Shown here piece after piece: positions 1-64,000 of a stretch of 64,000 nucleotides of DNA. This DNA comes from the human T2T-CHM13v2.0 reference genome, Homo sapiens. Within the stretch, counting starts at the first letter, position 1; each line of letters begins with the position of its first letter. The notes beneath the pieces are model-generated. The model was given only the letters and a program-made list of their open reading frames with translations. It made no database searches and was not told the DNA's origin. Made by a program: the position numbers and the translations under genes. The stretch lies in NCBI RefSeq assembly GCF_009914755.1, contig NC_060932.1; one strand, written 5' to 3'.

Positions 1-1070
1 AACACAAAACAAAAATGCTAACAATTTTTACGACATTTCTAATTTTACTTTACCCATAATTTTAAAGCCAGCTCATTTATTAAATATTTTAAGTCAAGTG
101 ACCTTAAAAAGCATTTGTGTAGTCTTTTATTTGATTAAGTATCTGATTTATGTGCTTTTATTTTTAAAGCCAATTAGAGCTCTTGTATATATTTTTAATA
201 GTGAAACATTGTGTACACAACACATAAATACATAGATGTATTAGGCATGCCAATAGATGTACATCTTATAGATTCATAAGATCCTATTTTTTCCTGTCTT
301 AGGTTTTCAAATTCTTGATAACCTGTTTGACTACCTTAGGTAGCTGTCAGCTAAATAGCCTTACTCTGCATATCAAAGGAAACAATTCATAGGTGAAAAT
401 CAGATAGGAAACTTACATCTGAGGAACACAGCGAAATAGTCTGTTGTGCTAGACAGAAATTAAAATGGATGTAACTGCTACATAACATAAAATTATAGAA
501 ATCATAAAAGCCTTTTAAATATATACATGCACATATTTGCACAGAAAAGAAAATCCTGTAGCTTTTGGTTGAGAACTTTAGGAATGATATGAAACTGGCT
601 TGAAAAACGAACAAACAGACAAACAAAACCCTGTTATATCCAAACAGTGGCTTTTATCTCAGTCATAATGTAACAGCTGATATAAAGCAGGCAGAAAAGA
701 AAAGAGAGAAAAAGAGACCTTAGGAAATCTATAACTTGCAGGTCGACCTTAGGGCTTTTTTTTTTTTTTTTTTTTAAATGTGCACAAAGACCACGTTACT
801 TCCATTTTACATAAAGTCTGGCTAGTAGAGTTGTCGTAAAATCTAAGAAGTGCTTGAAAGTGGGTCATTCTCCTTGTTTTCTCCTAAGTTTTAGATTTTT
901 TTCTCACCTTTTTTTTAAGGAGGAATTGAGCTGTGGAATAGAGCTTTTGTGGAGTGGGTCAAAGGGTGCTGCTTGTAGGCAGGACTCCAGAGTGTGTCAC
1001 CACTGTGTCACTCCTGCCCTCTTACATGTCTCAATTTTTCTCTCCAGAGGTCTAAGCAACTCCTCAAGTT
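1..1070. mobile_element. Degenerate ERV1 (MER4-group-like) internal/LTR-adjacent retroelement sequence
   Basis: AT-rich stretch with recalled resemblance to MER4-group internal sequence (e.g. aggaggaattgagctgtgg...tcaatttttctctccagaggtctaagc). Subfamily and right boundary are uncertain. Confidence 0.4.
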
Positions 1071-2449
1071 TTTTAAGAGAACAATACTTGCAAATATTGA
1101 AACAATATAGCCTGTTCCTGAAAAATGTAATATGTTGTACAAGATCTAGTTTTACTGATGCTGCTCTAACACTTAGAATTCCTTCTGCACTCTTTGGCAT
1201 GTGGGCAGAAATTCCACCCCTTTCTTCGAGTCCCTGCCTTCTTCAAGAGTTTTTTATTTTTGCCGCACAGCCCATGTCCCCTAATTCTAACTTCCAACAA
1301 AAATATTTGTCTCCATCCATCCCTGGAGTTGTCAAAACAGGGATCTTCATGCCGGGTTTCTCAATGAGCCATTACACAGATTTAGCAGGGAAATGGGAGT
1401 AATATCAAAGACACCTTGTATAAACCATTGGATGACCCCAGCCCTCGTCTCTGCCCATGAACAGCTCCCGGGGCAGAGAGTCAGGCAGCCCTGCTCTTGT
1501 ATCCCTCAGAAAACTCTTGAGATTTTGTTCCTAAAGCCTCCCAAAGAGGGAAAAGGAATTCATCTCATGACATCCCACTTTTCATTCAAGTGAGTAATTG
1601 CGTTATGACACAGAGAAGGACACAGCATTGCTCCCCTTACTATAGCCTAGCAGATAAAGCACCAGCAAACTAAAACACCCTAACTTCTCAGTCACCATGC
1701 AAGCCCTTTTATATCAAATGCAATGGACTTTTCCACAAGCAAAATGAATCTTCTGACCAGCAGGCATCCTCTGCTTTGACTCGGGCTTGGATACATATTG
1801 TGCTTCAACAAATCTCAGTACTGAATCTAAATATCAAGGAGAAGTGGTCCCAGGAAATATACTGAGAGGACTTTGAGCTTTTACCAAACTGCACAATCCC
1901 AAAATCATAGACTTTACTGAGGCCAATTAAATTGGCTAATTCATGGGTGAAAGTGAAACATCATAATGTTTACAAATCTGCCCAACTGTTTTTACGTTAA
2001 AGCCAGGGTTTATGTCAATTCCTGTGTGAGGATGAGGAGACATCAATTCAAGCCCATGACAATCTGGAAGGACAGGCAGAGACTGTGTCCAGGCAGGCCT
2101 CACATTATTTATACTTTGACCTATTTAATTAAATATGTAATGTTCTCCAAATTTTAGATGTCATTTGCTGTAATCCTGACCCACTAAGATGTACTATTTG
2201 TGCTGTAAAATTGTATTGTATTTGACAAATGCATAGTGGCAGATCTCTGGCATTAAAGCATCACACAGAATGTTTCTCTTATTCGAGCTCCTCTTTCCTC
2301 CACATACAGGGAATCAACAGACTATTTTATACGGTCTTTGGACTTTGCTTCTTTATTTCCACCCTCTTTCATAAAAAAAAAAGAAAAAGAAAAAAGATAC
2401 CGTGCTCCATTTGCATTTGATCTTCCAAAAGGAAGGTACTGATAAAACC

Positions 2450-3110
2450 GGAATTTCAGCGATACAGACGCAGGTCAACCGCTAAACAGTTAAGGCCAAG
2501 AGTCCCGCGCTGCAAGCCCATAGCCGGCAGAGGGCAATGGAACTCGCTTTCTGGTCGTGCGGGGCGCATGCGCATTCTGCTTGCGGAAGCGGGGCCAGAT
2601 CGCCAAGGAAGAAGGGAACTTCCCTTCCTCAGGCCAGGGAGGAGGAGGCGCCGCCCTGGCTTTGGGGCAAATGGGGCTGCATCCATCTTAAGGAAAACGC
2701 TGCTGTTCACAGCCCTACCTGCTGAGGAGTGAGATTCCCTGCGCGTCTCCCGGATATTTTTCTGAAACAGCACTAAAGACTTAATGTTCTGGGCTGTTCC
2801 TACGTGTTTTCTTCTGCACTGTCTGTTGGGATATATTAGCAAGAATTATTTTACAAATCTACGTATTCCTTAGGGATTTTCATTGATAACCATAGCAGGC
2901 CGTAATGTGCCTTCCTCGCAACCTCTGTCAGGATTGATTATGAGGAGAAACACAAGAAGAATTGTGAGGAAAATCTACAGAATACAGGGACCCTGCACAG
3001 GAAGGAGTATGTGGCCGGGGCACGGCGGCGCACTGTCGCGCAGCTCGCGAGAAAGGGGCCCCTGCAGGGAAACCCCGCACTCTGCATCCCTGCATTTCCA
3101 CATTGTGAGG
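2450..3110. promoter_or_regulatory. CpG-rich promoter-like patch with NRF1, ETS and TCTCGCGAGA-like motifs
   Basis: Local CpG enrichment in a CpG-poor flank. GCGCATGCGCA at 2564-2574, CGGAAG at 2584-2589, GCTCGCGAGA at 3043-3052. Confidence 0.5.
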
Positions 3111-4521
3111 GGCTCATCTTTCCTACAGTGCCAAATTCACTGAAAAATAGTGAGACAATGAAAGGGAGGGGCACTAATGCATCCTTTAATTGTTGCTATT
3201 AAAACGGCAAGAGCCACGTCTTTAATTTTACCCTAGCACTGCAGATTTAAAAGTGATTTTCATTACACATGCAAGGGGAAAGCTACACTTTTGTGAAAAA
3301 TAGTTTCTACCCCAAATGAAAACATATTGCTTAAATATTTCTTCAAAAATAAGTTATTATTCTGTGCTGCAGGATATATCCTGAGACATTTATGCTGCAA
3401 ATTTATTAATTTATCTATTAAAACATTTGGTTTATAATCAAAGCGATTATAAAGGTAGCATATATATTTGGCACGTCCCTCATATTTTTATTCTTGTACT
3501 GGTTTGCAGTCCATAGGTTTTCAGCTAGACGTGACACACAGAAACTCACCATGAGGAGCCTTTCTCTTTCTTGACTGTAAAATATACATACTCCAGAATC
3601 ATCAATAGAGGCTATTTCTTGAATATCTCAACCTGAACCCCGCAGCCAGAAAGAATGTAGGCAATTAATCCAATTTTATAACTGCAGCTGATATTCAGCT
3701 AATTACCTGCTGTTCTCCTCAGAAATTATCAAAATCCCCAAAGCAGAGAGTTCTCTGGATAAAGGCACTAATGTTCCCCTTGGAGGCTTTTAAGACATTG
3801 GCAAAATTAAAGGAATCTTCCTGTTTTCCTTTTATTCATCTAAATGATTTATCTAACTGGAGAAGAAAGCTTCAGTGCAAAAGGCATCTGCTAATTAGAT
3901 TCAATTTTTTTTTTAACATTTAAGGGAAACAGGGTCTATACTTCACCTAATAAAACTGATGAAATTATCAGCTAAATGCAAAGAGAATCCACAAACAAAT
4001 TTATACAAGTTCTAGAGAGAGGATGAAGCCCTGAGCTCAGGGGCCTGTTAGAGATGGCACGCTCAGTAATGGTGCACCCTCACAGATTTTCCTTCTAGTT
4101 CAGTTCTAGTGATTACTGGATTACTGTTTTCCCCCAATACCATGTATTATTCTTTATACTGTCAAATAATTTTTAATCTTAAAATGACTAATTCTGAGTT
4201 CAGGCATATGGTGTCTGGCCACCTGCAAGAAGTTTAGGTGACTTTGCCAATAAGAATGATGGATTTGTAATTAATAAGTAATGTTGAAAGCAAAACTTGC
4301 ATTACAATTCTGAAATTAGTCCAGCGGGGATACAGGCAAGAAATAAATTAACAGACAGATTAATACACAATGATATATTAGAAATTAAGTAAAGGTTCTT
4401 TTTGTATTTTCCCCAGCTTGTCTTACAGTATTCGCTTCTTCTGTTTGGATAACTTTCCCCAGGAGATTCATTTTAAAACTTAATTCACTTAAAATAACGT
4501 ATTTTTTTTTATTTAAAAATA

Positions 4522-4852
4522 CTGTCAGCCCTCCACATCCATAGGTTCCATATTCATGGATCCAACTAATCTTGAATAGAAAATATTCACAAAAGATTTG
4601 CACAAGTTTCTTCAAAGAAACTTTAAATTTTCCATGCATCACATTCTTTTTGAGTTCACATAAATGACGTGACGTCTGGGCATTGCATTAAGTATTGTAA
4701 GTAATCTAGAGATCATTTAAATTATATAAATTAATGTGATTATGTTATATTCAAATTCTACGCCGTTTTATACAAGGGACTTGAGTATATACAAATTGTG
4801 GCATATTTAAAGTTTCCTAGACCCAATCCTTTATGTTTACTAAGAAACGACG
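4522..4852 (-). mobile_element. MER2/MER2B (TcMar-Tigger) DNA transposon fossil
   Basis: TA dinucleotides flank both ends (4520-4521, 4853-4854). Diagnostic MER2-family blocks taagtaatctagagatcatttaaa and ttttatacaagggacttgag; degenerate terminal inverted repeats. Confidence 0.75.
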
Positions 4853-4994
4853 TACACATGAACTTTACAGAAAATAACTGTCCTACCAAATTAATGAACA
4901 GACTACAATAGAAAGTAAATATTGCTAGTTTAAAATACTGTTATTTTATGTCACAATTATATGGTGAATCAGAGTAGAGCTCTTGAATTAATTT

Positions 4995-5150
4995 TGATTG
5001 AATTAGGCTAATTCTGACTGGGTCACACTCATATTGACTGAGTTTTGATAAAACCACTCCCATGCTGGCCCTTCATGTTGTTTAATCAGCACCACTAGCC
5101 AATCACATTCATCCATTTTGACAAATCCCATGGCTCCACCTCTTATAAGA
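4995..5150 (+). promoter_or_regulatory. PRR23D proximal promoter: DUX4-type site, CCAAT and TATA
   Basis: TGATTGAATTA at 4995-5005 (reverse complement TAATTCAATCA), CCAAT at 5099-5103, TATAAGA at 5144-5150, about 220 bp upstream of the ATG. Confidence 0.6.
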
Positions 5151-5368
5151 CCCTTGGAGGATTTCCCCAAGAGCTCACTCTACCAAAGCACCATTTGACC
5201 GGTCCCAGGCCAGGACACACTCTTCCATGCTCTGGCTGTGCTGTGCTAGAGGCTGATAATTTTTCTCCAGGTAGAGTAAAAGATCAAGGCACGAACTATA
5301 TAGATTTACAGAAAATAGGCCAAAGATTGAGATTTTTTTGACACAAGCAAGTCCAGAGAACTTTTACC

Positions 5369-7444
5369 ATGTATGGTTACCGGCGCTTAAGAAACCCCAG
5401 AGATTCCCAGACAGAACCGCAGAATGACAATGAAGGAGAGACCAGGTATGTTGGAGTATGTGGCTACTTTGGGTTGCCAGGAGGTTGACATGTGACTGTG
5501 TGTGACTGTATGTGTGTGTGTGTGTGTGAATGTATGCTAAAGGGCCAAACTAGGGCAGAGAAGACACCCTGGCCTGCCATGACATTGAATGTTATAAATT
5601 TAGAACACACTGGGGAGACATGAGACCCACAGTGGAGGCCACAGGATGCAGCCAGCATGGGGGGTTTCTGCAGCCTGTCAGGGGGCTCATCTCATGTTTC
5701 TTCCCATTGTTAATCTCTGTCCTCTGGGTAAACAGAAGTTGCCTCTTGTGTGGAGACAGGTAAACTGTGGGCATGATCTAAATTTTTTCCTTGTGCTCAC
5801 TAGAAAATGGAACATTTCATGTCATTTATCACTCCATTCACACTGTAACTGCATAGACACAGGGGTTAGATACCCGGAAAATCAGCATCTTCTCCTAAAG
5901 TCCTCGGGCCAAATTTGATGTCCCTCCTTCTCATGTGGATGAGCTCCTGAAAAAGCAAACTGTTTCCTGTGATCGCCATGTCTTATCACACACATGCACC
6001 GATAGGAAAAGCCTCTAGAAAAGGAGAGGGTGGGATATGAGTGTTAGGACTTTCTGGATGCAGGTAGGATTTGGAGCTGAACACAAGTGCATGTGATTTT
6101 GGATCACAGCAGCAATGTGTGCCGGATGACTAATGAAGTTTGGGGCTTGTGAGAATTGGACTTTGTGTCACTATGTGGAAGATTGATGGGTCCCTTTCTG
6201 TCCTGCAGTTTGGCTACCACACAAATGAATCCACCCAAACGTCGCCAAGTGGAGCAGGGTCCCAGTACAGGTAAGGCACTTTCCCTAATATTTTTTAAGA
6301 TTCCCATGCCTGGAAGTCAGTGTCATGTCTCATGATACCATAAATGGAGAGGGTGCTTTCTGCAGGGTGAGTGGAAAGTCATGCTTCACTGTTGGGGGCT
6401 GGTGTCCTGAGGCTGGCCAGTGCTGGGTGGTGGATTTCTGAAGGTCACATTCTGAAATGCAAGAGACTCTTGCTGGAAGAGAGCCTTAACCTCCCTCACT
6501 GTGGTCTCTCTGCAGGTGCAAAAAAACCCTCAATTTCAGGAGCTCCACACCTGAATTCATACCAGTCCCTGGAACTTCCGCAGGTAAGTTCCTGTGTCCT
6601 TGCATAGCAAAGATTGGATAGTGCTGCACAATCTTCAGGTTCAAGGGACATCCAGTGGATGTATATTTAGGTGGATTGGCATGAGCACCAATTCTGGGAG
6701 GGAGTTTGTATTTTAAAGTTGTAAAGGGTGAAGCTCCTGGCATCTCCCTCCCCATGAGCATCATTTGCAGCCTTTTTGGAGGGCAGAATACTGAGGACTG
6801 TCTTTCCACAGAAGCAGCAGGATTCTGGCACTGAGGAGCTCATGATAGTCCTGGAACAAGGGACAGAAGTGAGGTTGAGCCTGGAAGAGGTCATCCTCAT
6901 CTTGGCCCCAGAGACAGTGCTGCAGCTGACCCTGGAGAACACAGTCCTTGTGATTGTCCCTGAGCATGTCCTGAGGTCAGAAGATGGCCTGCAGTCCCCT
7001 GTGCAGATCCAGTACATCATACCTTCCGTTGATGACTTCAGCTTGGAGTTCCATGCTCAAGATGGAGACATCTCAGACATGAGAAGAGAGAATGTGCCTT
7101 TTTCACCTGCAGAAGAAGGGAAGGCAGCACCCCTGTATCAGCAGCCCTTGATGATACCCCAAGCAAACCACATGGCTGGGATCAGCCCTTCTTTCCTAGT
7201 AACCCCATTGTGCATTCCACGCTGTCGGGCAGCCTTCCCCCAATGCTACCCTCTACCACCCACACCTAGTCCCGTGGGACGCCCTAGACCAGCCGACTCC
7301 AGTTTCAGCCTGCATGGTATGGAGCTCTTGTGCACCTCCTCCCTCAGACCTATGCCCCCTTCACCAAGTCCTGGTCCCCAGGTCTATCACAGGGTTCACC
7401 ATAGGCCTCCCAGCAGGGCACGGAGATGTCTCTTTAGGAAGTGA
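5369..7444 (+). CDS. PRR23D1: Proline-rich protein 23D (PRR23D1/PRR23D2; paralogs not distinguishable here), 279 aa. Coding exons 5369-5445, 6209-6270, 6516-6583, 6812-7444
   Basis: accATG start; canonical GT-AG junctions with matching phases; 77+62+68+633=840 nt open frame MYGYRRLRNPRDSQTEPQ...LATTQMNPPKRRQV...IVLEQGTEVRLSLEEVILILAPE...SRARRCLFRK, with a PRR23-family core. Confidence 0.92.
5497..5528. repeat. (TG)n microsatellite in PRR23D intron
   Basis: Interrupted TG run, directly visible. Confidence 0.85.
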
Positions 7445-7638
7445 TTTAACCCAAGAGCCACCCCCTGCATTGATAGGTCAGAGATTGTCCAGATCCTTAG
7501 TCAGTGCATTCTCTGAAATGTGGAGAGAAAGTAATTTGACCACTTGCTTGCCCTTTGCTGTTCCCCATCATCAACCACTGTCTTCAACAGCGGAGGGTCC
7601 CAGATGCTGCAGGGAGGGGGAGAACTGCAGGGAGTTCA

Positions 7639-7644
7639 AATAAA
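7639..7644 (+). terminator. PRR23D polyadenylation signal AATAAA
   Basis: AATAAA about 195 nt after the stop codon; also present at the homologous site of the pseudogene (11062-11067). Confidence 0.75.
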
Positions 7645-8119
7645 ACATTCACATTTCACTTCACACACACTGTCCCTTAGACTTTCTCTTCCTATTTAAG
7701 CACATACATCCAACCACACTCAATCAAATCCCTGACTGCTCCATGTGAGAGTTCTGCTTCCAGCATGACGTGGTCTGAAAGTTCATCTGAAGACAGCTGC
7801 TCACTCCCGGGGGCTAACACCACCCCTTGCATGCTGATGTCCTTGTAGTCATTGGTCTGATGCCACAATAAATAATTCCTAAGGCTGATGCTCTATTTCT
7901 GCCCTGAGACTCTCCCCTTTTTCTCCAAGCTGTGCCCCATTCCTTGTCTTAGTCCAGGTTCCCTACACTCCCCAGGCCAATGCTTTTGAATAAATCTTGA
8001 CGTCATTGAATGAAGTAGTGGTGACTGCTGTGCTTGCTTCCAACTGAGACACTCTCCTGCTCTCACTCATCACGTTTCCATTCACATTTGCCTTTGTTTA
8101 GTTTTGTTTTCCATTGTTT

Positions 8120-9410
8120 GGGTTTATTATTCATGTACTTATGAAATAACTGCCACATTTCTGACAGTTTTTTTGGCCAATTTGGGGCTTTTCCTGTGCT
8201 CCTCCTTCCAAGTCCTGAGTGGGGTCACTGTTTGCACCTCTGGGCCCTGGGATGGGTCTGGCTTAGCAAATGGTTGAACAGACCTTAGCTCTGTGTGTTG
8301 GGACGGGCACCTGCACTTGCTCACAGCTGCTTCCAGGCTCTCCCTGTCCTGCCTGGACGTCTCTGTGTCTCTGGAGTGTCTAGGAAGTCTAGAAGTTCTC
8401 TTGAGGGCCCAGCACCTCTTTGTTGGCCTGCATGTCCCAGCCTGTATGTCCATGGCCAGCTAGAGCTACCACTAGCTTTTCCTGGCCAACCTGGGAGCTC
8501 AGGCCTGAGTCCTGGAGGCAGGGGAGATGCAGGGATAATGTCCTGGCCTTCTGGAGCCCAACTCCAGTAGGTGGGGAGTGCTCATGACCCTGCGGGGAGT
8601 ACAGGGCGTTTGCCCTTGACTTGCCTGAGCCTCTGAAACCTCACATGTCCCCTGGAGGTGGGTGCAGCTTCCTCCTACTCTGGCCTTGCTGGCCTGGGAA
8701 GGGCGTCCTTGGTCCCTTGAACCCTCACAGCATTTTCTCTTCTACTGAGGTTTCAGGAACTGCCTTTCCCCTCTGGGAAGGAGGACAGGGACTCTTTCAG
8801 GTTTGATTCTCCTCGGGGTTTTAGACGTTGGCTGAGGTGGGAACTGCCTTCATCCACATGAAAGGCCCAGCCAGGGCATCCTCACCAGCCTGGGCCTCTG
8901 GGTAGGTTCTGAGTCTGGTCACTGGAGAGGCCGCTTCTGTGAGCCCCAAGACAGCAGCCCCTGTGAAGGCCATTCTCCTCTGTTCCCTCAGGGTGTCAGG
9001 ACCCGCCTGTGTCCAGGAAGTCCCCTCTGAGACTAGATTGTCCTTGGTGCAGCCCTCCCAGAGCCGTGCAGAGGCAGATGTGGTGCACTGGGCCTGGGCT
9101 CTGAGGAAGCAGTGGTAGCGGGGGCCAGGGAGGACCCAGGCTCTAGGGCAAGGGAGTGTCTTACCTGGGTAGAGCTGGGCCGCATTCAGGGAGTGGCACT
9201 CCAGGGTTCTGTTTCAGGTGGAGCAGGGGCCAACTCAGGATCAAGTACCTCTCCTTCCACCTCCAGGACTCACCCAGGGGCAGGCGGGAGCTCCAGGTTC
9301 TTCTCCTCCTCCTCCTCCTCCTCCTCCATGTGTTTTCTCTTGCTTTATTTCTCTGAGTCAAGAAATTGGGGCTGTCCTTCATATCGGTGAATTTTGACCC
9401 TAATCATCAT
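8120..9410 (-). pseudogene. Putative decayed Glu/Pro-rich gene relic of unknown family
   Basis: Minus-strand frame 9410-9165 reads MMIRVKIHRYEGQPQFLDSEK*SKRKHM(E8)KNLELPPAPG*VLEVEGEVLDPELAPAPPETEPWSATP*MRPSSTQ and ends at CAG|GTAAGA in phase 0. A GC-rich body follows, then ORF 8139-8453 ending just before a minus-strand AATAAA near 8125. Confidence 0.35.
9303..9327. repeat. (CCT)n/(GAG)n trinucleotide repeat
   Basis: Eight GAG codons on the minus strand. Confidence 0.9.
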
Positions 9411-9415
9411 GACCT

Positions 9416-9909
9416 TGTTGAGGAAAAGAGTCATACTCTGCAAAATATTTGGAGATATTTATTCTGAGCCAAATATGATTGACCATGTCGTGTGACCCAG
9501 CCCTCAGGAGGTTCTGAGAACGTGTGTCCAAGGTGATCAGGGTGCAGCTTGGTTTTATGCATTTTAGGGAGACATGACTTCAACTAAGTGCATTTAAGAA
9601 ATACGTTGATTTGATCCAGAAAAGTGGGACAACTTGAAGGAGGGGGGCTTCCAGCTTATAGATAGATTTAAAAATTATCTGGTTGATAATTGGATGAGTT
9701 TATCTAAGACCAGGGATCTATTGAAAGGAAATGTTTAGGTTAAGATAAAGAGGTGGGGAGGCCAAGTTTTACTGTGCAGAGGAACCTTCAGATAGTAGAC
9801 TTGAGAGGGAGTAGGTTGTAAAATGTTTCTTATTGGATTTAAAAGGGAGCCTGGTCTTTGTTGATTATCTCCTGTGTCTGGAAAGAAAGAAAGAAGAAAA
9901 AAAGGTGGG
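9416..9909 (-). mobile_element. 5'-truncated MER4-family (ERV1) LTR
   Basis: Begins tgttgaggaaaagagtcatactctgcaaaatatttggagatatttattctgagccaaatatg...cagccctcaggagg, the recalled reverse-complement 3' end of MER4A-type LTRs. Ends abruptly where PRR23D homology starts. Confidence 0.75.
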
Positions 9910-11570
9910 GAGCCTTAACCTCCCTCACTGTGGTCTCACCACAGATGCAGAAACACCCTTACTTCAAAGAATTCCTCACATGAATTCATTCCAGGCCTGG
10001 AATCACCCCAGGTAACTCCCTATGTTCATGGATAGCAAAGATTGGACTATGTTGCATAATCTCCAGGCCACAAGACACATCCAGTGGTGGTGCATTCAGC
10101 AGGGTCAGCATGACTGCCACTTCTAGGAGGGAATTTGTATTTTAAAGTTGTAGAGGGTGAAGCTGCTCCAGCTCCCTCCCCAGGAGCATCATTTGCAGTC
10201 TTTTTTGAAGGCAGTGGACTGAGGGCTGTCGTTCCACAGCAGCAGCAGAATTCCAGCACAGAGACGTTCATCATCGTGGTCCCGGAACAAGGGACAGAAC
10301 TCACACTGAGACTGGAAGAGTATGTCCTCATCCTGTCCCCACAGACAGCCCTGCCCTGACCCTGGGTAACAGCGTATTTGTGGTTGTGCCTGAGCATGTC
10401 CTGAGGTCACTGGATGGCCTGCAGTTCCCTCTGCAGATCGATTACATCTAGCACTCTGTGGATGACTTCACCTTGGAGTTCCATGTTCAAGACAGAGACA
10501 CCTCAGACATGAAAGAGACAATGTGCCGCGCTCACCTACAGAAGAGGGGGAGGCAGAACCCGTATGTCACCAGCCCTTGATGAGATCCGAAGAAAACCAT
10601 GTTGCTTGGCTCAGCGATTCTCTTTCAATAATCCTACTGCGCATTGCATACTTTCTCCTCTGTGCCCTACCCTTTACCAACCACACCTAGTCCAGTGGGA
10701 TTCCCTAGACCAGCCAATCTCAGCTTCAGCCTGTATAGGATGGAGACTTTGCCCAACTCCTCCCTCAGACCTATGCACCCTTCACCAAGTCCAGCACTCA
10801 GGTCTGCCACAGGGTTCACCATAGTTCTCCAACCAGAGCACGAAGATGTGTTTTCAAGAAGGGATGTAGCCAAGATCCACCACTTACATTGATAGATCAG
10901 AGATTGGCCAAATCCTTAGTCAGTGCATGCCCTAAAATGTGGAGGGAGAGTAGTTCCAGGAACCTCTTGCTTCCCCTTCTCTGTTTCCCATCATGATCCA
11001 TTGTGCTCACTAGCAGAGGATCCCAGATGCTGCAGGGAGACGAAGAACTGCAAGGTGTGTAAATAAAGTGCTCCCATTTCACTTGGCACACAGTGTCCCT
11101 TAGAATTTCTCTTCCATATTCAACCTCTTAAATGCAACCACACTCAATCAAATCCCTTACTCCTCAACGTGAGGGTTCTGCTTTCAGCATGCTTTCAGTG
11201 GCGTGAAAATTCACCTGAAGAACTCTGCTCACTCCCAGGGCTAACACAGCCCCTTGATTGCTGGTGTCCATGTAGTCATTGGTCTGATATATAGATAATA
11301 ATTCCTAAGCTTGACACTGTATGTATGCCCTGAGATTTTCACCATTTTCTCCGTGCTGTGACCCAGTCCTTGTCTTTGTTCAGGTTCCCCACACTCCCCA
11401 GGCCAATACTTTTCAATAAATACTGAAATTATAGGATGAAATAGTGGTGACTGCTGTGATTGCTTCCAAGTGAGACACGCTTCTGCTCTGGCTCATCAAG
11501 TTTACATTACCACTTCCCATTCCTAAGTTTTGTTTTCAATTTTTGGATTGTATTTCATATACCTGTACAC
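9910..11570 (+). pseudogene. 5'-truncated duplicated PRR23D pseudogene (homolog of 6481-~8140; exon 3 at 9945-10011, exon 4 from about 10240)
   Basis: Colinear similarity to PRR23D intron 2 end, exon 3, intron 3, exon 4, 3'UTR and flank. Exon 3 is 67 nt instead of 68; exon 4 has frameshifts and stops (QQQNSSTETFIIVVPEQGTELTLRLEEYVLILSPQTALP*). Exons 1-2 are absent. Confidence 0.88.
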
Positions 11571-12531
11571 TAAATTTCATGATTTGGGCAGCATTTTTTT
11601 TATAAAGGCAGGGCCATAACTTTGAGGAGGACAGACAAGTTTCTATATCCTTCGTGTAGAAAAAAAAAGGCAATCACAATGCTGATTTCAAACATGTTGG
11701 ATAAAACAGTAACCAGGCATGTCCGGTGTGTAGAGTGAGATGCTACTGTGTTTTGAAACACAATGGAAAGGCTCTTGATTAATGTATCTTATGAGGAGAG
11801 GCCTAAATATAAATTTAAAAAATAGTTACACTAGTGTATCACTGCATAAGTATCTAAAAGAAGAACGACAACTGGATAACACAAGTGAGGGTCTATGTTC
11901 CCTGAACCGGAAGAGACAGGCAGGAGTCGGAATGATGAACCAGCACACTGGGGCGTTTTCTCATGTAGCCCAAGTGACCCCATGGTCTTCTCGAGCTTTG
12001 GAACCAGTCGCGTCCCCTTTGACACTGCACCCGGCTCCCAGTCTCTCAATCTTGTTGGCCCTCCGGCGATCTCCCGTTGGATGGATTGCTCCTGCTGAAA
12101 CTCGAGTCCCCTTTGATTTGCGCTTCATTAATTATTCATGATTCAGGTTGGAAGGCCTGCTGACGACCCCCTGTGGCCGTTCTCTGAGCTTTCCTGTCAC
12201 ATCGTTTCCTTCCACGCTCTTTGGTTCCTTATGGTCCTGCTCCTTCTGCTGTCAGAGGAGCAGAGAGTTGATCTTATTCATTCTGGATACGGATACTTTC
12301 TAGTTGATCTGGATAATCAAGATAACGACCCTCAACAGCGGCGGAGAGGGAGTAGCCAGTTGGTGTGTCTCAGAAAATCCCACTGAGTTCCGAGGCCTCC
12401 TAGATGTGGAATCCTGCTGAGAGTTGTTCCCAGGTCAGAGAATGGAGAGAGCCTGTGCATGATGGGATATCCCCGCCTAGATCTTTCAGTGAGTCTCTAC
12501 CTCAGCAACTCTTAGGATCAGGGGGAGAACC

Positions 12532-12804
12532 ATGGTGTCAGACATCCGGAAAGAAGACGGGATGAATGTTTTACCTCTGAAGTACATCCCAAATGTGGGA
12601 GTTAACTTCAGCTTTGCTGGGGTCTATTTGGCCAGTGAAACGCTGCCTGGTTCATTCGCACATCCGGAAGCCACTTCACGGGGGGCCGTCGCAACTGGAA
12701 CCACACACTTGGCATCGGCGGTTGAGCCAAATGGGGACTCGTGGTGCAAGCAACGCTCCCCACGTGTTAGCGTGCGTGAGATTCGGTTGGCGGAATTTTA
12801 CTAG
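12532..12804 (+). other. Candidate 90-aa small ORF (MVSDIRKEDG...RLAEFY), repeated at 20185, 27836, 35487, 43138, 50791, 58445
   Basis: Strong Kozak context gaaccATGG; peptide identical in all 7 copies; the three variable nucleotides I found are synonymous. No recognised homology. Confidence 0.3.
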
Positions 12805-12961
12805 GTGCGTGTTGGTAGAGTGGGGCTGAGGTTTTCTTGCTCCTGTGGATGTATAGGAAGTCAAAGGTCCTGCCCAGCCCTGCGGTCCCCTCAGTCAACT
12901 CTGTTTCGGAGACGTAACGATTTGGATTGCCAACAAGTCAAGATATGTTCAAGCCCTTGGA

Positions 12962-13995
12962 TGTAGGGTAAAGAAAGAGAGATCAGACTGCCACTGTGTC
13001 TATGTAGAAGGGGAAGACACAAGAGACTCCATTTTGAAAAAGACCTGTAGTTTAAACAATTGCTTTGCTGAGATGTTGATCATTTGTAGCTTTGCCGCAG
13101 CCCCTTCCTTTGACCCAACTTGGAGCTCACAAAAACCTGTGCTGTATAAAATCGAGGTTTAAGGGATCTAGGGCTGTGCAGGACGCGCCTTGTTAACCAA
13201 ATGTTTACGAGCAGTATACTTGGTAGAAGTCATTGCCATTCTCTAGTCTCAATAAACCAGGGGTGCAATGCACCGTGGAAAGCCACAGGGACCTCTGCCC
13301 TTGAAAGCAGGGTATTGTCCAAGGTTTCTCCCCATGTGTCAGTCTGAAATATGGCCTCGTGGGATGGGAAAGACCTGACTGTCCCCCAGCCTGACACCCG
13401 CAATGGGTCTGTGCTGAGGTGGATTAGTCAAAGAGGAAAGCCTCTTGCAGTTCAGATGGAGGAAGGCCACTGTCTCCTGCTTGCCCCTGGGAACTGAATG
13501 TCTCGGTGTAAAGCCCGATCGTACATTTGTTCAACTCTGAGCTCGGCGAAAAGCTGCCCTGTGGCGGGAGGCGAGACATGTTGGCAGTAATGCTGCCTTG
13601 TTATTCTTTACTCCGCTGAGATATTTGTGTGGAGAGAAACATAAATCTGGCCTACGTGCACGTCCAGGCATAGTACCTTCCCTTGAACTTAATAATGATA
13701 TGGATTCTTTTGCTCACGTGTTTGTTTTGTTGTTGTTGTTGTTGACCTTCCCCTTATTATCACCCTGCTCCCCTACTGCATTCCTTTGTGCTGAAATAAT
13801 GAAAATCATAATCAATAAAAACTGAGGGAACTCAGAGGCCGGTGCCGGTGCAGGTCCTAGGTGTGCTGAGTGCCGGTCCCCTGGACCCACTGTTGTCTCC
13901 CTATACTTTGTCTCTGTGTCTTATTTCTTTTCTCCGTCTCTCATCCCACCCGACTAGAAACACCCACAGGTGTGGAGGGGCAGGCCACCCCTTCA
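12962..13995 (+). mobile_element. Solo HERV-K(HML-2) LTR5A, unit 1
   Basis: TGTAGGGTAAAGAAAGAGAGATCAGACTG...GGCCACCCCTTCA, 1034 bp, TG...CA ends, 6-bp TSD CTTGGA at 12956-12961 and 13996-14001. Confidence 0.95.
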
Positions 13996-14063
13996 CTTGG
14001 AAAATCAGTTACACACAAACACGGAATGAGAGTCAAAAGACAATATGTCATCTTTTTGAGAAT

Positions 14064-14069
14064 TTTATT
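14064..14069 (-). terminator. FAM90A polyadenylation signal (AATAAA on the minus strand), present in every unit
   Basis: TTTATT on the plus strand about 540 nt past the stop codon and about 70 bp from the LTR end. Confidence 0.7.
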
Positions 14070-14129
14070 CACTTCAAAACACATTAAACACACATATGTA
14101 CAAAGGCATTCCAGAGCCCAGTTTTCGAG

Positions 14130-14420
14130 GCTGAGGAAAGACCCCGAGAGCGCTTCGCACAGCACGCTTCCCAGCGTCCGAAACTCTGCTCTCAGGGCGG
14201 GGCACAGCGGAAGGGCTGCACCTCTCAGGGTTCCCTAACTTTTCCCTTATTCAGTCATCTAGAGAGCAAATACACAGTAATTCCCCAGTTTCCTATTGAC
14301 GTCCCAGCGGAAGTCTGACTCCTGCGCGTCACGCAGTTTCTGAGGCAACGAATCTCTGGCACGGAAGCTTTTCCTGGCGCGTTTCCGGAGAACCACGCCA
14401 ACTACAACGTCCCTCACCAG
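14130..14420. promoter_or_regulatory. CpG-island-type promoter motif cluster inside the FAM90A 3'UTR (all units)
   Basis: GGGCGGGGC 14195-14203, TGACGTC 14297-14303, CGGAAGT 14308-14314, CGTCA 14327-14331, ACTACAACGTCCC 14401-14413. Confidence 0.5.
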
Positions 14421-14609
14421 AATTCAATGAGGCAGAGTCCCTACATCTGCTCCCTGCCTGGCCTGGGCTCCCACATCCACAGAAGCGCCACAGCCGGGGA
14501 GCTTCGGAGTCACCGCACAGAGTGTGCTCTCTGCTCTGCGCTCCTCAGTCCCACAGTCCCCTCCAAGTCACGGGAGCTGGAGGCCAAGGAGCCCCTGCCA
14601 CCTGCAGTC

Positions 14610-17600
14610 TCACTCCAGGTCAGAATCGCTGTCCTCTGAGGAGGAGGAAACCTGAAGGTCCTCATAGAGGACGCTCGGTGGGACACGAACACAGGGACCC
14701 TCAGACTTCTCTGACACATGAGGGCTCTGAGCGAGGAAGGCTCCCGGCTTCTCAGGAGAGTGAAATGAGGGGGCCGCCAGGAGGCTGGAGCTCCAGCGTC
14801 CGTTTTCCAGTCTCCGGAAGAGCACTCTGAGAGGCTGGGCCCCATCATGGCTGGCCGCTGAGTGATGGGACATGGTGCAGGCCTGGGCAGTAGGCAGGCA
14901 AGGTGTGCTGTGCAGAGGCTGCCGGTCGACGCTGGGCACCTGGGCCGGTGTCCTCCTGCCCATCTGGGGCGACGTACTTGTTCCAAGTTCGGTTGCGGCT
15001 GGCGGAGGTTGGAGATTCTCCAGGGCCCCCAGCTCACCTCCCTGGATGGCGCTTTCGGGGATCTGGAAGGGACCCAGTCTCGGTTTCTTGGGGAAGTTCA
15101 GGCAAGCCTGAATCGGAGCCTGGGCAGGTCTCTTGGCTCCTGGCCCGAAGCTGAGATTGGAGCCTAGGCCCAAGCTGTGTGTGGCGGCTGGCGGGCAGGG
15201 CTGTGAGGTCACCGCAGGACGTTTGTCTTGTGCCTGGGGTCTGGCGGCCTGGAGCAGGCCGTGGGTTTTGGAGGCAGCCTGGGGAACTTCTCGGCAGCCA
15301 CCCTCAGGGCTGCTGTGTGTCGGCTTCACCACGAGGAGAGGCTCGCGGCCCTGGTGCCTGACTGCAGGCTGAGGCATGTCGGCCGCAGCCCCTGTCTGTC
15401 TTTCCTTTGGTCCAAGACTTGAGGAGGAGCTCAGGCTGGCTTTTCTGAGGGGAGACAGTGAAGCCAAGACGGAGCCCCTGCCAGACATTTCGGCAGCTGA
15501 GCGATCAGCGAGGACAGGGTCCACGCGCGGCCTCTTACTGGTTGTGTGGACCGGCATTGGCCCGCTTGCAACCTGAAAGAGAGGAAACAACACAGGTTAG
15601 AAGTTCCTCAGCATGGAGCCAACGTGAAAATCAAGCACATCCAAAGACAAGGTGCACACGCCATGAAATTCTTAGTACAGTATCGACAGGCGGTCCTTGG
15701 AAGTAGGGACAGACCCTCCACCTGAGTGCTGATCAGGACAAGACACATGAAAGATGCGCTCTCGAGCTATGTGTAGCTGATCTAAGCACACCATTGTTCA
15801 AAAGATCGCGTCTTGGGCATTAACTGGATCAAAGCGCCTCCACTCAGCCTTCCATGAAGTGGAACAGACTAATGCCCTTCCCGAGGCAGGTTGCTGGCTC
15901 AAGGGTACTCGGGACGTCTTCTCTGAACACATGCATGTTCCTGGGTTTCGCCTTCTCCACGTTTGGGGCCTCTGAGGGACTAATTTCCTCATGCCGCTAG
16001 GAACGTGTTGTTGGCAGGCTTGCCATAATTGGACAGAAAGAAAGCCACAGGAAATACGGCATCTTCAGATGCCTTCGCCTGGAATCCAATTGACCTGGAA
16101 GGATCGTGGAGTCCCTGACCCCAAGAAGGCAAGAAAGAGGGGTTCCCCGATTTCCTCCCGCAGACGGGAAGCTGAAAGGAAATCAACCAGGGTGACCTAG
16201 AGGAGAAAAAGACCAGGGGCCCGGGGTGACACTCGCCCTCAGATGATCAGAAGATTCCGTGGATCCTTTTCCATTCGGCAGCGGCTTCTCTGGAGGTTTC
16301 CCGGAAAACATGTGGAGGAGAGCCTTCCTCTGCGGGTCTTGTTGCCTGCAGAACAGAAGAAGGTCAGGCGGTGCCCCCTGGTTTTCCCCAGGAGACAGGG
16401 AGAACCCCGTCTGGGGCCCAGCCCCATTCCGTGTTTTGTGATACAGAAATGGACATCTGGTGCCCTTTCCGCCTCTGCACCTTCCCTCACGTGCCAACCT
16501 TCCCATCCTCCAGGTGGCCCTCTAGGCTTCCCAACTAAGGACTGTGATTTGGATTCCATCGCTTTTCCCGCTGTCGTGGGGAACCTGCACGAAGCGCCCC
16601 CGCCTCTCCCCGTCCCTGAATCTCCCAGAGCCCAAGGAGCTCCTGGGTGTGGAACCCCGGAGGACACGGAGCTCCGGCCTATTTCTCTGCAGCGTTCCTT
16701 CCCTGGCCCGGAGACGGAAAGGCACACGGTGTGCAGGTGCAGAGACACCATGTCCTTAGGAGGCAGTACCCTAAGAGTGGTGAAAACCCCTCCCACTGCT
16801 CACCTTGGTCTCTCTTCCTTCTCTCCCTTATCCTTGTTCAAGGGCCCCGGGTTGGCTTCACCCCGGGGCTTCCATGGTTTCAGGTTTTCCTTCCCTTCCT
16901 TTTTCCCCAAGGTCGCTGGAACCAGGGCTGCCTTCCAGCACTTCATGGGGCACCTGGTACTTCTGGCCGTGTGGCCAAAGGCCCCGCAGTTTTTGCACTT
17001 GAGCTGTGGGTGGAAAGGAAGTGATGTCAGTGAGTGAGCTGAAGCCACAGGCAGCGATCCCACGTCAACATTGGGACGGATTGTGAATTCAGAGCTGAAT
17101 AAGGATTCCAAAGAGGGGACACCGGCATGGGGGCCGTTAAGTGCTGGGAGAGTTCGGATACGATGTTCCCTCGCAAAGCCCATGGGACGGAGGAACTCTG
17201 AAAGGAAGGACTCAAGGTTCCAAGGGGCACGATGGTGAAGCCGATGTCAACAACGCAGCCAAACGTGGCTACACAGGACTCTAAGTAGAAAGGGAGGTTG
17301 CCCCCAAGAGTCTCTCAAGGGACCTATCGGGCCGGGGAGAAGGTCCCAAGCCACGCCCACCTTGGATGGGAAAAGCAACCTGGCTGGTGGTGACAGAACT
17401 CTTTGGAATCCAACCCAGTCTCTGAGGACCGTGGGACACCCCCTCCCCCCGTCCCCACCCCCACCCCGATACCCAAGAGATCCAGGGCTAGACTTACCCT
17501 GGGATCTTCTTCATCGGGCGGGGGAGCCCTTGGCCCAACTGGGGCCCTCCGCTGCTTCTGGAGGGTCTGGGCTCTCACCAGTCTCTTGGCCCAAGATTTG

Positions 17601-17620
17601 GGGTCCCGACGTGCCATCAT
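14610..17620 (-). CDS. FAM90A: FAM90A family protein, copy 1, 464 aa. Exons 17620-17498, 17003-16804, 16345-16237, 15572-14610; GC donor at the last intron
   Basis: MMARRDPKSWAKRLVRAQ...LKCKNCGAFGHTARSTRCPMK...VLYEDLQVSSSSEDSDSDLE; 123+200+109+963=1395 nt with matched splice phases. Confidence 0.93.
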
Positions 17621-18178
17621 CTTCGTCTCCTGGGGGTTTTATGACCGCCTTTTTCAGGGGTGGACTGTTGGGCCACCTGAAACACACAGAAACACACACA
17701 TGTCGATGGTTAAGCACGTTGGATATTCACACACCCACAGGAAGCCACCTGCTAACTCCCTGCCTGTGTGGTCATGAGGAGACCTCACCACCAGTCGGTC
17801 AAATCTGTAGAACACAATGTGCTGTGTGCATCCTCGGATACTGTGTGTTCCTCTGCCATGACTACCTAGTCCAAGAGTAAACCCCACCTGCCACAGGGCC
17901 CGTGGCCTAGGTATGGGGGGTTGAGCTTTCAACCCCAAACAAACAACTGATTCTGGAGACTGGACTTAGGTCTCTCACGATTCACTCCGGTAGAAGACAC
18001 GGTGATTCTATCTCCCTTGACGGACAGAATGATCGAAGACACAGGGCATGGCGTGTGCCACCCTTTGGCAGGTCTGCTTGAAGTCACGGATAAGGGATGC
18101 TTCCTGTGACAACTTGAATCGCTACTCTTGCCATTTCATTAGGCAACTTCCAAACACAAATTCATACAGAGAAGTTAC

Positions 18179-18745
18179 CTTCCTCTCTACCGCACTAGCA
18201 GGTGATGGTCTTTCCTGTTCTATCTTTTGGCTTTAGCTCCAGCACCTCTTTGTTTATTTTCCTGGTATTTTACGCATACCACACGAATTCATCTGAACAA
18301 ACGGGGAAGAAGTGCCGTATCGTATCGACGTCTTACACGGCTGAAGGGCAAACCCCCCTTTTTTCCAAAGTCCTTTTTCCGTTTACCCACCAATTCAGCA
18401 TGCTGCAGTACATTTCTTTTCGCATTCCCATCTTGGTCTTCTCCCACACGTGGAGACGGGTATGTTTTCTCGTTTTCTGTTCCAAGAATTACTAGTAACG
18501 AGAACACATCCTACCCCACCAGCAAGCCCCAGTGTGATCGGTTTCTTTCGGCCTCCTTTGTCTCTTCCTCCCCCACACCCCCCGCAAAAACCCCTCAGGG
18601 ATTGCGTGAAACAAACAATTGTTCAGCGAAACTAACCTGAAATTACACGTCTACTTTCTTTCCCAGGCTGGCGCTGAGATGGGCAGGTGCTGCAGCAGCC
18701 CGGCTGGAAGCGATGCAGCATCCAGGACGACGGAGGAAGGGGCGG
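18179..18745 (-). other. Predicted FAM90A non-coding 5' exons (~18745-18637 and 18292-18179); first coding exon starts at 17676
   Basis: Donors CAG|GTTAGT (18637/18636) and AAG|GTAACT (18179/18178); acceptors ttcttccccgtttgttcag| (18292) and tgtgtttcag| (17676). The TSS is inferred about 30 nt downstream of the TATA box. Confidence 0.6.
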
Positions 18746-18772
18746 AGAGGGACCTCTGCTTTCCAGGCTGCC

Positions 18773-18861
18773 TTTTATACTGCCTCTGGTCACCTGACAT
18801 GGAACGTACCCTAACCTAATCAGTTACCTGTACCTTAATTGCAATTAACTTAATCCAATTA
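18773..18861 (-). promoter_or_regulatory. FAM90A core promoter: TATAAAA, DUX4 site and homeodomain palindromes (also 26424-26512, 34075-34163, 41726-41814, 49379-49467, 57033-57121)
   Basis: TATAAAA (minus) 18773-18779; TAACCTAATCA 18812-18822; TTAATTGCAATTAA 18835-18848; TAATCCAATTA 18851-18861. Confidence 0.75.
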
Positions 18862-19020
18862 CATGACCTGGAAAGGTCTGTCTGCACAGCCCACTCTAAG
18901 ATCATGTCCACTGCTGACAGACATTCTAAAACCTACTTGTACAGCTGCAAGCTTTGAACAATAGATGTTCCCCGTCAGACATGTAACACTGGTGCCTGTA
19001 CCCCTGTCTTCTTTTCCATC

Positions 19021-19054
19021 TTTTTTGTTGTTTTGTTTTGTTTTGTTTTGTTTT
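19021..19054. repeat. (TTTTG)n simple repeat (each unit)
   Basis: Directly visible. Confidence 0.85.
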
Positions 19055-20614
19055 AAAAAATGTGGTAAAATAGACACCTTTTAATTGGACCACATTTTGT
19101 CTATCTCGACGTAGGCCTCAGTGTCATCAAGGAGACTCTGCTTGACATGCAGTCACGGCCATGATCCATCTTCAGAGCTTCTCTTTCTTCCCCAAGGTAA
19201 GTCTGTCAGCAGAGAACCCTGACCGCACCCTCATGTGTTTTCTCCCCCAGGAGGCGCTTGGAAACCACCGTGAATTGGACCGCACTGGGAAACACAGATG
19301 AGGAAAGTCAACAACGCTTTGTCCTTCAGTGCCTGGCTCCTTTTTCAGCTCGTCTTGCGACTCCAGGCATTATGCCTGAAAAGTCTCCCGGACGCCTGTG
19401 AGGCTGTAATTCCCTGGGTCCCATTGCCATGTCTCTGGATTTGCGAAGATCCACCGCACCTTCTGTGGAACTCCCGTGTCGGTGAACTTTTGTGCCACGG
19501 CCCCTAATTCTGCCCATGGTCATCCGCACCTGCACGACTTAGGGTCCATGTTCCTTGGACGGGAAGAGACAGGCAGGAGTCGGAATGATGAACCAGCACA
19601 CTGGGGCGTTTTCTCATGTAGCCCAAGTGACCCCATGGTCTTCTCGAGCTTTGGAACCAGTCGCGTCCCCTTTGACACTGCACCCGGCTCCCAGTCTCTC
19701 AATCTTGTTGGCCCTCCGGCGATCTCCCGTTGGATGGATTGCTCCTGCTGAAACTCGAGTCCCCTTTGATTTGCGCTTCATTAATTATTCATGATTCAGG
19801 TTGGAAGGCCTGCTGACGACCCCCTGTGGCCGTTCTCTGAGCTTTCCTGTCACATCGTTTCCTTCCACGCTCTTTGGTTCCTTATGGTCCTGCTCCTTCT
19901 GCTGTCAGAGGAGCAGAGAGTTGATCTTATTCATTCTGGATACGGATACTTTCTAGTTGATCTGGATAATCAAGATAACGACCCTCAACAGCGGCGGAAA
20001 GGGAGCAGCCAGTTGGTGTGTCTCAGAAAATCCCGCTGAGTTCCGAGGCCTCCTAGATGTGGAATCCTGCTGAGAGTTGTTCCCAGGTCAGAGAATGGAG
20101 AGAGCCTGTGCATGATGGGATATCCCCGCCTAGATCTTTCAGTGAGTCTCTGCCTCAGCTACTCTTAGGATCAGGGGGAGAACCATGGTGTCAGACATCC
20201 GGAAAGAAGACGGGATGAATGTTTTACCTCTGAAGTACATCCCAAATGTGGGAGTTAACTTCAGCTTTGCTGGGGTCTATTTGGCCAGTGAAACTCTGCC
20301 TGGTTCCTTCGCACATCCGGAAGCCACTTCACGGGGGGCCGTCGCAACTGGAACCACACACTTGGCATCGGCGGTTGAGCCAAATGGGGACTCGTGGTGC
20401 AAGCAACGCTCCCCACGTGTTAGCGTGCGTGAGATTCGGTTGGCGGAATTTTACTAGGTGCGTGTTGGTAGAGTGGGGCTGAGGTTTTCTTGCTCCTGTG
20501 GATGTATAGGAAGTCAAAGGTCCTGCCCAGCCCTGCGGTCCCCTCAGTCAACTCCGTTTCGGAGACGTAACGATTTGGATTGCCAACAAGTCAAGAAATG
20601 TTCAAGCCCTTGGA

Positions 20615-21646
20615 TGTAGGGTAAAGAAAGAGAGATCAGACTGTCACTGTGTCAATGTAGAAGGGGAAGACATAAGAGACTCCATTTTGAAAAAGACCTG
20701 TACTTTAAACAATTGCTTTACTGAGATGTTGATCATTTGTAGCTTTGCCGCAGCCCCTTCCTTTGACCCAACTTAGAGCTCACAAAAACCTGTGTTGTAT
20801 AAAATCGAGGTTTAAGGGATCTAGGGCTGTGCAGGACGCGCCTTGTTAACCAAATGTTTACGAGCAGTATACTTGGTAGAAGTCATTGCCATTCTCTAGC
20901 CTCAATAAACCAGGGGCGCAATGCACCGTGGAAAGCCACAGGGACCTCTGCCCTTGAAAGCAGGGTATTGTCCAAGGTTTCTCCCCATGTGACAGTCTGA
21001 AATATGGCCTCGTGGGATGGGAAAGTCCTGAATGTCCCCCAGCCTGACACCCGCAATGGGTCTGTGCTGAGGTGGATTAGTCAAAGAGGAACGCCTCTTG
21101 CAGTTCAGATGGAGGAAGGCCACTGTCTCCTGCTTGCCCCTGGGAACTGAATGTCTCGGTGTAAAGCCCGATCGTTCATTTGTTCAACTCTGAGCTCGGA
21201 GAAAAGCTGCCCTGTGGCGGGAGGCGAGACATGTTGGCAGTAATGCTGCCTTGTTATTCTTTACTCCGCTGAGATATTTGTGTGGAGAGAAACATAAATC
21301 TGGCCTACGTGCACGTCCAGGCATAGTACCTTCCCTTGAACTTAATAATGATATGGATTCTTTTGCTCACGTGTTTGTTTTTTGTTGTTGTTTTGACCTT
21401 CCCCTTATTATCACCCTGCTCCCCTACTGCATTCCTTTGTGCTGAAATAATGAAAATCATAATCAATAAAAACTGAGGGAACTCAGAGGCCGGTGCCGGT
21501 GCAGGTCCTAGGTGTGCTGAGTGCCGGTCCCCTGGACCCACTGTTGTCTCCCTATACTTTGTCTCTGTGTCTTATTTCTTTTCTCCGTCTCTCATCCCAC
21601 CCGACTAGAAACACCCACAGGTGTGGAGGGGCAGGCCACCCCTTCA
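20615..21646 (+). mobile_element. Solo LTR5A, unit 2
   Basis: Same termini and CTTGGA TSD; U3 haplotype B. Confidence 0.95.
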
Positions 21647-22260
21647 CTTGGAAAATCAGTTACACACAAACACGGAATGAGAGTCAAAAGACAATATGTC
21701 ATCTTTTTGAGAATTTTATTCACTTCAAAACACATTAAACACACATATGTACAAAGGCATTCCAGAGCCCAGTTTTCGAGGCTGAGGAAAGACCCCGAGA
21801 GCGCTTCGCACAGCACGCTTCCCAGCGTCCGAAACACTGCTCTCAGGGCGGGGCACAGCGGAAGGGCTGCACCTCTCAGGGTTCCCTAACTTTTCCCTTA
21901 TTCAGTCATCTAGAGAGCAAATACACAGTAATTCCCCAGTTTCCTATTGACGTCCCAGCGGAAGTCTGACTCCTGCGCGTCACGCAGTTTCTGAGGCAAC
22001 GAATCTCTGGCACGGAAGCTTTTCCTGGCGCGTTTCCGGAGAACCACGCCAACTACAACGTCCCTCACCAGAATTCAATGAGGCAGAGTCCCTACATCTG
22101 CTCCCTGCCTGGCCTGGGCTCCCACATCCACAGAAGCGCCACAGCCGGGGAGCTTCGGAGTCACCGCACAGAGTGTGCTCTCTGCTCTGCGCTCCTCAGT
22201 CCCACAGTCCCCTCCAAGTCACGGGAGCTGGAGGCCAAGGAGCCCCTGCCACCTGCAGTC

Positions 22261-25200
22261 TCACTCCAGGTCAGAATCGCTGTCCTCTGAGGAGGAGGAA
22301 ACCTGAAGGTCCTCATAGAGGACGCTCGGTGGGACACGAACACAGGGAGCCTCAGACTTCTCTGACACATGAGGGCTCTGAGCGAGGAAGGCTCCCGGCT
22401 TCTCAGGAGAGTGAAATGAGGGGGCCGCCAGGAGGCTGGAGCTCCAGCGTCCGTTTTCCAGTCTCCGGAAGAGCACTCTGAGAGGCTGGGCCCCATCATG
22501 GCTGGCCGCTGAGTGATGGGACATGGTGCAGGCCTGGGCAGTAGGCAGGCAAGGTGTGCTGTGCGGAGGCTGCCGGTCGACGCTGGGCACCTGGGCCGGT
22601 GTCCTCCTGCCCATCTGGGGCGACGTACTTGTTCCAAGTTCGGTTGCGGCTGGCGGAGGTTGGAGATTCTCCAGGGCCCCCAGCTCACCTCCCTGGATGG
22701 CGCTTTCGGGGATCTGGAAGGGACCCAGTCTCGGTTTCTTGGGGAAGTTCAGGCAAGCCTGAATCGGAGCCTGGGCAGGTCTCTTGGCTCCTGGCCCGAA
22801 GCTGAGATTGGAGCCTAGGCCCAAGCTGTGTGTGGCGGCTGGCGGGCAGGGCTGTGAGGTCACCGCAGGACGTTTGTCTTGTGCCTGGGGTCTGGCGGCC
22901 TGGAGCAGGCCGTGGGTTTTGGAGGCAGCCTGGGGAACTTCTCGGCAGCCACCCTCAGGGCTGCTGTGTGTCGGCTTCACCACGAGGAGAGGCTCGCGGC
23001 CCTGGTGCCTGACTGCAGGCTGAGGCATGTCGGCCGCAGCCCCTGTCTGTCTTTCCTTTGGTCCAAGACTTGAGGAGGAGCTCAGGCTGGCTTTTCTGAG
23101 GGGAGACAGTGAAGCCAAGACGGAGCCCCTGCCAGACATTTCGGCAGCTGAGCGATCAGCGAGGACAGGGTCCACGCGCGGCCTCTTACTGGTTGTGTGG
23201 ACCGGCATTGGCCCGCTTGCAACCTGAAAGAGAGGAAACAACACAGGTTAGAAGTTCCTCAGCATGGAGCCAACGTGAAAATCAAGCACATCCAAAGACA
23301 AGGTGCACACGCCATGAAATTCTTAGTACAGTATCGACAGGCGGTCCTTGGAAGTAGGGACAGACCCTCCACCTGAGTGCTGATCAGGACAAGACACATG
23401 AAAGATGCGCTCTCGAGCTATGTGTAGCTGATCTAAGCACACCATTGTTCAAAAGATCGCGTCTTGGGCATTAACTGGATCAAAGCGCCTCCACTCAGCC
23501 TTCCATGAAGTGGAACGGACTAATGCCCTTCCCGAGGCAGGTTGCTGGCTCAAGGGTACTCGGGACGTCTTCTCTGAACACATGCATGTTCCTGGGTTTC
23601 GCCTTCTCCACGTTTGGGGCCTCTGAGGGACTAATTTCCTCATGCCGCTAGGAACGTGTTGTTGGCAGGCTTGCCATAATTGGACAGAAAGAAAGCCACA
23701 GGAAATACGGCATCTTCAGATGCCTTCGCCTGGAATCCAATTGACCTGGAAGGATCGTGGAGTCCCTGACCCCAAGAAGGCAAGAAAGAGGGGTTCCCCG
23801 ATTTCCTCCCGCAGACGGGAAGCTGAAAGGAAATCAACCAGGGTGACCTAGAGGAGAAAAGGACCAGGGGCCCGGGGTGACACTCACCCTCAGATGATCA
23901 GAAGATTCCGTGGATCCTTTTCCATTCGGCAGCGGCTTCTCTGGAGGTTTCCCGGAAAACATGTGGAGGAGAGCCTTCCTCTGCGGGTCTTGTTGCCTGC
24001 AGAACAGAAGAAGGTCAGGCGGTGCCCCCTGGTTTTCCCCAGGAGACAGGGAGAACCCCGTCTGGGGCCCAGCCCCATTCCGTGTTTTGTGATACAGAAA
24101 TGGACATCTGGTGCCCTTTCCGCCTCTGCACCTTCCCTCACGTGCCAACCTTCCCATCCTCCAGGTGGCCCTCTAGGCTTCCGAACTAAGGACTGTGATT
24201 TGGATTCCATCGCTTTTCCCCCTGTCGTGGGGAACCTGCACGAAGCGCCCCCGCCTCTCCCCGTCCCTGAATCTCCCAGAGCCCAAGGAGCTCCTGGGTG
24301 TGGAACCCCGGAGGACACGGAGCTCCGGCCTATTTCTCTGCAGCGCTCCTTCCCTGGCCCGGAGACGGAAAGGCACACGGTGTGCAGGTGCAGAGACACC
24401 ATGTCCTTAGGAGGCAGTACCCTAAGAGTGGTGAAAACCCCTCCCACTGCTCACCTTGGTCTCTCTTCCTTCTCTCCCTTATCCTTGTTCAAGGGCCCCG
24501 GGTTGGCTTCACCCCGGGGCTTCCATGGTTTCAGGTTTTCCTTCCCTTCCTTTTTCCCCAAGGTCGCTGGAACCAGGGCTGCCTTCCAGCACTTCATGGG
24601 GCACCTGGTACTTCTGGCCGTGTGGCCAAAGGCCCCGCAGTTTTTGCACTTGAGCTGTGGGTGGAAAGGAAGTGATGTCAGTGAGTGAGCTGAAGCCACA
24701 GGCAGCGATCCCACGTCAACATTGGGACGGATTGTGAATTCAGAGCTGAATAAGGATTCCAAAGAGGGGACACCGGCATGGGGGCCGTTAAGTGCTGGGA
24801 GAGTTCGGGTACGATGTTCCCTCGCAAAGCCCATGGGACGGAGGAACTCTGAAAGGAAGGACTCAAGGTTCCAAGGGGCACGATGGTGAAGCCGATGTCA
24901 ACAACGCAGCCAAACGTGGCTACACAGGACTCTAAGTAGAAAGGGAGGTTGCCCCCAAGAGTCTCTCAAGGGACCTATCGGGCCGGGGAGAAGGTCCCAA
25001 GCCACGCCCACCTTGGATGGGAAAAGCAACCTGGCTGGTGGTGACAGAACTCTTTGGAATCCAACCCAGTCTCTGAGGACCGTGGGACACCCCCTCCCCC
25101 CGTCCCCACCCCCACCCCGATACCCAAGAGATCCAGGGCTAGACTTACCCTGGGATCTTCTTCATCGGGCGGGGGAGCCCTTGGCCCAACTGGGGCCCTC

Positions 25201-25271
25201 CGCTGCTTCTGGAGGGTCTGGGCTCTCACCAGTCTCTTGGCCCAAGATTTGGGGTCCCGACGTGCCATCAT
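22261..25271 (-). CDS. FAM90A: FAM90A copy 2, 464 aa. Exons 25271-25149, 24654-24455, 23996-23888, 23223-22261
   Basis: Intact frame; all introns GT-AG. Confidence 0.94.
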
Positions 25272-28265
25272 CTTCGTCTCCTGGGGGTTTTATGACCGCC
25301 TTTTTCAGGGGTGGACTGTTGGGCCACCTGAAACACACAGAAACACACACATGTCGATGGTTAAGCACGTTGGATATTCACACACCCACAGGAAGCCACC
25401 TGCTAACTCCCTGCCTGTGTGGTCATGAGGAGACCTCACCACCAGTCGGTCAAATCTGTAGAACACAATGTGCTGTGTGCATCCTCGGATACTGTGTGTT
25501 CCTCTGCCATGACTACCTAGTCCAAGAGTAAACCCCACCTGCCACAGGGCCCGTGGCCTAGGTATGGGGGGTTGAGCTTTCAACCCCAAACAAACAACTG
25601 ATTCTGGAGACTGGACTTAGGTCTCTCACGATTCACTCCGGTAGAAGACACGGTGATTCTATCTCCCTTGACGGACAGAATGATCGAAGACACAGGGCAT
25701 GGCGTGTGCCACCCTTTGGCAGGTCTGCTTGAAGTCACGGATAAGGGATGCTTCCTGTGACAACTTGAATCGCTACTCTTGCCATTTCATTAGGCAACTT
25801 CCAAACACAAATTCATACAGAGAAGTTACCTTCCTCTCTACCGCACTAGCAGGTGATGGTCTTTCCTGTTCTATCTTTTGGCTTTAGCTCCAGCACCTCT
25901 TTGTTTATTTTCCTGGTATTTTACGCATACCACACGAATTCATCTGAACAAACGGGGAAGAAGTGCCGTATCGTATCGACGTCTTACACGGCTGAAGGGC
26001 AAACCCCCCTTTTTTCCAAAGTCCTTTTTCCGTTTACCCACCAATTCAGCATGCTGCAGTACATTTCTTTTCGCATTCCCATCTTGGTCTTCTCCCACAC
26101 GTGGAGACGGGTATGTTTTCTCGTTTTCTGTTCCAAGAATTACTAGTAACGAGAACACATCCTACCCCACCAGCAAGCCCCAGTGTGATCGGTTTCTTTC
26201 GGCCTCCTTTGTCTCTTCCTCCCCCACACCCCCCGCAAAAACCCCTCAGGGATTGCGTGAAACAAACAATTGTTCAGCGAAACTAACCTGAAATTACACG
26301 TCTACTTTCTTTCCCAGGCTGGCGCTGAGATGGGCAGGTGCTGCAGCAGCCCCGCTGGAAGCGATGCAGCATCCAGGACGACGGAGGAAGGGGCGGAGAG
26401 GGACCTCTGCTTTCCAGGCTGCCTTTTATACTGCCTCTGGTCACCTGACATGGAACGTACCCTAACCTAATCAGTTACCTGTACCTTAATTGCAATTAAC
26501 TTAATCCAATTACATGACCTGGAAAGGTCTGTCTGCACAGCCCACTCTAAGATCATGTCCACTGCTGACAGACATTCTAAAACCTACTTGTACAGCTGCA
26601 AGCTTTGAACAATAGATGTTCCCCGTCAGACATGTAACACTGGTGCCTGTACCCCTGTCTTCTTTTCCATCTTTTTTGTTGTTTTGTTTTGTTTTGTTTT
26701 GTTTTAAAAAATGTGGTAAAATAGACACCTTTTAATTGGACCACATTTTGTCTATCTCGACGTAGGCCTCAGTGTCATCAAGGAGACTCTGCTTGACATG
26801 CAGTCACGGCCATGATCCATCTTCAGAGCTTCTCTTTCTTCCCCAAGGTAAGTCTGTCAGCAGAGAACCCTGACCGCACCCTCATGTGTTTTCTCCCCCA
26901 GGAGGCGCTTGGAAACCACCGTGAATTGGACCGCACTGGGAAACACAGATGAGGAAAGTCAACAACGCTTTGTCCTTCAGTGCCTGGCTCCTTTTTCAGC
27001 TCGTCTTGCGACTCCAGGCATTATGCCTGAAAAGTCTCCCGGACGCCTGTGAGGCTGTAATTCCCTGGGTCCCATTGCCATGTCTCTGGATTTGCGAAGA
27101 TCCACCGCACCTTCTGTGGAACTCCCGTGTCGGTGAACTTTTGTGCCACGGCCCCTAATTCTGCCCATGGTCATCCGCACCTGCACGACTTAGGGTCCAT
27201 GTTCCTTGGACGGGAAGAGACAGGCAGGAGTCGGAATGATGAACCAGCACACTGGGGCGTTTTCTCATGTAGCCCAAGTGACCCCATGGTCTTCTCGAGC
27301 TTTGGAACCAGTCGCGTCCCCTTTGACACTGCACCCGGCTCCCAGTCTCTCAATCTTGTTGGCCCTCCGGCGATCTCCCGTTGGATGGATTGCTCCTGCT
27401 GAAACTCGAGTCCCCTTTGATTTGCGCTTCATTAATTATTCATGATTCAGGTTGGAAGGCCTGCTGACGACCCCCTGTGGCCGTTCTCTGAGCTTTCCTG
27501 TCACATCGTTTCCTTCCACGCTCTTTGGTTCCTTATGGTCCTGCTCCTTCTGCTGTCAGAGGAGCAGAGAGTTGATCTTATTCATTCTGGATACGGATAC
27601 TTTCTAGTTGATCTGGATAATCAAGATAACGACCCTCAACAGCGGCGGAAAGGGAGCAGCCAGTTGGTGTGTCTCAGAAAATCCCGCTGAGTTCCGAGGC
27701 CTCCTAGATGTGGAATCCTGCTGAGAGTTGTTCCCAGGTCAGAGAATGGAGAGAGCCTGTGCATGATGGGATATCCCCGCCTAGATCTTTCAGTGAGTCT
27801 CTGCCTCAGCTACTCTTAGGATCAGGGGGAGAACCATGGTGTCAGACATCCGGAAAGAAGACGGGATGAATGTTTTACCTCTGAAGTACATCCCAAATGT
27901 GGGAGTTAACTTCAGCTTTGCTGGGGTCTATTTGGCCAGTGAAACTCTGCCTGGTTCCTTCGCACATCCGGAAGCCACTTCACGGGGGGCCGTCGCAACT
28001 GGAACCACACACTTGGCATCGGCGGTTGAGCCAAATGGGGACTCGTGGTGCAAGCAACGCTCCCCACGTGTTAGCGTGCGTGAGATTCGGTTGGCGGAAT
28101 TTTACTAGGTGCGTGTTGGTAGAGTGGGGCTGAGGTTTTCTTGCTCCTGTGGATGTATAGGAAGTCAAAGGTCCTGCCCAGCCCTGCGGTCCCCTCAGTC
28201 AACTCCGTTTCGGAGACGTAACGATTTGGATTGCCAACAAGTCAAGAAATGTTCAAGCCCTTGGA

Positions 28266-29297
28266 TGTAGGGTAAAGAAAGAGAGATCAGACTGTCACTG
28301 TGTCAATGTAGAAGGGGAAGACATAAGAGACTCCATTTTGAAAAAGACCTGTACTTTAAACAATTGCTTTACTGAGATGTTGATCATTTGTAGCTTTGCC
28401 GCAGCCCCTTCCTTTGACCCAACTTAGAGCTCACAAAAACCTGTGTTGTATAAAATCGAGGTTTAAGGGATCTAGGGCTGTGCAGGACGCGCCTTGTTAA
28501 CCAAATGTTTACGAGCAGTATACTTGGTAGAAGTCATTGCCATTCTCTAGCCTCAATAAACCAGGGGCGCAATGCACCATGGAAAGCCACAGGGACCTCT
28601 GCCCTTGAAAGCAGGGTATTGTCCAAGGTTTCTCCCCATGTGACAGTCTGAAATATGGCCTCGTGGGATGGGAAAGTCCTGAATGTCCCCCAGCCTGACA
28701 CCCGCAATGGGTCTGTGCTGAGGTGGATTAGTCAAAGAGGAACGCCTCTTGCAGTTCAGATGGAGGAAGGCCACTGTCTCCTGCTTGCCCCTGGGAACTG
28801 AATGTCTCGGTGTAAAGCCCGATCGTTCATTTGTTCAACTCTGAGCTCGGAGAAAAGCTGCCCTGTGGCGGGAGGCGAGACATGTTGGCAGTAATGCTGC
28901 CTTGTTATTCTTTACTCCGCTGAGATATTTGTGTGGAGAGAAACATAAATCTGGCCTACGTGCACGTCCAGGCATAGTACCTTCCCTTGAACTTAATAAT
29001 GATATGGATTCTTTTGCTCACGTGTTTGTTTTTTGTTGTTGTTTTGACCTTCCCCTTATTATCACCCTGCTCCCCTACTGCATTCCTTTGTGCTGAAATA
29101 ATGAAAATCATAATCAATAAAAACTGAGGGAACTCAGAGGCCGGTGCCGGTGCAGGTCCTAGGTGTGCTGAGTGCCGGTCCCCTGGACCCACTGTTGTCT
29201 CCCTATACTTTGTCTCTGTGTCTTATTTCTTTTCTCCGTCTCTCATCCCACCCGACTAGAAACACCCACAGGTGTGGAGGGGCAGGCCACCCCTTCA
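28266..29297 (+). mobile_element. Solo LTR5A, unit 3
   Basis: Same termini and TSD; haplotype B. Confidence 0.95.
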
Positions 29298-29911
29298 CTT
29301 GGAAAATCAGTTACACACAAACACGGAATGAGAGTCAAAAGACAATATGTCATCTTTTTGAGAATTTTATTCACTTCAAAACACATTAAACACACATATG
29401 TACAAAGGCATTCCAGAGCCCAGTTTTCGAGGCTGAGGAAAGACCCCGAGAGCGCTTCGCACAGCACGCTTCCCAGCGTCCGAAACTCTGCTCTCAGGGC
29501 GGGGCACAGCGGAAGGGCTGCACCTCTCAGGGTTCCCTAACTTTTCCCTTATTCAGTCATCTAGAGAGCAAATACACAGTAATTCCCCAGTTTCCTATTG
29601 ACGTCCCAGCGGAAGTCTGACTCCTGCGCGTCACGCAGTTTCTGAGGCAACGAATCTCTGGCACGGAAGCTTTTCCTGGCGCGTTTCCGGAGAACCACGC
29701 CAACTACAACGTCCCTCACCAGAATTCAATGAGGCAGAGTCCCTACATCTGCTCCCTGCCTGGCCTGGGCTCCCACATCCACAGAAGCGCCACAGCCGGG
29801 GAGCTTCGGAGTCACCGCACAGAGTGTGCTCTCTGCTCTGCGCTCCTCAGTCCCACAGTCCCCTCCAAGTCACGGGAGCCGGAGGCCAAGGAGCCCCTGC
29901 CACCTGCAGTC

Positions 29912-32900
29912 TCACTCCAGGTCAGAATCGCTGTCCTCTGAGGAGGAGGAAACCTGAAGGTCCTCATAGAGGACGCTCGGTGGGACACGAACACAGGGAG
30001 CCTCAGACTTCTCTGACACATGAGGGCTCTGAGCGAGGAAGGCTCCCGGCTTCTCAGGAGAGTGAAATGAGGGGGCCGCCAGGAGGCTGGAGCTCCAGCG
30101 TCCGTTTTCCAGTCTCCGGAAGAGCACTCTGAGAGGCTGGGCCCCATCATGGCTGGCCGCTGAGTGATGGGACATGGTGCAGGCCTGGGCAGTAGGCAGG
30201 CAAGGTGTGCTGTGCGGAGGCTGCCGGTCGACGCTGGGCACCTGGGCCGGTGTCCTCCTGCCCATCTGGGGCGACGTACTTGGTCCAAGTTCGGTTGCGG
30301 CTGGCGGAGGTTGGAGATTCTCCAGGGCCCCCAGCTCACCTCCCTGGATGGCGCTTTCGGGGATCTGGAAGGGACCCAGTCTCGGTTTCTTGGGGAAGTT
30401 CAGGCAAGCCTGAATCGGAGCCTGGGCAGGTCTCTTGGCTCCTGGCCCGAAGCTGAGATTGGAGCCTAGGCCCAAGCTGTGTGTGGCGGCTGGCGGGCAG
30501 GGCTGTGAGGTCACCGCAGGACGTTTGTCTTGTGCCTGGGGTCTGGCGGCCTGGAGCAGGCCGTGGGTTTTGGAGGCAGCCTGGGGAACTTCTCGGCAGC
30601 CACCCTCAGGGCTGCTGTGTGTCGGCTTCACCACGAGGAGAGGCTCGCGGCCCTGGTGCCTGACTGCAGGCTGAGGCATGTCGGCCGCAGCCCCTGTCTG
30701 TCTTTCCTTTGGTCCAAGACTTGAGGAGGAGCTCAGGCTGGCTTTTCTGAGGGGAGACAGTGAAGCCAAGACGGAGCCCCTGCCAGACATTTCGGCAGCT
30801 GAGCGATCAGCGAGGACAGGGTCCACGCGCGGCCTCTTACTGGTTGTGTGGACCGGCATTGGCCCGCTTGCAACCTGAAAGAGAGGAAACAACACAGGTT
30901 AGAAGTTCCTCAGCATGGAGCCAACGTGAAAATCAAGCACATCCAAAGACAAGGTGCACACGCCATGAAATTCTTAGTACAGTATCGACAGGCGGTCCTT
31001 GGAAGTAGGGACAGACCCTCCACCTGAGTGCTGATCAGGACAAGACACATGAAAGATGCGCTCTCGAGCTATGTGTAGCTGATCTAAGCACACCATTGTT
31101 CAAAAGATCGCGTCTTGGGCATTAACTGGATCAAAGCGCCTCCACTCAGCCTTCCATGAAGTGGAACGGACTAATGCCCTTCCCGAGGCAGGTTGCTGGC
31201 TCAAGGGTACTCGGGACGTCTTCTCTGAACACATGCATGTTCCTGGGTTTCGCCTTCTCCACGTTTGGGGCCTCTGAGGGACTAATTTCCTCATGCCGCT
31301 AGGAACGTGTTGTTGGCAGGCTTGCCATAATTGGACAGAAAGAAAGCCACAGGAAATACGGCATCTTCAGATGCCTTCGCCTGGAATCCAATTGACCTGG
31401 AAGGATCGTGGAGTCCCTGACCCCAAGAAGGCAAGAAAGAGGGGTTCCCCGATTTCCTCCCGCAGACGGGAAGCTGAAAGGAAATCAACCAGGGTGACCT
31501 AGAGGAGAAAAGGACCAGGGGCCCGGGGTGACACTCACCCTCAGATGATCAGAAGATTCCGTGGATCCTTTTCCATTCGGCAGCGGCTTCTCTGGAGGTT
31601 TCCCGGAAAACATGTGGAGGAGAGCCTTCCTCTGCGGGTCTTGTTGCCTGCAGAACAGAAGAAGGTCAGGCGGTGCCCCCTGGTTTTCCCCAGGAGACAG
31701 GGAGAACCCCGTCTGGGGCCCAGCCCCATTCCGTGTTTTGTGATACAGAAATGGACATCTGGTGCCCTTTCCGCCTCTGCACCTTCCCTCACGTGCCAAC
31801 CTTCCCATCCTCCAGGTGGCCCTCTAGGCTTCCGAACTAAGGACTGTGATTTGGATTCCATCGCTTTTCCCCCTGTCGTGGGGAACCTGCACGAAGCGCC
31901 CCCGCCTCTCCCCGTCCCTGAATCTCCCAGAGCCCAAGGAGCTCCTGGGTGTGGAACCCCGGAGGACACGGAGCTCCGGCCTATTTCTCTGCAGCGCTCC
32001 TTCCCTGGCCCGGAGACGGAAAGGCACACGGTGTGCAGGTGCAGAGACACCATGTCCTTAGGAGGCAGTACCCTAAGAGTGGTGAAAAACCCTCCCACTG
32101 CTCACCTTGGTCTCTCTTCCTTCTCTCCCTTATCCTTGTTCAAGGGCCCCGGGTTGGCTTCACCCCGGGGCTTCCATGGTTTCAGGTTTTCCTTCCCTTC
32201 CTTTTTCCCCAAGGTCGCTGGAACCAGGGCTGCCTTCCAGCACTTCATGGGGCACCTGGTACTTCTGGCCGTGTGGCCAAAGGCCCCGCAGTTTTTGCAC
32301 TTGAGCTGTGGGTGGAAAGGAAGTGATGTCAGTGAGTGAGCTGAAGCCACAGGCAGCGATCCCACGTCAACATTGGGACGGATTGTGAATTCAGAGCTGA
32401 ATAAGGATTCCAAAGAGGGGACACCGGCATGGGGGCCGTTAAGTGCTGGGAGAGTTCGGGTACGATGTTCCCTCGCAAAGCCCATGGGACGGAGGAACTC
32501 TGAAAGGAAGGACTCAAGGTTCCAAGGGGCACGATGGTGAAGCCGATGTCAACAACGCAGCCAAACGTGGCTACACAGGACTCTAAGTAGAAAGGGAGGT
32601 TGCCCCCAAGAGTCTCTCAAGGGACCTATCGGGCCGGGGAGAAGGTCCCAAGCCACGCCCACCTTGGATGGGAAAAGCAACCTGGCTGGTGGTGACAGAA
32701 CTCTTTGGAATCCAACCCAGTCTCTGAGGACCGTGGGACACCCCCTCCCCCCGTCCCCACCCCCACCCCGATACCCAAGAGATCCAGGGCTAGACTTACC
32801 CTGGGATCTTCTTCATCGGGCGGGGGAGCCCTTGGCCCAACTGGGGCCCTCCGCTGCTTCTGGAGGGTCTGGGCTCTCACCAGTCTCTTGGCCCAAGATT

Positions 32901-32922
32901 TGGGGTCCCGACGTGCCATCAT
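29912..32922 (-). CDS. FAM90A: FAM90A copy 3, 464 aa. Exons 32922-32800, 32305-32106, 31647-31539, 30874-29912
   Basis: Intact frame; GT-AG introns; LGPSTS instead of LGTSTS. Confidence 0.94.
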
Positions 32923-35916
32923 CTTCGTCTCCTGGGGGTTTTATGACCGCCTTTTTCAGGGGTGGACTGTTGGGCCACCTGAAACACACACAAACACACA
33001 CATGTCGATGGTTAAGCACGTTGGATATTCACACACCCACAGGAAGCCACCTGCTAACTCCCTGCCTGTGTGGTCATGAGGAGACCTCACCACCAGTCGG
33101 TCAAATCTGTAGAACACAATGTGCTGTGTGCATCCTCGGATACTGTGTGTTCCTCTGCCATGACTACCTAGTCCAAGAGTAAACCCCACCTGCCACAGGG
33201 CCCGTGGCCTAGGTATGGGGGGTTGAGCTTTCAACCCCAAACAAACAACTGATTCTGGAGACTGGACTTAGGTCTCTCACGATTCACTCCGGTAGAAGAC
33301 ACGGTGATTCTATCTCCCTTGACGGACAGAATGATCGAAGACACAGGGCATGGCGTGTGCCACCCTTTGGCAGGTCTGCTTGAAGTCACGGATAAGGGAT
33401 GCTTCCTGTGACAACTTGAATCGCTACTCTTGCCATTTCATTAGGCAACTTCCAAACACAAATTCATACAGAGAAGTTACCTTCCTCTCTACCGCACTAG
33501 CAGGTGATGGTCTTTCCTGTTCTATCTTTTGGCTTTAGCTCCAGCACCTCTTTGTTTATTTTCCTGGTATTTTACGCATACCACACGAATTCATCTGAAC
33601 AAACGGGGAAGAAGTGCCGTATCGTATCGACGTCTTACACGGCTGAAGGGCAAACCCCCCTTTTTTCCAAAGTCCTTTTTCCGTTTACCCACCAATTCAG
33701 CATGCTGCAGTACATTTCTTTTCGCATTCCCATCTTGGTCTTCTCCCACACGTGGAGACGGGTATGTTTTCTCGTTTTCTGTTCCAAGAATTACTAGTAA
33801 CGAGAACACATCCTACCCCACCAGCAAGCCCCAGTGTGATCGGTTTCTTTCGGCCTCCTTTGTCTCTTCCTCCCCCACACCCCCCGCAAATACCCCTCAG
33901 GGATTGCGTGAAACAAACAATTGTTCAGCGAAACTAACCTGAAATTACACGTCTACTTTCTTTCCCAGGCTGGCGCTGAGATGGGCAGGTGCTGCAGCAG
34001 CCCGGCTGGAAGCGATGCAGCATCCAGGACGACGGAGGAAGGGGCGGAGAGGGACCTCTGCTTTCCAGGCTGCCTTTTATACTGCCTCTGGTCACCTGAC
34101 ATGGAACGTACCCTAACCTAATCAGTTACCTGTACCTTAATTGCAATTAACTTAATCCAATTACATGACCTGGAAAGGTCTGTCTGCACAGCCCACTCTA
34201 AGATCATGTCCACTGCTGACAGACATTCTAAAACCTACTTGTACAGCTGCAAGCTTTGAACAATAGATGTTCCCCGTCAGACATGTAACACTGGTGCCTG
34301 TACCCCTGTCTTCTTTTCCATCTTTTTTGTTGTTTTGTTTTGTTTTGTTTTGTTTTAAAAAATGTGGTAAAATAGACACCTTTTAATTGGACCACATTTT
34401 GTCTATCTCGACGTAGGCCTCAGTGTCATCAAGGAGACTCTGCTTGACATGCAGTCACGGCCATGATCCATCTTCAGAGCTTCTCTTTCTTCCCCAAGGT
34501 AAGTCTGTCAGCAGAGAACCCTGACCGCACCCTCATGTGTTTTCTCCCCCAGGAGGCGCTTGGAAACCACCGTGAATTGGACCGCACTGGGAAACACAGA
34601 TGAGGAAAGTCAACAACGCTTTGTCCTTCAGTGCCTGGCTCCTTTTTCAGCTCGTCTTGCGACTCCAGGCATTATGCCTGAAAAGTCTCCCGGACGCCTG
34701 TGAGGCTGTAATTCCCTGGGTCCCATTGCCATGTCTCTGGATTTGCGAAGATCCACCGCACCTTCTGTGGAACTCCCGTGTCGGTGAACTTTTGTGCCAC
34801 GGCCCCTAATTCTGCCCATGGTCATCCGCACCTGCACGACTTAGGGTCCATGTTCCTTGGACGGGAAGAGACAGGCAGGAGTCGGAATGATGAACCAGCA
34901 CACTGGGGCGTTTTCTCATGTAGCCCAAGTGACCCCATGGTCTTCTCGAGCTTTGGAACCAGTCGCGTCCCCTTTGACACTGCACCCGGCTCCCAGTCTC
35001 TCAATCTTGTTGGCCCTCCGGCGATCTCCCGTTGGATGGATTGCTCCTGCTGAAACTCGAGTCCCCTTTGATTTGCGCTTCATTAATTATTCATGATTCA
35101 GGTTGGAAGGCCTGCTGACGACCCCCTGTGGCCGTTCTCTGAGCTTTCCTGTCACATCGTTTCCTTCCACGCTCTTTGGTTCCTTATGGTCCTGCTCCTT
35201 CTGCTGTCAGAGGAGCAGAGAGTTGATCTTATTCATTCTGGATACGGATACTTTCTAGTTGATCTGGATAATCAAGATAACGACCCTCAACAGCGGCGGA
35301 AAGGGAGCAGCCAGTTGGTGTGTCTCAGAAAATCCCGCTGAGTTCCGAGGCCTCCTAGATGTGGAATCCTGCTGAGAGTTGTTCCCAGGTCAGAGAATGG
35401 AGAGAGCCTGTGCATGATGGGATATCCCCGCCTAGATCTTTCAGTGAGTCTCTGCCTCAGCTACTCTTAGGATCAGGGGGAGAACCATGGTGTCAGACAT
35501 CCGGAAAGAAGACGGGATGAATGTTTTACCTCTGAAGTACATCCCAAATGTGGGAGTTAACTTCAGCTTTGCTGGGGTCTATTTGGCCAGTGAAACTCTG
35601 CCTGGTTCCTTCGCACATCCGGAAGCCACTTCACGGGGGGCCGTCGCAACTGGAACCACACACTTGGCATCGGCGGTTGAGCCAAATGGGGACTCGTGGT
35701 GCAAGCAACGCTCCCCACGTGTTAGCGTGCGTGAGATTCGGTTGGCGGAATTTTACTAGGTGCGTGTTGGTAGAGTGGGGCTGAGGTTTTCTTGCTCCTG
35801 TGGATGTATAGGAAGTCAAAGGTCCTGCCCAGCCCTGCGGTCCCCTCAGTCAACTCCGTTTCGGAGACGTAACGATTTGGATTGCCAACAAGTCAAGAAA
35901 TGTTCAAGCCCTTGGA

Positions 35917-36948
35917 TGTAGGGTAAAGAAAGAGAGATCAGACTGTCACTGTGTCAATGTAGAAGGGGAAGACATAAGAGACTCCATTTTGAAAAAGACC
36001 TGTACTTTAAACAATTGCTTTACTGAGATGTTGATCATTTGTAGCTTTGCCGCAGCCCCTTCCTTTGACCCAACTTAGAGCTCACAAAAACCTGTGTTGT
36101 ATAAAATCGAGGTTTAAGGGATCTAGGGCTGTGCAGGACGCGCCTTGTTAACCAAATGTTTACGAGCAGTATACTTGGTAGAAGTCATTGCCATTCTCTA
36201 GCCTCAATAAACCAGGGGCGCAATGCACCGTGGAAAGCCACAGGGACCTCTGCCCTTGAAAGCAGGGTATTGTCCAAGGTTTCTCCCCATGTGACAGTCT
36301 GAAATATGGCCTCGTGGGATGGGAAAGTCCTGAATGTCCCCCAGCCTGACACCCGCAATGGGTCTGTGCTGAGGTGGATTAGTCAAAGAGGAACGCCTCT
36401 TGCAGTTCAGATGGAGGAAGGCCACTGTCTCCTGCTTGCCCCTGGGAACTGAATGTCTCGGTGTAAAGCCCGATCGTTCATTTGTTCAACTCTGAGCTCG
36501 GAGAAAAGCTGCCCTGTGGCGGGAGGCGAGACATGTTGGCAGTAATGCTGCCTTGTTATTCTTTACTCCGCTGAGATATTTGTGTGGAGAGAAACATAAA
36601 TCTGGCCTACGTGCACGTCCAGGCATAGTACCTTCCCTTGAACTTAATAATGATATGGATTCTTTTGCTCACGTGTTTGTTTTTTGTTGTTGTTTTGACC
36701 TTCCCCTTATTATCACCCTGCTCCCCTACTGCATTCCTTTGTGCTGAAATAATGAAAATCATAATCAATAAAAACTGAGGGAACTCAGAGGCCGGTGCCG
36801 GTGCAGGTCCTAGGTGTGCTGAGTGCCGGTCCCCTGGACCCACTGTTGTCTCCCTATACTTTGTCTCTGTGTCTTATTTCTTTTCTCCGTCTCTCATCCC
36901 ACCCGACTAGAAACACCCACAGGTGTGGAGGGGCAGGCCACCCCTTCA
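35917..36948 (+). mobile_element. Solo LTR5A, unit 4
   Basis: Same termini and TSD; haplotype B. Confidence 0.95.
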
Positions 36949-37562
36949 CTTGGAAAATCAGTTACACACAAACACGGAATGAGAGTCAAAAGACAATATG
37001 TCATCTTTTTGAGAATTTTATTCACTTCAAAACACATTAAACACACATATGTACAAAGGCATTCCAGAGCCCAGTTTTCGAGGCTGAGGAAAGACCCCGA
37101 GAGCGCTTCGCACAGCACGCTTCCCAGCGTCCGAAACTCTGCTCTCAGGGCGGGGCACAGCGGAAGGGCTGCACCTCTCAGGGTTCCCTAACTTTTCCCT
37201 TATTCAGTCATCTAGAGAGCAAATACACAGTAATTCCCCAGTTTCCTATTGACGTCCCAGCGGAAGTCTGACTCCTGCGCGTCACGCAGTTTCTGAGGCA
37301 ACGAATCTCTGGCACGGAAGCTTTTCCTGGCGCGTTTCCGGAGAACCACGCCAACTACAACGTCCCTCACCAGAATTCAATGAGGCAGAGTCCCTACATC
37401 TGCTCCCTGCCTGGCCTGGGCTCCCACATCCACAGAAGCGCCACAGCCGGGGAGCTTCGGAGTCACCGCACAGAGTGTGCTCTCTGCTCTGCGCTCCTCA
37501 GTCCCACAGTCCCCTCCAAGTCACGGGAGCTGGAGGCCAAGGAGCCCCTGCCACCTGCAGTC

Positions 37563-40500
37563 TCACTCCAGGTCAGAATCGCTGTCCTCTGAGGAGGAGG
37601 AAACCTGAAGGTCCTCATAGAGGACGCTCGGTGGGACACGAACACAGGGAGCCTCAGACTTCTCTGACACATGAGGGCTCTGAGCGAGGAAGGCTCCCGG
37701 CTTCTCAGGAGAGTGAAATGAGGGGGCCGCCAGGAGGCTGGAGCTCCAGCGTCCGTTTTCCAGTCTCCGGAAGAGCACTCTGAGAGGCTGGGCCCCATCA
37801 TGGCTGGCCGCTGAGTGATGGGACATGGTGCAGGCCTGGGCAGTAGGCAGGCAAGGTGTGCTGTGCGGAGGCTGCCGGTCGACGCTGGGCACCTGGGCCG
37901 GTGTCCTCCTGCCCATCTGGGGCGACGTACTTGTTCCAAGTTCGGTTGCGGCTGGCGGAGGTTGGAGATTCTCCAGGGCCCCCAGCTCACCTCCCTGGAT
38001 GGCGCTTTCGGGGATCTGGAAGGGACCCAGTCTCGGTTTCTTGGGGAAGTTCAGGCAAGCCTGAATCGGAGCCTGGGCAGGTCTCTTGGCTCCTGGCCCG
38101 AAGCTGAGATTGGAGCCTAGGCCCAAGCTGTGTGTGGCGGCTGGCGGGCAGGGCTGTGAGGTCACCGCAGGACGTTTGTCTTGTGCCTGGGGTCTGGCGG
38201 CCTGGAGCAGGCCGTGGGTTTTGGAGGCAGCCTGGGGAACTTCTCGGCAGCCACCCTCAGGGCTGCTGTGTGTCGGCTTCACCACGAGGAGAGGCTCGCG
38301 GCCCTGGTGCCTGACTGCAGGCTGAGGCATGTCGGCCGCAGCCCCTGTCTGTCTTTCCTTTGGTCCAAGACTTGAGGAGGAGCTCAGGCTGGCTTTTCTG
38401 AGGGGAGACAGTGAAGCCAAGACGGAGCCCCTGCCAGACATTTCGGCAGCTGAGCGATCAGCGAGGACAGGGTCCACGCGCGGCCTCTTACTGGTTGTGT
38501 GGACCGGCATTGGCCCGCTTGCAACCTGAAAGAGAGGAAACAACACAGGTTAGAAGTTCCTCAGCATGGAGCCAACGTGAAAATCAAGCACATCCAAAGA
38601 CAAGGTGCACACGCCATGAAATTCTTAGTACAGTATCGACAGGCGGTCCTTGGAAGTAGGGACAGACCCTCCACCTGAGTGCTGATCAGGACAAGACACA
38701 TGAAAGATGCGCTCTCGAGCTATGTGTAGCTGATCTAAGCACACCATTGTTCAAAAGATCGCGTCTTGGGCATTAACTGGATCAAAGCGCCTCCACTCAG
38801 CCTTCCATGAAGTGGAACGGACTAATGCCCTTCCCGAGGCAGGTTGCTGGCTCAAGGGTACTCGGGACGTCTTCTCTGAACACATGCATGTTCCTGGGTT
38901 TCGCCTTCTCCACGTTTGGGGCCTCTGAGGGACTAATTTCCTCATGCCGCTAGGAACGTGTTGTTGGCAGGCTTGCCATAATTGGACAGAAAGAAAGCCA
39001 CAGGAAATACGGCATCTTCAGATGCCTTCGCCTGGAATCCAATTGACCTGGAAGGATCGTGGAGTCCCTGACCCCAAGAAGGCAAGAAAGAGGGGTTCCC
39101 CGATTTCCTCCCGCAGACGGGAAGCTGAAAGGAAATCAACCAGGGTGACCTAGAGGAGAAAAGGACCAGGGGCCCGGGGTGACACTCACCCTCAGATGAT
39201 CAGAAGATTCCGTGGATCCTTTTCCATTCGGCAGCGGCTTCTCTGGAGGTTTCCCGGAAAACATGTGGAGGAGAGCCTTCCTCTGCGGGTCTTGTTGCCT
39301 GCAGAACAGAAGAAGGTCAGGCGGTGCCCCCTGGTTTTCCCCAGGAGACAGGGAGAACCCCGTCTGGGGCCCAGCCCCATTCCGTGTTTTGTGATACAGA
39401 AATGGACATCTGGTGCCCTTTCCGCCTCTGCACCTTCCCTCACGTGCCAACCTTCCCATCCTCCAGGTGGCCCTCTAGGCTTCCGAACTAAGGACTGTGA
39501 TTTGGATTCCATCGCTTTTCCCCCTGTCGTGGGGAACCTGCACGAAGCGCCCCCGCCTCTCCCCGTCCCTGAATCTCCCAGAGCCCAAGGAGCTCCTGGG
39601 TGTGGAACCCCGGAGGACACGGAGCTCCGGCCTATTTCTCTGCAGCGCTCCTTCCCTGGCCCGGAGACGGAAAGGCACACGGTGTGCAGGTGCAGAGACA
39701 CCATGTCCTTAGGAGGCAGTACCCTAAGAGTGGTGAAAACCCCTCCCACTGCTCACCTTGGTCTCTCTTCCTTCTCTCCCTTATCCTTGTTCAAGGGCCC
39801 CGGGTTGGCTTCACCCCGGGGCTTCCATGGTTTCAGGTTTTCCTTCCCTTCCTTTTTCCCCAAGGTCGCTGGAACCAGGGCTGCCTTCCAGCACTTCATG
39901 GGGCACCTGGTACTTCTGGCCGTGTGGCCAAAGGCCCCGCAGTTTTTGCACTTGAGCTGTGGGTGGAAAGGAAGTGATGTCAGTGAGTGAGCTGAAGCCA
40001 CAGGCAGCGATCCCACGTCAACATTGGGACGGATTGTGAATTCAGAGCTGAATAAGGATTCCAAAGAGGGGACACCGGCATGGGGGCCGTTAAGTGCTGG
40101 GAGAGTTCGGGTACGATGTTCCCTCGCAAAGCCCATGGGACGGAGGAACTCTGAAAGGAAGGACTCAAGGTTCCAAGGGGCACGATGGTGAAGCCGATGT
40201 CAACAACGCAGCCAAACGTGGCTACACAGGACTCTAAGTAGAAAGGGAGGTTGCCCCCAAGAGTCTCTCAAGGGACCTATCGGGCCGGGGAGAAGGTCCC
40301 AAGCCACGCCCACCTTGGATGGGAAAAGCAACCTGGCTGGTGGTGACAGAACTCTTTGGAATCCAACCCAGTCTCTGAGGACCGTGGGACACCCCCTCCC
40401 CCCGTCCCCACCCCCACCCCGATACCCAAGAGATCCAGGGCTAGACTTACCCTGGGATCTTCTTCATCGGGCGGGGGAGCCCTTGGCCCAACTGGGGCCC

Positions 40501-40573
40501 TCCGCTGCTTCTGGAGGGTCTGGGCTCTCACCAGTCTCTTGGCCCAAGATTTGGGGTCCCGACGTGCCATCAT
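37563..40573 (-). CDS. FAM90A: FAM90A copy 4, 464 aa. Exons 40573-40451, 39956-39757, 39298-39190, 38525-37563
   Basis: Intact frame; GT-AG introns. Confidence 0.94.
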
Positions 40574-43567
40574 CTTCGTCTCCTGGGGGTTTTATGACCG
40601 CCTTTTTCAGGGGTGGACTGTTGGGCCACCTGAAACACACAGAAACACACACATGTCGATGGTTAAGCACGTTGGATATTCACACACCCACAGGAAGCCA
40701 CCTGCTAACTCCCTGCCTGTGTGGTCATGAGGAGACCTCACCACCAGTCGGTCAAATCTGTAGAACACAATGTGCTGTGTGCATCCTCGGATACTGTGTG
40801 TTCCTCTGCCATGACTACCTAGTCCAAGAGTAAACCCCACCTGCCACAGGGCCCGTGGCCTAGGTATGGGGGGTTGAGCTTTCAACCCCAAACAAACAAC
40901 TGATTCTGGAGACTGGACTTAGGTCTCTCACGATTCACTCCGGTAGAAGACACGGTGATTCTATCTCCCTTGACGGACAGAATGATCGAAGACACAGGGC
41001 ATGGCGTGTGCCACCCTTTGGCAGGTCTGCTTGAAGTCACGGATAAGGGATGCTTCCTGTGACAACTTGAATCGCTACTCTTGCCATTTCATTAGGCAAC
41101 TTCCAAACACAAATTCATACAGAGAAGTTACCTTCCTCTCTACCGCACTAGCAGGTGATGGTCTTTCCTGTTCTATCTTTTGGCTTTAGCTCCAGCACCT
41201 CTTTGTTTATTTTCCTGGTATTTTACGCATACCACACGAATTCATCTGAACAAACGGGGAAGAAGTGCCGTATCGTATCGACGTCTTACACGGCTGAAGG
41301 GCAAACCCCCCTTTTTTCCAAAGTCCTTTTTCCGTTTACCCACCAATTCAGCATGCTGCAGTACATTTCTTTTCGCATTCCCATCTTGGTCTTCTCCCAC
41401 ACGTGGAGACGGGTATGTTTTCTCGTTTTCTGTTCCAAGAATTACTAGTAACGAGAACACATCCTACCCCACCAGCAAGCCCCAGTGTGATCGGTTTCTT
41501 TCGGCCTCCTTTGTCTCTTCCTCCCCCACACCCCCCGCAAAAACCCCTCAGGGATTGCGTGAAACAAACAATTGTTCAGCGAAACTAACCTGAAATTACA
41601 CGTCTACTTTCTTTCCCAGGCTGGCGCTGAGATGGGCAGGTGCTGCAGCAGCCCGGCTGGAAGCGATGCAGCATCCAGGACGACGGAGGAAGGGGCGGAG
41701 AGGGACCTCTGCTTTCCAGGCTGCCTTTTATACTGCCTCTGGTCACCTGACATGGAACGTACCCTAACCTAATCAGTTACCTGTACCTTAATTGCAATTA
41801 ACTTAATCCAATTACATGACCTGGAAAGGTCTGTCTGCACAGCCCACTCTAAGATCATGTCCACTGCTGACAGACATTCTAAAACCTACTTGTACAGCTG
41901 CAAGCTTTGAACAATAGATGTTCCCCGTCAGACATGTAACACTGGTGCCTGTACCCCTGTCTTCTTTTCCATCTTTTTTGTTGTTTTGTTTTGTTTTGTT
42001 TTGTTTTAAAAAATGTGGTAAAATAGACACCTTTTAATTGGACCACATTTTGTCTATCTCGACGTAGGCCTCAGTGTCATCAAGGAGACTCTGCTTGACA
42101 TGCAGTCACGGCCATGATCCATCTTCAGAGCTTCTCTTTCTTCCCCAAGGTAAGTCTGTCAGCAGAGAACCCTGACCGCACCCTCATGTGTTTTCTCCCC
42201 CAGGAGGCGCTTGGAAACCACCGTGAATTGGACCGCACTGGGAAACACAGATGAGGAAAGTCAACAACGCTTTGTCCTTCAGTGCCTGGCTCCTTTTTCA
42301 GCTCGTCTTGCGACTCCAGGCATTATGCCTGAAAAGTCTCCCGGACGCCTGTGAGGCTGTAATTCCCTGGGTCCCATTGCCATGTCTCTGGATTTGCGAA
42401 GATCCACCGCACCTTCTGTGGAACTCCCGTGTCGGTGAACTTTTGTGCCACGGCCCCTAATTCTGCCCATGGTCATCCGCACCTGCACGACTTAGGGTCC
42501 ATGTTCCTTGGACGGGAAGAGACAGGCAGGAGTCGGAATGATGAACCAGCACACTGGGGCGTTTTCTCATGTAGCCCAAGTGACCCCATGGTCTTCTCGA
42601 GCTTTGGAACCAGTCGCGTCCCCTTTGACACTGCACCCGGCTCCCAGTCTCTCAATCTTGTTGGCCCTCCGGCGATCTCCCGTTGGATGGATTGCTCCTG
42701 CTGAAACTCGAGTCCCCTTTGATTTGCGCTTCATTAATTATTCATGATTCAGGTTGGAAGGCCTGCTGACGACCCCCTGTGGCCGTTCTCTGAGCTTTCC
42801 TGTCACATCGTTTCCTTCCACGCTCTTTGGTTCCTTATGGTCCTGCTCCTTCTGCTGTCAGAGGAGCAGAGAGTTGATCTTATTCATTCTGGATACGGAT
42901 ACTTTCTAGTTGATCTGGATAATCAAGATAACGACCCTCAACAGCGGCGGAAAGGGAGCAGCCAGTTGGTGTGTCTCAGAAAATCCCGCTGAGTTCCGAG
43001 GCCTCCTAGATGTGGAATCCTGCTGAGAGTTGTTCCCAGGTCAGAGAATGGAGAGAGCCTGTGCATGATGGGATATCCCCGCCTAGATCTTTCAGTGAGT
43101 CTCTGCCTCAGCTACTCTTAGGATCAGGGGGAGAACCATGGTGTCAGACATCCGGAAAGAAGACGGGATGAATGTTTTACCTCTGAAGTACATCCCAAAT
43201 GTGGGAGTTAACTTCAGCTTTGCTGGGGTCTATTTGGCCAGTGAAACTCTGCCTGGTTCCTTCGCACATCCGGAAGCCACTTCACGGGGGGCCGTCGCAA
43301 CTGGAACCACACACTTGGCATCGGCGGTTGAGCCAAATGGAGACTCGTGGTGCAAGCAACGCTCCCCACGTGTTAGCGTGCGTGAGATTCGGTTGGCGGA
43401 ATTTTACTAGGTGCGTGTTGGTAGAGTGGGGCTGAGGTTTTCTTGCTCCTGTGGATGTATAGGAAGTCAAAGGTCCTGCCCAGCCCTGCGGTCCCCTCAG
43501 TCAACTCTGTTTCGGAGACGTAACGATTTGGATTGCCAACAAGACAAGATATGTTCAAGCCCTTGGA

Positions 43568-44601
43568 TGTAGGGTAAAGAAAGAGAGATCAGACTGCCAC
43601 TGTGTCTATGTAGAAGGGGAAGACACAAGAGACTCCATTTTGAAAAAGACCTGTAGTTTAAACCATTGCTTTGCTGAGATGTTGATCATTTGTAGCTTTG
43701 CCGCAGCCCCTTCCTTTGACCCAACTTGGAGCTCACCAAAACCTGTGCTGTATAAAATCGAGGTTTAAGGGATCTAGGGCTGTGCAGGACGCGCCTTGTT
43801 AACCAAATGTTTACGAGCAGTATACTTGGTAGAAGTCATTGCCATTCTCTAGTCTCAATAAACCACGGGTGCAATGCACCGTGGAAAGCCACAGGGACCT
43901 CTGCCCTTGAAAGCAGGGTATTGTCCAAGGTTTCTCCCCATGTGTCAGTCTGAAATATGGCCTCGTGGGATGGGAAAGACCTGACTGTCCCCCAGCCTGA
44001 CACCCGCAATGGGTCTGTGCTGAGGTGGATTAGTCAAAGAGGAAAGCCTCTTGCAGTTCAGATGGAGGAAGGCCACTGTCTCCTGCTTGCCCCTGGGAAC
44101 TCAATGTCTCGGTGTAAAGCCCGATCGTACATTTGTTCAACTCTGAGCTCGGCGAAAAGCTGCCCTGTGGCGGGAGGCGAGACATGTTGGCAGTAATGCT
44201 GCCTTGTTATTCTTTACTCCGCTGAGATATTTGTGTGGAGAGAAACATAAATCTGGCCTACGTGCACGTCCAGGCATAGTACCTTCCCTTGAACTTAATA
44301 ATGATATGGATTCTTTTGCTCACGTGTTTGTTTTGTTGTTGTTGTTGTTGACCTTCCCCTTATTATCACCCTGCTCCCCTACTGCATTCCTTTGTGCTGA
44401 AATAATGAAAATCATAATCAATAAAAACTGAGGGAACTCAGAGGCCGGTGCCGGTGCAGGTCCTAGGTGTGCTGAGTGCCGGTCCCCTGGACCCACTGTT
44501 GTCTCCCTATACTTTGTCTCTGTGTCTTATTTCTTTTCTCCGTCTCTCATCCCACCCGACTAGAAACACCCACAGGTGTGGAGGGGCAGGCCACCCCTTC
44601 A
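43568..44601 (+). mobile_element. Solo LTR5A, unit 5
   Basis: Same termini and TSD; haplotype A. Confidence 0.95.
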
Positions 44602-45215
44602 CTTGGAAAATCAGTTACACACAAACACGGAATGAGAGTCAAAAGACAATATGTCATCTTTTTGAGAATTTTATTCACTTCAAAACACATTAAACACACA
44701 TATGTACAAAGGCATTCCAGAGCCCAGTTTTCGAGGCTGAGGAAAGACCCCGAGAGCGCTTCGCACAGCACGCTTCCCAGCGTCCGAAACTCTGCTCTCA
44801 GGGCGGGGCACAGCGGAAGGGCTGCACCTCTCAGGGTTCCCTAACTTTTCCCTTATTCAGTCATCTAGAGAGCAAATACACAGTAATTCCCCAGTTTCCT
44901 ATTGACGTCCCAGCGGAAGTCTGACTCCTGCGCGTCACGCAGTTTCTGAGGCAACGAATCTCTGGCACGGAAGCTTTTCCTGGCGCGTTTCCGGAGAACC
45001 ACGCCAACTACAACGTCCCTCACCAGAATTCAATGAGGCAGAGTCCCTACATCTGCTCCCTGCCTGGCCTGGGCTCCCACATCCACAGAAGCGCCACAGC
45101 CGGGGAGCTTCGGAGTCACCGCACAGAGTGTGCTCTCTGCTCTGCGCTCCTCAGTCCCACAGTCCCCTCCAAGTCACGGGAGCTGGAGGCCAAGGAGCCC
45201 CTGCCACCTGCAGTC

Positions 45216-48200
45216 TCACTCCAGGTCAGAATCGCTGTCCTCTGAGGAGGAGGAAACCTGAAGGTCCTCATAGAGGACGCTCGGTGGGACACGAACACAG
45301 GGAGCCTCAGACTTCTCTGACACATGAGGGCTCTGAGCGAGGAAGGCTCCCGGCTTCTCAGGAGAGTGAAATGAGGGGGCCGCCAGGAGGCTGGAGCTCC
45401 AGCGTCCGTTTTCCAGTCTCCGGAAGAGCACTCTGAGAGGCTGGGCCCCATCATGGCTGGCCGCTGAGTGATGGGACATGGTGCAGGCCTGGGCAGTAGG
45501 CAGGCAAGGTGTGCTGTGCGGAGGCTGCCGGTCGACGCTGGGCACCTGGGCCGGTGTCCTCCTGCCCATCTGGGGCGACGTACTTGTTCCAAGTTCGGTT
45601 GCGGCTGGCGGAGGTTGGAGATTCTCCAGGGCCCCCAGCTCACCTCCCTGGATGGCGCTTTCGGGGATCTGGAAGGGACCCAGTCTCGGTTTCTTGGGGA
45701 AGTTCAGGCAAGCCTGAATCGGAGCCTGGGCAGGTCTCTTGGCTCCTGGCCCGAAGCTGAGATTGGAGCCTAGGCCCAAGCTGTGTGTGGCGGCTGGCGG
45801 GCAGGGCTGTGAGGTCACCGCAGGACGTTTGTCTTGTGCCTGGGGTCTGGCGGCCTGGAGCAGGCCGTGGGTTTTGGAGGCAGCCTGGGGAACTTCTCGG
45901 CAGCCACCCTCAGGGCTGCTGTGTGTCGGCTTCACCACGAGGAGAGGCTCGCGGCCCTGGTGCCTGACTGCAGGCTGAGGCATGTCGGCCGCAGCCCCTG
46001 TCTGTCTTTCCTTTGGTCCAAGACTTGAGGAGGAGCTCAGGCTGGCTTTTCTGAGGGGAGACAGTGAAGCCAAGACGGAGCCCCTGCCAGACATTTCGGC
46101 AGCTGAGCGATCAGCGAGGACAGGGTCCACGCGCGGCCTCTTACTGGTTGTGTGGACCGGCATTGGCCCGCTTGCAACCTGAAAGAGAGGAAACAACACA
46201 GGTTAGAAGTTCCTCAGCATGGAGCCAACGTGAAAATCAAGCACATCCAAAGACAAGGTGCACACGCCATGAAATTCTTAGTACAGTATCGACAGGCGGT
46301 CCTTGGAAGTAGGGACAGACCCTCCACCTGAGTGCTGATCAGGACAAGACACATGAAAGATGCGCTCTCGAGCTATGTGTAGCTGATCTAAGCACACCAT
46401 TGTTCAAAAGATCGCGTCTTGGGCATTAACTGGATCAAAGCGCCTCCACTCAGCCTTCCATGAAGTGGAACAGACTAATGCCCTTCCCGAGGCAGGTTGC
46501 TGGCTCAAGGGTACTCGGGACGTCTTCTCTGAACACATGCATGTTCCTGGGTTTCGCCTTCTCCACGTTTGGGGCCTCTGAGGGACTAATTTCCTCATGC
46601 CGCTAGGAACGTGTTGTTGGCAGGCTTGCCATAATTGGACAGAAAGAAAGCCACAGGAAATACGGCATCTTCAGATGCCTTCGCCTGGAATCCAATTGAC
46701 CTGGAAGGATCGTGGAGTCCCTGACCCCAAGAAGGCAAGAAAGAGGGGTTCCCCGATTTCCTCCCGCAGACGGGAAGCTGAAAGGAAATCAACCAGGGTG
46801 ACCTAGAGGAGAAAAAGACCAGGGGCCCGGGGTGACACTCGCCCTCAGATGATCAGAAGATTCCGTGGATCCTTTTCCATTCGGCAGCGGCTTCTCTGGA
46901 GGTTTCCCGGAAAACATGTGGAGGAGAGCCTTCCTCTGCGGGTCTTGTTGCCTGCAGAACAGAAGAAGGTCAGGCGGTGCCCCCTGGTTTTCCCCAGGAG
47001 ACAGGGAGAACCCCGTCTGGGGCCCAGCCCCATTCCGTGTTTTGTGATACAGAAATGGACATCTGGTGCCCTTTCCGCCTCTGCACCTTCCCTCACGTGC
47101 CAACCTTCCCATCCTCCAGGTGGCCCTCTAGGCTTCCCAACTAAGGACTGTGATTTGGATTCCATCGCTTTTCCCGCTGTCGTGGGGAACCTGCACGAAG
47201 CGCCCCCGCCTCTCCCCGTCCCTGAATCTCCCAGAGCCCAAGGAGCTCCTGGGTGTGGAACCCCGGAGGACACGGAGCTCCGGCCTATTTCTCTGCAGCG
47301 TTCCTTCCCTGGCCCGGAGACGGAAAGGCACACGGTGTGCAGGTGCAGAGACACCATGTCCTTAGGAGGCAGTACCCTAAGAGTGGTGAAAACCCCTCCC
47401 ACTGCTCACCTTGGTCTCTCTTCCTTCTCTCCCTTATCCTTGTTCAAGGGCCCCGGGTTGGCTTCACCCCGGGGCTTCCATGGTTTCAGGTTTTCCTTCC
47501 CTTCCTTTTTCCCCAAGGTCGCTGGAACCAGGGCTGCCTTCCAGCACTTCATGGGGCACCTGGTACTTCTGGCCGTGTGGCCAAAGGCCCCGCAGTTTTT
47601 GCACTTGAGCTGTGGGTGGAAAGGAAGTGATGTCAGTGAGTGAGCTGAAGCCACAGGCAGCGATCCCACGTCAACATTGGGACGGATTGTGAATTCAGAG
47701 CTGAATAAGGATTCCAAAGAGGGGACACCGGCATGGGGGCCGTTAAGTGCTGGGAGAGTTCGGATACGATGTTCCCTCGCAAAGCCCATGGGACGGAGGA
47801 ACTCTGAAAGGAAGGACTCAAGGTTCCAAGGGGCACGATGGTGAAGCCGATGTCAACAACGCAGCCAAACGTGGCTACACAGGACTCTAAGTAGAAAGGG
47901 AGGTTGCCCCCAAGAGTCTCTCAAGGGACCTATCGGGCCGGGGAGAAGGTCCCAAGCCACGCCCACCTTGGATGGGAAAAGCAACCTGGCTGGTGGTGAC
48001 AGAACTCTTTGGAATCCAACCCAGTCTCTGAGGACCGTGGGACACCCCCTCCCCCCGTCCCCACCCCCACCCCGATACCCAAGAGATCCAGGGCTAGACT
48101 TACCCTGGGATCTTCTTCATCGGGCGGGGGAGCCCTTGGCCCAACTGGGGCCCTCCGCTGCTTCTGGAGGGTCTGGGCTCTCACCAGTCTCTTGGCCCAA

Positions 48201-48226
48201 GATTTGGGGTCCCGACGTGCCATCAT
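45216..48226 (-). CDS. FAM90A: FAM90A copy 5, 464 aa. Exons 48226-48104, 47609-47410, 46951-46843, 46178-45216; GC donor at the last intron
   Basis: Intact frame; last donor AGG|GCGAGT. Confidence 0.92.
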
Positions 48227-51220
48227 CTTCGTCTCCTGGGGGTTTTATGACCGCCTTTTTCAGGGGTGGACTGTTGGGCCACCTGAAACACACACAAACA
48301 CACACATGTCGATGGTTAAGCACGTTGGATATTCACACACCCACAGGAAGCCACCTGCTAACTCCCTGCCTGTGTGGTCATGAGGAGACCTCACCACCAG
48401 TCGGTCAAATCTGTAGAACACAATGTGCTGTGTGCATCCTCGGATACTGTGTGTTCCTCTGCCATGACTACCTAGTCCAAGAGTAAACCCCACCTGCCAC
48501 AGGGCCCGTGGCCTAGGTATGGGGGGTTGAGCTTTCAACCCCAAACAAACAACTGATTCTGGAGACTGGACTTAGGTCTCTCACGATTCACTCCGGTAGA
48601 AGACACGGTGATTCTATCTCCCTTGACGGACAGAATGATCGAAGACACAGGGCATGGCGTGTGCCACCCTTTGGCAGGTCTGCTTGAAGTCACGGATAAG
48701 GGATGCTTCCTGTGACAACTTGAATCGCTACTCTTGCCATTTCATTAGGCAACTTCCAAACACAAATTCATACAGAGAAGTTACCTTCCTCTCTACCGCA
48801 CTAGCAGGTGATGGTCTTTCCTGTTCTATCTTTTGGCTTTAGCTCCAGCACCTCTTTGTTTATTTTCCTGGTATTTTACGCATACCACACGAATTCATCT
48901 GAACAAACGGGGAAGAAGTGCCGTATCGTATCGACGTCTTACACGGCTGAAGGGCAAACCCCCCTTTTTTCCAAAGTCCTTTTTCCGTTTACCCACCAAT
49001 TCAGCATGCTGCAGTACATTTCTTTTCGCATTCCCATCTTGGTCTTCTCCCACACGTGGAGACGGGTATGTTTTCTCGTTTTCTGTTCCAAGAATTACTA
49101 GTAACGAGAACACATCCTACCCCACCAGCAAGCCCCAGTGTGATCGGTTTCTTTCGGCCTCCTTTGTCTCTTCCTCCCCCACACCCCCCGCAAATACCCC
49201 TCAGGGATTGCGTGAAACAAACAATTGTTCAGCGAAACTAACCTGAAATTACACGTCTACTTTCTTTCCCAGGCTGGCGCTGAGATGGGCAGGTGCTGCA
49301 GCAGCCCGGCTGGAAGCGATGCAGCATCCAGGACGACGGAGGAAGGGGCGGAGAGGGACCTCTGCTTTCCAGGCTGCCTTTTATACTGCCTCTGGTCACC
49401 TGACATGGAACGTACCCTAACCTAATCAGTTACCTGTACCTTAATTGCAATTAACTTAATCCAATTACATGACCTGGAAAGGTCTGTCTGCACAGCCCAC
49501 TCTAAGATCATGTCCACTGCTGACAGACATTCTAAAACCTACTTGTACAGCTGCAAGCTTTGAACAATAGATGTTCCCCGTCAGACATGTAACACTGGTG
49601 CCTGTACCCCTGTCTTCTTTTCCATCTTTTTTGTTGTTTTGTTTTGTTTTGTTTTGTTTTAAAAAATGTGGTAAAATAGACACCTTTTAATTGGACCACA
49701 TTTTGTCTATCTTGACGTAGGCCTCAGTGTCATCAAGGAGACTCTGCTTGACATGCAGTCACGGCCATGATCCATCTTCAGAGCTTCTCTTTCTTCCCCA
49801 AGGTAAGTCTGTCAGCAGAGAACCCTGACCGCACCCTCATGTGTTTTCTCCCCCAGGAGGCGCTTGGAAACCACCGTGAATTGGACCGCACTGGGAAACA
49901 CAGATGAGGAAAGTCAACAACGCTTTGTCCTTCAGTGCCTGGCTCCTTTTTCAGCTCGTCTTGCGACTCCAGGCATTATGCCTGAAAAGTCTCCCGGACG
50001 CCTGTGAGGCTGTAATTCCCTGGGTCCCATTGCCATGTCTCTGGATTTGCGAAGATCCACCGCACCTTCTGTGGAACTCCCGTGTCGGTGAACTTTTGTG
50101 CCACGGCCCCTAATTCTGCCCATGGTCATCCGCACCTGCACGACTTAGGGTCCATGTTCCTTGGACGGGAAGAGACAGGCAGGAGTCGGAATGATGAACC
50201 AGCACACTGGGGCGTTTTCTCATGTAGCCCAAGTGACCCCATGGTCTTCTCGAGCTTTGGAACCAGTCGCGTCCCCTTTGACACTGCACCCGGCTCCCAG
50301 TCTCTCAATCTTGTTGGCCCTCCGGCGATCTCCCGTTGGATGGATTGCTCCTGCTGAAACTCGAGTCCCCTTTGATTTGCGCTTCATTAATTATTCATGA
50401 TTCAGGTTGGAAGGCCTGCTGACGACCCCCTGTGGCCGTTCTCTGAGCTTTCCTGTCACATCGTTTCCTTCCACGCTCTTTGGTTCCTTATGGTCCTGCT
50501 CCTTCTGCTGTCAGAGGAGCAGAGAGTTGATCTTATTCATTCTGGATACGGATACTTTCTAGTTGATCTGGATAATCAAGATAACGACCCTCAACAGCGG
50601 CGGAAAGGGAGCAGCCAGTTGGTGTGTCTCAGAAAATCCCGCTGAGTTCCGAGGCCTCCTAGATGTGGAATCCTGCTGAGAGTTGTTCCCAGGTCAGAGA
50701 ATGGAGAGAGCCGGTGCATGATGGGATATCCCCGCCTAGATCTTTCAGTGAGTCTCTGCCTCAGCTACTCTTAGGATCAGGGGGAGAACCATGGTGTCAG
50801 ACATCCGGAAAGAAGACGGGATGAATGTTTTACCTCTGAAGTACATCCCAAATGTGGGAGTTAACTTCAGCTTTGCTGGGGTCTATTTGGCCAGTGAAAC
50901 TCTGCCTGGTTCCTTCGCACATCCGGAAGCCACTTCACGGGGGGCCGTCGCAACTGGAACCACACACTTGGCATCGGCGGTTGAGCCAAATGGGGACTCG
51001 TGGTGCAAGCAACGCTCCCCACGTGTTAGCGTGCGTGAGATTCGGTTGGCGGAATTTTACTAGGTGCGTGTTGGTAGAGTGGGGCTGAGGTTTTCTTGCT
51101 CCTGTGGATGTATAGGAAGTCAAAGGTCCTGCCCAGCCCTGCGGTCCCCTCAGTCAACTCCGTTTCGGAGACGTAACGATTTGGATTGCCAACAAGTCAA
51201 GAAATGTTCAAGCCCTTGGA

Positions 51221-52255
51221 TGTAGGGTAAAGAAAGAGAGATCAGACTGTCACTGTGTCAATGTAGAAGGGGAAGACATAAGAGACTCCATTTTGAAAAA
51301 GACCTGTACTTTAAACAATTGCTTTACTGAGATGTTGATCATTTGTAGCTTTGCCGCAGCCCCTTCCTTTGACCCAACTTAGAGCTCACAAAAACCTGTG
51401 TTGTATAAAATCGAGGTTTAAGGGATCTAGGGCTGTGCAGGACGCGCCTTGTTAACCAAATGTTTACGAGCAGTATACTTGGTAGAAGTCATTGCCATTC
51501 TCTAGCCTCAATAAACCAGGGGCGCAATGCACCGTGGAAAGCCACAGGGACCTCTGCCCTTGAAAGCAGGGTATTGTCCAAGGTTTCTCCCCATGTGACA
51601 GTCTGAAATATGGCCTCGTGGGATGGGAAAGTCCTGAATGTCCCCCAGCCTGACACCCGCAATGGGTCTGTGCTGAGGTGGATTAGTCAAAGAGGAACGC
51701 CTCTTGCAGTTCAGATGGAGGAAGGCCACTGTCTCCTGCTTGCCCCTGGGAACTGAATGTCTCGGTGTAAAGCCCGATCGTTCATTTGTTCAACTCTGAG
51801 CTCGGAGAAAAGCTGCCCTGTGGCGGGAGGCGAGACATGTTGGCAGTAATGCTGCCTTGTTATTCTTTACTCCGCTGAGATATTTGTGTGGAGAGAAACA
51901 TAAATCTGGCCTACGTGCACGTCCAGGCATAGTACCTTCCCTTGAACTTAATAATGATATGGATTCTTTTGCTCACGTGTTTTTTTTTGTTGTTGTTGTT
52001 GTTGACCTTCCCCTTATTATCACCCTGCTCCCCTACTGCATTCCTTTGTGCTGAAATAATGAAAATCATAATCAATAAAAACTGAGGGAACTCAGAGGCC
52101 GGTGCCGGTGCAGGTCCTAGGTGTGCTGAGTGCCGGTCCCCTGGACCCACTGTTGTCTCCCTATACTTTGTCTCTGTGTCTTATTTCTTTTCTCCGTCTC
52201 TCATCCCACCCGACTAGAAACACCCACAGGTGTGGAGGGGCAGGCCACCCCTTCA
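51221..52255 (+). mobile_element. Solo LTR5A, unit 6
   Basis: Same termini and TSD; haplotype B with a longer T/TTG tract. Confidence 0.95.
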
Positions 52256-52869
52256 CTTGGAAAATCAGTTACACACAAACACGGAATGAGAGTCAAAAGA
52301 CAATATGTCATCTTTTTGAGAATTTTATTCACTTCAAAACACATTAAACACACATATGTACAAAGGCATTCCAGAGCCCAGTTTTCGAGGCTGAGGAAAG
52401 ACCCCGAGAGCGCTTCGCACAGCACGCTTCCCAGCGTCCGAAACTCTGCTCTCAGGGCGGGGCACAGCGGAAGGGCTGCACCTCTCAGGGTTCCCTAACT
52501 TTTCCCTTATTCAGTCATCTAGAGAGCAAATACACAGTAATTCCCCAGTTTCCTATTGACGTCCCAGCGGAAGTCTGACTCCTGCGCGTCACGCAGTTTC
52601 TGAGGCAACGAATCTCTGGCACGGAAGCTTTTCCTGGCGCGTTTCCGGAGAACCACGCCAACTACAACGTCCCTCACCAGAATTCAATGAGGCAGAGTCC
52701 CTACATCTGCTCCCTGCCTGGCCTGGGCTCCCACATCCACAGAAGCGCCACAGCCGGGGAGCTTCGGAGTCACCGCACAGAGTGTGCTCTCTGCTCTGCG
52801 CTCCTCAGTCCCACAGTCCCCTCCAAGTCACGGGAGCTGGAGGCCAAGGAGCCCCTGCCACCTGCAGTC

Positions 52870-55800
52870 TCACTCCAGGTCAGAATCGCTGTCCTCTGAG
52901 GAGGAGGAAACCTGAAGGTCCTCATAGAGGACGCTCGGTGGGACACGAACACAGGGAGCCTCAGACTTCTCTGACACATGAGGGCTCTGAGCGAGGAAGG
53001 CTCCCGGCTTCTCAGGAGAGTGAAATGAGGGGGCCGCCAGGAGGCTGGAGCTCCAGCGTCCGTTTTCCAGTCTCCGGAAGAGCACTCTGAGAGGCTGGGC
53101 CCCATCATGGCTGGCCGCTGAGTGATGGGACATGGTGCAGGCCTGGGCAGTAGGCAGGCAAGGTGTGCTGTGCGGAGGCTGCCGGTCGACGCTGGGCACC
53201 TGGGCCGGTGTCCTCCTGCCCATCTGGGGCGACGTACTTGTTCCAAGTTCGGTTGCGGCTGGCGGAGGTTGGAGATTCTCCAGGGCCCCCAGCTCACCTC
53301 CCTGGATGGCGCTTTCGGGGATCTGGAAGGGACCCAGTCTCGGTTTCTTGGGGAAGTTCAGGCAAGCCTGAATCGGAGCCTGGGCAGGTCTCTTGGCTCC
53401 TGGCCCGAAGCTGAGATTGGAGCCTAGGCCCAAGCTGTGTGTGGCGGCTGGCGGGCAGGGCTGTGAGGTCACCGCAGGACGTTTGTCTTGTGCCTGGGGT
53501 CTGGCGGCCTGGAGCAGGCCGTGGGTTTTGGAGGCAGCCTGGGGAACTTCTCGGCAGCCACCCTCAGGGCTGCTGTGTGTCGGCTTCACCACGAGGAGAG
53601 GCTCGCGGCCCTGGTGCCTGACTGCAGGCTGAGGCATGTCGGCCGCAGCCCCTGTCTGTCTTTCCTTTGGTCCAAGACTTGAGGAGGAGCTCAGGCTGGC
53701 TTTTCTGAGGGGAGACAGTGAAGCCAAGACGGAGCCCCTGCCAGACATTTCGGCAGCTGAGCGATCAGCGAGGACAGGGTCCACGCGCGGCCTCTTACTG
53801 GTTGTGTGGACCGGCATTGGCCCGCTTGCAACCTGAAAGAGAGGAAACAACACAGGTTAGAAGTTCCTCAGCATGGAGCCAACGTGAAAATCAAGCACAT
53901 CCAAAGACAAGGTGCACACGCCATGAAATTCTTAGTACAGTATCGACAGGCGGTCCTTGGAAGTAGGGACAGACCCTCCACCTGAGTGCTGATCAGGACA
54001 AGACACATGAAAGATGCGCTCTCGAGCTATGTGTAGCTGATCTAAGCACACCATTGTTCAAAAGATCGCGTCTTGGGCATTAACTGGATCAAAGCGCCTC
54101 CACTCAGCCTTCCATGAAGTGGAACGGACTAATGCCCTTCCCGAGGCAGGTTGCTGGCTCAAGGGTACTCGGGACGTCTTCTCTGAACACATGCATGTTC
54201 CTGGGTTTCGCCTTCTCCACGTTTGGGGCCTCTGAGGGACTAATTTCCTCATGCCGCTAGGAACGTGTTGTTGGCAGGCTTGCCATAATTGGACAGAAAG
54301 AAAGCCACAGGAAATACGGCATCTTCAGATGCCTTCGCCTGGAATCCAATTGACCTGGAAGGATCGTGGAGTCCCTGACCCCAAGAAGGCAAGAAAGAGG
54401 GGTTCCCCGATTTCCTCCCGCAGACGGGAAGCTGAAAGGAAATCAACCAGGGTGACCTAGAGGAGAAAAGGACCAGGGGCCCGGGGTGACACTCACCCTC
54501 AGATGATCAGAAGATTCCGTGGATCCTTTTCCATTCGGCAGCGGCTTCTCTGGAGGTTTCCCGGAAAACATGTGGAGGAGAGCCTTCCTCTGCGGGTCTT
54601 GTTGCCTGCAGAACAGAAGAAGGTCAGGCCGTGCCCCCTGGTTTTCCCCAGGAGACAGGGAGAACCCCGTCTGGGGCCCAGCCCCATTCCGTGTTTTGTG
54701 ATACAGAAATGGACATCTGGTGCCCTTTCCGCCTCTGCACCTTCCCTCACGTGCCAACCTTCCCATCCTCCAGGTGGCCCTCTAGGCTTCCCAACTAAGG
54801 ACTGTGATTTGGATTCCATCGCTTTTCCCCCTGTCGTGGGGAACCTGCACGAAGCGCCCCCGCCTCTCCCCGTCCCTGAATCTCCCAGAGCCCAAGGAGC
54901 TCCTGGGTGTGGAACCCCGGAGGACACGGAGCTCCGGCCTATTTCTCTGCAGCGCTCCTTCCCTGGCCCGGAGACGGAAAGGCACACGGTGTGCAGGTGC
55001 AGAGACACCATGTCCTTAGGAGGCAGTACCCTAAGAGTGGTGAAAACCCCTCCCACTGCTCACCTTGGTCTCTCTTCCTTCTCTCCCTTATCCTTGTTCA
55101 AGGGCCCCGGGTTGGCTTCACCCCGGGGCTTCCATGGTTTCAGGTTTTCCTTCCCTTCCTTTTTCCCCAAGGTCGCTGGAACCAGGGCTGCCTTCCAGCA
55201 CTTCATGGGGCACCTGGTACTTCTGGCCGTGTGGCCAAAGGCCCCGCAGTTTTTGCACTTGAGCTGTGGGTGGAAAGGAAGTGATGTCAGTGAGTGAGCT
55301 GAAGCCACAGGCAGCGATCCCACGTCAACATTGGGACGGATTGTGAATTCAGAGCTGAATAAGGATTCCAAAGAGGGGACACCGGCATGGGGGCCGTTAA
55401 GTGCTGGGAGAGTTCGGGTACGATGTTCCCTCGCAAAGCCCACGGGACGGAGGAACTCTGAAAGGAAGGACTCAAGGTTCCAAGGGGCACGATGGTGAAG
55501 CCGATGTCAACAACGCAGCCAAACGTGGCTACACAGGACTCTAAGTAGAAAGGGAGGTTGCCCCCAAGAGTCTCTCAAGGGACCTATCGGGCCGGGGAGA
55601 AGGTCCCAAGCCACGCCCACCTTGGATGGGAAAAGCAACCTGGCTGGTGGTGACAGAACTCTTTGGAATCCAACCCAGTCTCTGAGGACCGTGTGACAGC
55701 CCCTCCCCCCGTCCCCACCCCCACCCCGATACCCAAGAGATCCAGGGCTAGACTTACCCTGGGATCTTCTTCATCGGGCGGGGGAGCCCTTGGCCCAACT

Positions 55801-55880
55801 GGGGCCCTCCGCTGCTTCTGGAGGGTCTGGGCTCTCACCAGTCTCTTGGCCCAAGATTTGGGGTCCCGACGTGCCATCAT
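52870..55880 (-). CDS. FAM90A: FAM90A copy 6, 464 aa. Exons 55880-55758, 55263-55064, 54605-54497, 53832-52870
   Basis: Intact frame; GT-AG introns. Confidence 0.94.
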
Positions 55881-58874
55881 CTTCGTCTCCTGGGGGTTTT
55901 ATGACCGCCTTTTTCAGGGGTGGACTGTTGGGCCACCTGAAACACACAGAAACACACACATGTCGATGGTTAAGCACGTTGGATATTCACACACCCACAG
56001 GAAGCCACCTGCTAACTCCCTGCCTGTGTGGTCATGAGGAGACCTCACCACCAGTCGGTCAAATCTGTAGAACACAATGTGCTGTGTGCATCCTCGGATA
56101 CTGTGTGTTCCTCTGCCATGACTACCTAGTCCAAGAGTAAACCCCACCTGCCACAGGGCCCGTGGCCTAGGTATGGGGGGTTGAGCTTTCAACCCCAAAC
56201 AAACAACTGATTCTGGAGACTGGACTTAGGTCTCTCACGATTCACTCCGGTAGAAGACACGGTGATTCTATCTCCCTTGACGGACAGAATGATCGAAGAC
56301 ACAGGGCATGGCGTGTGCCACCCTTTGGCAGGTCTGCTTGAAGTCACGGATAAGGGATGCTTCCTGTGACAACTTGAATCGCTACTCTTGCCATTTCATT
56401 AGGCAACTTCCAAACACAAATTCATACAGAGAAGTTACCTTCCTCTCTACCGCACTAGCAGGTGATGGTCTTTCCTGTTCTATCTTTTGGCTTTAGCTCC
56501 AGCACCTCTTTGTTTATTTTCCTGGTATTTTACGCATACCACACGAATTCATCTGAACAAACGGGGAAGAAGTGCCGTATCGTATCGACGTCTTACACGG
56601 CTGAAGGGCAAACCCCCCTTTTTTCCAAAGTCCTTTTTCCGTTTACCCACCAATTCAGCATGCTGCAGTACATTTCTTTTCGCATTCCCATCTTGGTCTT
56701 CTCCCACACGTGGAGACGGGTATGTTTTCTCGTTTTCTGTTCCAAGAATTACTAGTAACGAGAACACATCCTACCCCACCAGCAAGCCCCAGTGTGATCG
56801 GTTTCTTTCGGCCTCCTTTGTCTCTTCCTCCCCCACACCCCCCGCAAAAACCCCTCAGGGATTGCGTGAAACAAACAATTGTTCAGCGAAACTAACCTGA
56901 AATTACACGTCTACTTTCTTTCCCAGGCTGGCGCTGAGATGGGCAGGTGCTGCAGCAGCCCGGCTGGAAGCGATGCAGCATCCAGGACGACGGAGGAAGG
57001 GGCGGAGAGGGACCTCTGCTTTCCAGGCTGCCTTTTATACTGCCTCTGGTCACCTGACATGGAACGTACCCTAACCTAATCAGTTACCTGTACCTTAATT
57101 GCAATTAACTTAATCCAATTACATGACCTGGAAAGGTCTGTCTGCACAGCCCACTCTAAGATCATGTCCACTGCTGACAGACATTCTAAAACCTACTTGT
57201 ACAGCTGCAAGCTTTGAACAATAGATGTTCCCCGTCAGACATGTAACACTGGTGCCTGTACCCCTGTCTTCTTTTCCATCTTTTTTGTTGTTTTGTTTTG
57301 TTTTGTTTTGTTTTAAAAAATGTGGTAAAATAGACACCTTTTAATTGGACCACATTTTGTCTATCTCGACGTAGGCCTCAGTGTCATCAAGGAGACTCTG
57401 CTTGACATGCAGTCACGGCCATGATCCATCTTCAGAGCTTCTCTTTCTTCCCCAAGGTAAGTCTGTCAGCAGAGAACCCTGACCGCACCCTCATGTGTTT
57501 TCTCCCCCAGGAGGCGCTTGGAAACCACCGTGAATTGGACCGCACTGGGAAACACAGATGAGGAAAGTCAACAACGCTTTGTCCTTCAGTGCCTGGCTCC
57601 TTTTTCAGCTCGTCTTGCGACTCCAGGCATTATGCCTGAAAAGTCTCCCGGACGCCTGTGAGGCTGTAATTCCCTGGGTCCCATTGCCATGTCTCTGGAT
57701 TTGCGAAGATCCACCGCACCTTCTGTGGAACTCCCGTGTCGGTGAACTTTTGTGCCACGGCCCCTAATTCTGCCCATGGTCATCCGCACCTGCACGACTT
57801 AGGGTCCATGTTCCTTGGACGGGAAGAGACAGGCAGGAGTCGGAATGATGAACCAGCACACTGGGGCGTTTTCTCATGTAGCCCAAGTGACCCCATGGTC
57901 TTCTCGAGCTTTGGAACCAGTCGCGTCCCCTTTGACACTGCACCCGGCTCCCAGTCTCTCAATCTTGTTGGCCCTCCGGCGATCTCCCGTTGGATGGATT
58001 GCTCCTGCTGAAACTCGAGTCCCCTTTGATTTGCGCTTCATTAATTATTCATGATTCAGGTTGGAAGGCCTGCTGACGACCCCCTGTGGCCGTTCTCTGA
58101 GCTTTCCTGTCACATCGTTTCCTTCCACGCTCTTTGGTTCCTTATGGTCCTGCTCCTTCTGCTGTCAGAGGAGCAGAGAGTTGATCTTATTCATTCTGGA
58201 TACGGATACTTTCTAGTTGATCTGGATAATCAAGATAACGACCCTCAACAGCGGCGGAAAGGGAGCAGCCAGTTGGTGTGTCTCAGAAAATCCCGCTGAG
58301 TTCCGAGGCCTCCTAGATGTGGAATCCTGCTGAGAGTTGTTCCCAGGTCAGAGAATGGAGAGAGCCTGTGCATGATGGGATATCCCCGCCTAGATCTTTC
58401 AGTGAGTCTCTGCCTCAGCTACTCTTAGGATCAGGGGGAGAACCATGGTGTCAGACATCCGGAAAGAAGACGGGATGAATGTTTTACCTCTGAAGTACAT
58501 CCCAAATGTGGGAGTTAACTTCAGCTTTGCTGGGGTCTATTTGGCCAGTGAAACTCTGCCTGGTTCCTTCGCACATCCGGAAGCCACTTCACGGGGGGCC
58601 GTCGCAACTGGAACCACACACTTGGCATCGGCGGTTGAGCCAAATGGAGACTCGTGGTGCAAGCAACGCTCCCCACGTGTTAGCGTGCGTGAGATTCGGT
58701 TGGCGGAATTTTACTAGGTGCGTGTTGGTAGAGTGGGGCTGAGGTTTTCTTGCTCCTGTGGATGTATAGGAAGTCAAAGGTCCTGCCCAGCCCTGCGGTC
58801 CCCTCAGTCAACTCTGTTTCGGAGACGTAACGATTTGGATTGCCAACAAGACAAGATATGTTCAAGCCCTTGGA

Positions 58875-59909
58875 TGTAGGGTAAAGAAAGAGAGATCAGA
58901 CTGCCACTGTGTCTATGTAGAAGGGGAAGACACAAGAGACTCCATTTTGAAAAAGACCTGTAGTTTAAACCATTGCTTTGCTGAGATGTTGATCATTTGT
59001 AGCTTTGCCGCAGCCCCTTCCTTTGACCCAACTTGGAGCTCACCAAAACCTGTGCTGTATAAAATCGAGGTTTAAGGGATCTAGGGCTGTGCAGGACGCG
59101 CCTTGTTAACCAAATGTTTACGAGCAGTATACTTGGTAGAAGTCATTGCCATTCTCTAGTCTCAATAAACCACGGGTGCAATGCACCGTGGAAAGCCACA
59201 GGGACCTCTGCCCTTGAAAGCAGGGTATTGTCCAAGGTTTCTCCCCATGTGTCAGTCTGAAATATGGCCTCGTGGGATGGGAAAGACCTGACTGTCCCCC
59301 AGCCTGACACCCGCAATGGGTCTGTGCTGAGGTGGATTAGTCAAAGAGGAAAGCCTCTTGCAGTTCAGATGGAGGAAGGCCACTGTCTCCTGCTTGCCCC
59401 TGGGAACTGAATGTCTCGGTGTAAAGCCCGATCGTTCATTTGTTCAACTCTGAGCTCGGAGAAAAGCTGCCCTGTGGCGGGAGGCGAGACATGTTGGCAG
59501 TAATGCTGCCTTGTTATTCTTTACTCCGCTGAGATATTTGTGTGGAGAGAAACATAAATCTGGCCTACGTGCACGTCCAGGCATAGTACCTTCCCTTGAA
59601 CTTAATAATGATATGGATTCTTTTGCTCACGTGTTTTTTTTTGTTGTTGTTGTTGTTGACCTTCCCCTTATTATCACCCTGCTCCCCTACTGCATTCCTT
59701 TGTGCTGAAATAATGAAAATCATAATCAATAAAAACTGAGGGAACTCAGAGGCCGGTGCCGGTGCAGGTCCTAGGTGTGCTGAGTGCCGGTCCCCTGGAC
59801 CCACTGTTGTCTCCCTATACTTTGTCTCTGTGTCTTATTTCTTTTCTCCGTCTCTCATCCCACCCGACTAGAAACACCCACAGGTGTGGAGGGGCAGGCC
59901 ACCCCTTCA
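58875..59909 (+). mobile_element. Solo LTR5A, unit 7 (A/B recombinant)
   Basis: Same termini and TSD; 5' part like unit 5, 3' part like unit 6. Confidence 0.95.
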
Positions 59910-60523
59910 CTTGGAAAATCAGTTACACACAAACACGGAATGAGAGTCAAAAGACAATATGTCATCTTTTTGAGAATTTTATTCACTTCAAAACACATTA
60001 AACACACATATGTACAAAGGCATTCCAGAGCCCAGTTTTCGAGGCTGAGGAAAGACCCCGAGAGCGCTTCGCACAGCACGCTTCCCAGCGTCCGAAACTC
60101 TGCTCTCAGGGCGGGGCACAGCGGAAGGGCTGCACCTCTCAGGGTTCCCTAACTTTTCCCTTATTCAGTCATCTAGAGAGCAAATACACAGTAATTCCCC
60201 AGTTTCCTATTGACGTCCCAGCGGAAGTCTGACTCCTGCGCGTCACGCAGTTTCTGAGGCAACGAATCTCTGGCACGGAAGCTTTTCCTGGCGCGTTTCC
60301 GGAGAACCACGCGAACTACAACGTCCCTCACCAGAATTCAATGAGGCAGAGTCCCTGCATCTGCTCCCTGCCTGGCCTGGGCTCCCACATCCACAGAAGC
60401 GCCACAGCTGGGGAGCTTCGGAGTCACCGCACAGAGTGTGCTCTCTGCTCTGCGCTCCTCAGTCCCACAGTCCCCTCCAAGTCACGGGAGCTGGAGGCCA
60501 AGGAGCCCCTGCCACCTGCAGTC

Positions 60524-63500
60524 TCACTCCAGGTCAGAATCGCTGTCCTCTGAGGAGGAGGAAACCTGAAGGTCCTCATAGAGGACGCTCGGTGGGACAC
60601 GAACACAGGGAGCCTCAGACTTCTCTGACACATGAGGGCTCTGAGCGAGGAAGGCTCCCGGCTTCTCAGGAGAGTGAAATGAGGGGGCCGCCAGGAGGCT
60701 GGAGCTCCAGCGTCCGTTTTCCAGTCTCCGGAAGAGCACTCTGAGAGGCTGGGCCCCATCATGGCTGGCCGCTGAGTGATGGGACATGGTGCAGGCCTGG
60801 GCAGTAGGCAGGCAAGGTGTGCTGTGCGGAGGCTGCCGGTCGACGCTGGGCACCTGGGCCGGTGTCCTCCTGCCCATCTGGGGCGACGTACTTGGTCCAA
60901 GTTCGGTTGCGGCTGGCGGAGGTTGGAGATTCTCCGGGGCCCCCAGCTCACCTCCCTGGATGGCGCTTTCGGGGACCTGGAAGGGACCCAGTCTCGGTTT
61001 CTTGGGGAAGTTCAGGCAAGCCTGAATCGGAGCCTGGGCAGGTCTCTTGGCTCCTGGCCCGAAGCTGAGATTGGAGCCTAGGCCCAAGCTGTGTGTGGCG
61101 GCTGGCGGGCAGGGCTGTGAGGTCACCGCAGGACGTTTGTCTTGTGCCTGGGGTCTGGCAGCCTGGGGCAGTCCGTGGGTTTTGGAGGCAGCCTGGGGAA
61201 CTTCTCGGCAGCCACCCTCGGGGCGGCTGTGTGTCGGCTTCACCACGAGGAGAGGCTCGCGGCCCTGGTGCCTGACTGCAGGCTGAGGCATGTCAGCCGC
61301 AGCCCCTGTCTGTCTTTCCTTTGATCCAAGACTTGAGGAGGAGCTCAGGCTGGCTTTTCTGAGGGGAGACAGTGAAGCCAAGACGGAGCCCCTGCCAGAC
61401 ATTGCGGTAGCTGAGCGATCAGCGAGGACAGGGTCCAAGCGCGGCCTCTTACTGGTTGTGTGGACCGGCATTGGCCCGCTTGCAACCTGAAAGAGAGGAA
61501 ACAACACAGGTTAGAAGTTCCTCAGCATGGAGCCAACGTGAAAATCAAGCACATCCAAAGACAAGGTGCACACGCCATGAAATTCTTAGTACAGTATCGA
61601 CAGGCGGTCCTTGGAAGTAGGGACAGACCCTCCACCTGAGTGCTGATCAGGACAAGACACATGAAAGATGCGCTCTCGAGCTATGTGTAGCTGATCTAAG
61701 CACACCATTGTTCAAAAGATCGCGTCTTGGGCATTAACTGGATCAAAGCGCCTCCACTCAGCCTTCCATGAAGTGGAACGGACTAATGCCCTTCCCAAGG
61801 CAGGTTGCTGGCTCAAGGGTACTCGGGACGTCTTCTCTGAACACATGCATGTTTCTGGGTTTCGCCTTCTCCACGTTTGGGGCCTCTGAGGGACTAATTT
61901 CCTCATGCCGCTAGGAACATGTTGTTGGCAGGCTTGCCATAATTGAACAGAAAGAAAGCAACAGGAAATACGGCATGTTCAGATGCCTTCGCCTGGAATC
62001 CAATTGACCTGGAAGGATCGTGGAGTCCCTGACCCCAAGAAGGCAAGAAAGAGGGGTTCCCCGATTTCCTCCCGCAGACGGGAAGCTGAAAGGAAATCAA
62101 CCAGGGTGACCTAGAGGAGAAAAAGACCAGGGGCCCGGGGTGACACTCGCCGTCAGATAATCAGAAGATTCCGTGGATCCTTTTCCATTCGGCAGCGGCT
62201 TCTCTGGAGGTTTCCCGGAAAACATGTGGAGGAGAGCCTTCCTCTGCGGGTCTTGTTGCCTGCAGAACAGAAGAAGGTCAGGCCGTGCCCCCTGGTTTTC
62301 CCCAGGAGACAGGGAGAACCCCGTCTGGGGCCCAGCCCCATTCCGTGTTTTGTGATACAGAAATGGACATCTGGTGCCCTTTCCGCCTCTGCACCTTCCC
62401 TCACGTGCCAACCTTCCCATCCTCCAGGTGGCCCTCTAGGCTTCCCAACTAAGGACTGTGATTTGGATTCCATCGCTTTTCCCCCTGTCGTGGGGAACCT
62501 GCACGAAGCGCCCCCGCCTCTCCCCGTCCCTGAATCTCCCAGAGCCCAAGGAGCTCCTGGGTGTGGAGCCCCGGAGGACACGGAGCTCCGGCCTATTTCT
62601 CTGCAGCGTTCCTTCCCTGGCCCGGAGACGGAAAGGCACACGGTGTGCAGGTGCAGAGACACCATGTCCTTAGGAGGCAGTACCCTAAGAGTGGTGAAAA
62701 CCCCTCCCACTGCTCACCTTGGTCTCTCTTCCTTCTCTCCCTTATCCTTGTTCAAGGGCCCCGGGTTGGCTTCACCCCGGGGCTTCCATGGTTTCAGGTT
62801 TTCCTTCCCTTCCTTTTTCCCCAAGGTCGCTGGAACCAGGGCTGCCTTCCAGCACTTCATGGGGCACCTGGTACTTCTGGCCGTGTGGCCAAAGGCCCCG
62901 CAGTTTTTGCACTTGAGCTGTGGGTGGAAAGGAAGTGATGTCAGTGAGTGAGCTGAAGCCACAGACAGCGATCCCACGTCAACATTGGGACGGATTGTGA
63001 ATTCAGAGCTGAATAAGGATTCCAAAGAGGGGACACCGGCATGGGGGCCGTTAAGTGCTGGGAGAGTTCGGATACGATGTTCCCTCGCAAAGCCCACGGG
63101 ACGGAGGAACTCTGAAAGGAAGGACTCAAGGTTCCAAGGGGCACGATGGTGAAGCCGATGTCAACAACGCAGCCAAACGTGGCTACACAGGACTCTAAGT
63201 AGAAAGGGAGGTTGCCCCCAAGAGTCTCTCAAGGGACCTATCGGGCCGGGGAGAAGGTCCCAAGCCACGCCTACCTTGGATGGGAAAAGCAACCTGGCTG
63301 GTGGTGACAGAACTCTTTGGAATCCAACCCAGTCTCTGAGGACCGTGTGACAGCCCCTCCCCCCGTCCCCACCCCCACCCCGATACCCAAGAGATCCAGG
63401 GCTAGACTTACCCTGGGATCTTCTTCATCGGGCGGGGGAGCCCTTGGCCCAACTGGGGCCCTCCGCTGCTTCTGGAGGGTCTGGGCTCTCACCAGTCTCT

Positions 63501-63534
63501 TGGCCCAAGATTTGGGGTCCCGACGTGCCATCAT
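60524..63534 (-). CDS. FAM90A: FAM90A copy 7 (divergent paralog), 464 aa. Exons 63534-63412, 62917-62718, 62259-62151, 61486-60524; weak GC donor
   Basis: Intact frame with 11 amino-acid differences from copy 2; last donor ACG|GCGAGT. Confidence 0.9.
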
Positions 63535-64000
63535 CTTCGTCTCCTGGGGGTTTTATGACCGCCTTTTTCAGGGGTGGACTGTTGGGCCACCTGAAACACA
63601 CACAAACACACACATGTCGATGGTTAAGCACGTTGGATATTCACACACCCACAGGAAGCCACCTGCTAACTCCCTGCCTGTGTGGTCATGAGGAGACCTC
63701 ACCACCAGTCGGTCAAATCTGTAGAACACAATGTGCTGTGTGCATCCTCGGATACTGTGTGTTCCTCTGCCATGACTACCTAGTCCAAGAGTAAACCCCA
63801 CCTGCCACAGGGCCCGTGGCCTAGGTATGGGGGGTTGAGCTTTCAACCCCAAACAAACAACTGATTCTGGAGACTGGACTTAGGTCTCTCACGATTCACT
63901 CCGGTAGAAGACACGGTGATTCTATCTCCCTTGACGGACAGAATGATCGAAGACACAGGGCATGGCGTGTGCCACCCTTTGGCAGGTCTGCTTGAAGTCA

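What the first reader, a model, noticed from the sequence alone, without database searches (positions are those of the whole stretch)
16947..17003. TAF1-type zinc knuckle (C-x2-C-x4-H-x6-C), invariant in all copies
Seen: LKCKNCGAFGHTARSTRCP, flanked by basic residues, with coding exons 1-2 identical in protein across all seven copies. Established, from recall: TAF1 has LKCGACGAIGHMRTNKFCP with the same spacing, which differs from the retroviral x4 spacing, and this knuckle contributes to core-promoter DNA binding. Inference: FAM90A binds promoter DNA/RNA or competes with TAF1.
Basis: partly seen in the sequence, partly recalled or inferred. Interest (0 to 1): 0.7.

Follow-up and report, generated by a model that had tools for sequence, protein, structure and literature searches.

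The report
FAM90A: a shrunken copy of TAF1
The zinc knuckle is real and already described, but it belongs to a longer stretch showing that the multi-copy human FAM90A genes share exon boundaries and several sequence blocks with the core transcription factor TAF1, so FAM90A is most likely a cut-down TAF1 duplicate from early placental mammals that probably switches genes on through BET proteins.

Summary
The motif is at 16947-17003 (-) and in all 7 window copies. It matches Pfam zf-CCHC_6. The spacing shared with TAF1 is in print (PMC5854669), so the finding as written is known. Its invariance mostly reflects recent duplication.

What I did not find in print is that the likeness goes far beyond the knuckle. 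All three FAM90A introns fall at the same place and phase as three consecutive TAF1 introns, and exon 3 is 109 nt in both. A FAM90A profile finds human TAF1 as its best PDB hit (E 5.6e-8), with a second match to TAF1's tail motif SVLYEDL. The chr19 FAM90A27-type gene adds a further TAF1 block and two more matching introns.

FAM90A is therefore a partial TAF1 duplicate (about 0.95) without the TBP-binding, main TAF7-binding and bromodomain parts. The two basic residues TAF1 needs to bind DNA are not in register. Published work shows FAM90A1 activates when tethered and binds BRD2/3/4. A predicted hairpin docks weakly on the BET ET domain (0.53 vs 0.03).

The parts
16947..17003 (-). C-x2-C-x4-H-x6-C zinc knuckle (FAM90A aa 42-60; equals TAF1 1283-1301), at the very start of coding exon 2 of the copy annotated FAM90A6P
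   Evidence: PF15288 E 1.4e-23; pLDDT 82-85
17498..17620 (-). Coding exon 1 (123 nt, phase 0 end); aligns without gaps to the TAF1 exon that precedes the knuckle, with low residue conservation
16804..17003 (-). Coding exon 2 (200 nt, phase 0 to 2); the TAF1 counterpart is 212 nt, phase 0 to 2, and starts at the same codon (L-K-C)
16237..16345 (-). Coding exon 3 (109 nt, phase 2 to 0); the TAF1 counterpart is also 109 nt, phase 2 to 0; RKALL..F and (C)D(Y/H)LR correspond to TAF1 RKSLVLKF and CDYLN
14610..15572 (-). Coding exon 4 (963 nt, phase 0 start), mostly disordered; begins like the next TAF1 exon and ends in a TAF1 tail motif; no bromodomain
15078..15089 (-). KKPR (aa 306-309), conserved basic patch, likely a nuclear localisation signal (inference)
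   Evidence: K306 invariant
14778..14831 (-). Predicted beta-hairpin, aa 392-409; fits a published BET ET-binding consensus; no match in TAF1L; degenerate in FAM90A27-type proteins
   Evidence: (pLDDT 84-85)
14625..14675 (-). C-terminal SVLYEDL + Ser/acidic motif (aa 444-460); matches TAF1L 1758-1773; second most conserved block of the family
   Evidence: (0 of 2000 shuffles)
18812..18822 (+). Perfect match to the DUX4 binding consensus (consensus recalled), 33 bp upstream of a TATAAAAG on the gene's strand
18772..18779 (-). TATAAAAG, candidate TATA box of the unit (not tested)
24598..24654 (-). Knuckle, copy 2 (FAM90A7)
32249..32305 (-). Knuckle, copy 3
39900..39956 (-). Knuckle, copy 4
47553..47609 (-). 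Knuckle, copy 5
55207..55263 (-). Knuckle, copy 6
62861..62917 (-). Knuckle, copy 7 (ORF 60524-63534, intact, no row in the supplied gene table)

Best explanation
FAM90A shares intron positions and collinear sequence blocks with the C-terminal half of TAF1, so it is most likely a partial genomic duplicate of TAF1 that lost the TBP-binding, main TAF7-binding and bromodomain parts and likely works as a small nuclear activator that recruits BET proteins. SHOWN here: the knuckle, the matching introns, the collinear blocks, the missing domains, and a range across all four placental superorders. SHOWN in print: tethered FAM90A1 activates a reporter, holds an activation domain and interacts with BRD2/3/4; FAM90A1 RNA rises with DUX4. 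INFERRED history: before the placental radiation a genomic piece of TAF1 was copied; two exons and the bromodomain exons were deleted in frame; the 560-codon FAM90A27 type is the older form; the 8p23 type lost the first two exons, gained a hairpin and was amplified in tandem. INFERRED mechanism: the knuckle binds zinc and likely holds nucleic acid with low specificity through a shifted basic face; the hairpin likely docks on the BET ET domain; the SVLYEDL-acidic tail likely binds the same unknown partner as TAF1's tail; a DUX4 site beside a TATA box likely drives expression in DUX4-positive cells. Confidence in descent is about 0.95, in the full mechanism about 0.45; the number below is for the whole statement.
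For: Introns: FAM90A exons 2 and 3 are 200 nt (phase 0-2) and 109 nt (2-0); the TAF1 exons are 212 (0-2) and 109 (2-0) and start at the same codon. The chr19 gene has exons 72/173/178/203/109/948 with phases 0,2,0,2,0; its first intron matches TAF1 (QRD|ID vs EEE|IK) and the next exon is 173 vs 176 nt, phase 0-2. Sequence: profile vs PDB gives TAF1 best, E 5.6e-8, stretches 1240-1398 and 1694-1746, next hit E 0.3; hhalign 142 columns, probability 93%. Profiles that exclude the knuckle find the collinear spot in TAF1L: exon 3 plus start of exon 4 (4 of 2000 shuffles reach the score), tail (0 of 2000), N-terminal extension (0 of 2000). The fold of that extension has TAF1 chains as the top 6 Foldseek rows (E 0.6-1.3, weak) and VIA Z 5.0, rmsd 2.2, 44 residues on TAF1 992-1035. 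Function: bioRxiv 10.1101/2021.07.30.454360, bioRxiv 10.1101/2022.06.01.494187, PMC5323140. BRD4 ET plus residues 380-416: weak support, 0.53 vs best control 0.03, partner pLDDT 61, runs agree in at least 95% of contacts; the mark was reached by 51 of 78 solved and 2 of 108 mismatched pairs, but at 0.60 or under by only 5 of 78 solved and by all 4 mismatches that passed; it may reflect solved ET-peptide complexes.
Against: TAF1's DNA-binding residues R1295 and K1298 are not kept in register, and the basic flank before the knuckle is acidic. Exon 3 alone (226 of 2000 shuffles), the post-knuckle part of exon 2 (509 of 2000) and the body of exon 4 (112 of 2000) are not significant on their own, and exon 1 gave no domain hit. 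The ET consensus is present in only 12 of 30 proteins and is a short, common pattern (2418 hits in 1253 yeast proteins, PMC13373324). BRD2 binds TFIID through its C-terminus outside the ET domain (bioRxiv 10.1101/2025.09.20.676678), so the BET link could run through the TAF1-derived tail instead. Activation was shown only by tethering and over-expression, and only for FAM90A1. No paper pairing FAM90A with zygotic genome activation was found. The copy named in the finding is annotated as a pseudogene and has a GC donor in intron 3. Only human TAF1/TAF1L were compared, so there is no tree and the dating rests on absence of non-placental named hits.
Confidence: 0.5

Rival explanations
1. FAM90A is a TAF1 derivative that acts as a competitor or decoy: its knuckle, exon-3 block and tail occupy TAF1's DNA sites or protein partners and so tune TFIID (closest to the first reader's idea).
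For: The two best-conserved blocks of FAM90A (aa 41-60 at 0.84, aa 441-460 at 0.82 mean majority frequency) are both TAF1-derived. At least 57 copies exist in this genome. The 48-residue equivalent of TAF1's minimal DNA-binding fragment stays net basic (+3 to +11 vs +10 in TAF1L).
Against: R1295/K1298 are not in register. Tethered FAM90A1 activates rather than blocks, and the paper names BET, not TFIID, as its partner. There is no DUF3591 to enter TFIID.
Confidence: 0.2
2. FAM90A is TAF1-derived, but its knuckle has been repurposed for RNA or protein binding, outside promoter recognition.
For: Family-specific invariant positions differ from TAF1 (F50 in 29 of 30, S56 in 26, R58 in 25, K62 in 28). 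A single-sequence search hits retroviral nucleocapsid knuckles first (E 0.002). Many CCHC knuckles bind single-stranded nucleic acid (established knowledge).
Against: The published partners and tethering result are transcriptional. No RNA data were found.
Confidence: 0.15
3. The 8p23 copies are mostly passengers of a segmental-duplication array; the protein mattered in ancestors, or only the FAM90A27 type matters, and invariance here reflects recent duplication and conversion.
For: Units are 97.7-99.97% identical with long invariant runs. 13 of 17 variable codons in the window are non-synonymous. One solo copy lost a zinc ligand. Many copies are annotated as pseudogenes.
Against: All 7 window ORFs are intact. 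Exon 2 is under-varied among 36 copies (P=0.009, biased sample). The hairpin-bearing type is conserved from armadillo to human.
Confidence: 0.12
4. The knuckle came independently from a retroelement (I-factor-like LINE ORF1 or Gag), and the likeness to TAF1 is convergence.
For: PMC5854669 lists Drosophila I factor with the same spacing. Nucleocapsid knuckles score weakly against the exon.
Against: This cannot explain five matching introns, the 109-nt exon, or three TAF1 blocks outside the knuckle. With a profile, TAF1 (E 5.6e-8) far outranks nucleocapsid (E 0.3). LINE ORF1 sequences were not compared directly.
Confidence: 0.03

Closest known systems
TAF1 (TFIID subunit 1), its Cx2Cx4Hx6C knuckle (PMC5854669)
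   Same: Knuckle spacing and PF15288 match; three consecutive introns (five in the chr19 type); collinear blocks at TAF1 about 1018-1067 (chr19 type only), 1240-1398 and 1694-1746.
   Different: No TBP-binding domain, DUF3591 core or bromodomains; R1295/K1298 not in register; acidic flank before the knuckle; a new Pro-rich exon 4 with a hairpin; placental only and multi-copy.
Mammalian TAF duplicates TAF1L, TAF7L, TAF9B, TAF4B (PMC6672047)
   Same: Lineage-restricted copies of TFIID subunits; TAF1L and TAF7L are tied to testis, and mouse Fam90a1b is listed as male-reproductive-tract specific (PMC7436996).
   Different: TAF1L is a near full-length intronless retrocopy about 95% like TAF1, and the others are listed as TAF paralogues. 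FAM90A keeps introns, is a fragment about 23% identical in the aligned part, and is amplified. That survey does not mention FAM90 (0 hits).
FAM90A family as described (8p23.1/12p13 copy-number-variable family, PF15288)
   Same: This is that family; the window holds 7 tandem copies.
   Different: Papers read call it primate-specific. Named homologues here span Afrotheria, Xenarthra, Laurasiatheria and Euarchontoglires, and its origin from TAF1 was not stated in anything I could search.
BET ET-domain ligands (consensus in PMC13373324; NSD3, LANA and MLV integrase hairpins recalled)
   Same: Disordered protein with a short basic/hydrophobic beta-hairpin; FAM90A1 binds BRD2/3/4 in cells.
   Different: The binding site is not mapped; consensus in 12 of 30 orthologues; prediction only weak.

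Membership tests
Pfam zf-CCHC_6 (PF15288) | Score above the curated cut-off of 22 bits | tested here: met
   82.9 bits, E 1.4e-23. Partly circular: FAM90A scores above TAF1L (63.3) and the model is, from recall, built around FAM90A.
TAF1-type knuckle | C-x2-C-x4-H-x6-C with Gly after Cys2, Gly before His, Pro after the last Cys | tested here: met
   C44, C47, H52, C59, G51, P60 in 30 of 30; G48 in 29 of 30
TAF1-type knuckle | Basic residues at TAF1 R1295 and K1298, needed for DNA binding | tested here: not met
   Basic in 0 of 30 and 10 of 30; window copies have Ala and Thr; basic residues sit one place later (PMC5854669)
TAF1-type knuckle | Binds zinc and double-stranded promoter DNA | not testable with these tools
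   Needs EMSA or BLI
TAF1 duplicate (descent) | Shared intron positions and phases | tested here: met
   3 of 3 introns in window genes, 5 of 5 in the chr19 gene; the second chr19 intron joins two TAF1 exons that are not neighbours
TAF1 duplicate (descent) | Collinear homology outside the knuckle | tested here: met
   Three blocks significant against shuffles; three other segments not significant and exon 1 gave no hit
TAF1 duplicate (descent) | Tree placing FAM90A inside vertebrate TAF1 | not tested
   Only human TAF1/TAF1L were held
Functional TFIID subunit TAF1 | TBP-binding domain, DUF3591 (TAF7 binding), double bromodomain | tested here: not met
   None in 4 of 4 full-length FAM90A proteins at E up to 1; all three in TAF1L. 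The chr19 type keeps only a block that overlaps the end of DUF3591.
BET ET-domain ligand | ET consensus in a hairpin that binds ET | tested here: inconclusive
   Consensus met in human, 12 of 30 overall; hairpin predicted; complex weak, 0.53 vs 0.03
DUX4 target gene | DUX4 site near the start and induction by DUX4 | tested here: inconclusive
   Consensus in 6 of 6 window units whose upstream lies in the window, 7 matches vs 0.2 expected, though copies are not independent. FAM90A1 is up 5.5 and 11.8 in two tables of PMC5323140 (passages). Direct binding not seen.
Retroviral-type CCHC (PF00098) | C-x2-C-x4-H-x4-C above cut-off | tested here: not met
   14.5 bits vs cut-off 20.8; spacing is x6

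The most novel reading that the evidence does not exclude
FAM90A is a previously unrecognised, placental-specific 'mini-TAF1': a DUX4-switched, 57-copy activator that keeps TAF1's knuckle and tail but replaces the acetyl-lysine readers with a direct BET-docking hairpin, so it rewires TFIID-BET promoter firing in germline and cleavage-stage cells, with dosage set by 8p23 copy number.
Probability: 0.2. Interest if true: 0.88.

Novelty: new variant of a known kind. Interest (0 to 1): 0.66.

Why it matters
FAM90A is one of three human gene families with over 50 copies (bioRxiv 10.1101/2024.09.26.615256), varies in copy number between people, and has had no known origin or function. Tracing it to TAF1 gives it a parent and specific tests. 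It adds an overlooked, placental-wide TAF1 offshoot to TFIID evolution, where a 2019 survey names only TAF1L. It also points to a motif in TAF1's own acidic tail (SVLYEDL) that has been kept in both genes, which makes the job of that tail testable.

Tried and rejected
Single-sequence search of exon 2 against PDB gave only nucleocapsid knuckles and no TAF1 at E up to 10; the profile reversed this. A fold search with the 8p23-type model found nothing (best E 1.2; mean pLDDT 47). The idea that the hairpin or the body of exon 4 is a decayed bromodomain found no support in TAF1L (536 and 112 of 2000 shuffles). A genome search with the last 31 residues found only FAM90A copies (59 of 59 candidates) and missed TAF1, so it says nothing on how rare the motif is. 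The 1.84-billion library search listed 150 of 209 hits, all at E below 1e-10 and without names, so it did not show the weakest relatives. No named marsupial, monotreme or non-mammal hit appeared in three word-seeded searches with length limits; this is absence at limited sensitivity. The Atlas returned only PF15288 clusters; the third is auto-named 'CXorf58 homolog' and was not followed. The bacterial promoter scan was uninformative. The original FAM90A paper (10.1093/hmg/ddm209) and PMC4260347 were not held. Literature searches: FAM90A (141 papers, 30 listed); FAM90A+TAF1 (11 of 11 listed); FAM90+duplication+TFIID (1); FAM90A1+BRD4 (4); FAM90A+DUX4 (9, 7 listed); FAM90A+zygotic genome activation (0); TAF1+993-1075 (0). 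PMC9307855 and PMC7041752 (passages) gave nothing on mechanism.
Full report
Observation. The 57 bases at 16947-17003 on the minus strand read LKCKNCGAFGHTARSTRCP. The same peptide occurs once in each of 7 tandem units about 7.65 kb apart and nowhere else in six frames. Each unit has an intact 464-codon, four-exon ORF (123/200/109/963 nt). Coding exons 1-2 have no variable site in 323 nt, against 38 in the other 2688 nt. That is nominally P = 0.01, but the units are 97.7-99.97% identical and 8 invariant runs exceed 323 nt in a 6-unit alignment. The genome holds at least 57 copies on chr8 and chr12 (51 with the same top score; 150 of 254 candidates scored). In the 40 copies examined, exon 1 varies freely, exon 2 is under-varied in 36 tandem-type copies (2/200 vs 76/1616, P = 0.009, biased sample), and solo copies carry knuckle changes including C44Y. 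Selection on the knuckle is clear across species: the four ligands are invariant in 30 of 30 placental proteins I chose for spread, at 33% mean column identity.

What is already known. Exon 2 matches Pfam zf-CCHC_6 at E 1.4e-23, and the database rows already carry that domain. Curran et al. 2018 (PMC5854669; I read parts 1-3 of 7) state that TAF1 shares its spacing with Drosophila I factor and FAM90A, and that the FAM90 knuckle was proposed to bind DNA. They show that TAF1 1256-1303 binds DNA and needs R1295 and K1298.

What I did not find in print: the likeness is descent. I mapped TAF1 exons by aligning the intronless TAF1L to TAF1 in this genome. The TAF1 knuckle exon starts at the same codon as FAM90A exon 2 (acceptor, then L-K-C), phase 0, and ends in phase 2 (212 vs 200 nt). 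The next exon is 109 nt, phase 2 to 0, in both genes. So all three FAM90A introns match three consecutive TAF1 introns. A profile of 30 FAM90A proteins finds human TAF1 as best hit among 177,635 PDB sequences (E 5.6e-8; next E 0.3), aligned over TAF1 1240-1398 and again at 1694-1746, where TAF1's SVLYEDLLMSEGEDDE meets FAM90A's SVLYEDLQVSSSSEDSD. Profiles that leave out the knuckle still pick the collinear place in the 1826-residue TAF1L: exon 3 plus the start of exon 4 (4 of 2000 local shuffles reach the score) and the tail (0 of 2000). Exon 1 gave no hit, and exon 3 alone, the rest of exon 2, the body of exon 4 and the hairpin were not significant.

An older form. Two chr19 matches belong to the FAM90A27 type. 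One has an intact 560-codon ORF in six exons (72/173/178/203/109/948; phases 0,2,0,2,0); its inverted twin has two stops. Its extra N-terminal block is nearly invariant in 27 placental proteins and matches TAF1L 1014-1066 (BLASTP E 3e-6 pairwise; 0 of 2000 shuffles). Its first intron falls where TAF1's does, and the next exon is 173 vs 176 nt with the same phases. Two TAF1 exons (393 nt, in frame) are missing between that exon and the next. The predicted helices of this block have TAF1 chains as the top 6 Foldseek rows (E 0.6-1.3) and TAF1 992-1035 as second VIA row (Z 5.0, rmsd 2.2, 44 residues); each is weak alone. All named homologues in three searches are placental mammals, from all four superorders. 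I infer a genomic duplication before the placental radiation; no tree was built.

What was lost and gained. Pfam finds only the knuckle in four full-length FAM90A proteins, while TAF1L also has TBP-binding, DUF3591 and bromodomains. AlphaFold2 shows a disordered chain with two confident islands, the knuckle and a beta-hairpin at 393-409. In the knuckle, TAF1 R1295 aligns to Ala54 (basic in 0 of 30) and K1298 to position 57 (10 of 30). FAM90A has basic residues at 55 and 58 instead (23 and 25 of 30). The flank just before the knuckle is acidic, yet the whole 48-residue equivalent of the TAF1 DNA-binding fragment stays net basic. DNA binding is plausible but cannot be copied over from TAF1.

How it likely works. 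In a proteome-wide tethering screen FAM90A1 activated transcription, held an activation domain and interacted with BRD2, BRD3 and BRD4 (bioRxiv 10.1101/2021.07.30.454360; passages and sections 8-9 read; figures not held and supplement closed, so I do not know which tile activates or whether TAFs were among the preys). Tethered FAM90A1 raised the active fraction of a reporter (bioRxiv 10.1101/2022.06.01.494187; one passage). The hairpin fits a published ET-binding consensus (PMC13373324; passages) in human and in 12 of 30 proteins. Folding BRD4 ET with residues 380-416 gave weak support: 0.53 against a best control of 0.03, partner pLDDT 61, runs agreeing in at least 95% of contacts. That mark was reached by 51 of 78 solved and 2 of 108 mismatched pairs, but scores of 0.60 or under were reached by only 5 of 78 solved pairs and by all 4 mismatches that passed, and solved ET-peptide complexes may drive it. 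BRD2 binds TFIID through its C-terminus, not ET (bioRxiv 10.1101/2025.09.20.676678; passages), so the TAF1-derived tail is an alternative BET contact. Each unit with upstream sequence in the window has a DUX4 consensus (recalled) 33 bp from TATAAAAG, as do 7 of 7 other chr8/chr12 copies checked; the two chr19 stretches held lack it. FAM90A1 is listed as up 5.5 and 11.8 among DUX4-responsive genes (PMC5323140; passages). Mouse Fam90a1b is listed as male-reproductive-tract specific (PMC7436996; passages). My best model is a DUX4- or germline-expressed, TAF1-derived activator that holds nucleic acid loosely through the knuckle and recruits BET proteins.

Novelty. Searches for FAM90A with TAF1 (11 papers) and FAM90 with duplication and TFIID (1 paper) returned only Curran 2018 as relevant, and in the parts read it notes spacing only. 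A TFIID evolution survey (PMC6672047; passages) has no FAM90 mention, and a TAF1 review names TAF1L as the paralogue (PMC11423858; passages). The founding FAM90A paper and most subscription journals could not be read, so prior notice is possible.

Verdict. Observation confirmed; the knuckle resemblance is known; descent from TAF1 is well supported (about 0.95) and apparently unreported; the mechanism is about 0.45. Not a functional TAF1 by membership test. New variant of a known kind (lineage-specific TAF duplicates). Interest 0.66.

Noticed in passing
L033:184-5430 (G000:C19:56359184-56364430, +): The chr19 FAM90A27-type gene has an intact 560-codon ORF with canonical splice sites; homologues are named 'FAM90A27P' yet the N-terminal block is nearly invariant across placental mammals, so this is likely a real conserved gene. 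Its inverted twin (L034) has two stops.
   Followed up: partly
window 60524-63534 (-): Seventh FAM90A copy with an intact ORF and no row in the supplied gene table; its 3' half differs from the other six at many sites, like a haplotype or conversion boundary.
   Followed up: partly
window, intron 3 donors of the copies at 17 kb, 48 kb and 63 kb: GC replaces GT at the intron 3 donor in 3 of 7 copies, including FAM90A6P; it may weaken splicing.
   Followed up: no
window 4995-5005 and 1706-1713: A further DUX4-like site about 190 bp before the first exon of the selected PRR23D1 transcript, and a separate TATAAAAG on the minus strand.
   Followed up: no
L039 (C2:75.516 Mb), L040-L041 (C16:32.18 and 31.95 Mb), L042 (C19:21.12 Mb): Decayed FAM90A-like relics with stops and frameshifts; in L039 similarity seems to run across exon junctions, as in a processed copy.
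   Followed up: partly
TAF1L 1356-1366 (L032): TAF1's own LVLKF stretch fits the published ET-binding consensus; the matching FAM90A exon 3 stretch does not.
   Followed up: no
P0089, P0039, P0193, P0290, P0302: Database models that join FAM90A pieces to USP17, a 7-TM receptor, KRAB/zinc-finger or MARK2-named parts; probably annotation fusions of neighbouring genes.
   Followed up: no

What the first reader, a model, noticed from the sequence alone, without database searches (positions are those of the whole stretch)
14610..14672. FAM90A C-terminus resembles the EAF/AFF/TAF7 acidic docking motif
Seen: the terminus VLYEDLQVSSSSEDSDSDLE is invariant in all seven copies, including the divergent one. 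From recall, to be verified: EAF1/2 end in LRNDLQLSESGSDSDD, AFF1/AFF4 contain LEDDLQLSDSEDSD and LKDDLKLSSSEDSD, and the EAF1 and TAF7 acidic motifs bind the MED26 N-terminal (TFIIS-N-like) domain. Inference: FAM90A may mimic super-elongation-complex or TFIID partners of Mediator MED26, with CK2-type serine phosphorylation. Together with the zinc knuckle and DUX4 promoter, this suggests an amplified, undescribed Pol II initiation-to-elongation adaptor or competitor for zygotic genome activation.
Basis: inference. Interest (0 to 1): 0.85.

Follow-up and report, generated by a model that had tools for sequence, protein, structure and literature searches.

The report
Conserved acidic docking tail of FAM90A
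The last 20 residues of FAM90A proteins are the best-conserved part of this amplified, early-embryo gene family, and they closely resemble the short motif that EAF1 and AFF4 use to dock on Mediator subunit MED26, but binding has not been tested.

Summary
VLYEDLQVSSSSEDSDSDLE-stop lies at 14610-14672(-) and in 7 of 7 FAM90A copies in the window. That invariance means little, because the 63 bases are identical at the DNA level in all seven recent duplicates.

The real signal is deeper. The tail is the most conserved block of FAM90A in divergent placental homologues, above the zinc knuckle. It also survives in chr19 paralogues that are only 32-33% identical, with 6 synonymous and 2 non-synonymous changes.

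EAF1 ends NDLQLSESGSDSDD, AFF4 has LKDDLKLSSSEDSD and TAF7 has FNDLSSSSEDEDE. Print defines an LXXDLXLS "DLXLS" motif plus an S/D/E run that binds the MED26 N-terminal domain. FAM90A has LXXDLXVS plus such a run, at a disordered C-terminus as in EAF1.

"Undescribed" is only partly right. FAM90A1 is already published as a tethered transcription activator with a mapped activation domain and BET partners, as DUX4-induced, and as enriched in day-3 embryos. No held paper links FAM90A to MED26.

Binding remains untested because the complex predictor was unavailable. Published FAM90A1 partners and burst kinetics do not point to Mediator.

Verdict: a real, conserved motif. MED26-type docking is the best single hypothesis, at about 0.4.

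The parts
14610..14672 (-). C-terminal motif VLYEDLQVSSSSEDSDSDLE plus stop codon, copy 1 (annotated FAM90A6P). This is the finding itself.
   Evidence: Translation; exact-match scan.
22261..22323 (-). Same motif plus stop, copy 2 (FAM90A7).
   Evidence: 0 mismatches; last exon translated.
29912..29974 (-). Same motif plus stop, copy 3 (LOC128966594).
   Evidence: 0 mismatches.
37563..37625 (-). Same motif plus stop, copy 4 (LOC124906716).
   Evidence: 0 mismatches.
45216..45278 (-). Same motif plus stop, copy 5 (LOC128966609).
   Evidence: 0 mismatches.
52870..52932 (-). Same motif plus stop, copy 6 (LOC124906717).
   Evidence: 0 mismatches.
60524..60586 (-). Same motif plus stop, copy 7. This is the most divergent copy in the window and has no gene row in the annotation given.
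   Evidence: 0 mismatches; 13 nt differences elsewhere in the last exon.
14610..15572 (-). Last coding exon of copy 1 (320 codons plus stop). It encodes a mostly disordered region that ends in the motif.
   Evidence: Open frame. AF2 model of the equivalent exon of copy 2: mean pLDDT 52, tail blocks 54-58, no secondary structure in the tail.
24532..24654 (-). Approximate position of the CCHC zinc knuckle (PF15288) in copy 2 (FAM90A7). It is the only Pfam domain of the protein and its presumed tether.
   Evidence: PF15288 matches residues 41-82 of the 464-aa database protein P0004, E 3.5e-23. I mapped the coordinates by hand from the annotated exons, so they are approximate.

Best explanation
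The FAM90A C-terminus, S-V-L-Y-[ED]-D-L-x-[VL]-S-S-S-S-E-[DE]-S-D, is a short linear motif under strong purifying selection, sitting at the end of a disordered region.

It most likely works like the C-terminal MED26-binding region of EAF1 and the DLXLS/SDE module of AFF1/AFF4. The hydrophobic L..DL.V part would dock in the hydrophobic pocket of a TFIIS-N-type domain, with MED26 as the prime candidate. The following serine/acidic run, probably made more negative by CK2-type phosphorylation, would sit on the invariant basic patch (R61, K62, K63). This would contribute to the published activator activity of FAM90A, with the zinc knuckle or other regions providing the tether.

Shown: the motif, its conservation, its disordered C-terminal setting, and its likeness to EAF1, AFF4 and TAF7.

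Inferred: binding to MED26, phosphorylation, and that this tail is the mapped activation domain.
For: (1) Conservation.
- In a 34-sequence alignment, all six invariant columns (S300, L302, D305, L306, S310, S311) lie in the tail.
- Among 27 divergent homologues, LYEDLQVSSSSE is the best-conserved 12-mer at 0.92. The zinc knuckle scores 0.76 and the mean is 0.48.
- An anchored tail was found in 134 of 230 family proteins. Many of the rest are N-terminal fragments; a few full-length tails depart too far from the anchor pattern to be counted. The 82 distinct 18-mers have L 80, D 74, L 80, V/L/I 82 and S 79 at the consensus positions. In 109 of the 134 the motif ends within 3 residues of the C-terminus.
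- The chr19 paralogues, 32-33% identical over the exon, keep the tail with 6 synonymous and 2 non-synonymous codon changes in the intact copy, and 6 and 3 in the copy that also carries an in-frame stop.

(2) Match to a defined motif.
- Print gives LXXDLXLS plus an S/D/E motif in the AF4 and EAF families, with DLXLS binding MED26 (PMC8387021 passages; PMC6339877).
- Alanine replacement of S, G, S, D in the EAF1 tail, or of three residues in AF4/AFF4, abolishes MED26-NTD binding, as does MED26 R61A/K62A (PMC9133132 passages).
- FAM90A's fixed positions are the consensus positions. L..DL.[LV][ST] is found in 33 of 34 tails and the strict consensus in 3 of 34.

(3) Direct comparison.
- The only hhalign hit between the full-length FAM90A and EAF1 profiles is tail to tail: 20 columns, 45% identity, P 0.0044.
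- 9 of 18 residues are identical without gaps.
- AFF4 shares DL.[LV]SSSEDSD.

(4) The tail fits the published architecture of TND-interacting motifs: a hydrophobic anchor plus a serine-rich acidic linker that is often phosphorylated (PMC9987994 passages).

(5) MED26 R61, K62 and K63 are invariant in 29 of 29 vertebrates.

(6) FAM90A1 activates transcription when tethered and has a mapped activation domain.
Against: - No binding evidence of any kind exists. The complex prediction could not be run.
- The human copies carry V, not L, at the last hydrophobic consensus position. FAM90A1, the only copy tested in print, also has P in place of the consensus S.
- The hhalign probability is only 7.9%. 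Short acidic motifs are degenerate, and no proteome-wide background count was possible.
- A whole-genome six-frame search with the 20-mer returned only FAM90A copies (59 of 59 candidates), not AFF4 or EAF1.
- The text of the activator screen names BRD2/3/4, not Mediator or SEC, as FAM90A1 partners.
- FAM90A1 raises the active fraction of a reporter but not its intensity. The same preprint's model puts Mediator subunits and SEC-associated factors on the intensity side.
- AF2 predicts no helix in the isolated tail.
- The text does not give the position of the FAM90A1 activation domain.
Confidence: 0.4

Rival explanations
1. The tail is a generic acidic-hydrophobic activation domain. It makes fuzzy contacts with several coactivators (CBP/p300, other Mediator subunits, BET proteins) and has no particular specificity for MED26 or TFIIS-N-type domains.
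For: The activator-screen preprint reports that active fragments are enriched in acidic and hydrophobic residues. FAM90A1 has a mapped activation domain and BET partners. Its active-fraction kinetics resemble those the model assigns to acetyltransferase and remodeller recruiters rather than to Mediator or SEC.
Against: Generic acid blobs tolerate sequence drift. Here single positions (L, D, L, SSS) are fixed in 74-82 of 82 distinct tails, and the spacing is constant. The fixed positions coincide with a defined docking consensus. The motif's placement at the very C-terminus is also conserved.
Confidence: 0.25
2. The tail is a phospho-regulated motif read by something outside transcription. Candidates are an LC3/GABARAP-interacting region (Y-E-D-L), a SUMO-interacting motif with CK2 serines, a degron or a sorting signal, controlling FAM90A turnover or location.
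For: [WFY]..[LIV] is present in 33 of 34 tails, and CK2-type sites in 34 of 34. The SSSEDSD run resembles, from recall only, the serine-acidic flank of the PML SUMO-interacting motif.
Against: The aromatic position is the least fixed of the hydrophobic positions: Y in 60 of 82, with H, E, C, L and Q making up 19 of the other 22. That argues against an aromatic anchor. By inspection, the conserved block SVLYEDLQVSSSS holds no canonical SUMO-interacting core of three hydrophobic residues in four. The 13 of 34 regex matches, scanned over the last 27 residues, are not accounted for by the conserved block. The published activity of FAM90A1 is transcriptional.
Confidence: 0.15
3. The tail is autoinhibitory. 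It folds back on the protein's own basic parts (zinc knuckle, PKKPRL-type basic block, LRVLFRRL hairpin) and gates nucleic-acid or partner binding until it is phosphorylated or displaced.
For: The protein combines a basic CCHC knuckle, conserved basic blocks and a strongly acidic C-terminus. Tails of this kind are known in other chromatin proteins (general knowledge, not tested here).
Against: Fold-back tails need charge, not a fixed L..DL.V pattern. The AF2 model shows no contact or order in the tail.
Confidence: 0.1
4. The conservation is not at the protein level. It would reflect gene conversion, an RNA or DNA element, or annotation artefact, and the tail would have no function.
For: Within the window the identity is fully explained by recent duplication. 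Several copies are annotated as pseudogenes.
Against: The chr19 versus chr8 tails show 6 synonymous and 2 non-synonymous changes, including a TCT-to-AGT serine codon switch. The motif persists across primates, rodents, bats, ungulates, whales, carnivores, tree shrew and armadillo at 28-45% overall identity.
Confidence: 0.03

Closest known systems
C-terminal MED26-binding region of EAF1 (and EAF2)
   Same: Both lie at the very C-terminus and share L-x-x-D-L-Q-[LV]-S followed by a run of S, D and E. Nine of 18 residues are identical without gaps, and this is the only profile-profile hit between the two families. In EAF1 the S-G-S-D residues of the acidic run are needed for Mediator contact (PMC9133132).
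   Different: FAM90A has V where EAF1 has L, four serines in place of S-E-S-G, and a proline-rich lead-in instead of EAF1's QLMNTL. The rest of the proteins are unrelated: a zinc knuckle against an EAF domain. EAF is found across vertebrates, whereas all named FAM90A hits are placental mammals. Binding of FAM90A is untested. EAF2 was not examined here.
DLXLS plus SDE module of the pSER domain of AFF1/AFF4 (AF4 family)
   Same: AFF4 reads LKDDLKLSSSEDSDGEQ, against FAM90A LYEDLQVSSSSEDSDSD, so the D-L-x-[LV]-S-S-S-E-D-S-D core is shared. In print, DLXLS binds MED26 and the SDE motif binds SL1.
   Different: In AFF4 the motif is internal and is followed by a separate long SDE exon and an NKW motif. 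FAM90A has only a short acidic run and then ends, with no NKW motif seen. The AFF1 peptide was not checked here.
TAF7 acidic stretch (FNDLSSSSEDEDE, residue 223 of 349)
   Same: The D-L and S-S-S-S-E-D core is shared. TAF7 is reported to contact MED26 (passage in PMC13324577).
   Different: TAF7 lacks the x-[LV] pair between DL and the serines, and its stretch is internal. That this stretch lies in the MED26-binding fragment of TAF7 is my recall of Lens et al. 2017. That paper is not held; I saw only its reference listing.
TND-interacting motifs (TIMs) of transcription elongation factors
   Same: Both are disordered, with a hydrophobic anchor followed by an acidic, serine-rich, often phosphorylated linker that reads a basic patch on a five-helix TFIIS-N-type domain (PMC9987994 passages).
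   Different: No FxGF element, which is optional. No helix is predicted for the free tail. The preferred TFIIS-N-type domain, if any, is unknown.

Membership tests
DLXLS motif of AF4/EAF families (MED26-binding) | Sequence consensus L-x-x-D-L-x-L-S (PMC8387021). | tested here: not met
   The window copies read L-Y-E-D-L-Q-V-S, with V at the last hydrophobic position. The strict consensus is met in 3 of 34 aligned homologues (lemur and tree shrew among those named). L..DL.[LV][ST] is met in 33 of 34. It is therefore not filed as a strict member; it is a one-position conservative variant.
DLXLS motif of AF4/EAF families (MED26-binding) | A serine/aspartate/glutamate run directly after the motif, needed for MED26 contact in EAF1. 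| tested here: met
   SSSSEDSDSD follows directly. It is conserved in the family. The requirement in EAF1 comes from PMC9133132 passages.
DLXLS motif of AF4/EAF families (MED26-binding) | Direct binding to the MED26 N-terminal domain that is lost with MED26 R61A/K62A. | not testable with these tools
There is no wet assay.
TND-interacting motif (TIM) | Lies in an intrinsically disordered region. | tested here: met
   AF2 on the last exon with a 34-sequence alignment gives tail pLDDT of 54-58 and no secondary structure.
TND-interacting motif (TIM) | Obligate short helix with F/V/L/I anchors, followed by an acidic linker. | tested here: inconclusive
   The anchors V, L, L, V and the acidic run are present. 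No helix is predicted for the free tail, which does not exclude folding on binding.
SUMO-interacting motif with CK2 serines | Hydrophobic core of type [VIL][VIL]x[VIL] or [VIL]x[VIL][VIL]. | tested here: not met
   By inspection, the conserved block SVLYEDLQVSSSS holds no such core. A regex over the last 27 residues matched 13 of 34 tails, and these matches are not accounted for by the conserved block.
LC3-interacting region | Conserved aromatic anchor in [WFY]-x-x-[LIV]. | tested here: inconclusive
   Y-E-D-L is present in the human copies. The aromatic position is Y in only 60 of 82 distinct tails, with H, E, C, L and Q making up 19 of the other 22.
FAM90A family (Pfam PF15288 zinc knuckle) | N-terminal zf-CCHC_6 domain. 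| tested here: met
   PF15288 matches residues 41-82 of P0004 (a 464-aa human protein, 97% identical over the last exon) at E 3.5e-23, 81.6 bits against a cut-off of 22.

The most novel reading that the evidence does not exclude
FAM90A proteins are a placental-mammal invention, amplified to 56 chr8 copies in this human genome. They are switched on by DUX4 at the cleavage stage and carry a mimic of the EAF/AFF/TAF7 docking motif. In this reading they occupy the single peptide-binding site of the MED26 N-terminal domain. That would either bring Mediator to wherever the zinc knuckle is tethered, or compete with the super- and little-elongation complexes and TFIID for Mediator during embryonic genome activation.
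Probability: 0.2. Interest if true: 0.8.

Novelty: new variant of a known kind. Interest (0 to 1): 0.55.

Why it matters
FAM90A is one of the most amplified protein-coding families in the human genome. One search found 56 chr8 copies, one on chr12 and two on chr19. It sits in the copy-number-variable beta-defensin region.

FAM90A1 is DUX4-induced and enriched in day-3 embryos, yet it has no known mechanism beyond acting as an activator when tethered. A deeply conserved C-terminal motif that matches a defined Mediator-docking peptide turns "function unknown" into one cheap experiment: tail peptide against the MED26 N-terminal domain, wild type and R61A/K62A.

If binding holds, it adds a lineage-specific, dosage-variable player to the MED26 switch between initiation and elongation. 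If it fails, the motif is still the obvious handle for finding the true partner.

Tried and rejected
- Complex prediction (MED26 residues 1-92 from alignment A2, plus FAM90A residues 281-320 from alignment A1). At it was declared unavailable, so nothing was folded and there is no result either way.\n- Whole-genome six-frame search with the 20-residue tail. All 59 candidates were FAM90A copies, and AFF4 and EAF1 were not picked up. This says little, because the first look is word-based.\n- PDB sequence search with the last 40 residues: 0 hits at E up to 10. They bear directly on the claim.\n- A proteome-wide count of L..DL.[LV]S plus an acidic run could not be made, because no proteome is on hand and the genome is too large to lay.\n- The AFF1, AFF2, AFF3 and EAF2 motif exons were not fetched.
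Full report
**Observation**

Window 14610-14672 on the minus strand reads VLYEDLQVSSSSEDSDSDLE followed by a stop. The same 63 bases occur seven times with no mismatch, once per 7651-7654-bp repeat unit. None of 100 shuffles gave any match.

The statement is therefore correct, but the invariance has no evolutionary weight. The whole 963-nt last exon differs by only 0-2 nt among six copies and by 13 nt in the seventh. About 0.85 changes would be expected in 63 nt of the most divergent copy.

All seven copies keep an intact 464-codon frame at the annotated exon offsets, including the copy annotated as pseudogene FAM90A6P.

**Conservation beyond the window**

A six-frame search of the window's own genome with the last exon gave 71 matches:
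- 56 on chr8 at 93-100% identity
- FAM90A1 on chr12 at 93%
- two paralogues on chr19 at 32-33%
- 12 weak, stop-ridden fragments

A search with the 20-residue tail found exactly the first 59. In 48 of them the tail is identical.

The chr19 paralogues still end SVLYEDLLVTSSSEDSDSD and SVLYEDFLVTSSSEDSDSD. Against the chr8 tail, the intact copy shows 6 synonymous and 2 non-synonymous codon changes in 19 codons, including a TCT-to-AGT serine switch. The other copy, which carries an in-frame stop, shows 6 and 3. That is purifying selection on the peptide.

A database search returned 95 homologues. Every hit that carries a species name is a placental mammal: apes, monkeys, lemur, tarsier, tree shrew, bats, horse family, whales, camel, ruminants, squirrel, murid and cricetid rodents, canids and armadillo. 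Identity over the exon falls as low as 28%. Almost every sequence that reaches the C-terminus ends in SVLY[ED]DL[QRL][VL]SSSSE[ED]SD.

In an alignment of 34 sequences, all six invariant columns lie in the tail. Among the 27 most divergent sequences the best-conserved 12-mers are:

| Block | Score |
|---|---|
| LYEDLQVSSSSE (tail) | 0.92 |
| zinc-knuckle block | 0.76 |
| next non-knuckle block | 0.70 |
| mean over all columns | 0.48 |

A profile search of 1.84 billion representatives gave 237 hits. Over the 230 family proteins then in hand, 134 carry an anchored tail; many of the others are N-terminal fragments, and a few full-length tails depart too far from the anchor pattern to be counted. 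The 82 distinct 18-mers give this profile:

| Position (human residue) | Count out of 82 |
|---|---|
| S300 | S 73 |
| V301 | V 72 |
| L302 | L 80 |
| Y303 | Y 60 |
| E304 | E or D 77 |
| D305 | D 74 |
| L306 | L 80 |
| Q307 | variable |
| V308 | V 68, L 12, I 2 |
| S309 | S 79 |
| S310 | S 82 |
| S311 | S 80 |

In 109 of the 134 proteins the motif ends within three residues of the C-terminus.

**Setting**

The only Pfam domain is the CCHC zinc knuckle PF15288 near the N-terminus. An AF2 model of the last exon is disordered throughout (mean pLDDT 52), apart from one confident beta-hairpin at residues 249-265. The tail has pLDDT 54-58 and no secondary structure. The tail is thus a short linear motif at the end of a disordered region.

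**Comparison with the recalled motifs, using sequences from the tools**

| Protein | Sequence read |
|---|---|
| EAF1 | last exon reads NDLQLSESGSDSDD then stop; database proteins end ...QLMNTLRNDLQLSESGSDSDD (83 of 120 hits carry L..DL.LS in the last 24 residues; the rest are fragments or alternative models) |
| AFF4 | ...SSMLKDDLKLSSSEDSDGEQ in one exon, followed by a separate serine/acid-rich exon |
| TAF7 | FNDLSSSSEDEDE at residue 223 of 349 |

FAM90A and EAF1 share 9 of 18 residues without gaps. When the full-length FAM90A profile was compared with a full-length EAF1 profile of 25 sequences, the single hit was tail to tail: 20 columns, 45% identity, P 0.0044, probability 7.9%. This is a real but statistically modest likeness. 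It is best read as a shared or convergent motif, not as homology of the proteins.

**What print says about the motif**

I saw passages only, not whole papers.
- PMC8387021 defines the DLXLS motif with consensus LXXDLXLS and an SDE motif in both the AF4 and EAF families. DLXLS binds MED26 and SDE binds SL1. PMC6339877 agrees.
[quoted passage not shown] Replacing three residues there, or S, G, S, D in EAF1, with alanine abolishes binding, as does MED26 R61A/K62A.
- The TND review PMC9987994 describes TND-interacting motifs as a short helix with F/V/L/I anchors plus an acidic, serine- and threonine-rich, often phosphorylated linker, with an optional FxGF element.

FAM90A's fixed positions L302, D305, L306, V308 and S309 fall on the fixed positions of LXXDLXLS. 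Of its variable positions, E304 and Q307 fall on X positions; Y303, also an X position, is nearly invariant in the 34-sequence alignment but the least fixed hydrophobic position family-wide.

The difference is V for the last L. The strict consensus is met in 3 of 34 homologues, and L..DL.[LV][ST] in 33 of 34. MED26 R61, K62 and K63 are invariant in 29 of 29 vertebrate sequences.

**What print says about FAM90A**

- FAM90A1 was a hit in an ORFeome-wide tethering screen for activators. A transactivation domain was mapped by 60-residue tiles, but its position is not given in the text. AP-MS and BioID found BRD2, BRD3 and BRD4 (bioRxiv 10.1101/2021.07.30.454360, passages).
- A second preprint shows that FAM90A1 raises the active fraction of a reporter but not its intensity. 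Its model places Mediator subunits and SEC-associated factors on the intensity side (10.1101/2022.06.01.494187, passages).
- FAM90A1 is induced 5.5- and 11.8-fold in the two tables of DUX4/DUX4c-expressing cells (PMC5323140, table passage).
- It is listed at 128-fold in the comparison of day-3 embryos with trophectoderm (PMC3382239, table passage).
- No held paper contains both FAM90A and MED26.
- The four papers that contain DLXLS (three were listed, and I read two) were not checked for FAM90A.

**Mechanism**

The best single reading is a DLXLS/SDE-type docking motif for a TFIIS-N-type domain, with MED26 first among candidates, tuned by CK2-type phosphorylation of the serine run. I put this at about 0.4.

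In its favour are the position-by-position match, the C-terminal placement as in EAF1, the acidic run known to matter in EAF1, and the published activator activity.

Against it:
- There is no binding evidence.
- V replaces L at the last hydrophobic position.
- FAM90A1, the only tested copy, has P for the consensus S.
- The named partners are BET proteins.
- The kinetic signature is not the one predicted for Mediator or SEC recruiters.

The rivals are:
- a generic acidic activation domain (0.25)
- a phospho-motif for a non-transcriptional reader (0.15), weakened by the variable aromatic position and the lack of a SUMO-interacting core
- an autoinhibitory acidic tail (0.1)
- no protein-level function (0.03), close to excluded by the synonymous-change pattern

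**What could not be done**

- The complex prediction never ran and was then withdrawn.
- No proteome-wide background count was possible.
- AFF1-3 and EAF2 were not checked.

**Verdict**

The likeness to a defined MED26-docking motif is real and not in the held literature, while the claims of binding, competition and a role in genome activation remain hypotheses. The family is not wholly undescribed.

I rate it a new variant of a known kind of motif, of moderate to good interest, because a single cheap binding experiment would decide it.

Noticed in passing
window about 22426-22479(-) in FAM90A7, and the same offset in each copy (residues 249-265 of the last-exon protein P0002): The only confidently folded element of the last exon is a beta-hairpin, RVLFRR-LENGR-WSSSLL, with block pLDDT 97. 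It is also the third most conserved block of the family. Its alternating hydrophobic and basic strand resembles, from recall, peptides that bind the ET domain of BET proteins, and FAM90A1 is reported to bind BRD2/3/4.
   Followed up: no
window 18812, 26463, 34114, 41765, 49418, 57072 (+): TAACCTAATCA matches a recalled DUX4-type consensus, TAAYCYAATCA. It occurs once per repeat unit: 6 matches against 0.09 expected. Each lies about 1.2 kb upstream of a FAM90A start codon. This fits the published DUX4 induction of FAM90A1.
   Followed up: partly
window 14610-17620(-) (FAM90A6P); also the copies ending at 45216 and 60524: The copy annotated as a pseudogene has an intact 464-codon frame, with 2 amino-acid differences from FAM90A7. 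Three of the seven copies have GC instead of GT at the donor after the third coding exon, including one that RefSeq calls protein-coding.
   Followed up: partly
P0002 residues 155-166 (window about 22726-22761(-) in FAM90A7): A conserved basic block, NPPKKPRL, looks like a nuclear localisation signal. It is the fourth most conserved block.
   Followed up: no
G000 chr13, 14, 15, 21 and 22 short-arm coordinates, and chr19:20181904: Twelve weak matches to the FAM90A last exon (28-36% identity), each with 6-8 stop codons. Eleven of them lie at low coordinates on chr13, 14, 15, 21 and 22 or at chr21:23.0 Mb. They look like old degenerate FAM90A-like fragments.
   Followed up: no
database proteins P0094 and P0338: A sifaka gene model named as a USP17-like hydrolase ends in the FAM90A tail. 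A 1012-residue representative matches the FAM90A profile in 8 stretches. Both are probably fused gene models from tandem arrays.
   Followed up: no

What the first reader, a model, noticed from the sequence alone, without database searches (positions are those of the whole stretch)
18773..18861. Compact zygotic-genome-activation promoter at each FAM90A copy: TATA, DUX4 and PRD-homeodomain sites
Seen in all six promoters inside the window: TATAAAA; 33 bp upstream a perfect TAACCTAATCA; then a perfect 14-bp palindrome TTAATTGCAATTAA, overlapping TAACTTAATCC, and TAATCCAATTA. Established: TAAYYYAATCA is the DUX4 motif, TAAT-N3-ATTA is the paired-class dimer site, and TAATCC is the K50 homeodomain site (LEUTX/OTX/CRX type). 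Inference: the array is a copy-number-scaled DUX4-plus-PRD-like feed-forward target, co-regulated with PRR23D and relevant to 8-cell embryos and FSHD.
Basis: partly seen in the sequence, partly recalled or inferred. Interest (0 to 1): 0.8.

Follow-up and report, generated by a model that had tools for sequence, protein, structure and literature searches.

The report
FAM90A promoter with DUX4 binding site
Each FAM90A gene copy carries the same short upstream stretch, a TATA box and a cluster of homeodomain binding sites including a textbook DUX4 site, which probably explains why this gene family switches on in early human embryos and in DUX4-expressing muscle cells.

Summary
All six FAM90A units in the window carry an identical 89-bp module on the gene (minus) strand: TATAAAAG, a consensus DUX4 site 32 bp upstream, a 14-bp palindrome, and overlapping TAACTTAATCC and TAATCCAATTA.

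Genome-wide there are 57 copies: 53 are exact, and four diverged copies include FAM90A1 on chr12. Across the diverged lineages 0 of 44 motif bases vary, against 3.6 expected (P about 0.02). A DUX4 site this close to a TATA box arose in 2 of 400 simulated sequences.

The module sits 1.16 kb upstream of the ATG. A roughly 113-nt exon-like segment with a conserved CAG|GTTAGT donor follows it.

Published arrays already report FAM90A1 as DUX4-induced (5.5- and 11.8-fold) and 128-fold enriched in day-3 embryos. The gene-level inference is therefore known; the site-level anatomy was not found in print.

Still unverified:
- the transcription start (RefSeq pseudogene spans begin 506 bp upstream);
- any factor binding;
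- PRR23D co-regulation, which rests on a motif only.

The same 11-mer-plus-TATA layout recurs in a dispersed LTR-like repeat. Homology between that repeat and the module is inconclusive.

The parts
18772..18779 (-). TATA box TATAAAAG of FAM90A unit 1 (FAM90A6P). The TATAAAA core of the equivalents lies at 26424-26430, 34075-34081, 41726-41732, 49379-49385 and 57033-57039.
   Evidence: Invariant in chr12 FAM90A1 and in three dispersed chr8 copies.
18812..18822 (+). DUX4-type double-homeodomain site TAACCTAATCA. It reads TGATTAGGTTA in the gene's direction and sits 32 bp upstream of the TATA box. It is a perfect match to the published consensus TAAYBBAATCA.
   Evidence: consensus quoted from PMC12376486. 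Invariant in all 57 genomic copies.
18823..18834 (.). 12-bp spacer between the DUX4 site and the palindrome. Three of the five variable positions inside the module fall here (18828, 18833, 18834).
18835..18848 (.). Perfect 14-bp palindrome TTAATTGCAATTAA, i.e. TAAT-N4-ATTA. In chr12 FAM90A1 the centre is changed (TTAATTACAATTAA), which breaks the palindrome but keeps the TAAT cores.
18846..18861 (+). Overlapping TAACTTAATCC (one mismatch from the DUX4 consensus) and TAATCCAATTA. The latter has P3 spacing (TAAT-N3-ATTA) and contains the K50 site TAATCC.
   Evidence: Invariant in all 57 copies.
18637..18749 (-). Predicted non-coding first exon. The start is inferred at about 25-35 bp downstream of the TATA box. 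The end is at the donor CAG|GTTAGT (GT at 18636-18635).
   Evidence: Sequence read. The donor is conserved in chr12 and in the dispersed copies (no variable position in 18631-18640). The start is not verified by any transcript data.
17498..17676 (-). Exon carrying the start codon (ATG at 17620), preceded by the acceptor ...TGTGTTTCAG. It corresponds to RefSeq coding exon 25149-25271 of FAM90A7, one unit further on.
   Evidence: the hub annotation table, and the chr12 alignment.
26424..26512 (-). Module copy 2 (upstream of FAM90A7).
34075..34163 (-). Module copy 3.
41726..41814 (-). Module copy 4.
49379..49467 (-). Module copy 5.
57033..57121 (-). Module copy 6.

Best explanation
The 89-bp module is the proximal promoter shared by the whole FAM90A family, or at least a DUX4-responsive alternative promoter. 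All 57 copies in this genome carry it, including FAM90A1 on chr12.

Proposed mechanism:
1. DUX4 binds the consensus site TGATTAGGTTA 32 bp upstream of a consensus TATA box. By analogy, related double-homeodomain or paired-like factors of the cleavage stage could bind it too.
2. K50-type paired-like factors (LEUTX, OTX or TPRX class) could use the adjacent TAATCC/P3 site.
3. Transcription starts about 25-35 bp downstream of the TATA box and gives a non-coding first exon of about 113 nt. This exon splices to the ATG exon 960 bp downstream.
4. The module is identical in 53 copies, so output should scale with the copy number of the 8p23.1 arrays.

What is shown: the motif anatomy, its position and orientation, its invariance in diverged paralogues, and (from print) DUX4 induction and day-3-embryo enrichment of the FAM90A1 array probe.

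What is inferred: the start site, which factor binds which site, and copy-number scaling.
For: **Motifs.** They are present and identical in 6 of 6 window copies.

**Genome-wide.** There are 57 copies with at most 3 mismatches, 53 of them exact, and 0 in the reversed-pattern control.

**Diverged copies.** In the four diverged copies every substitution inside the 50-bp site cluster falls in the spacer or the palindrome centre.

**Conservation test.** In a 5-sequence alignment 55 of 679 ungapped columns vary, but 0 of 44 motif bases do. 3.6 were expected; binomial P 0.024, hypergeometric P 0.021.

**Against chance.**
- There are 2 consensus DUX4 sites in 21.7 kb against 0.145 expected, and both lie just upstream of a gene's 5' end.
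- The site-plus-TATA composite occurred in 2 of 400 simulations.
- Three of the 9 sites within one mismatch of the consensus lie inside the module.

**Gene structure.** The TATA box is followed by an exon-like segment with a consensus donor. The next acceptor precedes the ATG, and all of these are conserved in chr12 FAM90A1 at 93.5% overall identity.

**Literature (passages read).**
- FAM90A1 is up 5.5-fold and 11.8-fold in DUX4-transfected myoblasts. Its row carries the mark that the table legend assigns to previously described DUX4 targets (PMC5323140).
- The FAM90A1 probe is 128-fold higher in day-3 embryos than in trophectoderm (PMC3382239).
- The published DUX4 consensus is TAAYBBAATCA (PMC12376486).
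- LEUTX is a TAATCC-targeting K50 activator (PMC6258689; abstract in the listing).
- LEUTX gives feed-forward amplification at DUX4 target promoters (bioRxiv 10.64898/2026.10.27.762079).
Against: - No transcript 5'-end, ChIP or CUT&Tag data could be examined.
- RefSeq gives FAM90A6P and FAM90A21P spans that start at 19285 and 34587, 506 bp upstream of the TATA box. Some transcripts may therefore start further upstream and contain the module as 5'UTR or intron.
- No A-containing initiator lies 28-34 bp downstream of the TATA box; the sequence there is CCCTCTCC.
- The predicted 5'UTR contains an upstream ATG.
- The array probes cannot tell chr12 FAM90A1 from the chr8 copies.
- The conservation test is post hoc, rests on few substitutions, and every 90-bp window in the same alignment has at least 3 variable positions, so the module as a whole is not unusually conserved (5 of 90).
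- The site is TAAC..., not the optimal TAAT....
- TAAT-core density alone is matched by 13 clusters in 200 kb of chr12.
Confidence: 0.6

Rival explanations
1. The module is an exapted fragment of an old LTR (recalled as MaLR, MST/MLT1 type), whose own promoter has the same design. FAM90A would then be one more case of DUX4 using a retroelement LTR as a gene promoter. This reading is compatible with the best explanation and changes only the origin of the module.
For: - Genome-wide, TGATTVVRTTA-N(20-45)-TATAAAAG has 224 matches against 94 for the reversed control.
- Of the 95 listed rows outside chr8, about 70 (counted by eye) share one repeat-like spacer. Many of them carry the identical 11-mer TGATTAGGTTA 36 bp upstream of TATAAAAG, in the same orientation relative to the TATA box as in FAM90A.
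- Two fetched copies are clearly related to each other (score 239).
- The 200 bp downstream of the TATA box align colinearly with marginal scores: shuffle fractions 0.018 and 0.052.
- DUX4 activation of MaLRs and creation of promoters and first exons from repeats is stated in PMC12376486.
Against: - The upstream 160 bp and the spacer show no similarity (shuffle fractions 0.45, 0.36, 0.88, 0.90).
- The whole-region local alignment finds only the 11-mer: score 22 against a shuffle mean of 19.9 and maxima of 27 and 26.
- The marginal downstream values are uncorrected for six tests and used mononucleotide shuffles.
- The 201-bp query found only 57 candidates in the genome, all of them FAM90A units.
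- Only 2 repeat copies could be compared, and the family name is recalled rather than tested.
Confidence: 0.25
2. The cluster is not the start site. It lies inside the 5'UTR or first intron of FAM90A transcripts that begin upstream (at or beyond 19285). It acts, if at all, as a downstream enhancer, or it is conserved because it is exonic.
For: - RefSeq pseudogene spans start at 19285 and 34587 (hub table).
- A usable acceptor (CCTTTCCAG|G) sits at 18868, just upstream of the module, so an upstream-initiated transcript could include 18867-18637 as an internal exon.
- There is no canonical initiator at the expected distance.
- Predicted antisense lncRNA exons (18667-19196 on the + strand, hub table) show that the region is transcribed in other ways.
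Against: - 19285 is the G of an AG preceded by a pyrimidine run (CTGTGTTTCCCAG). It looks like an internal exon boundary of an aligned parent mRNA, not a start site (inference).
- chr8-chr12 homology ends only 86 bp further upstream (19371), so upstream starts would have to differ between the loci.
- TATAAAAG with a consensus DUX4 site 32 bp upstream is improbable by chance.
- The candidate acceptor at 18868 is one of the variable positions (18866, 18868, 18869).
Confidence: 0.2
3. The motifs are a chance AT-rich patch with no regulatory role. It was copied 57 times by segmental duplication, and the DUX4 response of FAM90A comes from elsewhere.
For: - The six (or 53) identical copies are one event, so they give no independent support.
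- AT-rich clusters with as many TAAT cores occur elsewhere.
Against: - The composite occurred in 2 of 400 simulations, and consensus sites are 2 against 0.145 expected.
- 0 of 44 motif bases vary among the diverged lineages, against 3.6 expected.
- Position, strand and the following splice donor fit the gene.
- No other consensus DUX4 site exists in the 7.65-kb unit, while the family is DUX4-induced.
Confidence: 0.08

Closest known systems
Direct DUX4 target promoters of cleavage-stage genes (ZSCAN4, TRIM43, PRAMEF, LEUTX and others)
   Same: A consensus TAAYBBAATCA site lies close to the putative start. The gene family is induced by DUX4 in myoblasts and is high in day-3 embryos. It is a primate-expanded, multi-copy family.
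   Different: DUX4 occupancy and the start site were not seen here. The module is present in 57 near-identical copies, so standard unique-mapping analyses would under-report it. No paper found in the searched main texts dissects this promoter.
LTR promoters of a dispersed repeat (recalled as MaLR, MST/MLT1 type) that DUX4 activates
   Same: The identical 11-mer TGATTAGGTTA lies in the same orientation, 36 bp (against 32 bp) upstream of TATAAAAG. DUX4 is reported to activate MaLRs and to create promoters and first exons from repeats.
   Different: There is no significant sequence homology outside the two motifs. Only the downstream 200 bp are marginal. The extra palindrome and the TAATCC/P3 cluster upstream of the DUX4 site are not seen in the two LTR copies examined.
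K50 paired-like (LEUTX/OTX2/CRX-type) TAATCC targets and P3 palindromic sites
   Same: TAATCCAATTA has TAAT-N3-ATTA spacing with one TAATCC half-site. LEUTX is a TAATCC-targeting activator and is proposed to amplify DUX4 targets.
   Different: The second half-site is TAATTG (Q50-like), not a second TAATCC. The 14-bp palindrome has N4 spacing. No binding data were seen. That P3 is the paired-class dimer spacing is recalled, not checked in a call.
36-bp / 35-bp de novo motif of human embryonic genome activation promoters (Tohonen et al. 2015)
   Same: It is a PRD-like homeodomain-type motif near the starts of genes activated at the 4- to 8-cell stage.
   Different: That motif mostly overlaps Alu elements. 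The FAM90A module is not Alu-like, and the paper's main text has 0 mentions of FAM90 or PRR23. Its supplementary gene lists could not be opened.

Membership tests
Direct DUX4 target promoter | Match to the DUX4 consensus TAAYBBAATCA near the start site | tested here: met
   TAACCTAATCA at 18812-18822, a perfect match; consensus from PMC12376486.
Direct DUX4 target promoter | Transcript induced when DUX4 is expressed | not testable with these tools
   From print only. FAM90A1 is up 5.5- and 11.8-fold in DUX4-transfected myoblasts and is flagged as a previously described target (PMC5323140). The probe cannot separate the paralogues.
Direct DUX4 target promoter | DUX4 occupancy (ChIP-seq or CUT&Tag) at the site | not testable with these tools
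   No read data are available. Geng 2012, Hendrickson 2017 and Whiddon 2017 are not held.
TATA-box core promoter | Consensus TATA box in the gene's orientation, upstream of the first exon | tested here: met
   TATAAAAG at 18779-18772 on the - strand, 1.16 kb upstream of the ATG. An exon-like segment ending in CAG|GTTAGT follows it.
TATA-box core promoter | Transcription start 25-35 bp downstream of the TATA box | not testable with these tools
   No 5'-end data. RefSeq models give the CDS only, or pseudogene spans that start at 19285.
K50 paired-like (LEUTX/OTX/TPRX-type) target | TAATCC site in the promoter | tested here: met
   TAATCC at 18851-18856. There are 17 TAATCC in the whole window, so the hexamer alone is weak evidence.
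K50 paired-like (LEUTX/OTX/TPRX-type) target | Binding or activation by the factor | not testable with these tools
   No data were seen. The LEUTX preprint's main text does not name FAM90A.
Paired-class P3 dimer site (TAAT-N3-ATTA) | Inverted TAAT cores separated by 3 bp | tested here: met
   TAATCCAATTA at 18851-18861.
Paired-class P3 dimer site (TAAT-N3-ATTA) | The same spacing in the 14-bp palindrome | tested here: not met
   TTAATTGCAATTAA is TAAT-TGCA-ATTA, i.e. N4. The palindrome is broken in chr12 FAM90A1.
LTR-derived (MaLR-type) DUX4 promoter | Same layout: DUX4 site about 35 bp upstream of the LTR's TATA box | tested here: met
   the identical 11-mer lies 36 bp upstream of TATAAAAG in a dispersed repeat.
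LTR-derived (MaLR-type) DUX4 promoter | Sequence homology of the module and its flanks to the LTR family | tested here: inconclusive
   Against 2 copies only. Whole-region score is 22 against a shuffle mean of 19.9. Shuffle fractions: upstream 0.45 and 0.36; spacer 0.88 and 0.90; downstream 0.018 and 0.052. No Dfam or RepeatMasker was available.

The most novel reading that the evidence does not exclude
The roughly 57 identical DUX4/paired-like-responsive promoters make the copy-number-variable 8p23.1 FAM90A arrays a dosage amplifier. A brief DUX4 pulse at the 4-cell stage, or in FSHD nuclei, would trigger a burst of FAM90A protein in proportion to array size. FAM90A1 has been reported as a transcriptional activator that associates with BRD2/3/4. 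Array copy number would then modulate embryonic genome activation or FSHD severity, and the array could also titrate DUX4.
Probability: 0.12. Interest if true: 0.7.

Novelty: new member of a known kind. Interest (0 to 1): 0.35.

Why it matters
FAM90A is one of the three largest gene families in the complete human genome, with more than 50 paralogues, and it has no known function. It lies in the copy-number-variable, inversion-prone 8p23.1 duplications, where short reads do not map uniquely.

A defined, testable promoter module would explain the reported DUX4 and day-3-embryo expression. It also gives a concrete target for remapping DUX4, LEUTX and TPRX binding data to T2T-CHM13, and it would let expression be related to copy number.

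FAM90A1 was picked up as a BET-protein-associated transcriptional activator, so a cleavage-stage burst from dozens of copies could be relevant to genome activation and to FSHD. Even so, the finding adds site-level detail to a known DUX4 target rather than a new principle.

Tried and rejected
**Literature**
- Main-text searches for FAM90A with DUX4, 8-cell, genome activation, ZSCAN4 or embryo gave only two relevant papers. FAM90A alone gave 141 papers, of which 40 were listed.
- PRR23D gave 21 papers, none on DUX4 or embryos. The search was set too loosely and gave nothing for PRR23D.
- Three papers that mention FAM90A were irrelevant to regulation.
Gene lists, TSS tables and ChIP peak tables of the key DUX4 and embryo papers could therefore not be checked, and they may well contain FAM90A.
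- Geng 2012, Hendrickson 2017 and Whiddon 2017 are not held.

**Sequence work**
- Tandem Repeats Finder reports nothing, because the 7.65-kb period exceeds its limit.
- The pattern search was mistyped (a 12-mer instead of the 11-mer) and its result is void; one search is the corrected search.

**Ideas rejected**
- TAAT-core density is not a useful statistic, because other AT-rich clusters match it.
- The 14-bp palindrome is not a paired-class P3 site.
- The six copies are not independent evidence.

Full report
**Observation**

The gene strand is the minus strand. Read in the gene's direction, the sequence runs:
1. TAATTGGATTA (18861-18851);
2. an overlapping near-DUX4 site;
3. the palindrome TTAATTGCAATTAA (18848-18835);
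4. a 12-bp spacer;
5. TGATTAGGTTA (18822-18812);
6. 32 bp;
7. TATAAAAG (18779-18772).

Each recurs in the five further units, and 140 bp around the module are identical in 6 of 6 copies. The units are 7651-7654 bp apart. The six copies are one recent duplication, so they count as one observation.

**Is it more than chance?**

I used the non-redundant part of the window (1-21700).
- It holds 2 sites matching the published DUX4 consensus TAAYBBAATCA, where 0.145 are expected under a first-order Markov model. One is this site. The other lies at 4995-5005, 186 bp upstream of the annotated PRR23D1 start (5191).
- A consensus site within -90 to -10 of a TATAAA arose in 2 of 400 simulated sequences.
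- Three of the 9 sites within one mismatch of the consensus lie inside the 50-bp cluster.
- The density of TAAT cores (5 in 50 bp) equals the window maximum. It is not rare in general: 200 kb of chr12 holds 13 clusters with 6 or more.

**Place in the gene**

The module lies 1.16 kb upstream of the FAM90A start codon (17620 in unit 1, equivalent to RefSeq coding exon 25149-25271 of FAM90A7).
- Downstream of the TATA box comes a segment of about 113 nt that ends in a consensus donor, CAG|GTTAGT (exon end 18637).
- The next good acceptor (TGTGTTTCAG|G, exon start 17676) opens the ATG exon.

This is the anatomy of a TATA promoter with a short non-coding first exon, but no transcript data were available to confirm the start.

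Points against:
- There is no A-containing initiator at the expected distance.
- The predicted leader contains an upstream ATG.
- RefSeq's pseudogene spans (FAM90A6P, FAM90A21P) begin 506 bp upstream, at 19285 and 34587.

Base 19285 is the G of an AG preceded by a pyrimidine run. I read it as an internal exon boundary of an aligned parent mRNA rather than a start site. That is inference.

**Copies elsewhere**

The window's own assembly could be searched.
- The 201 bp around the module have 57 candidate places. The 40 that were scored are all on chr8 at 99-100% identity.
- The 50-bp site cluster has 57 matches with up to 3 mismatches, and none in the reversed control. 53 are exact, all on chr8. 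Three are dispersed chr8 copies with 3 mismatches each. One is on chr12 with 3 mismatches.

I fetched 200 kb of chr12. The chr12 copy proved to be a full FAM90A unit, by position FAM90A1. It is 95.3% identical over 5.3 kb and 93.5% over the 1.9-kb promoter region. Homology starts at window position 19371, only 592 bp upstream of the TATA box.

So the reported DUX4 target FAM90A1 and the 8p23.1 array copies share this promoter.

**Conservation test**

I aligned five sequences over 700 bp: the array copy, chr12, and the three dispersed chr8 copies.
- 55 of 679 ungapped columns vary.
- None of the 44 bases in the TATA box, the DUX4 site, the palindrome arms or the TAATCC/P3 block varies. 3.6 were expected; P is about 0.02.
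- The five variable positions inside the module are three spacer bases (18828, 18833, 18834), the palindrome centre (18841, chr12 only) and one base between the DUX4 site and the TATA box (18799).

This suggests constraint on the motif bases. The test is weak, because the partition is post hoc, the substitutions are few, and the module as a whole (5 variable positions in 90) is not more conserved than its surroundings. The palindrome itself is not conserved, and its spacing (TAAT-N4-ATTA) is not the P3 spacing. Only TAATCCAATTA is a P3-type site.

**What is in print**

- A review quotes TAAYBBAATCA as the ChIP-seq consensus and TAATCTAATCA as the optimum, with HD1 on TAAT and HD2 on TGAT. It states that DUX4 activates MaLRs and creates promoters and first exons from repeats (PMC12376486; passages).
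- In DUX4-transfected human myoblasts FAM90A1 is up 5.5-fold in one table and 11.8-fold in the 24-h table. Its row carries the mark that the legend assigns to targets already described by Geng et al. 2012 (PMC5323140; passages).
- In a day-3 embryo versus trophectoderm comparison, the FAM90A1 probe is 128-fold higher in day-3 embryos (PMC3382239; passage).
- LEUTX is a TAATCC-targeting K50 activator (PMC6258689; abstract in the listing).
- A 2026 preprint proposes LEUTX-mediated feed-forward amplification at DUX4 target promoters (10.64898/2026.10.27.762079; passages).

I found no main-text description of the FAM90A promoter's sites in searches for FAM90A with DUX4, 8-cell, genome activation, ZSCAN4 or embryo, nor among the 40 listed of 141 FAM90A papers. 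Tohonen et al. 2015 has 0 main-text mentions of FAM90 or PRR23.

ChIP peaks or start sites at FAM90A may exist in print without my having seen them.

**PRR23D**

The neighbouring PRR23D1 has a consensus DUX4 site (4995-5005, minus strand), further TAAT-rich sequence upstream, and a TATAAG about 48 bp before its annotated start. That is all the support there is for co-regulation. No paper links PRR23D to DUX4 or embryos (21 papers listed). One paper cites the Human Protein Atlas for PRR23D2 being epididymis-specific (PMC7436996).

**An unexpected parallel**

Genome-wide, the pattern TGATTVVRTTA, then 20-45 bp, then TATAAAAG has 224 matches against 94 for the reversed control.

100 rows were listed, 5 of them FAM90A units. 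Of the other 95, about 70 by my eye belong to one dispersed repeat, in many copies with the identical 11-mer TGATTAGGTTA 36 bp upstream of TATAAAAG. From memory this is a MaLR LTR of the MST/MLT1 type; I could not test the name.

FAM90A's core promoter therefore has the same layout and site orientation as an LTR promoter class that DUX4 is known to fire.

I fetched two such copies.
- They are clearly related to each other (score 239).
- They share nothing significant with the FAM90A promoter beyond the 11-mer (score 22 against a shuffle mean of 19.9).
- Split by segment, the upstream 160 bp and the spacer are at noise level. The 200 bp downstream of the TATA box are marginal (shuffle fractions 0.018 and 0.052).

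LTR origin stays open, and I put it at about 25%.

**Verdict**

- The most likely reading (about 0.6) is a DUX4-responsive TATA promoter shared by all 57 FAM90A copies, possibly reinforced by K50 paired-like factors.
- The start site and all binding are inferred.
- This is site-level detail for an already reported DUX4 target, so it is a new member of a known kind and of moderate interest.
- The interest lies mainly in the 57-fold copy number, the copy-number variation of the arrays, and the report that FAM90A1 is a BET-associated transcriptional activator (bioRxiv 2021.07.30.454360; passages).

Noticed in passing
window 4995-5005 (- strand), with 4732-4747 and about 5143: A second consensus DUX4 site (TAATTCAATCA) lies 186 bp upstream of the annotated PRR23D1 start (5191), within TAAT-rich sequence. 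A TATAAG lies about 48 bp before the start. A P3-type TAATGTGATTA overlapping a near-DUX4 site sits at 4732-4747. No expression evidence for DUX4 control was found.
   Followed up: partly
genome-wide; examples L054 (G000:C3:116893805-116894379) and L055 (G000:C2:96881782-96882356): A dispersed LTR-like repeat (recalled as MaLR, MST/MLT1 type) carries, in many copies, the identical 11-mer TGATTAGGTTA 36 bp upstream of TATAAAAG. This is the same layout as the FAM90A core promoter. About 70 of the 95 listed non-FAM90A matches belong to it, counted by eye.
   Followed up: partly
window 18667-19196 (+ strand) and equivalents 26318-26847, 33969-34498, 41620-42149: Predicted lncRNA exons (LOC124906726, hub table) run antisense across the FAM90A promoter module in successive units. 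They have a clean acceptor at 18666|18667 and a donor at 19196|GTAAGT. The array is therefore also transcribed unit to unit on the opposite strand.
   Followed up: no
chr12 locus, L039-L040 (G000:C12:8232898-8240644): FAM90A1 on chr12 is one complete 7.65-kb unit plus about 108 bp of overlap. Homology to the chr8 unit starts at window 19371 and wraps round to 19264 of the next unit. The chr12 copy therefore looks like an excerpt of a tandem array. A further 1-kb fragment of the unit (91% identity) lies at about chr12:8278743-8279771 in the opposite orientation.
   Followed up: partly
window 19027-19062 (- strand) and 18570-18590: Compared with chr12 and the dispersed chr8 copies, the array copy has one extra 5-bp unit in the (CAAAA)n tract just upstream of the module, and 14-16 extra bases in a G-rich stretch in intron 1.
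   Followed up: no
window 19284-19300 (- strand): The 5' end of the RefSeq FAM90A6P span (19285) coincides with an AG that follows a pyrimidine run (CTGTGTTTCCCAG). It looks like a splice acceptor rather than a transcription start.
   Followed up: no
G000:C8 7001675-7022802, 7272812-7341723, 11707188-11913737, 12377774-12454286: The 53 exact copies of the module fall into four blocks of 4, 10, 28 and 11 units. Three diverged single copies lie at 7.557, 12.162 and 12.699 Mb and are closer to the chr12 copy than to the arrays.
   Followed up: partly
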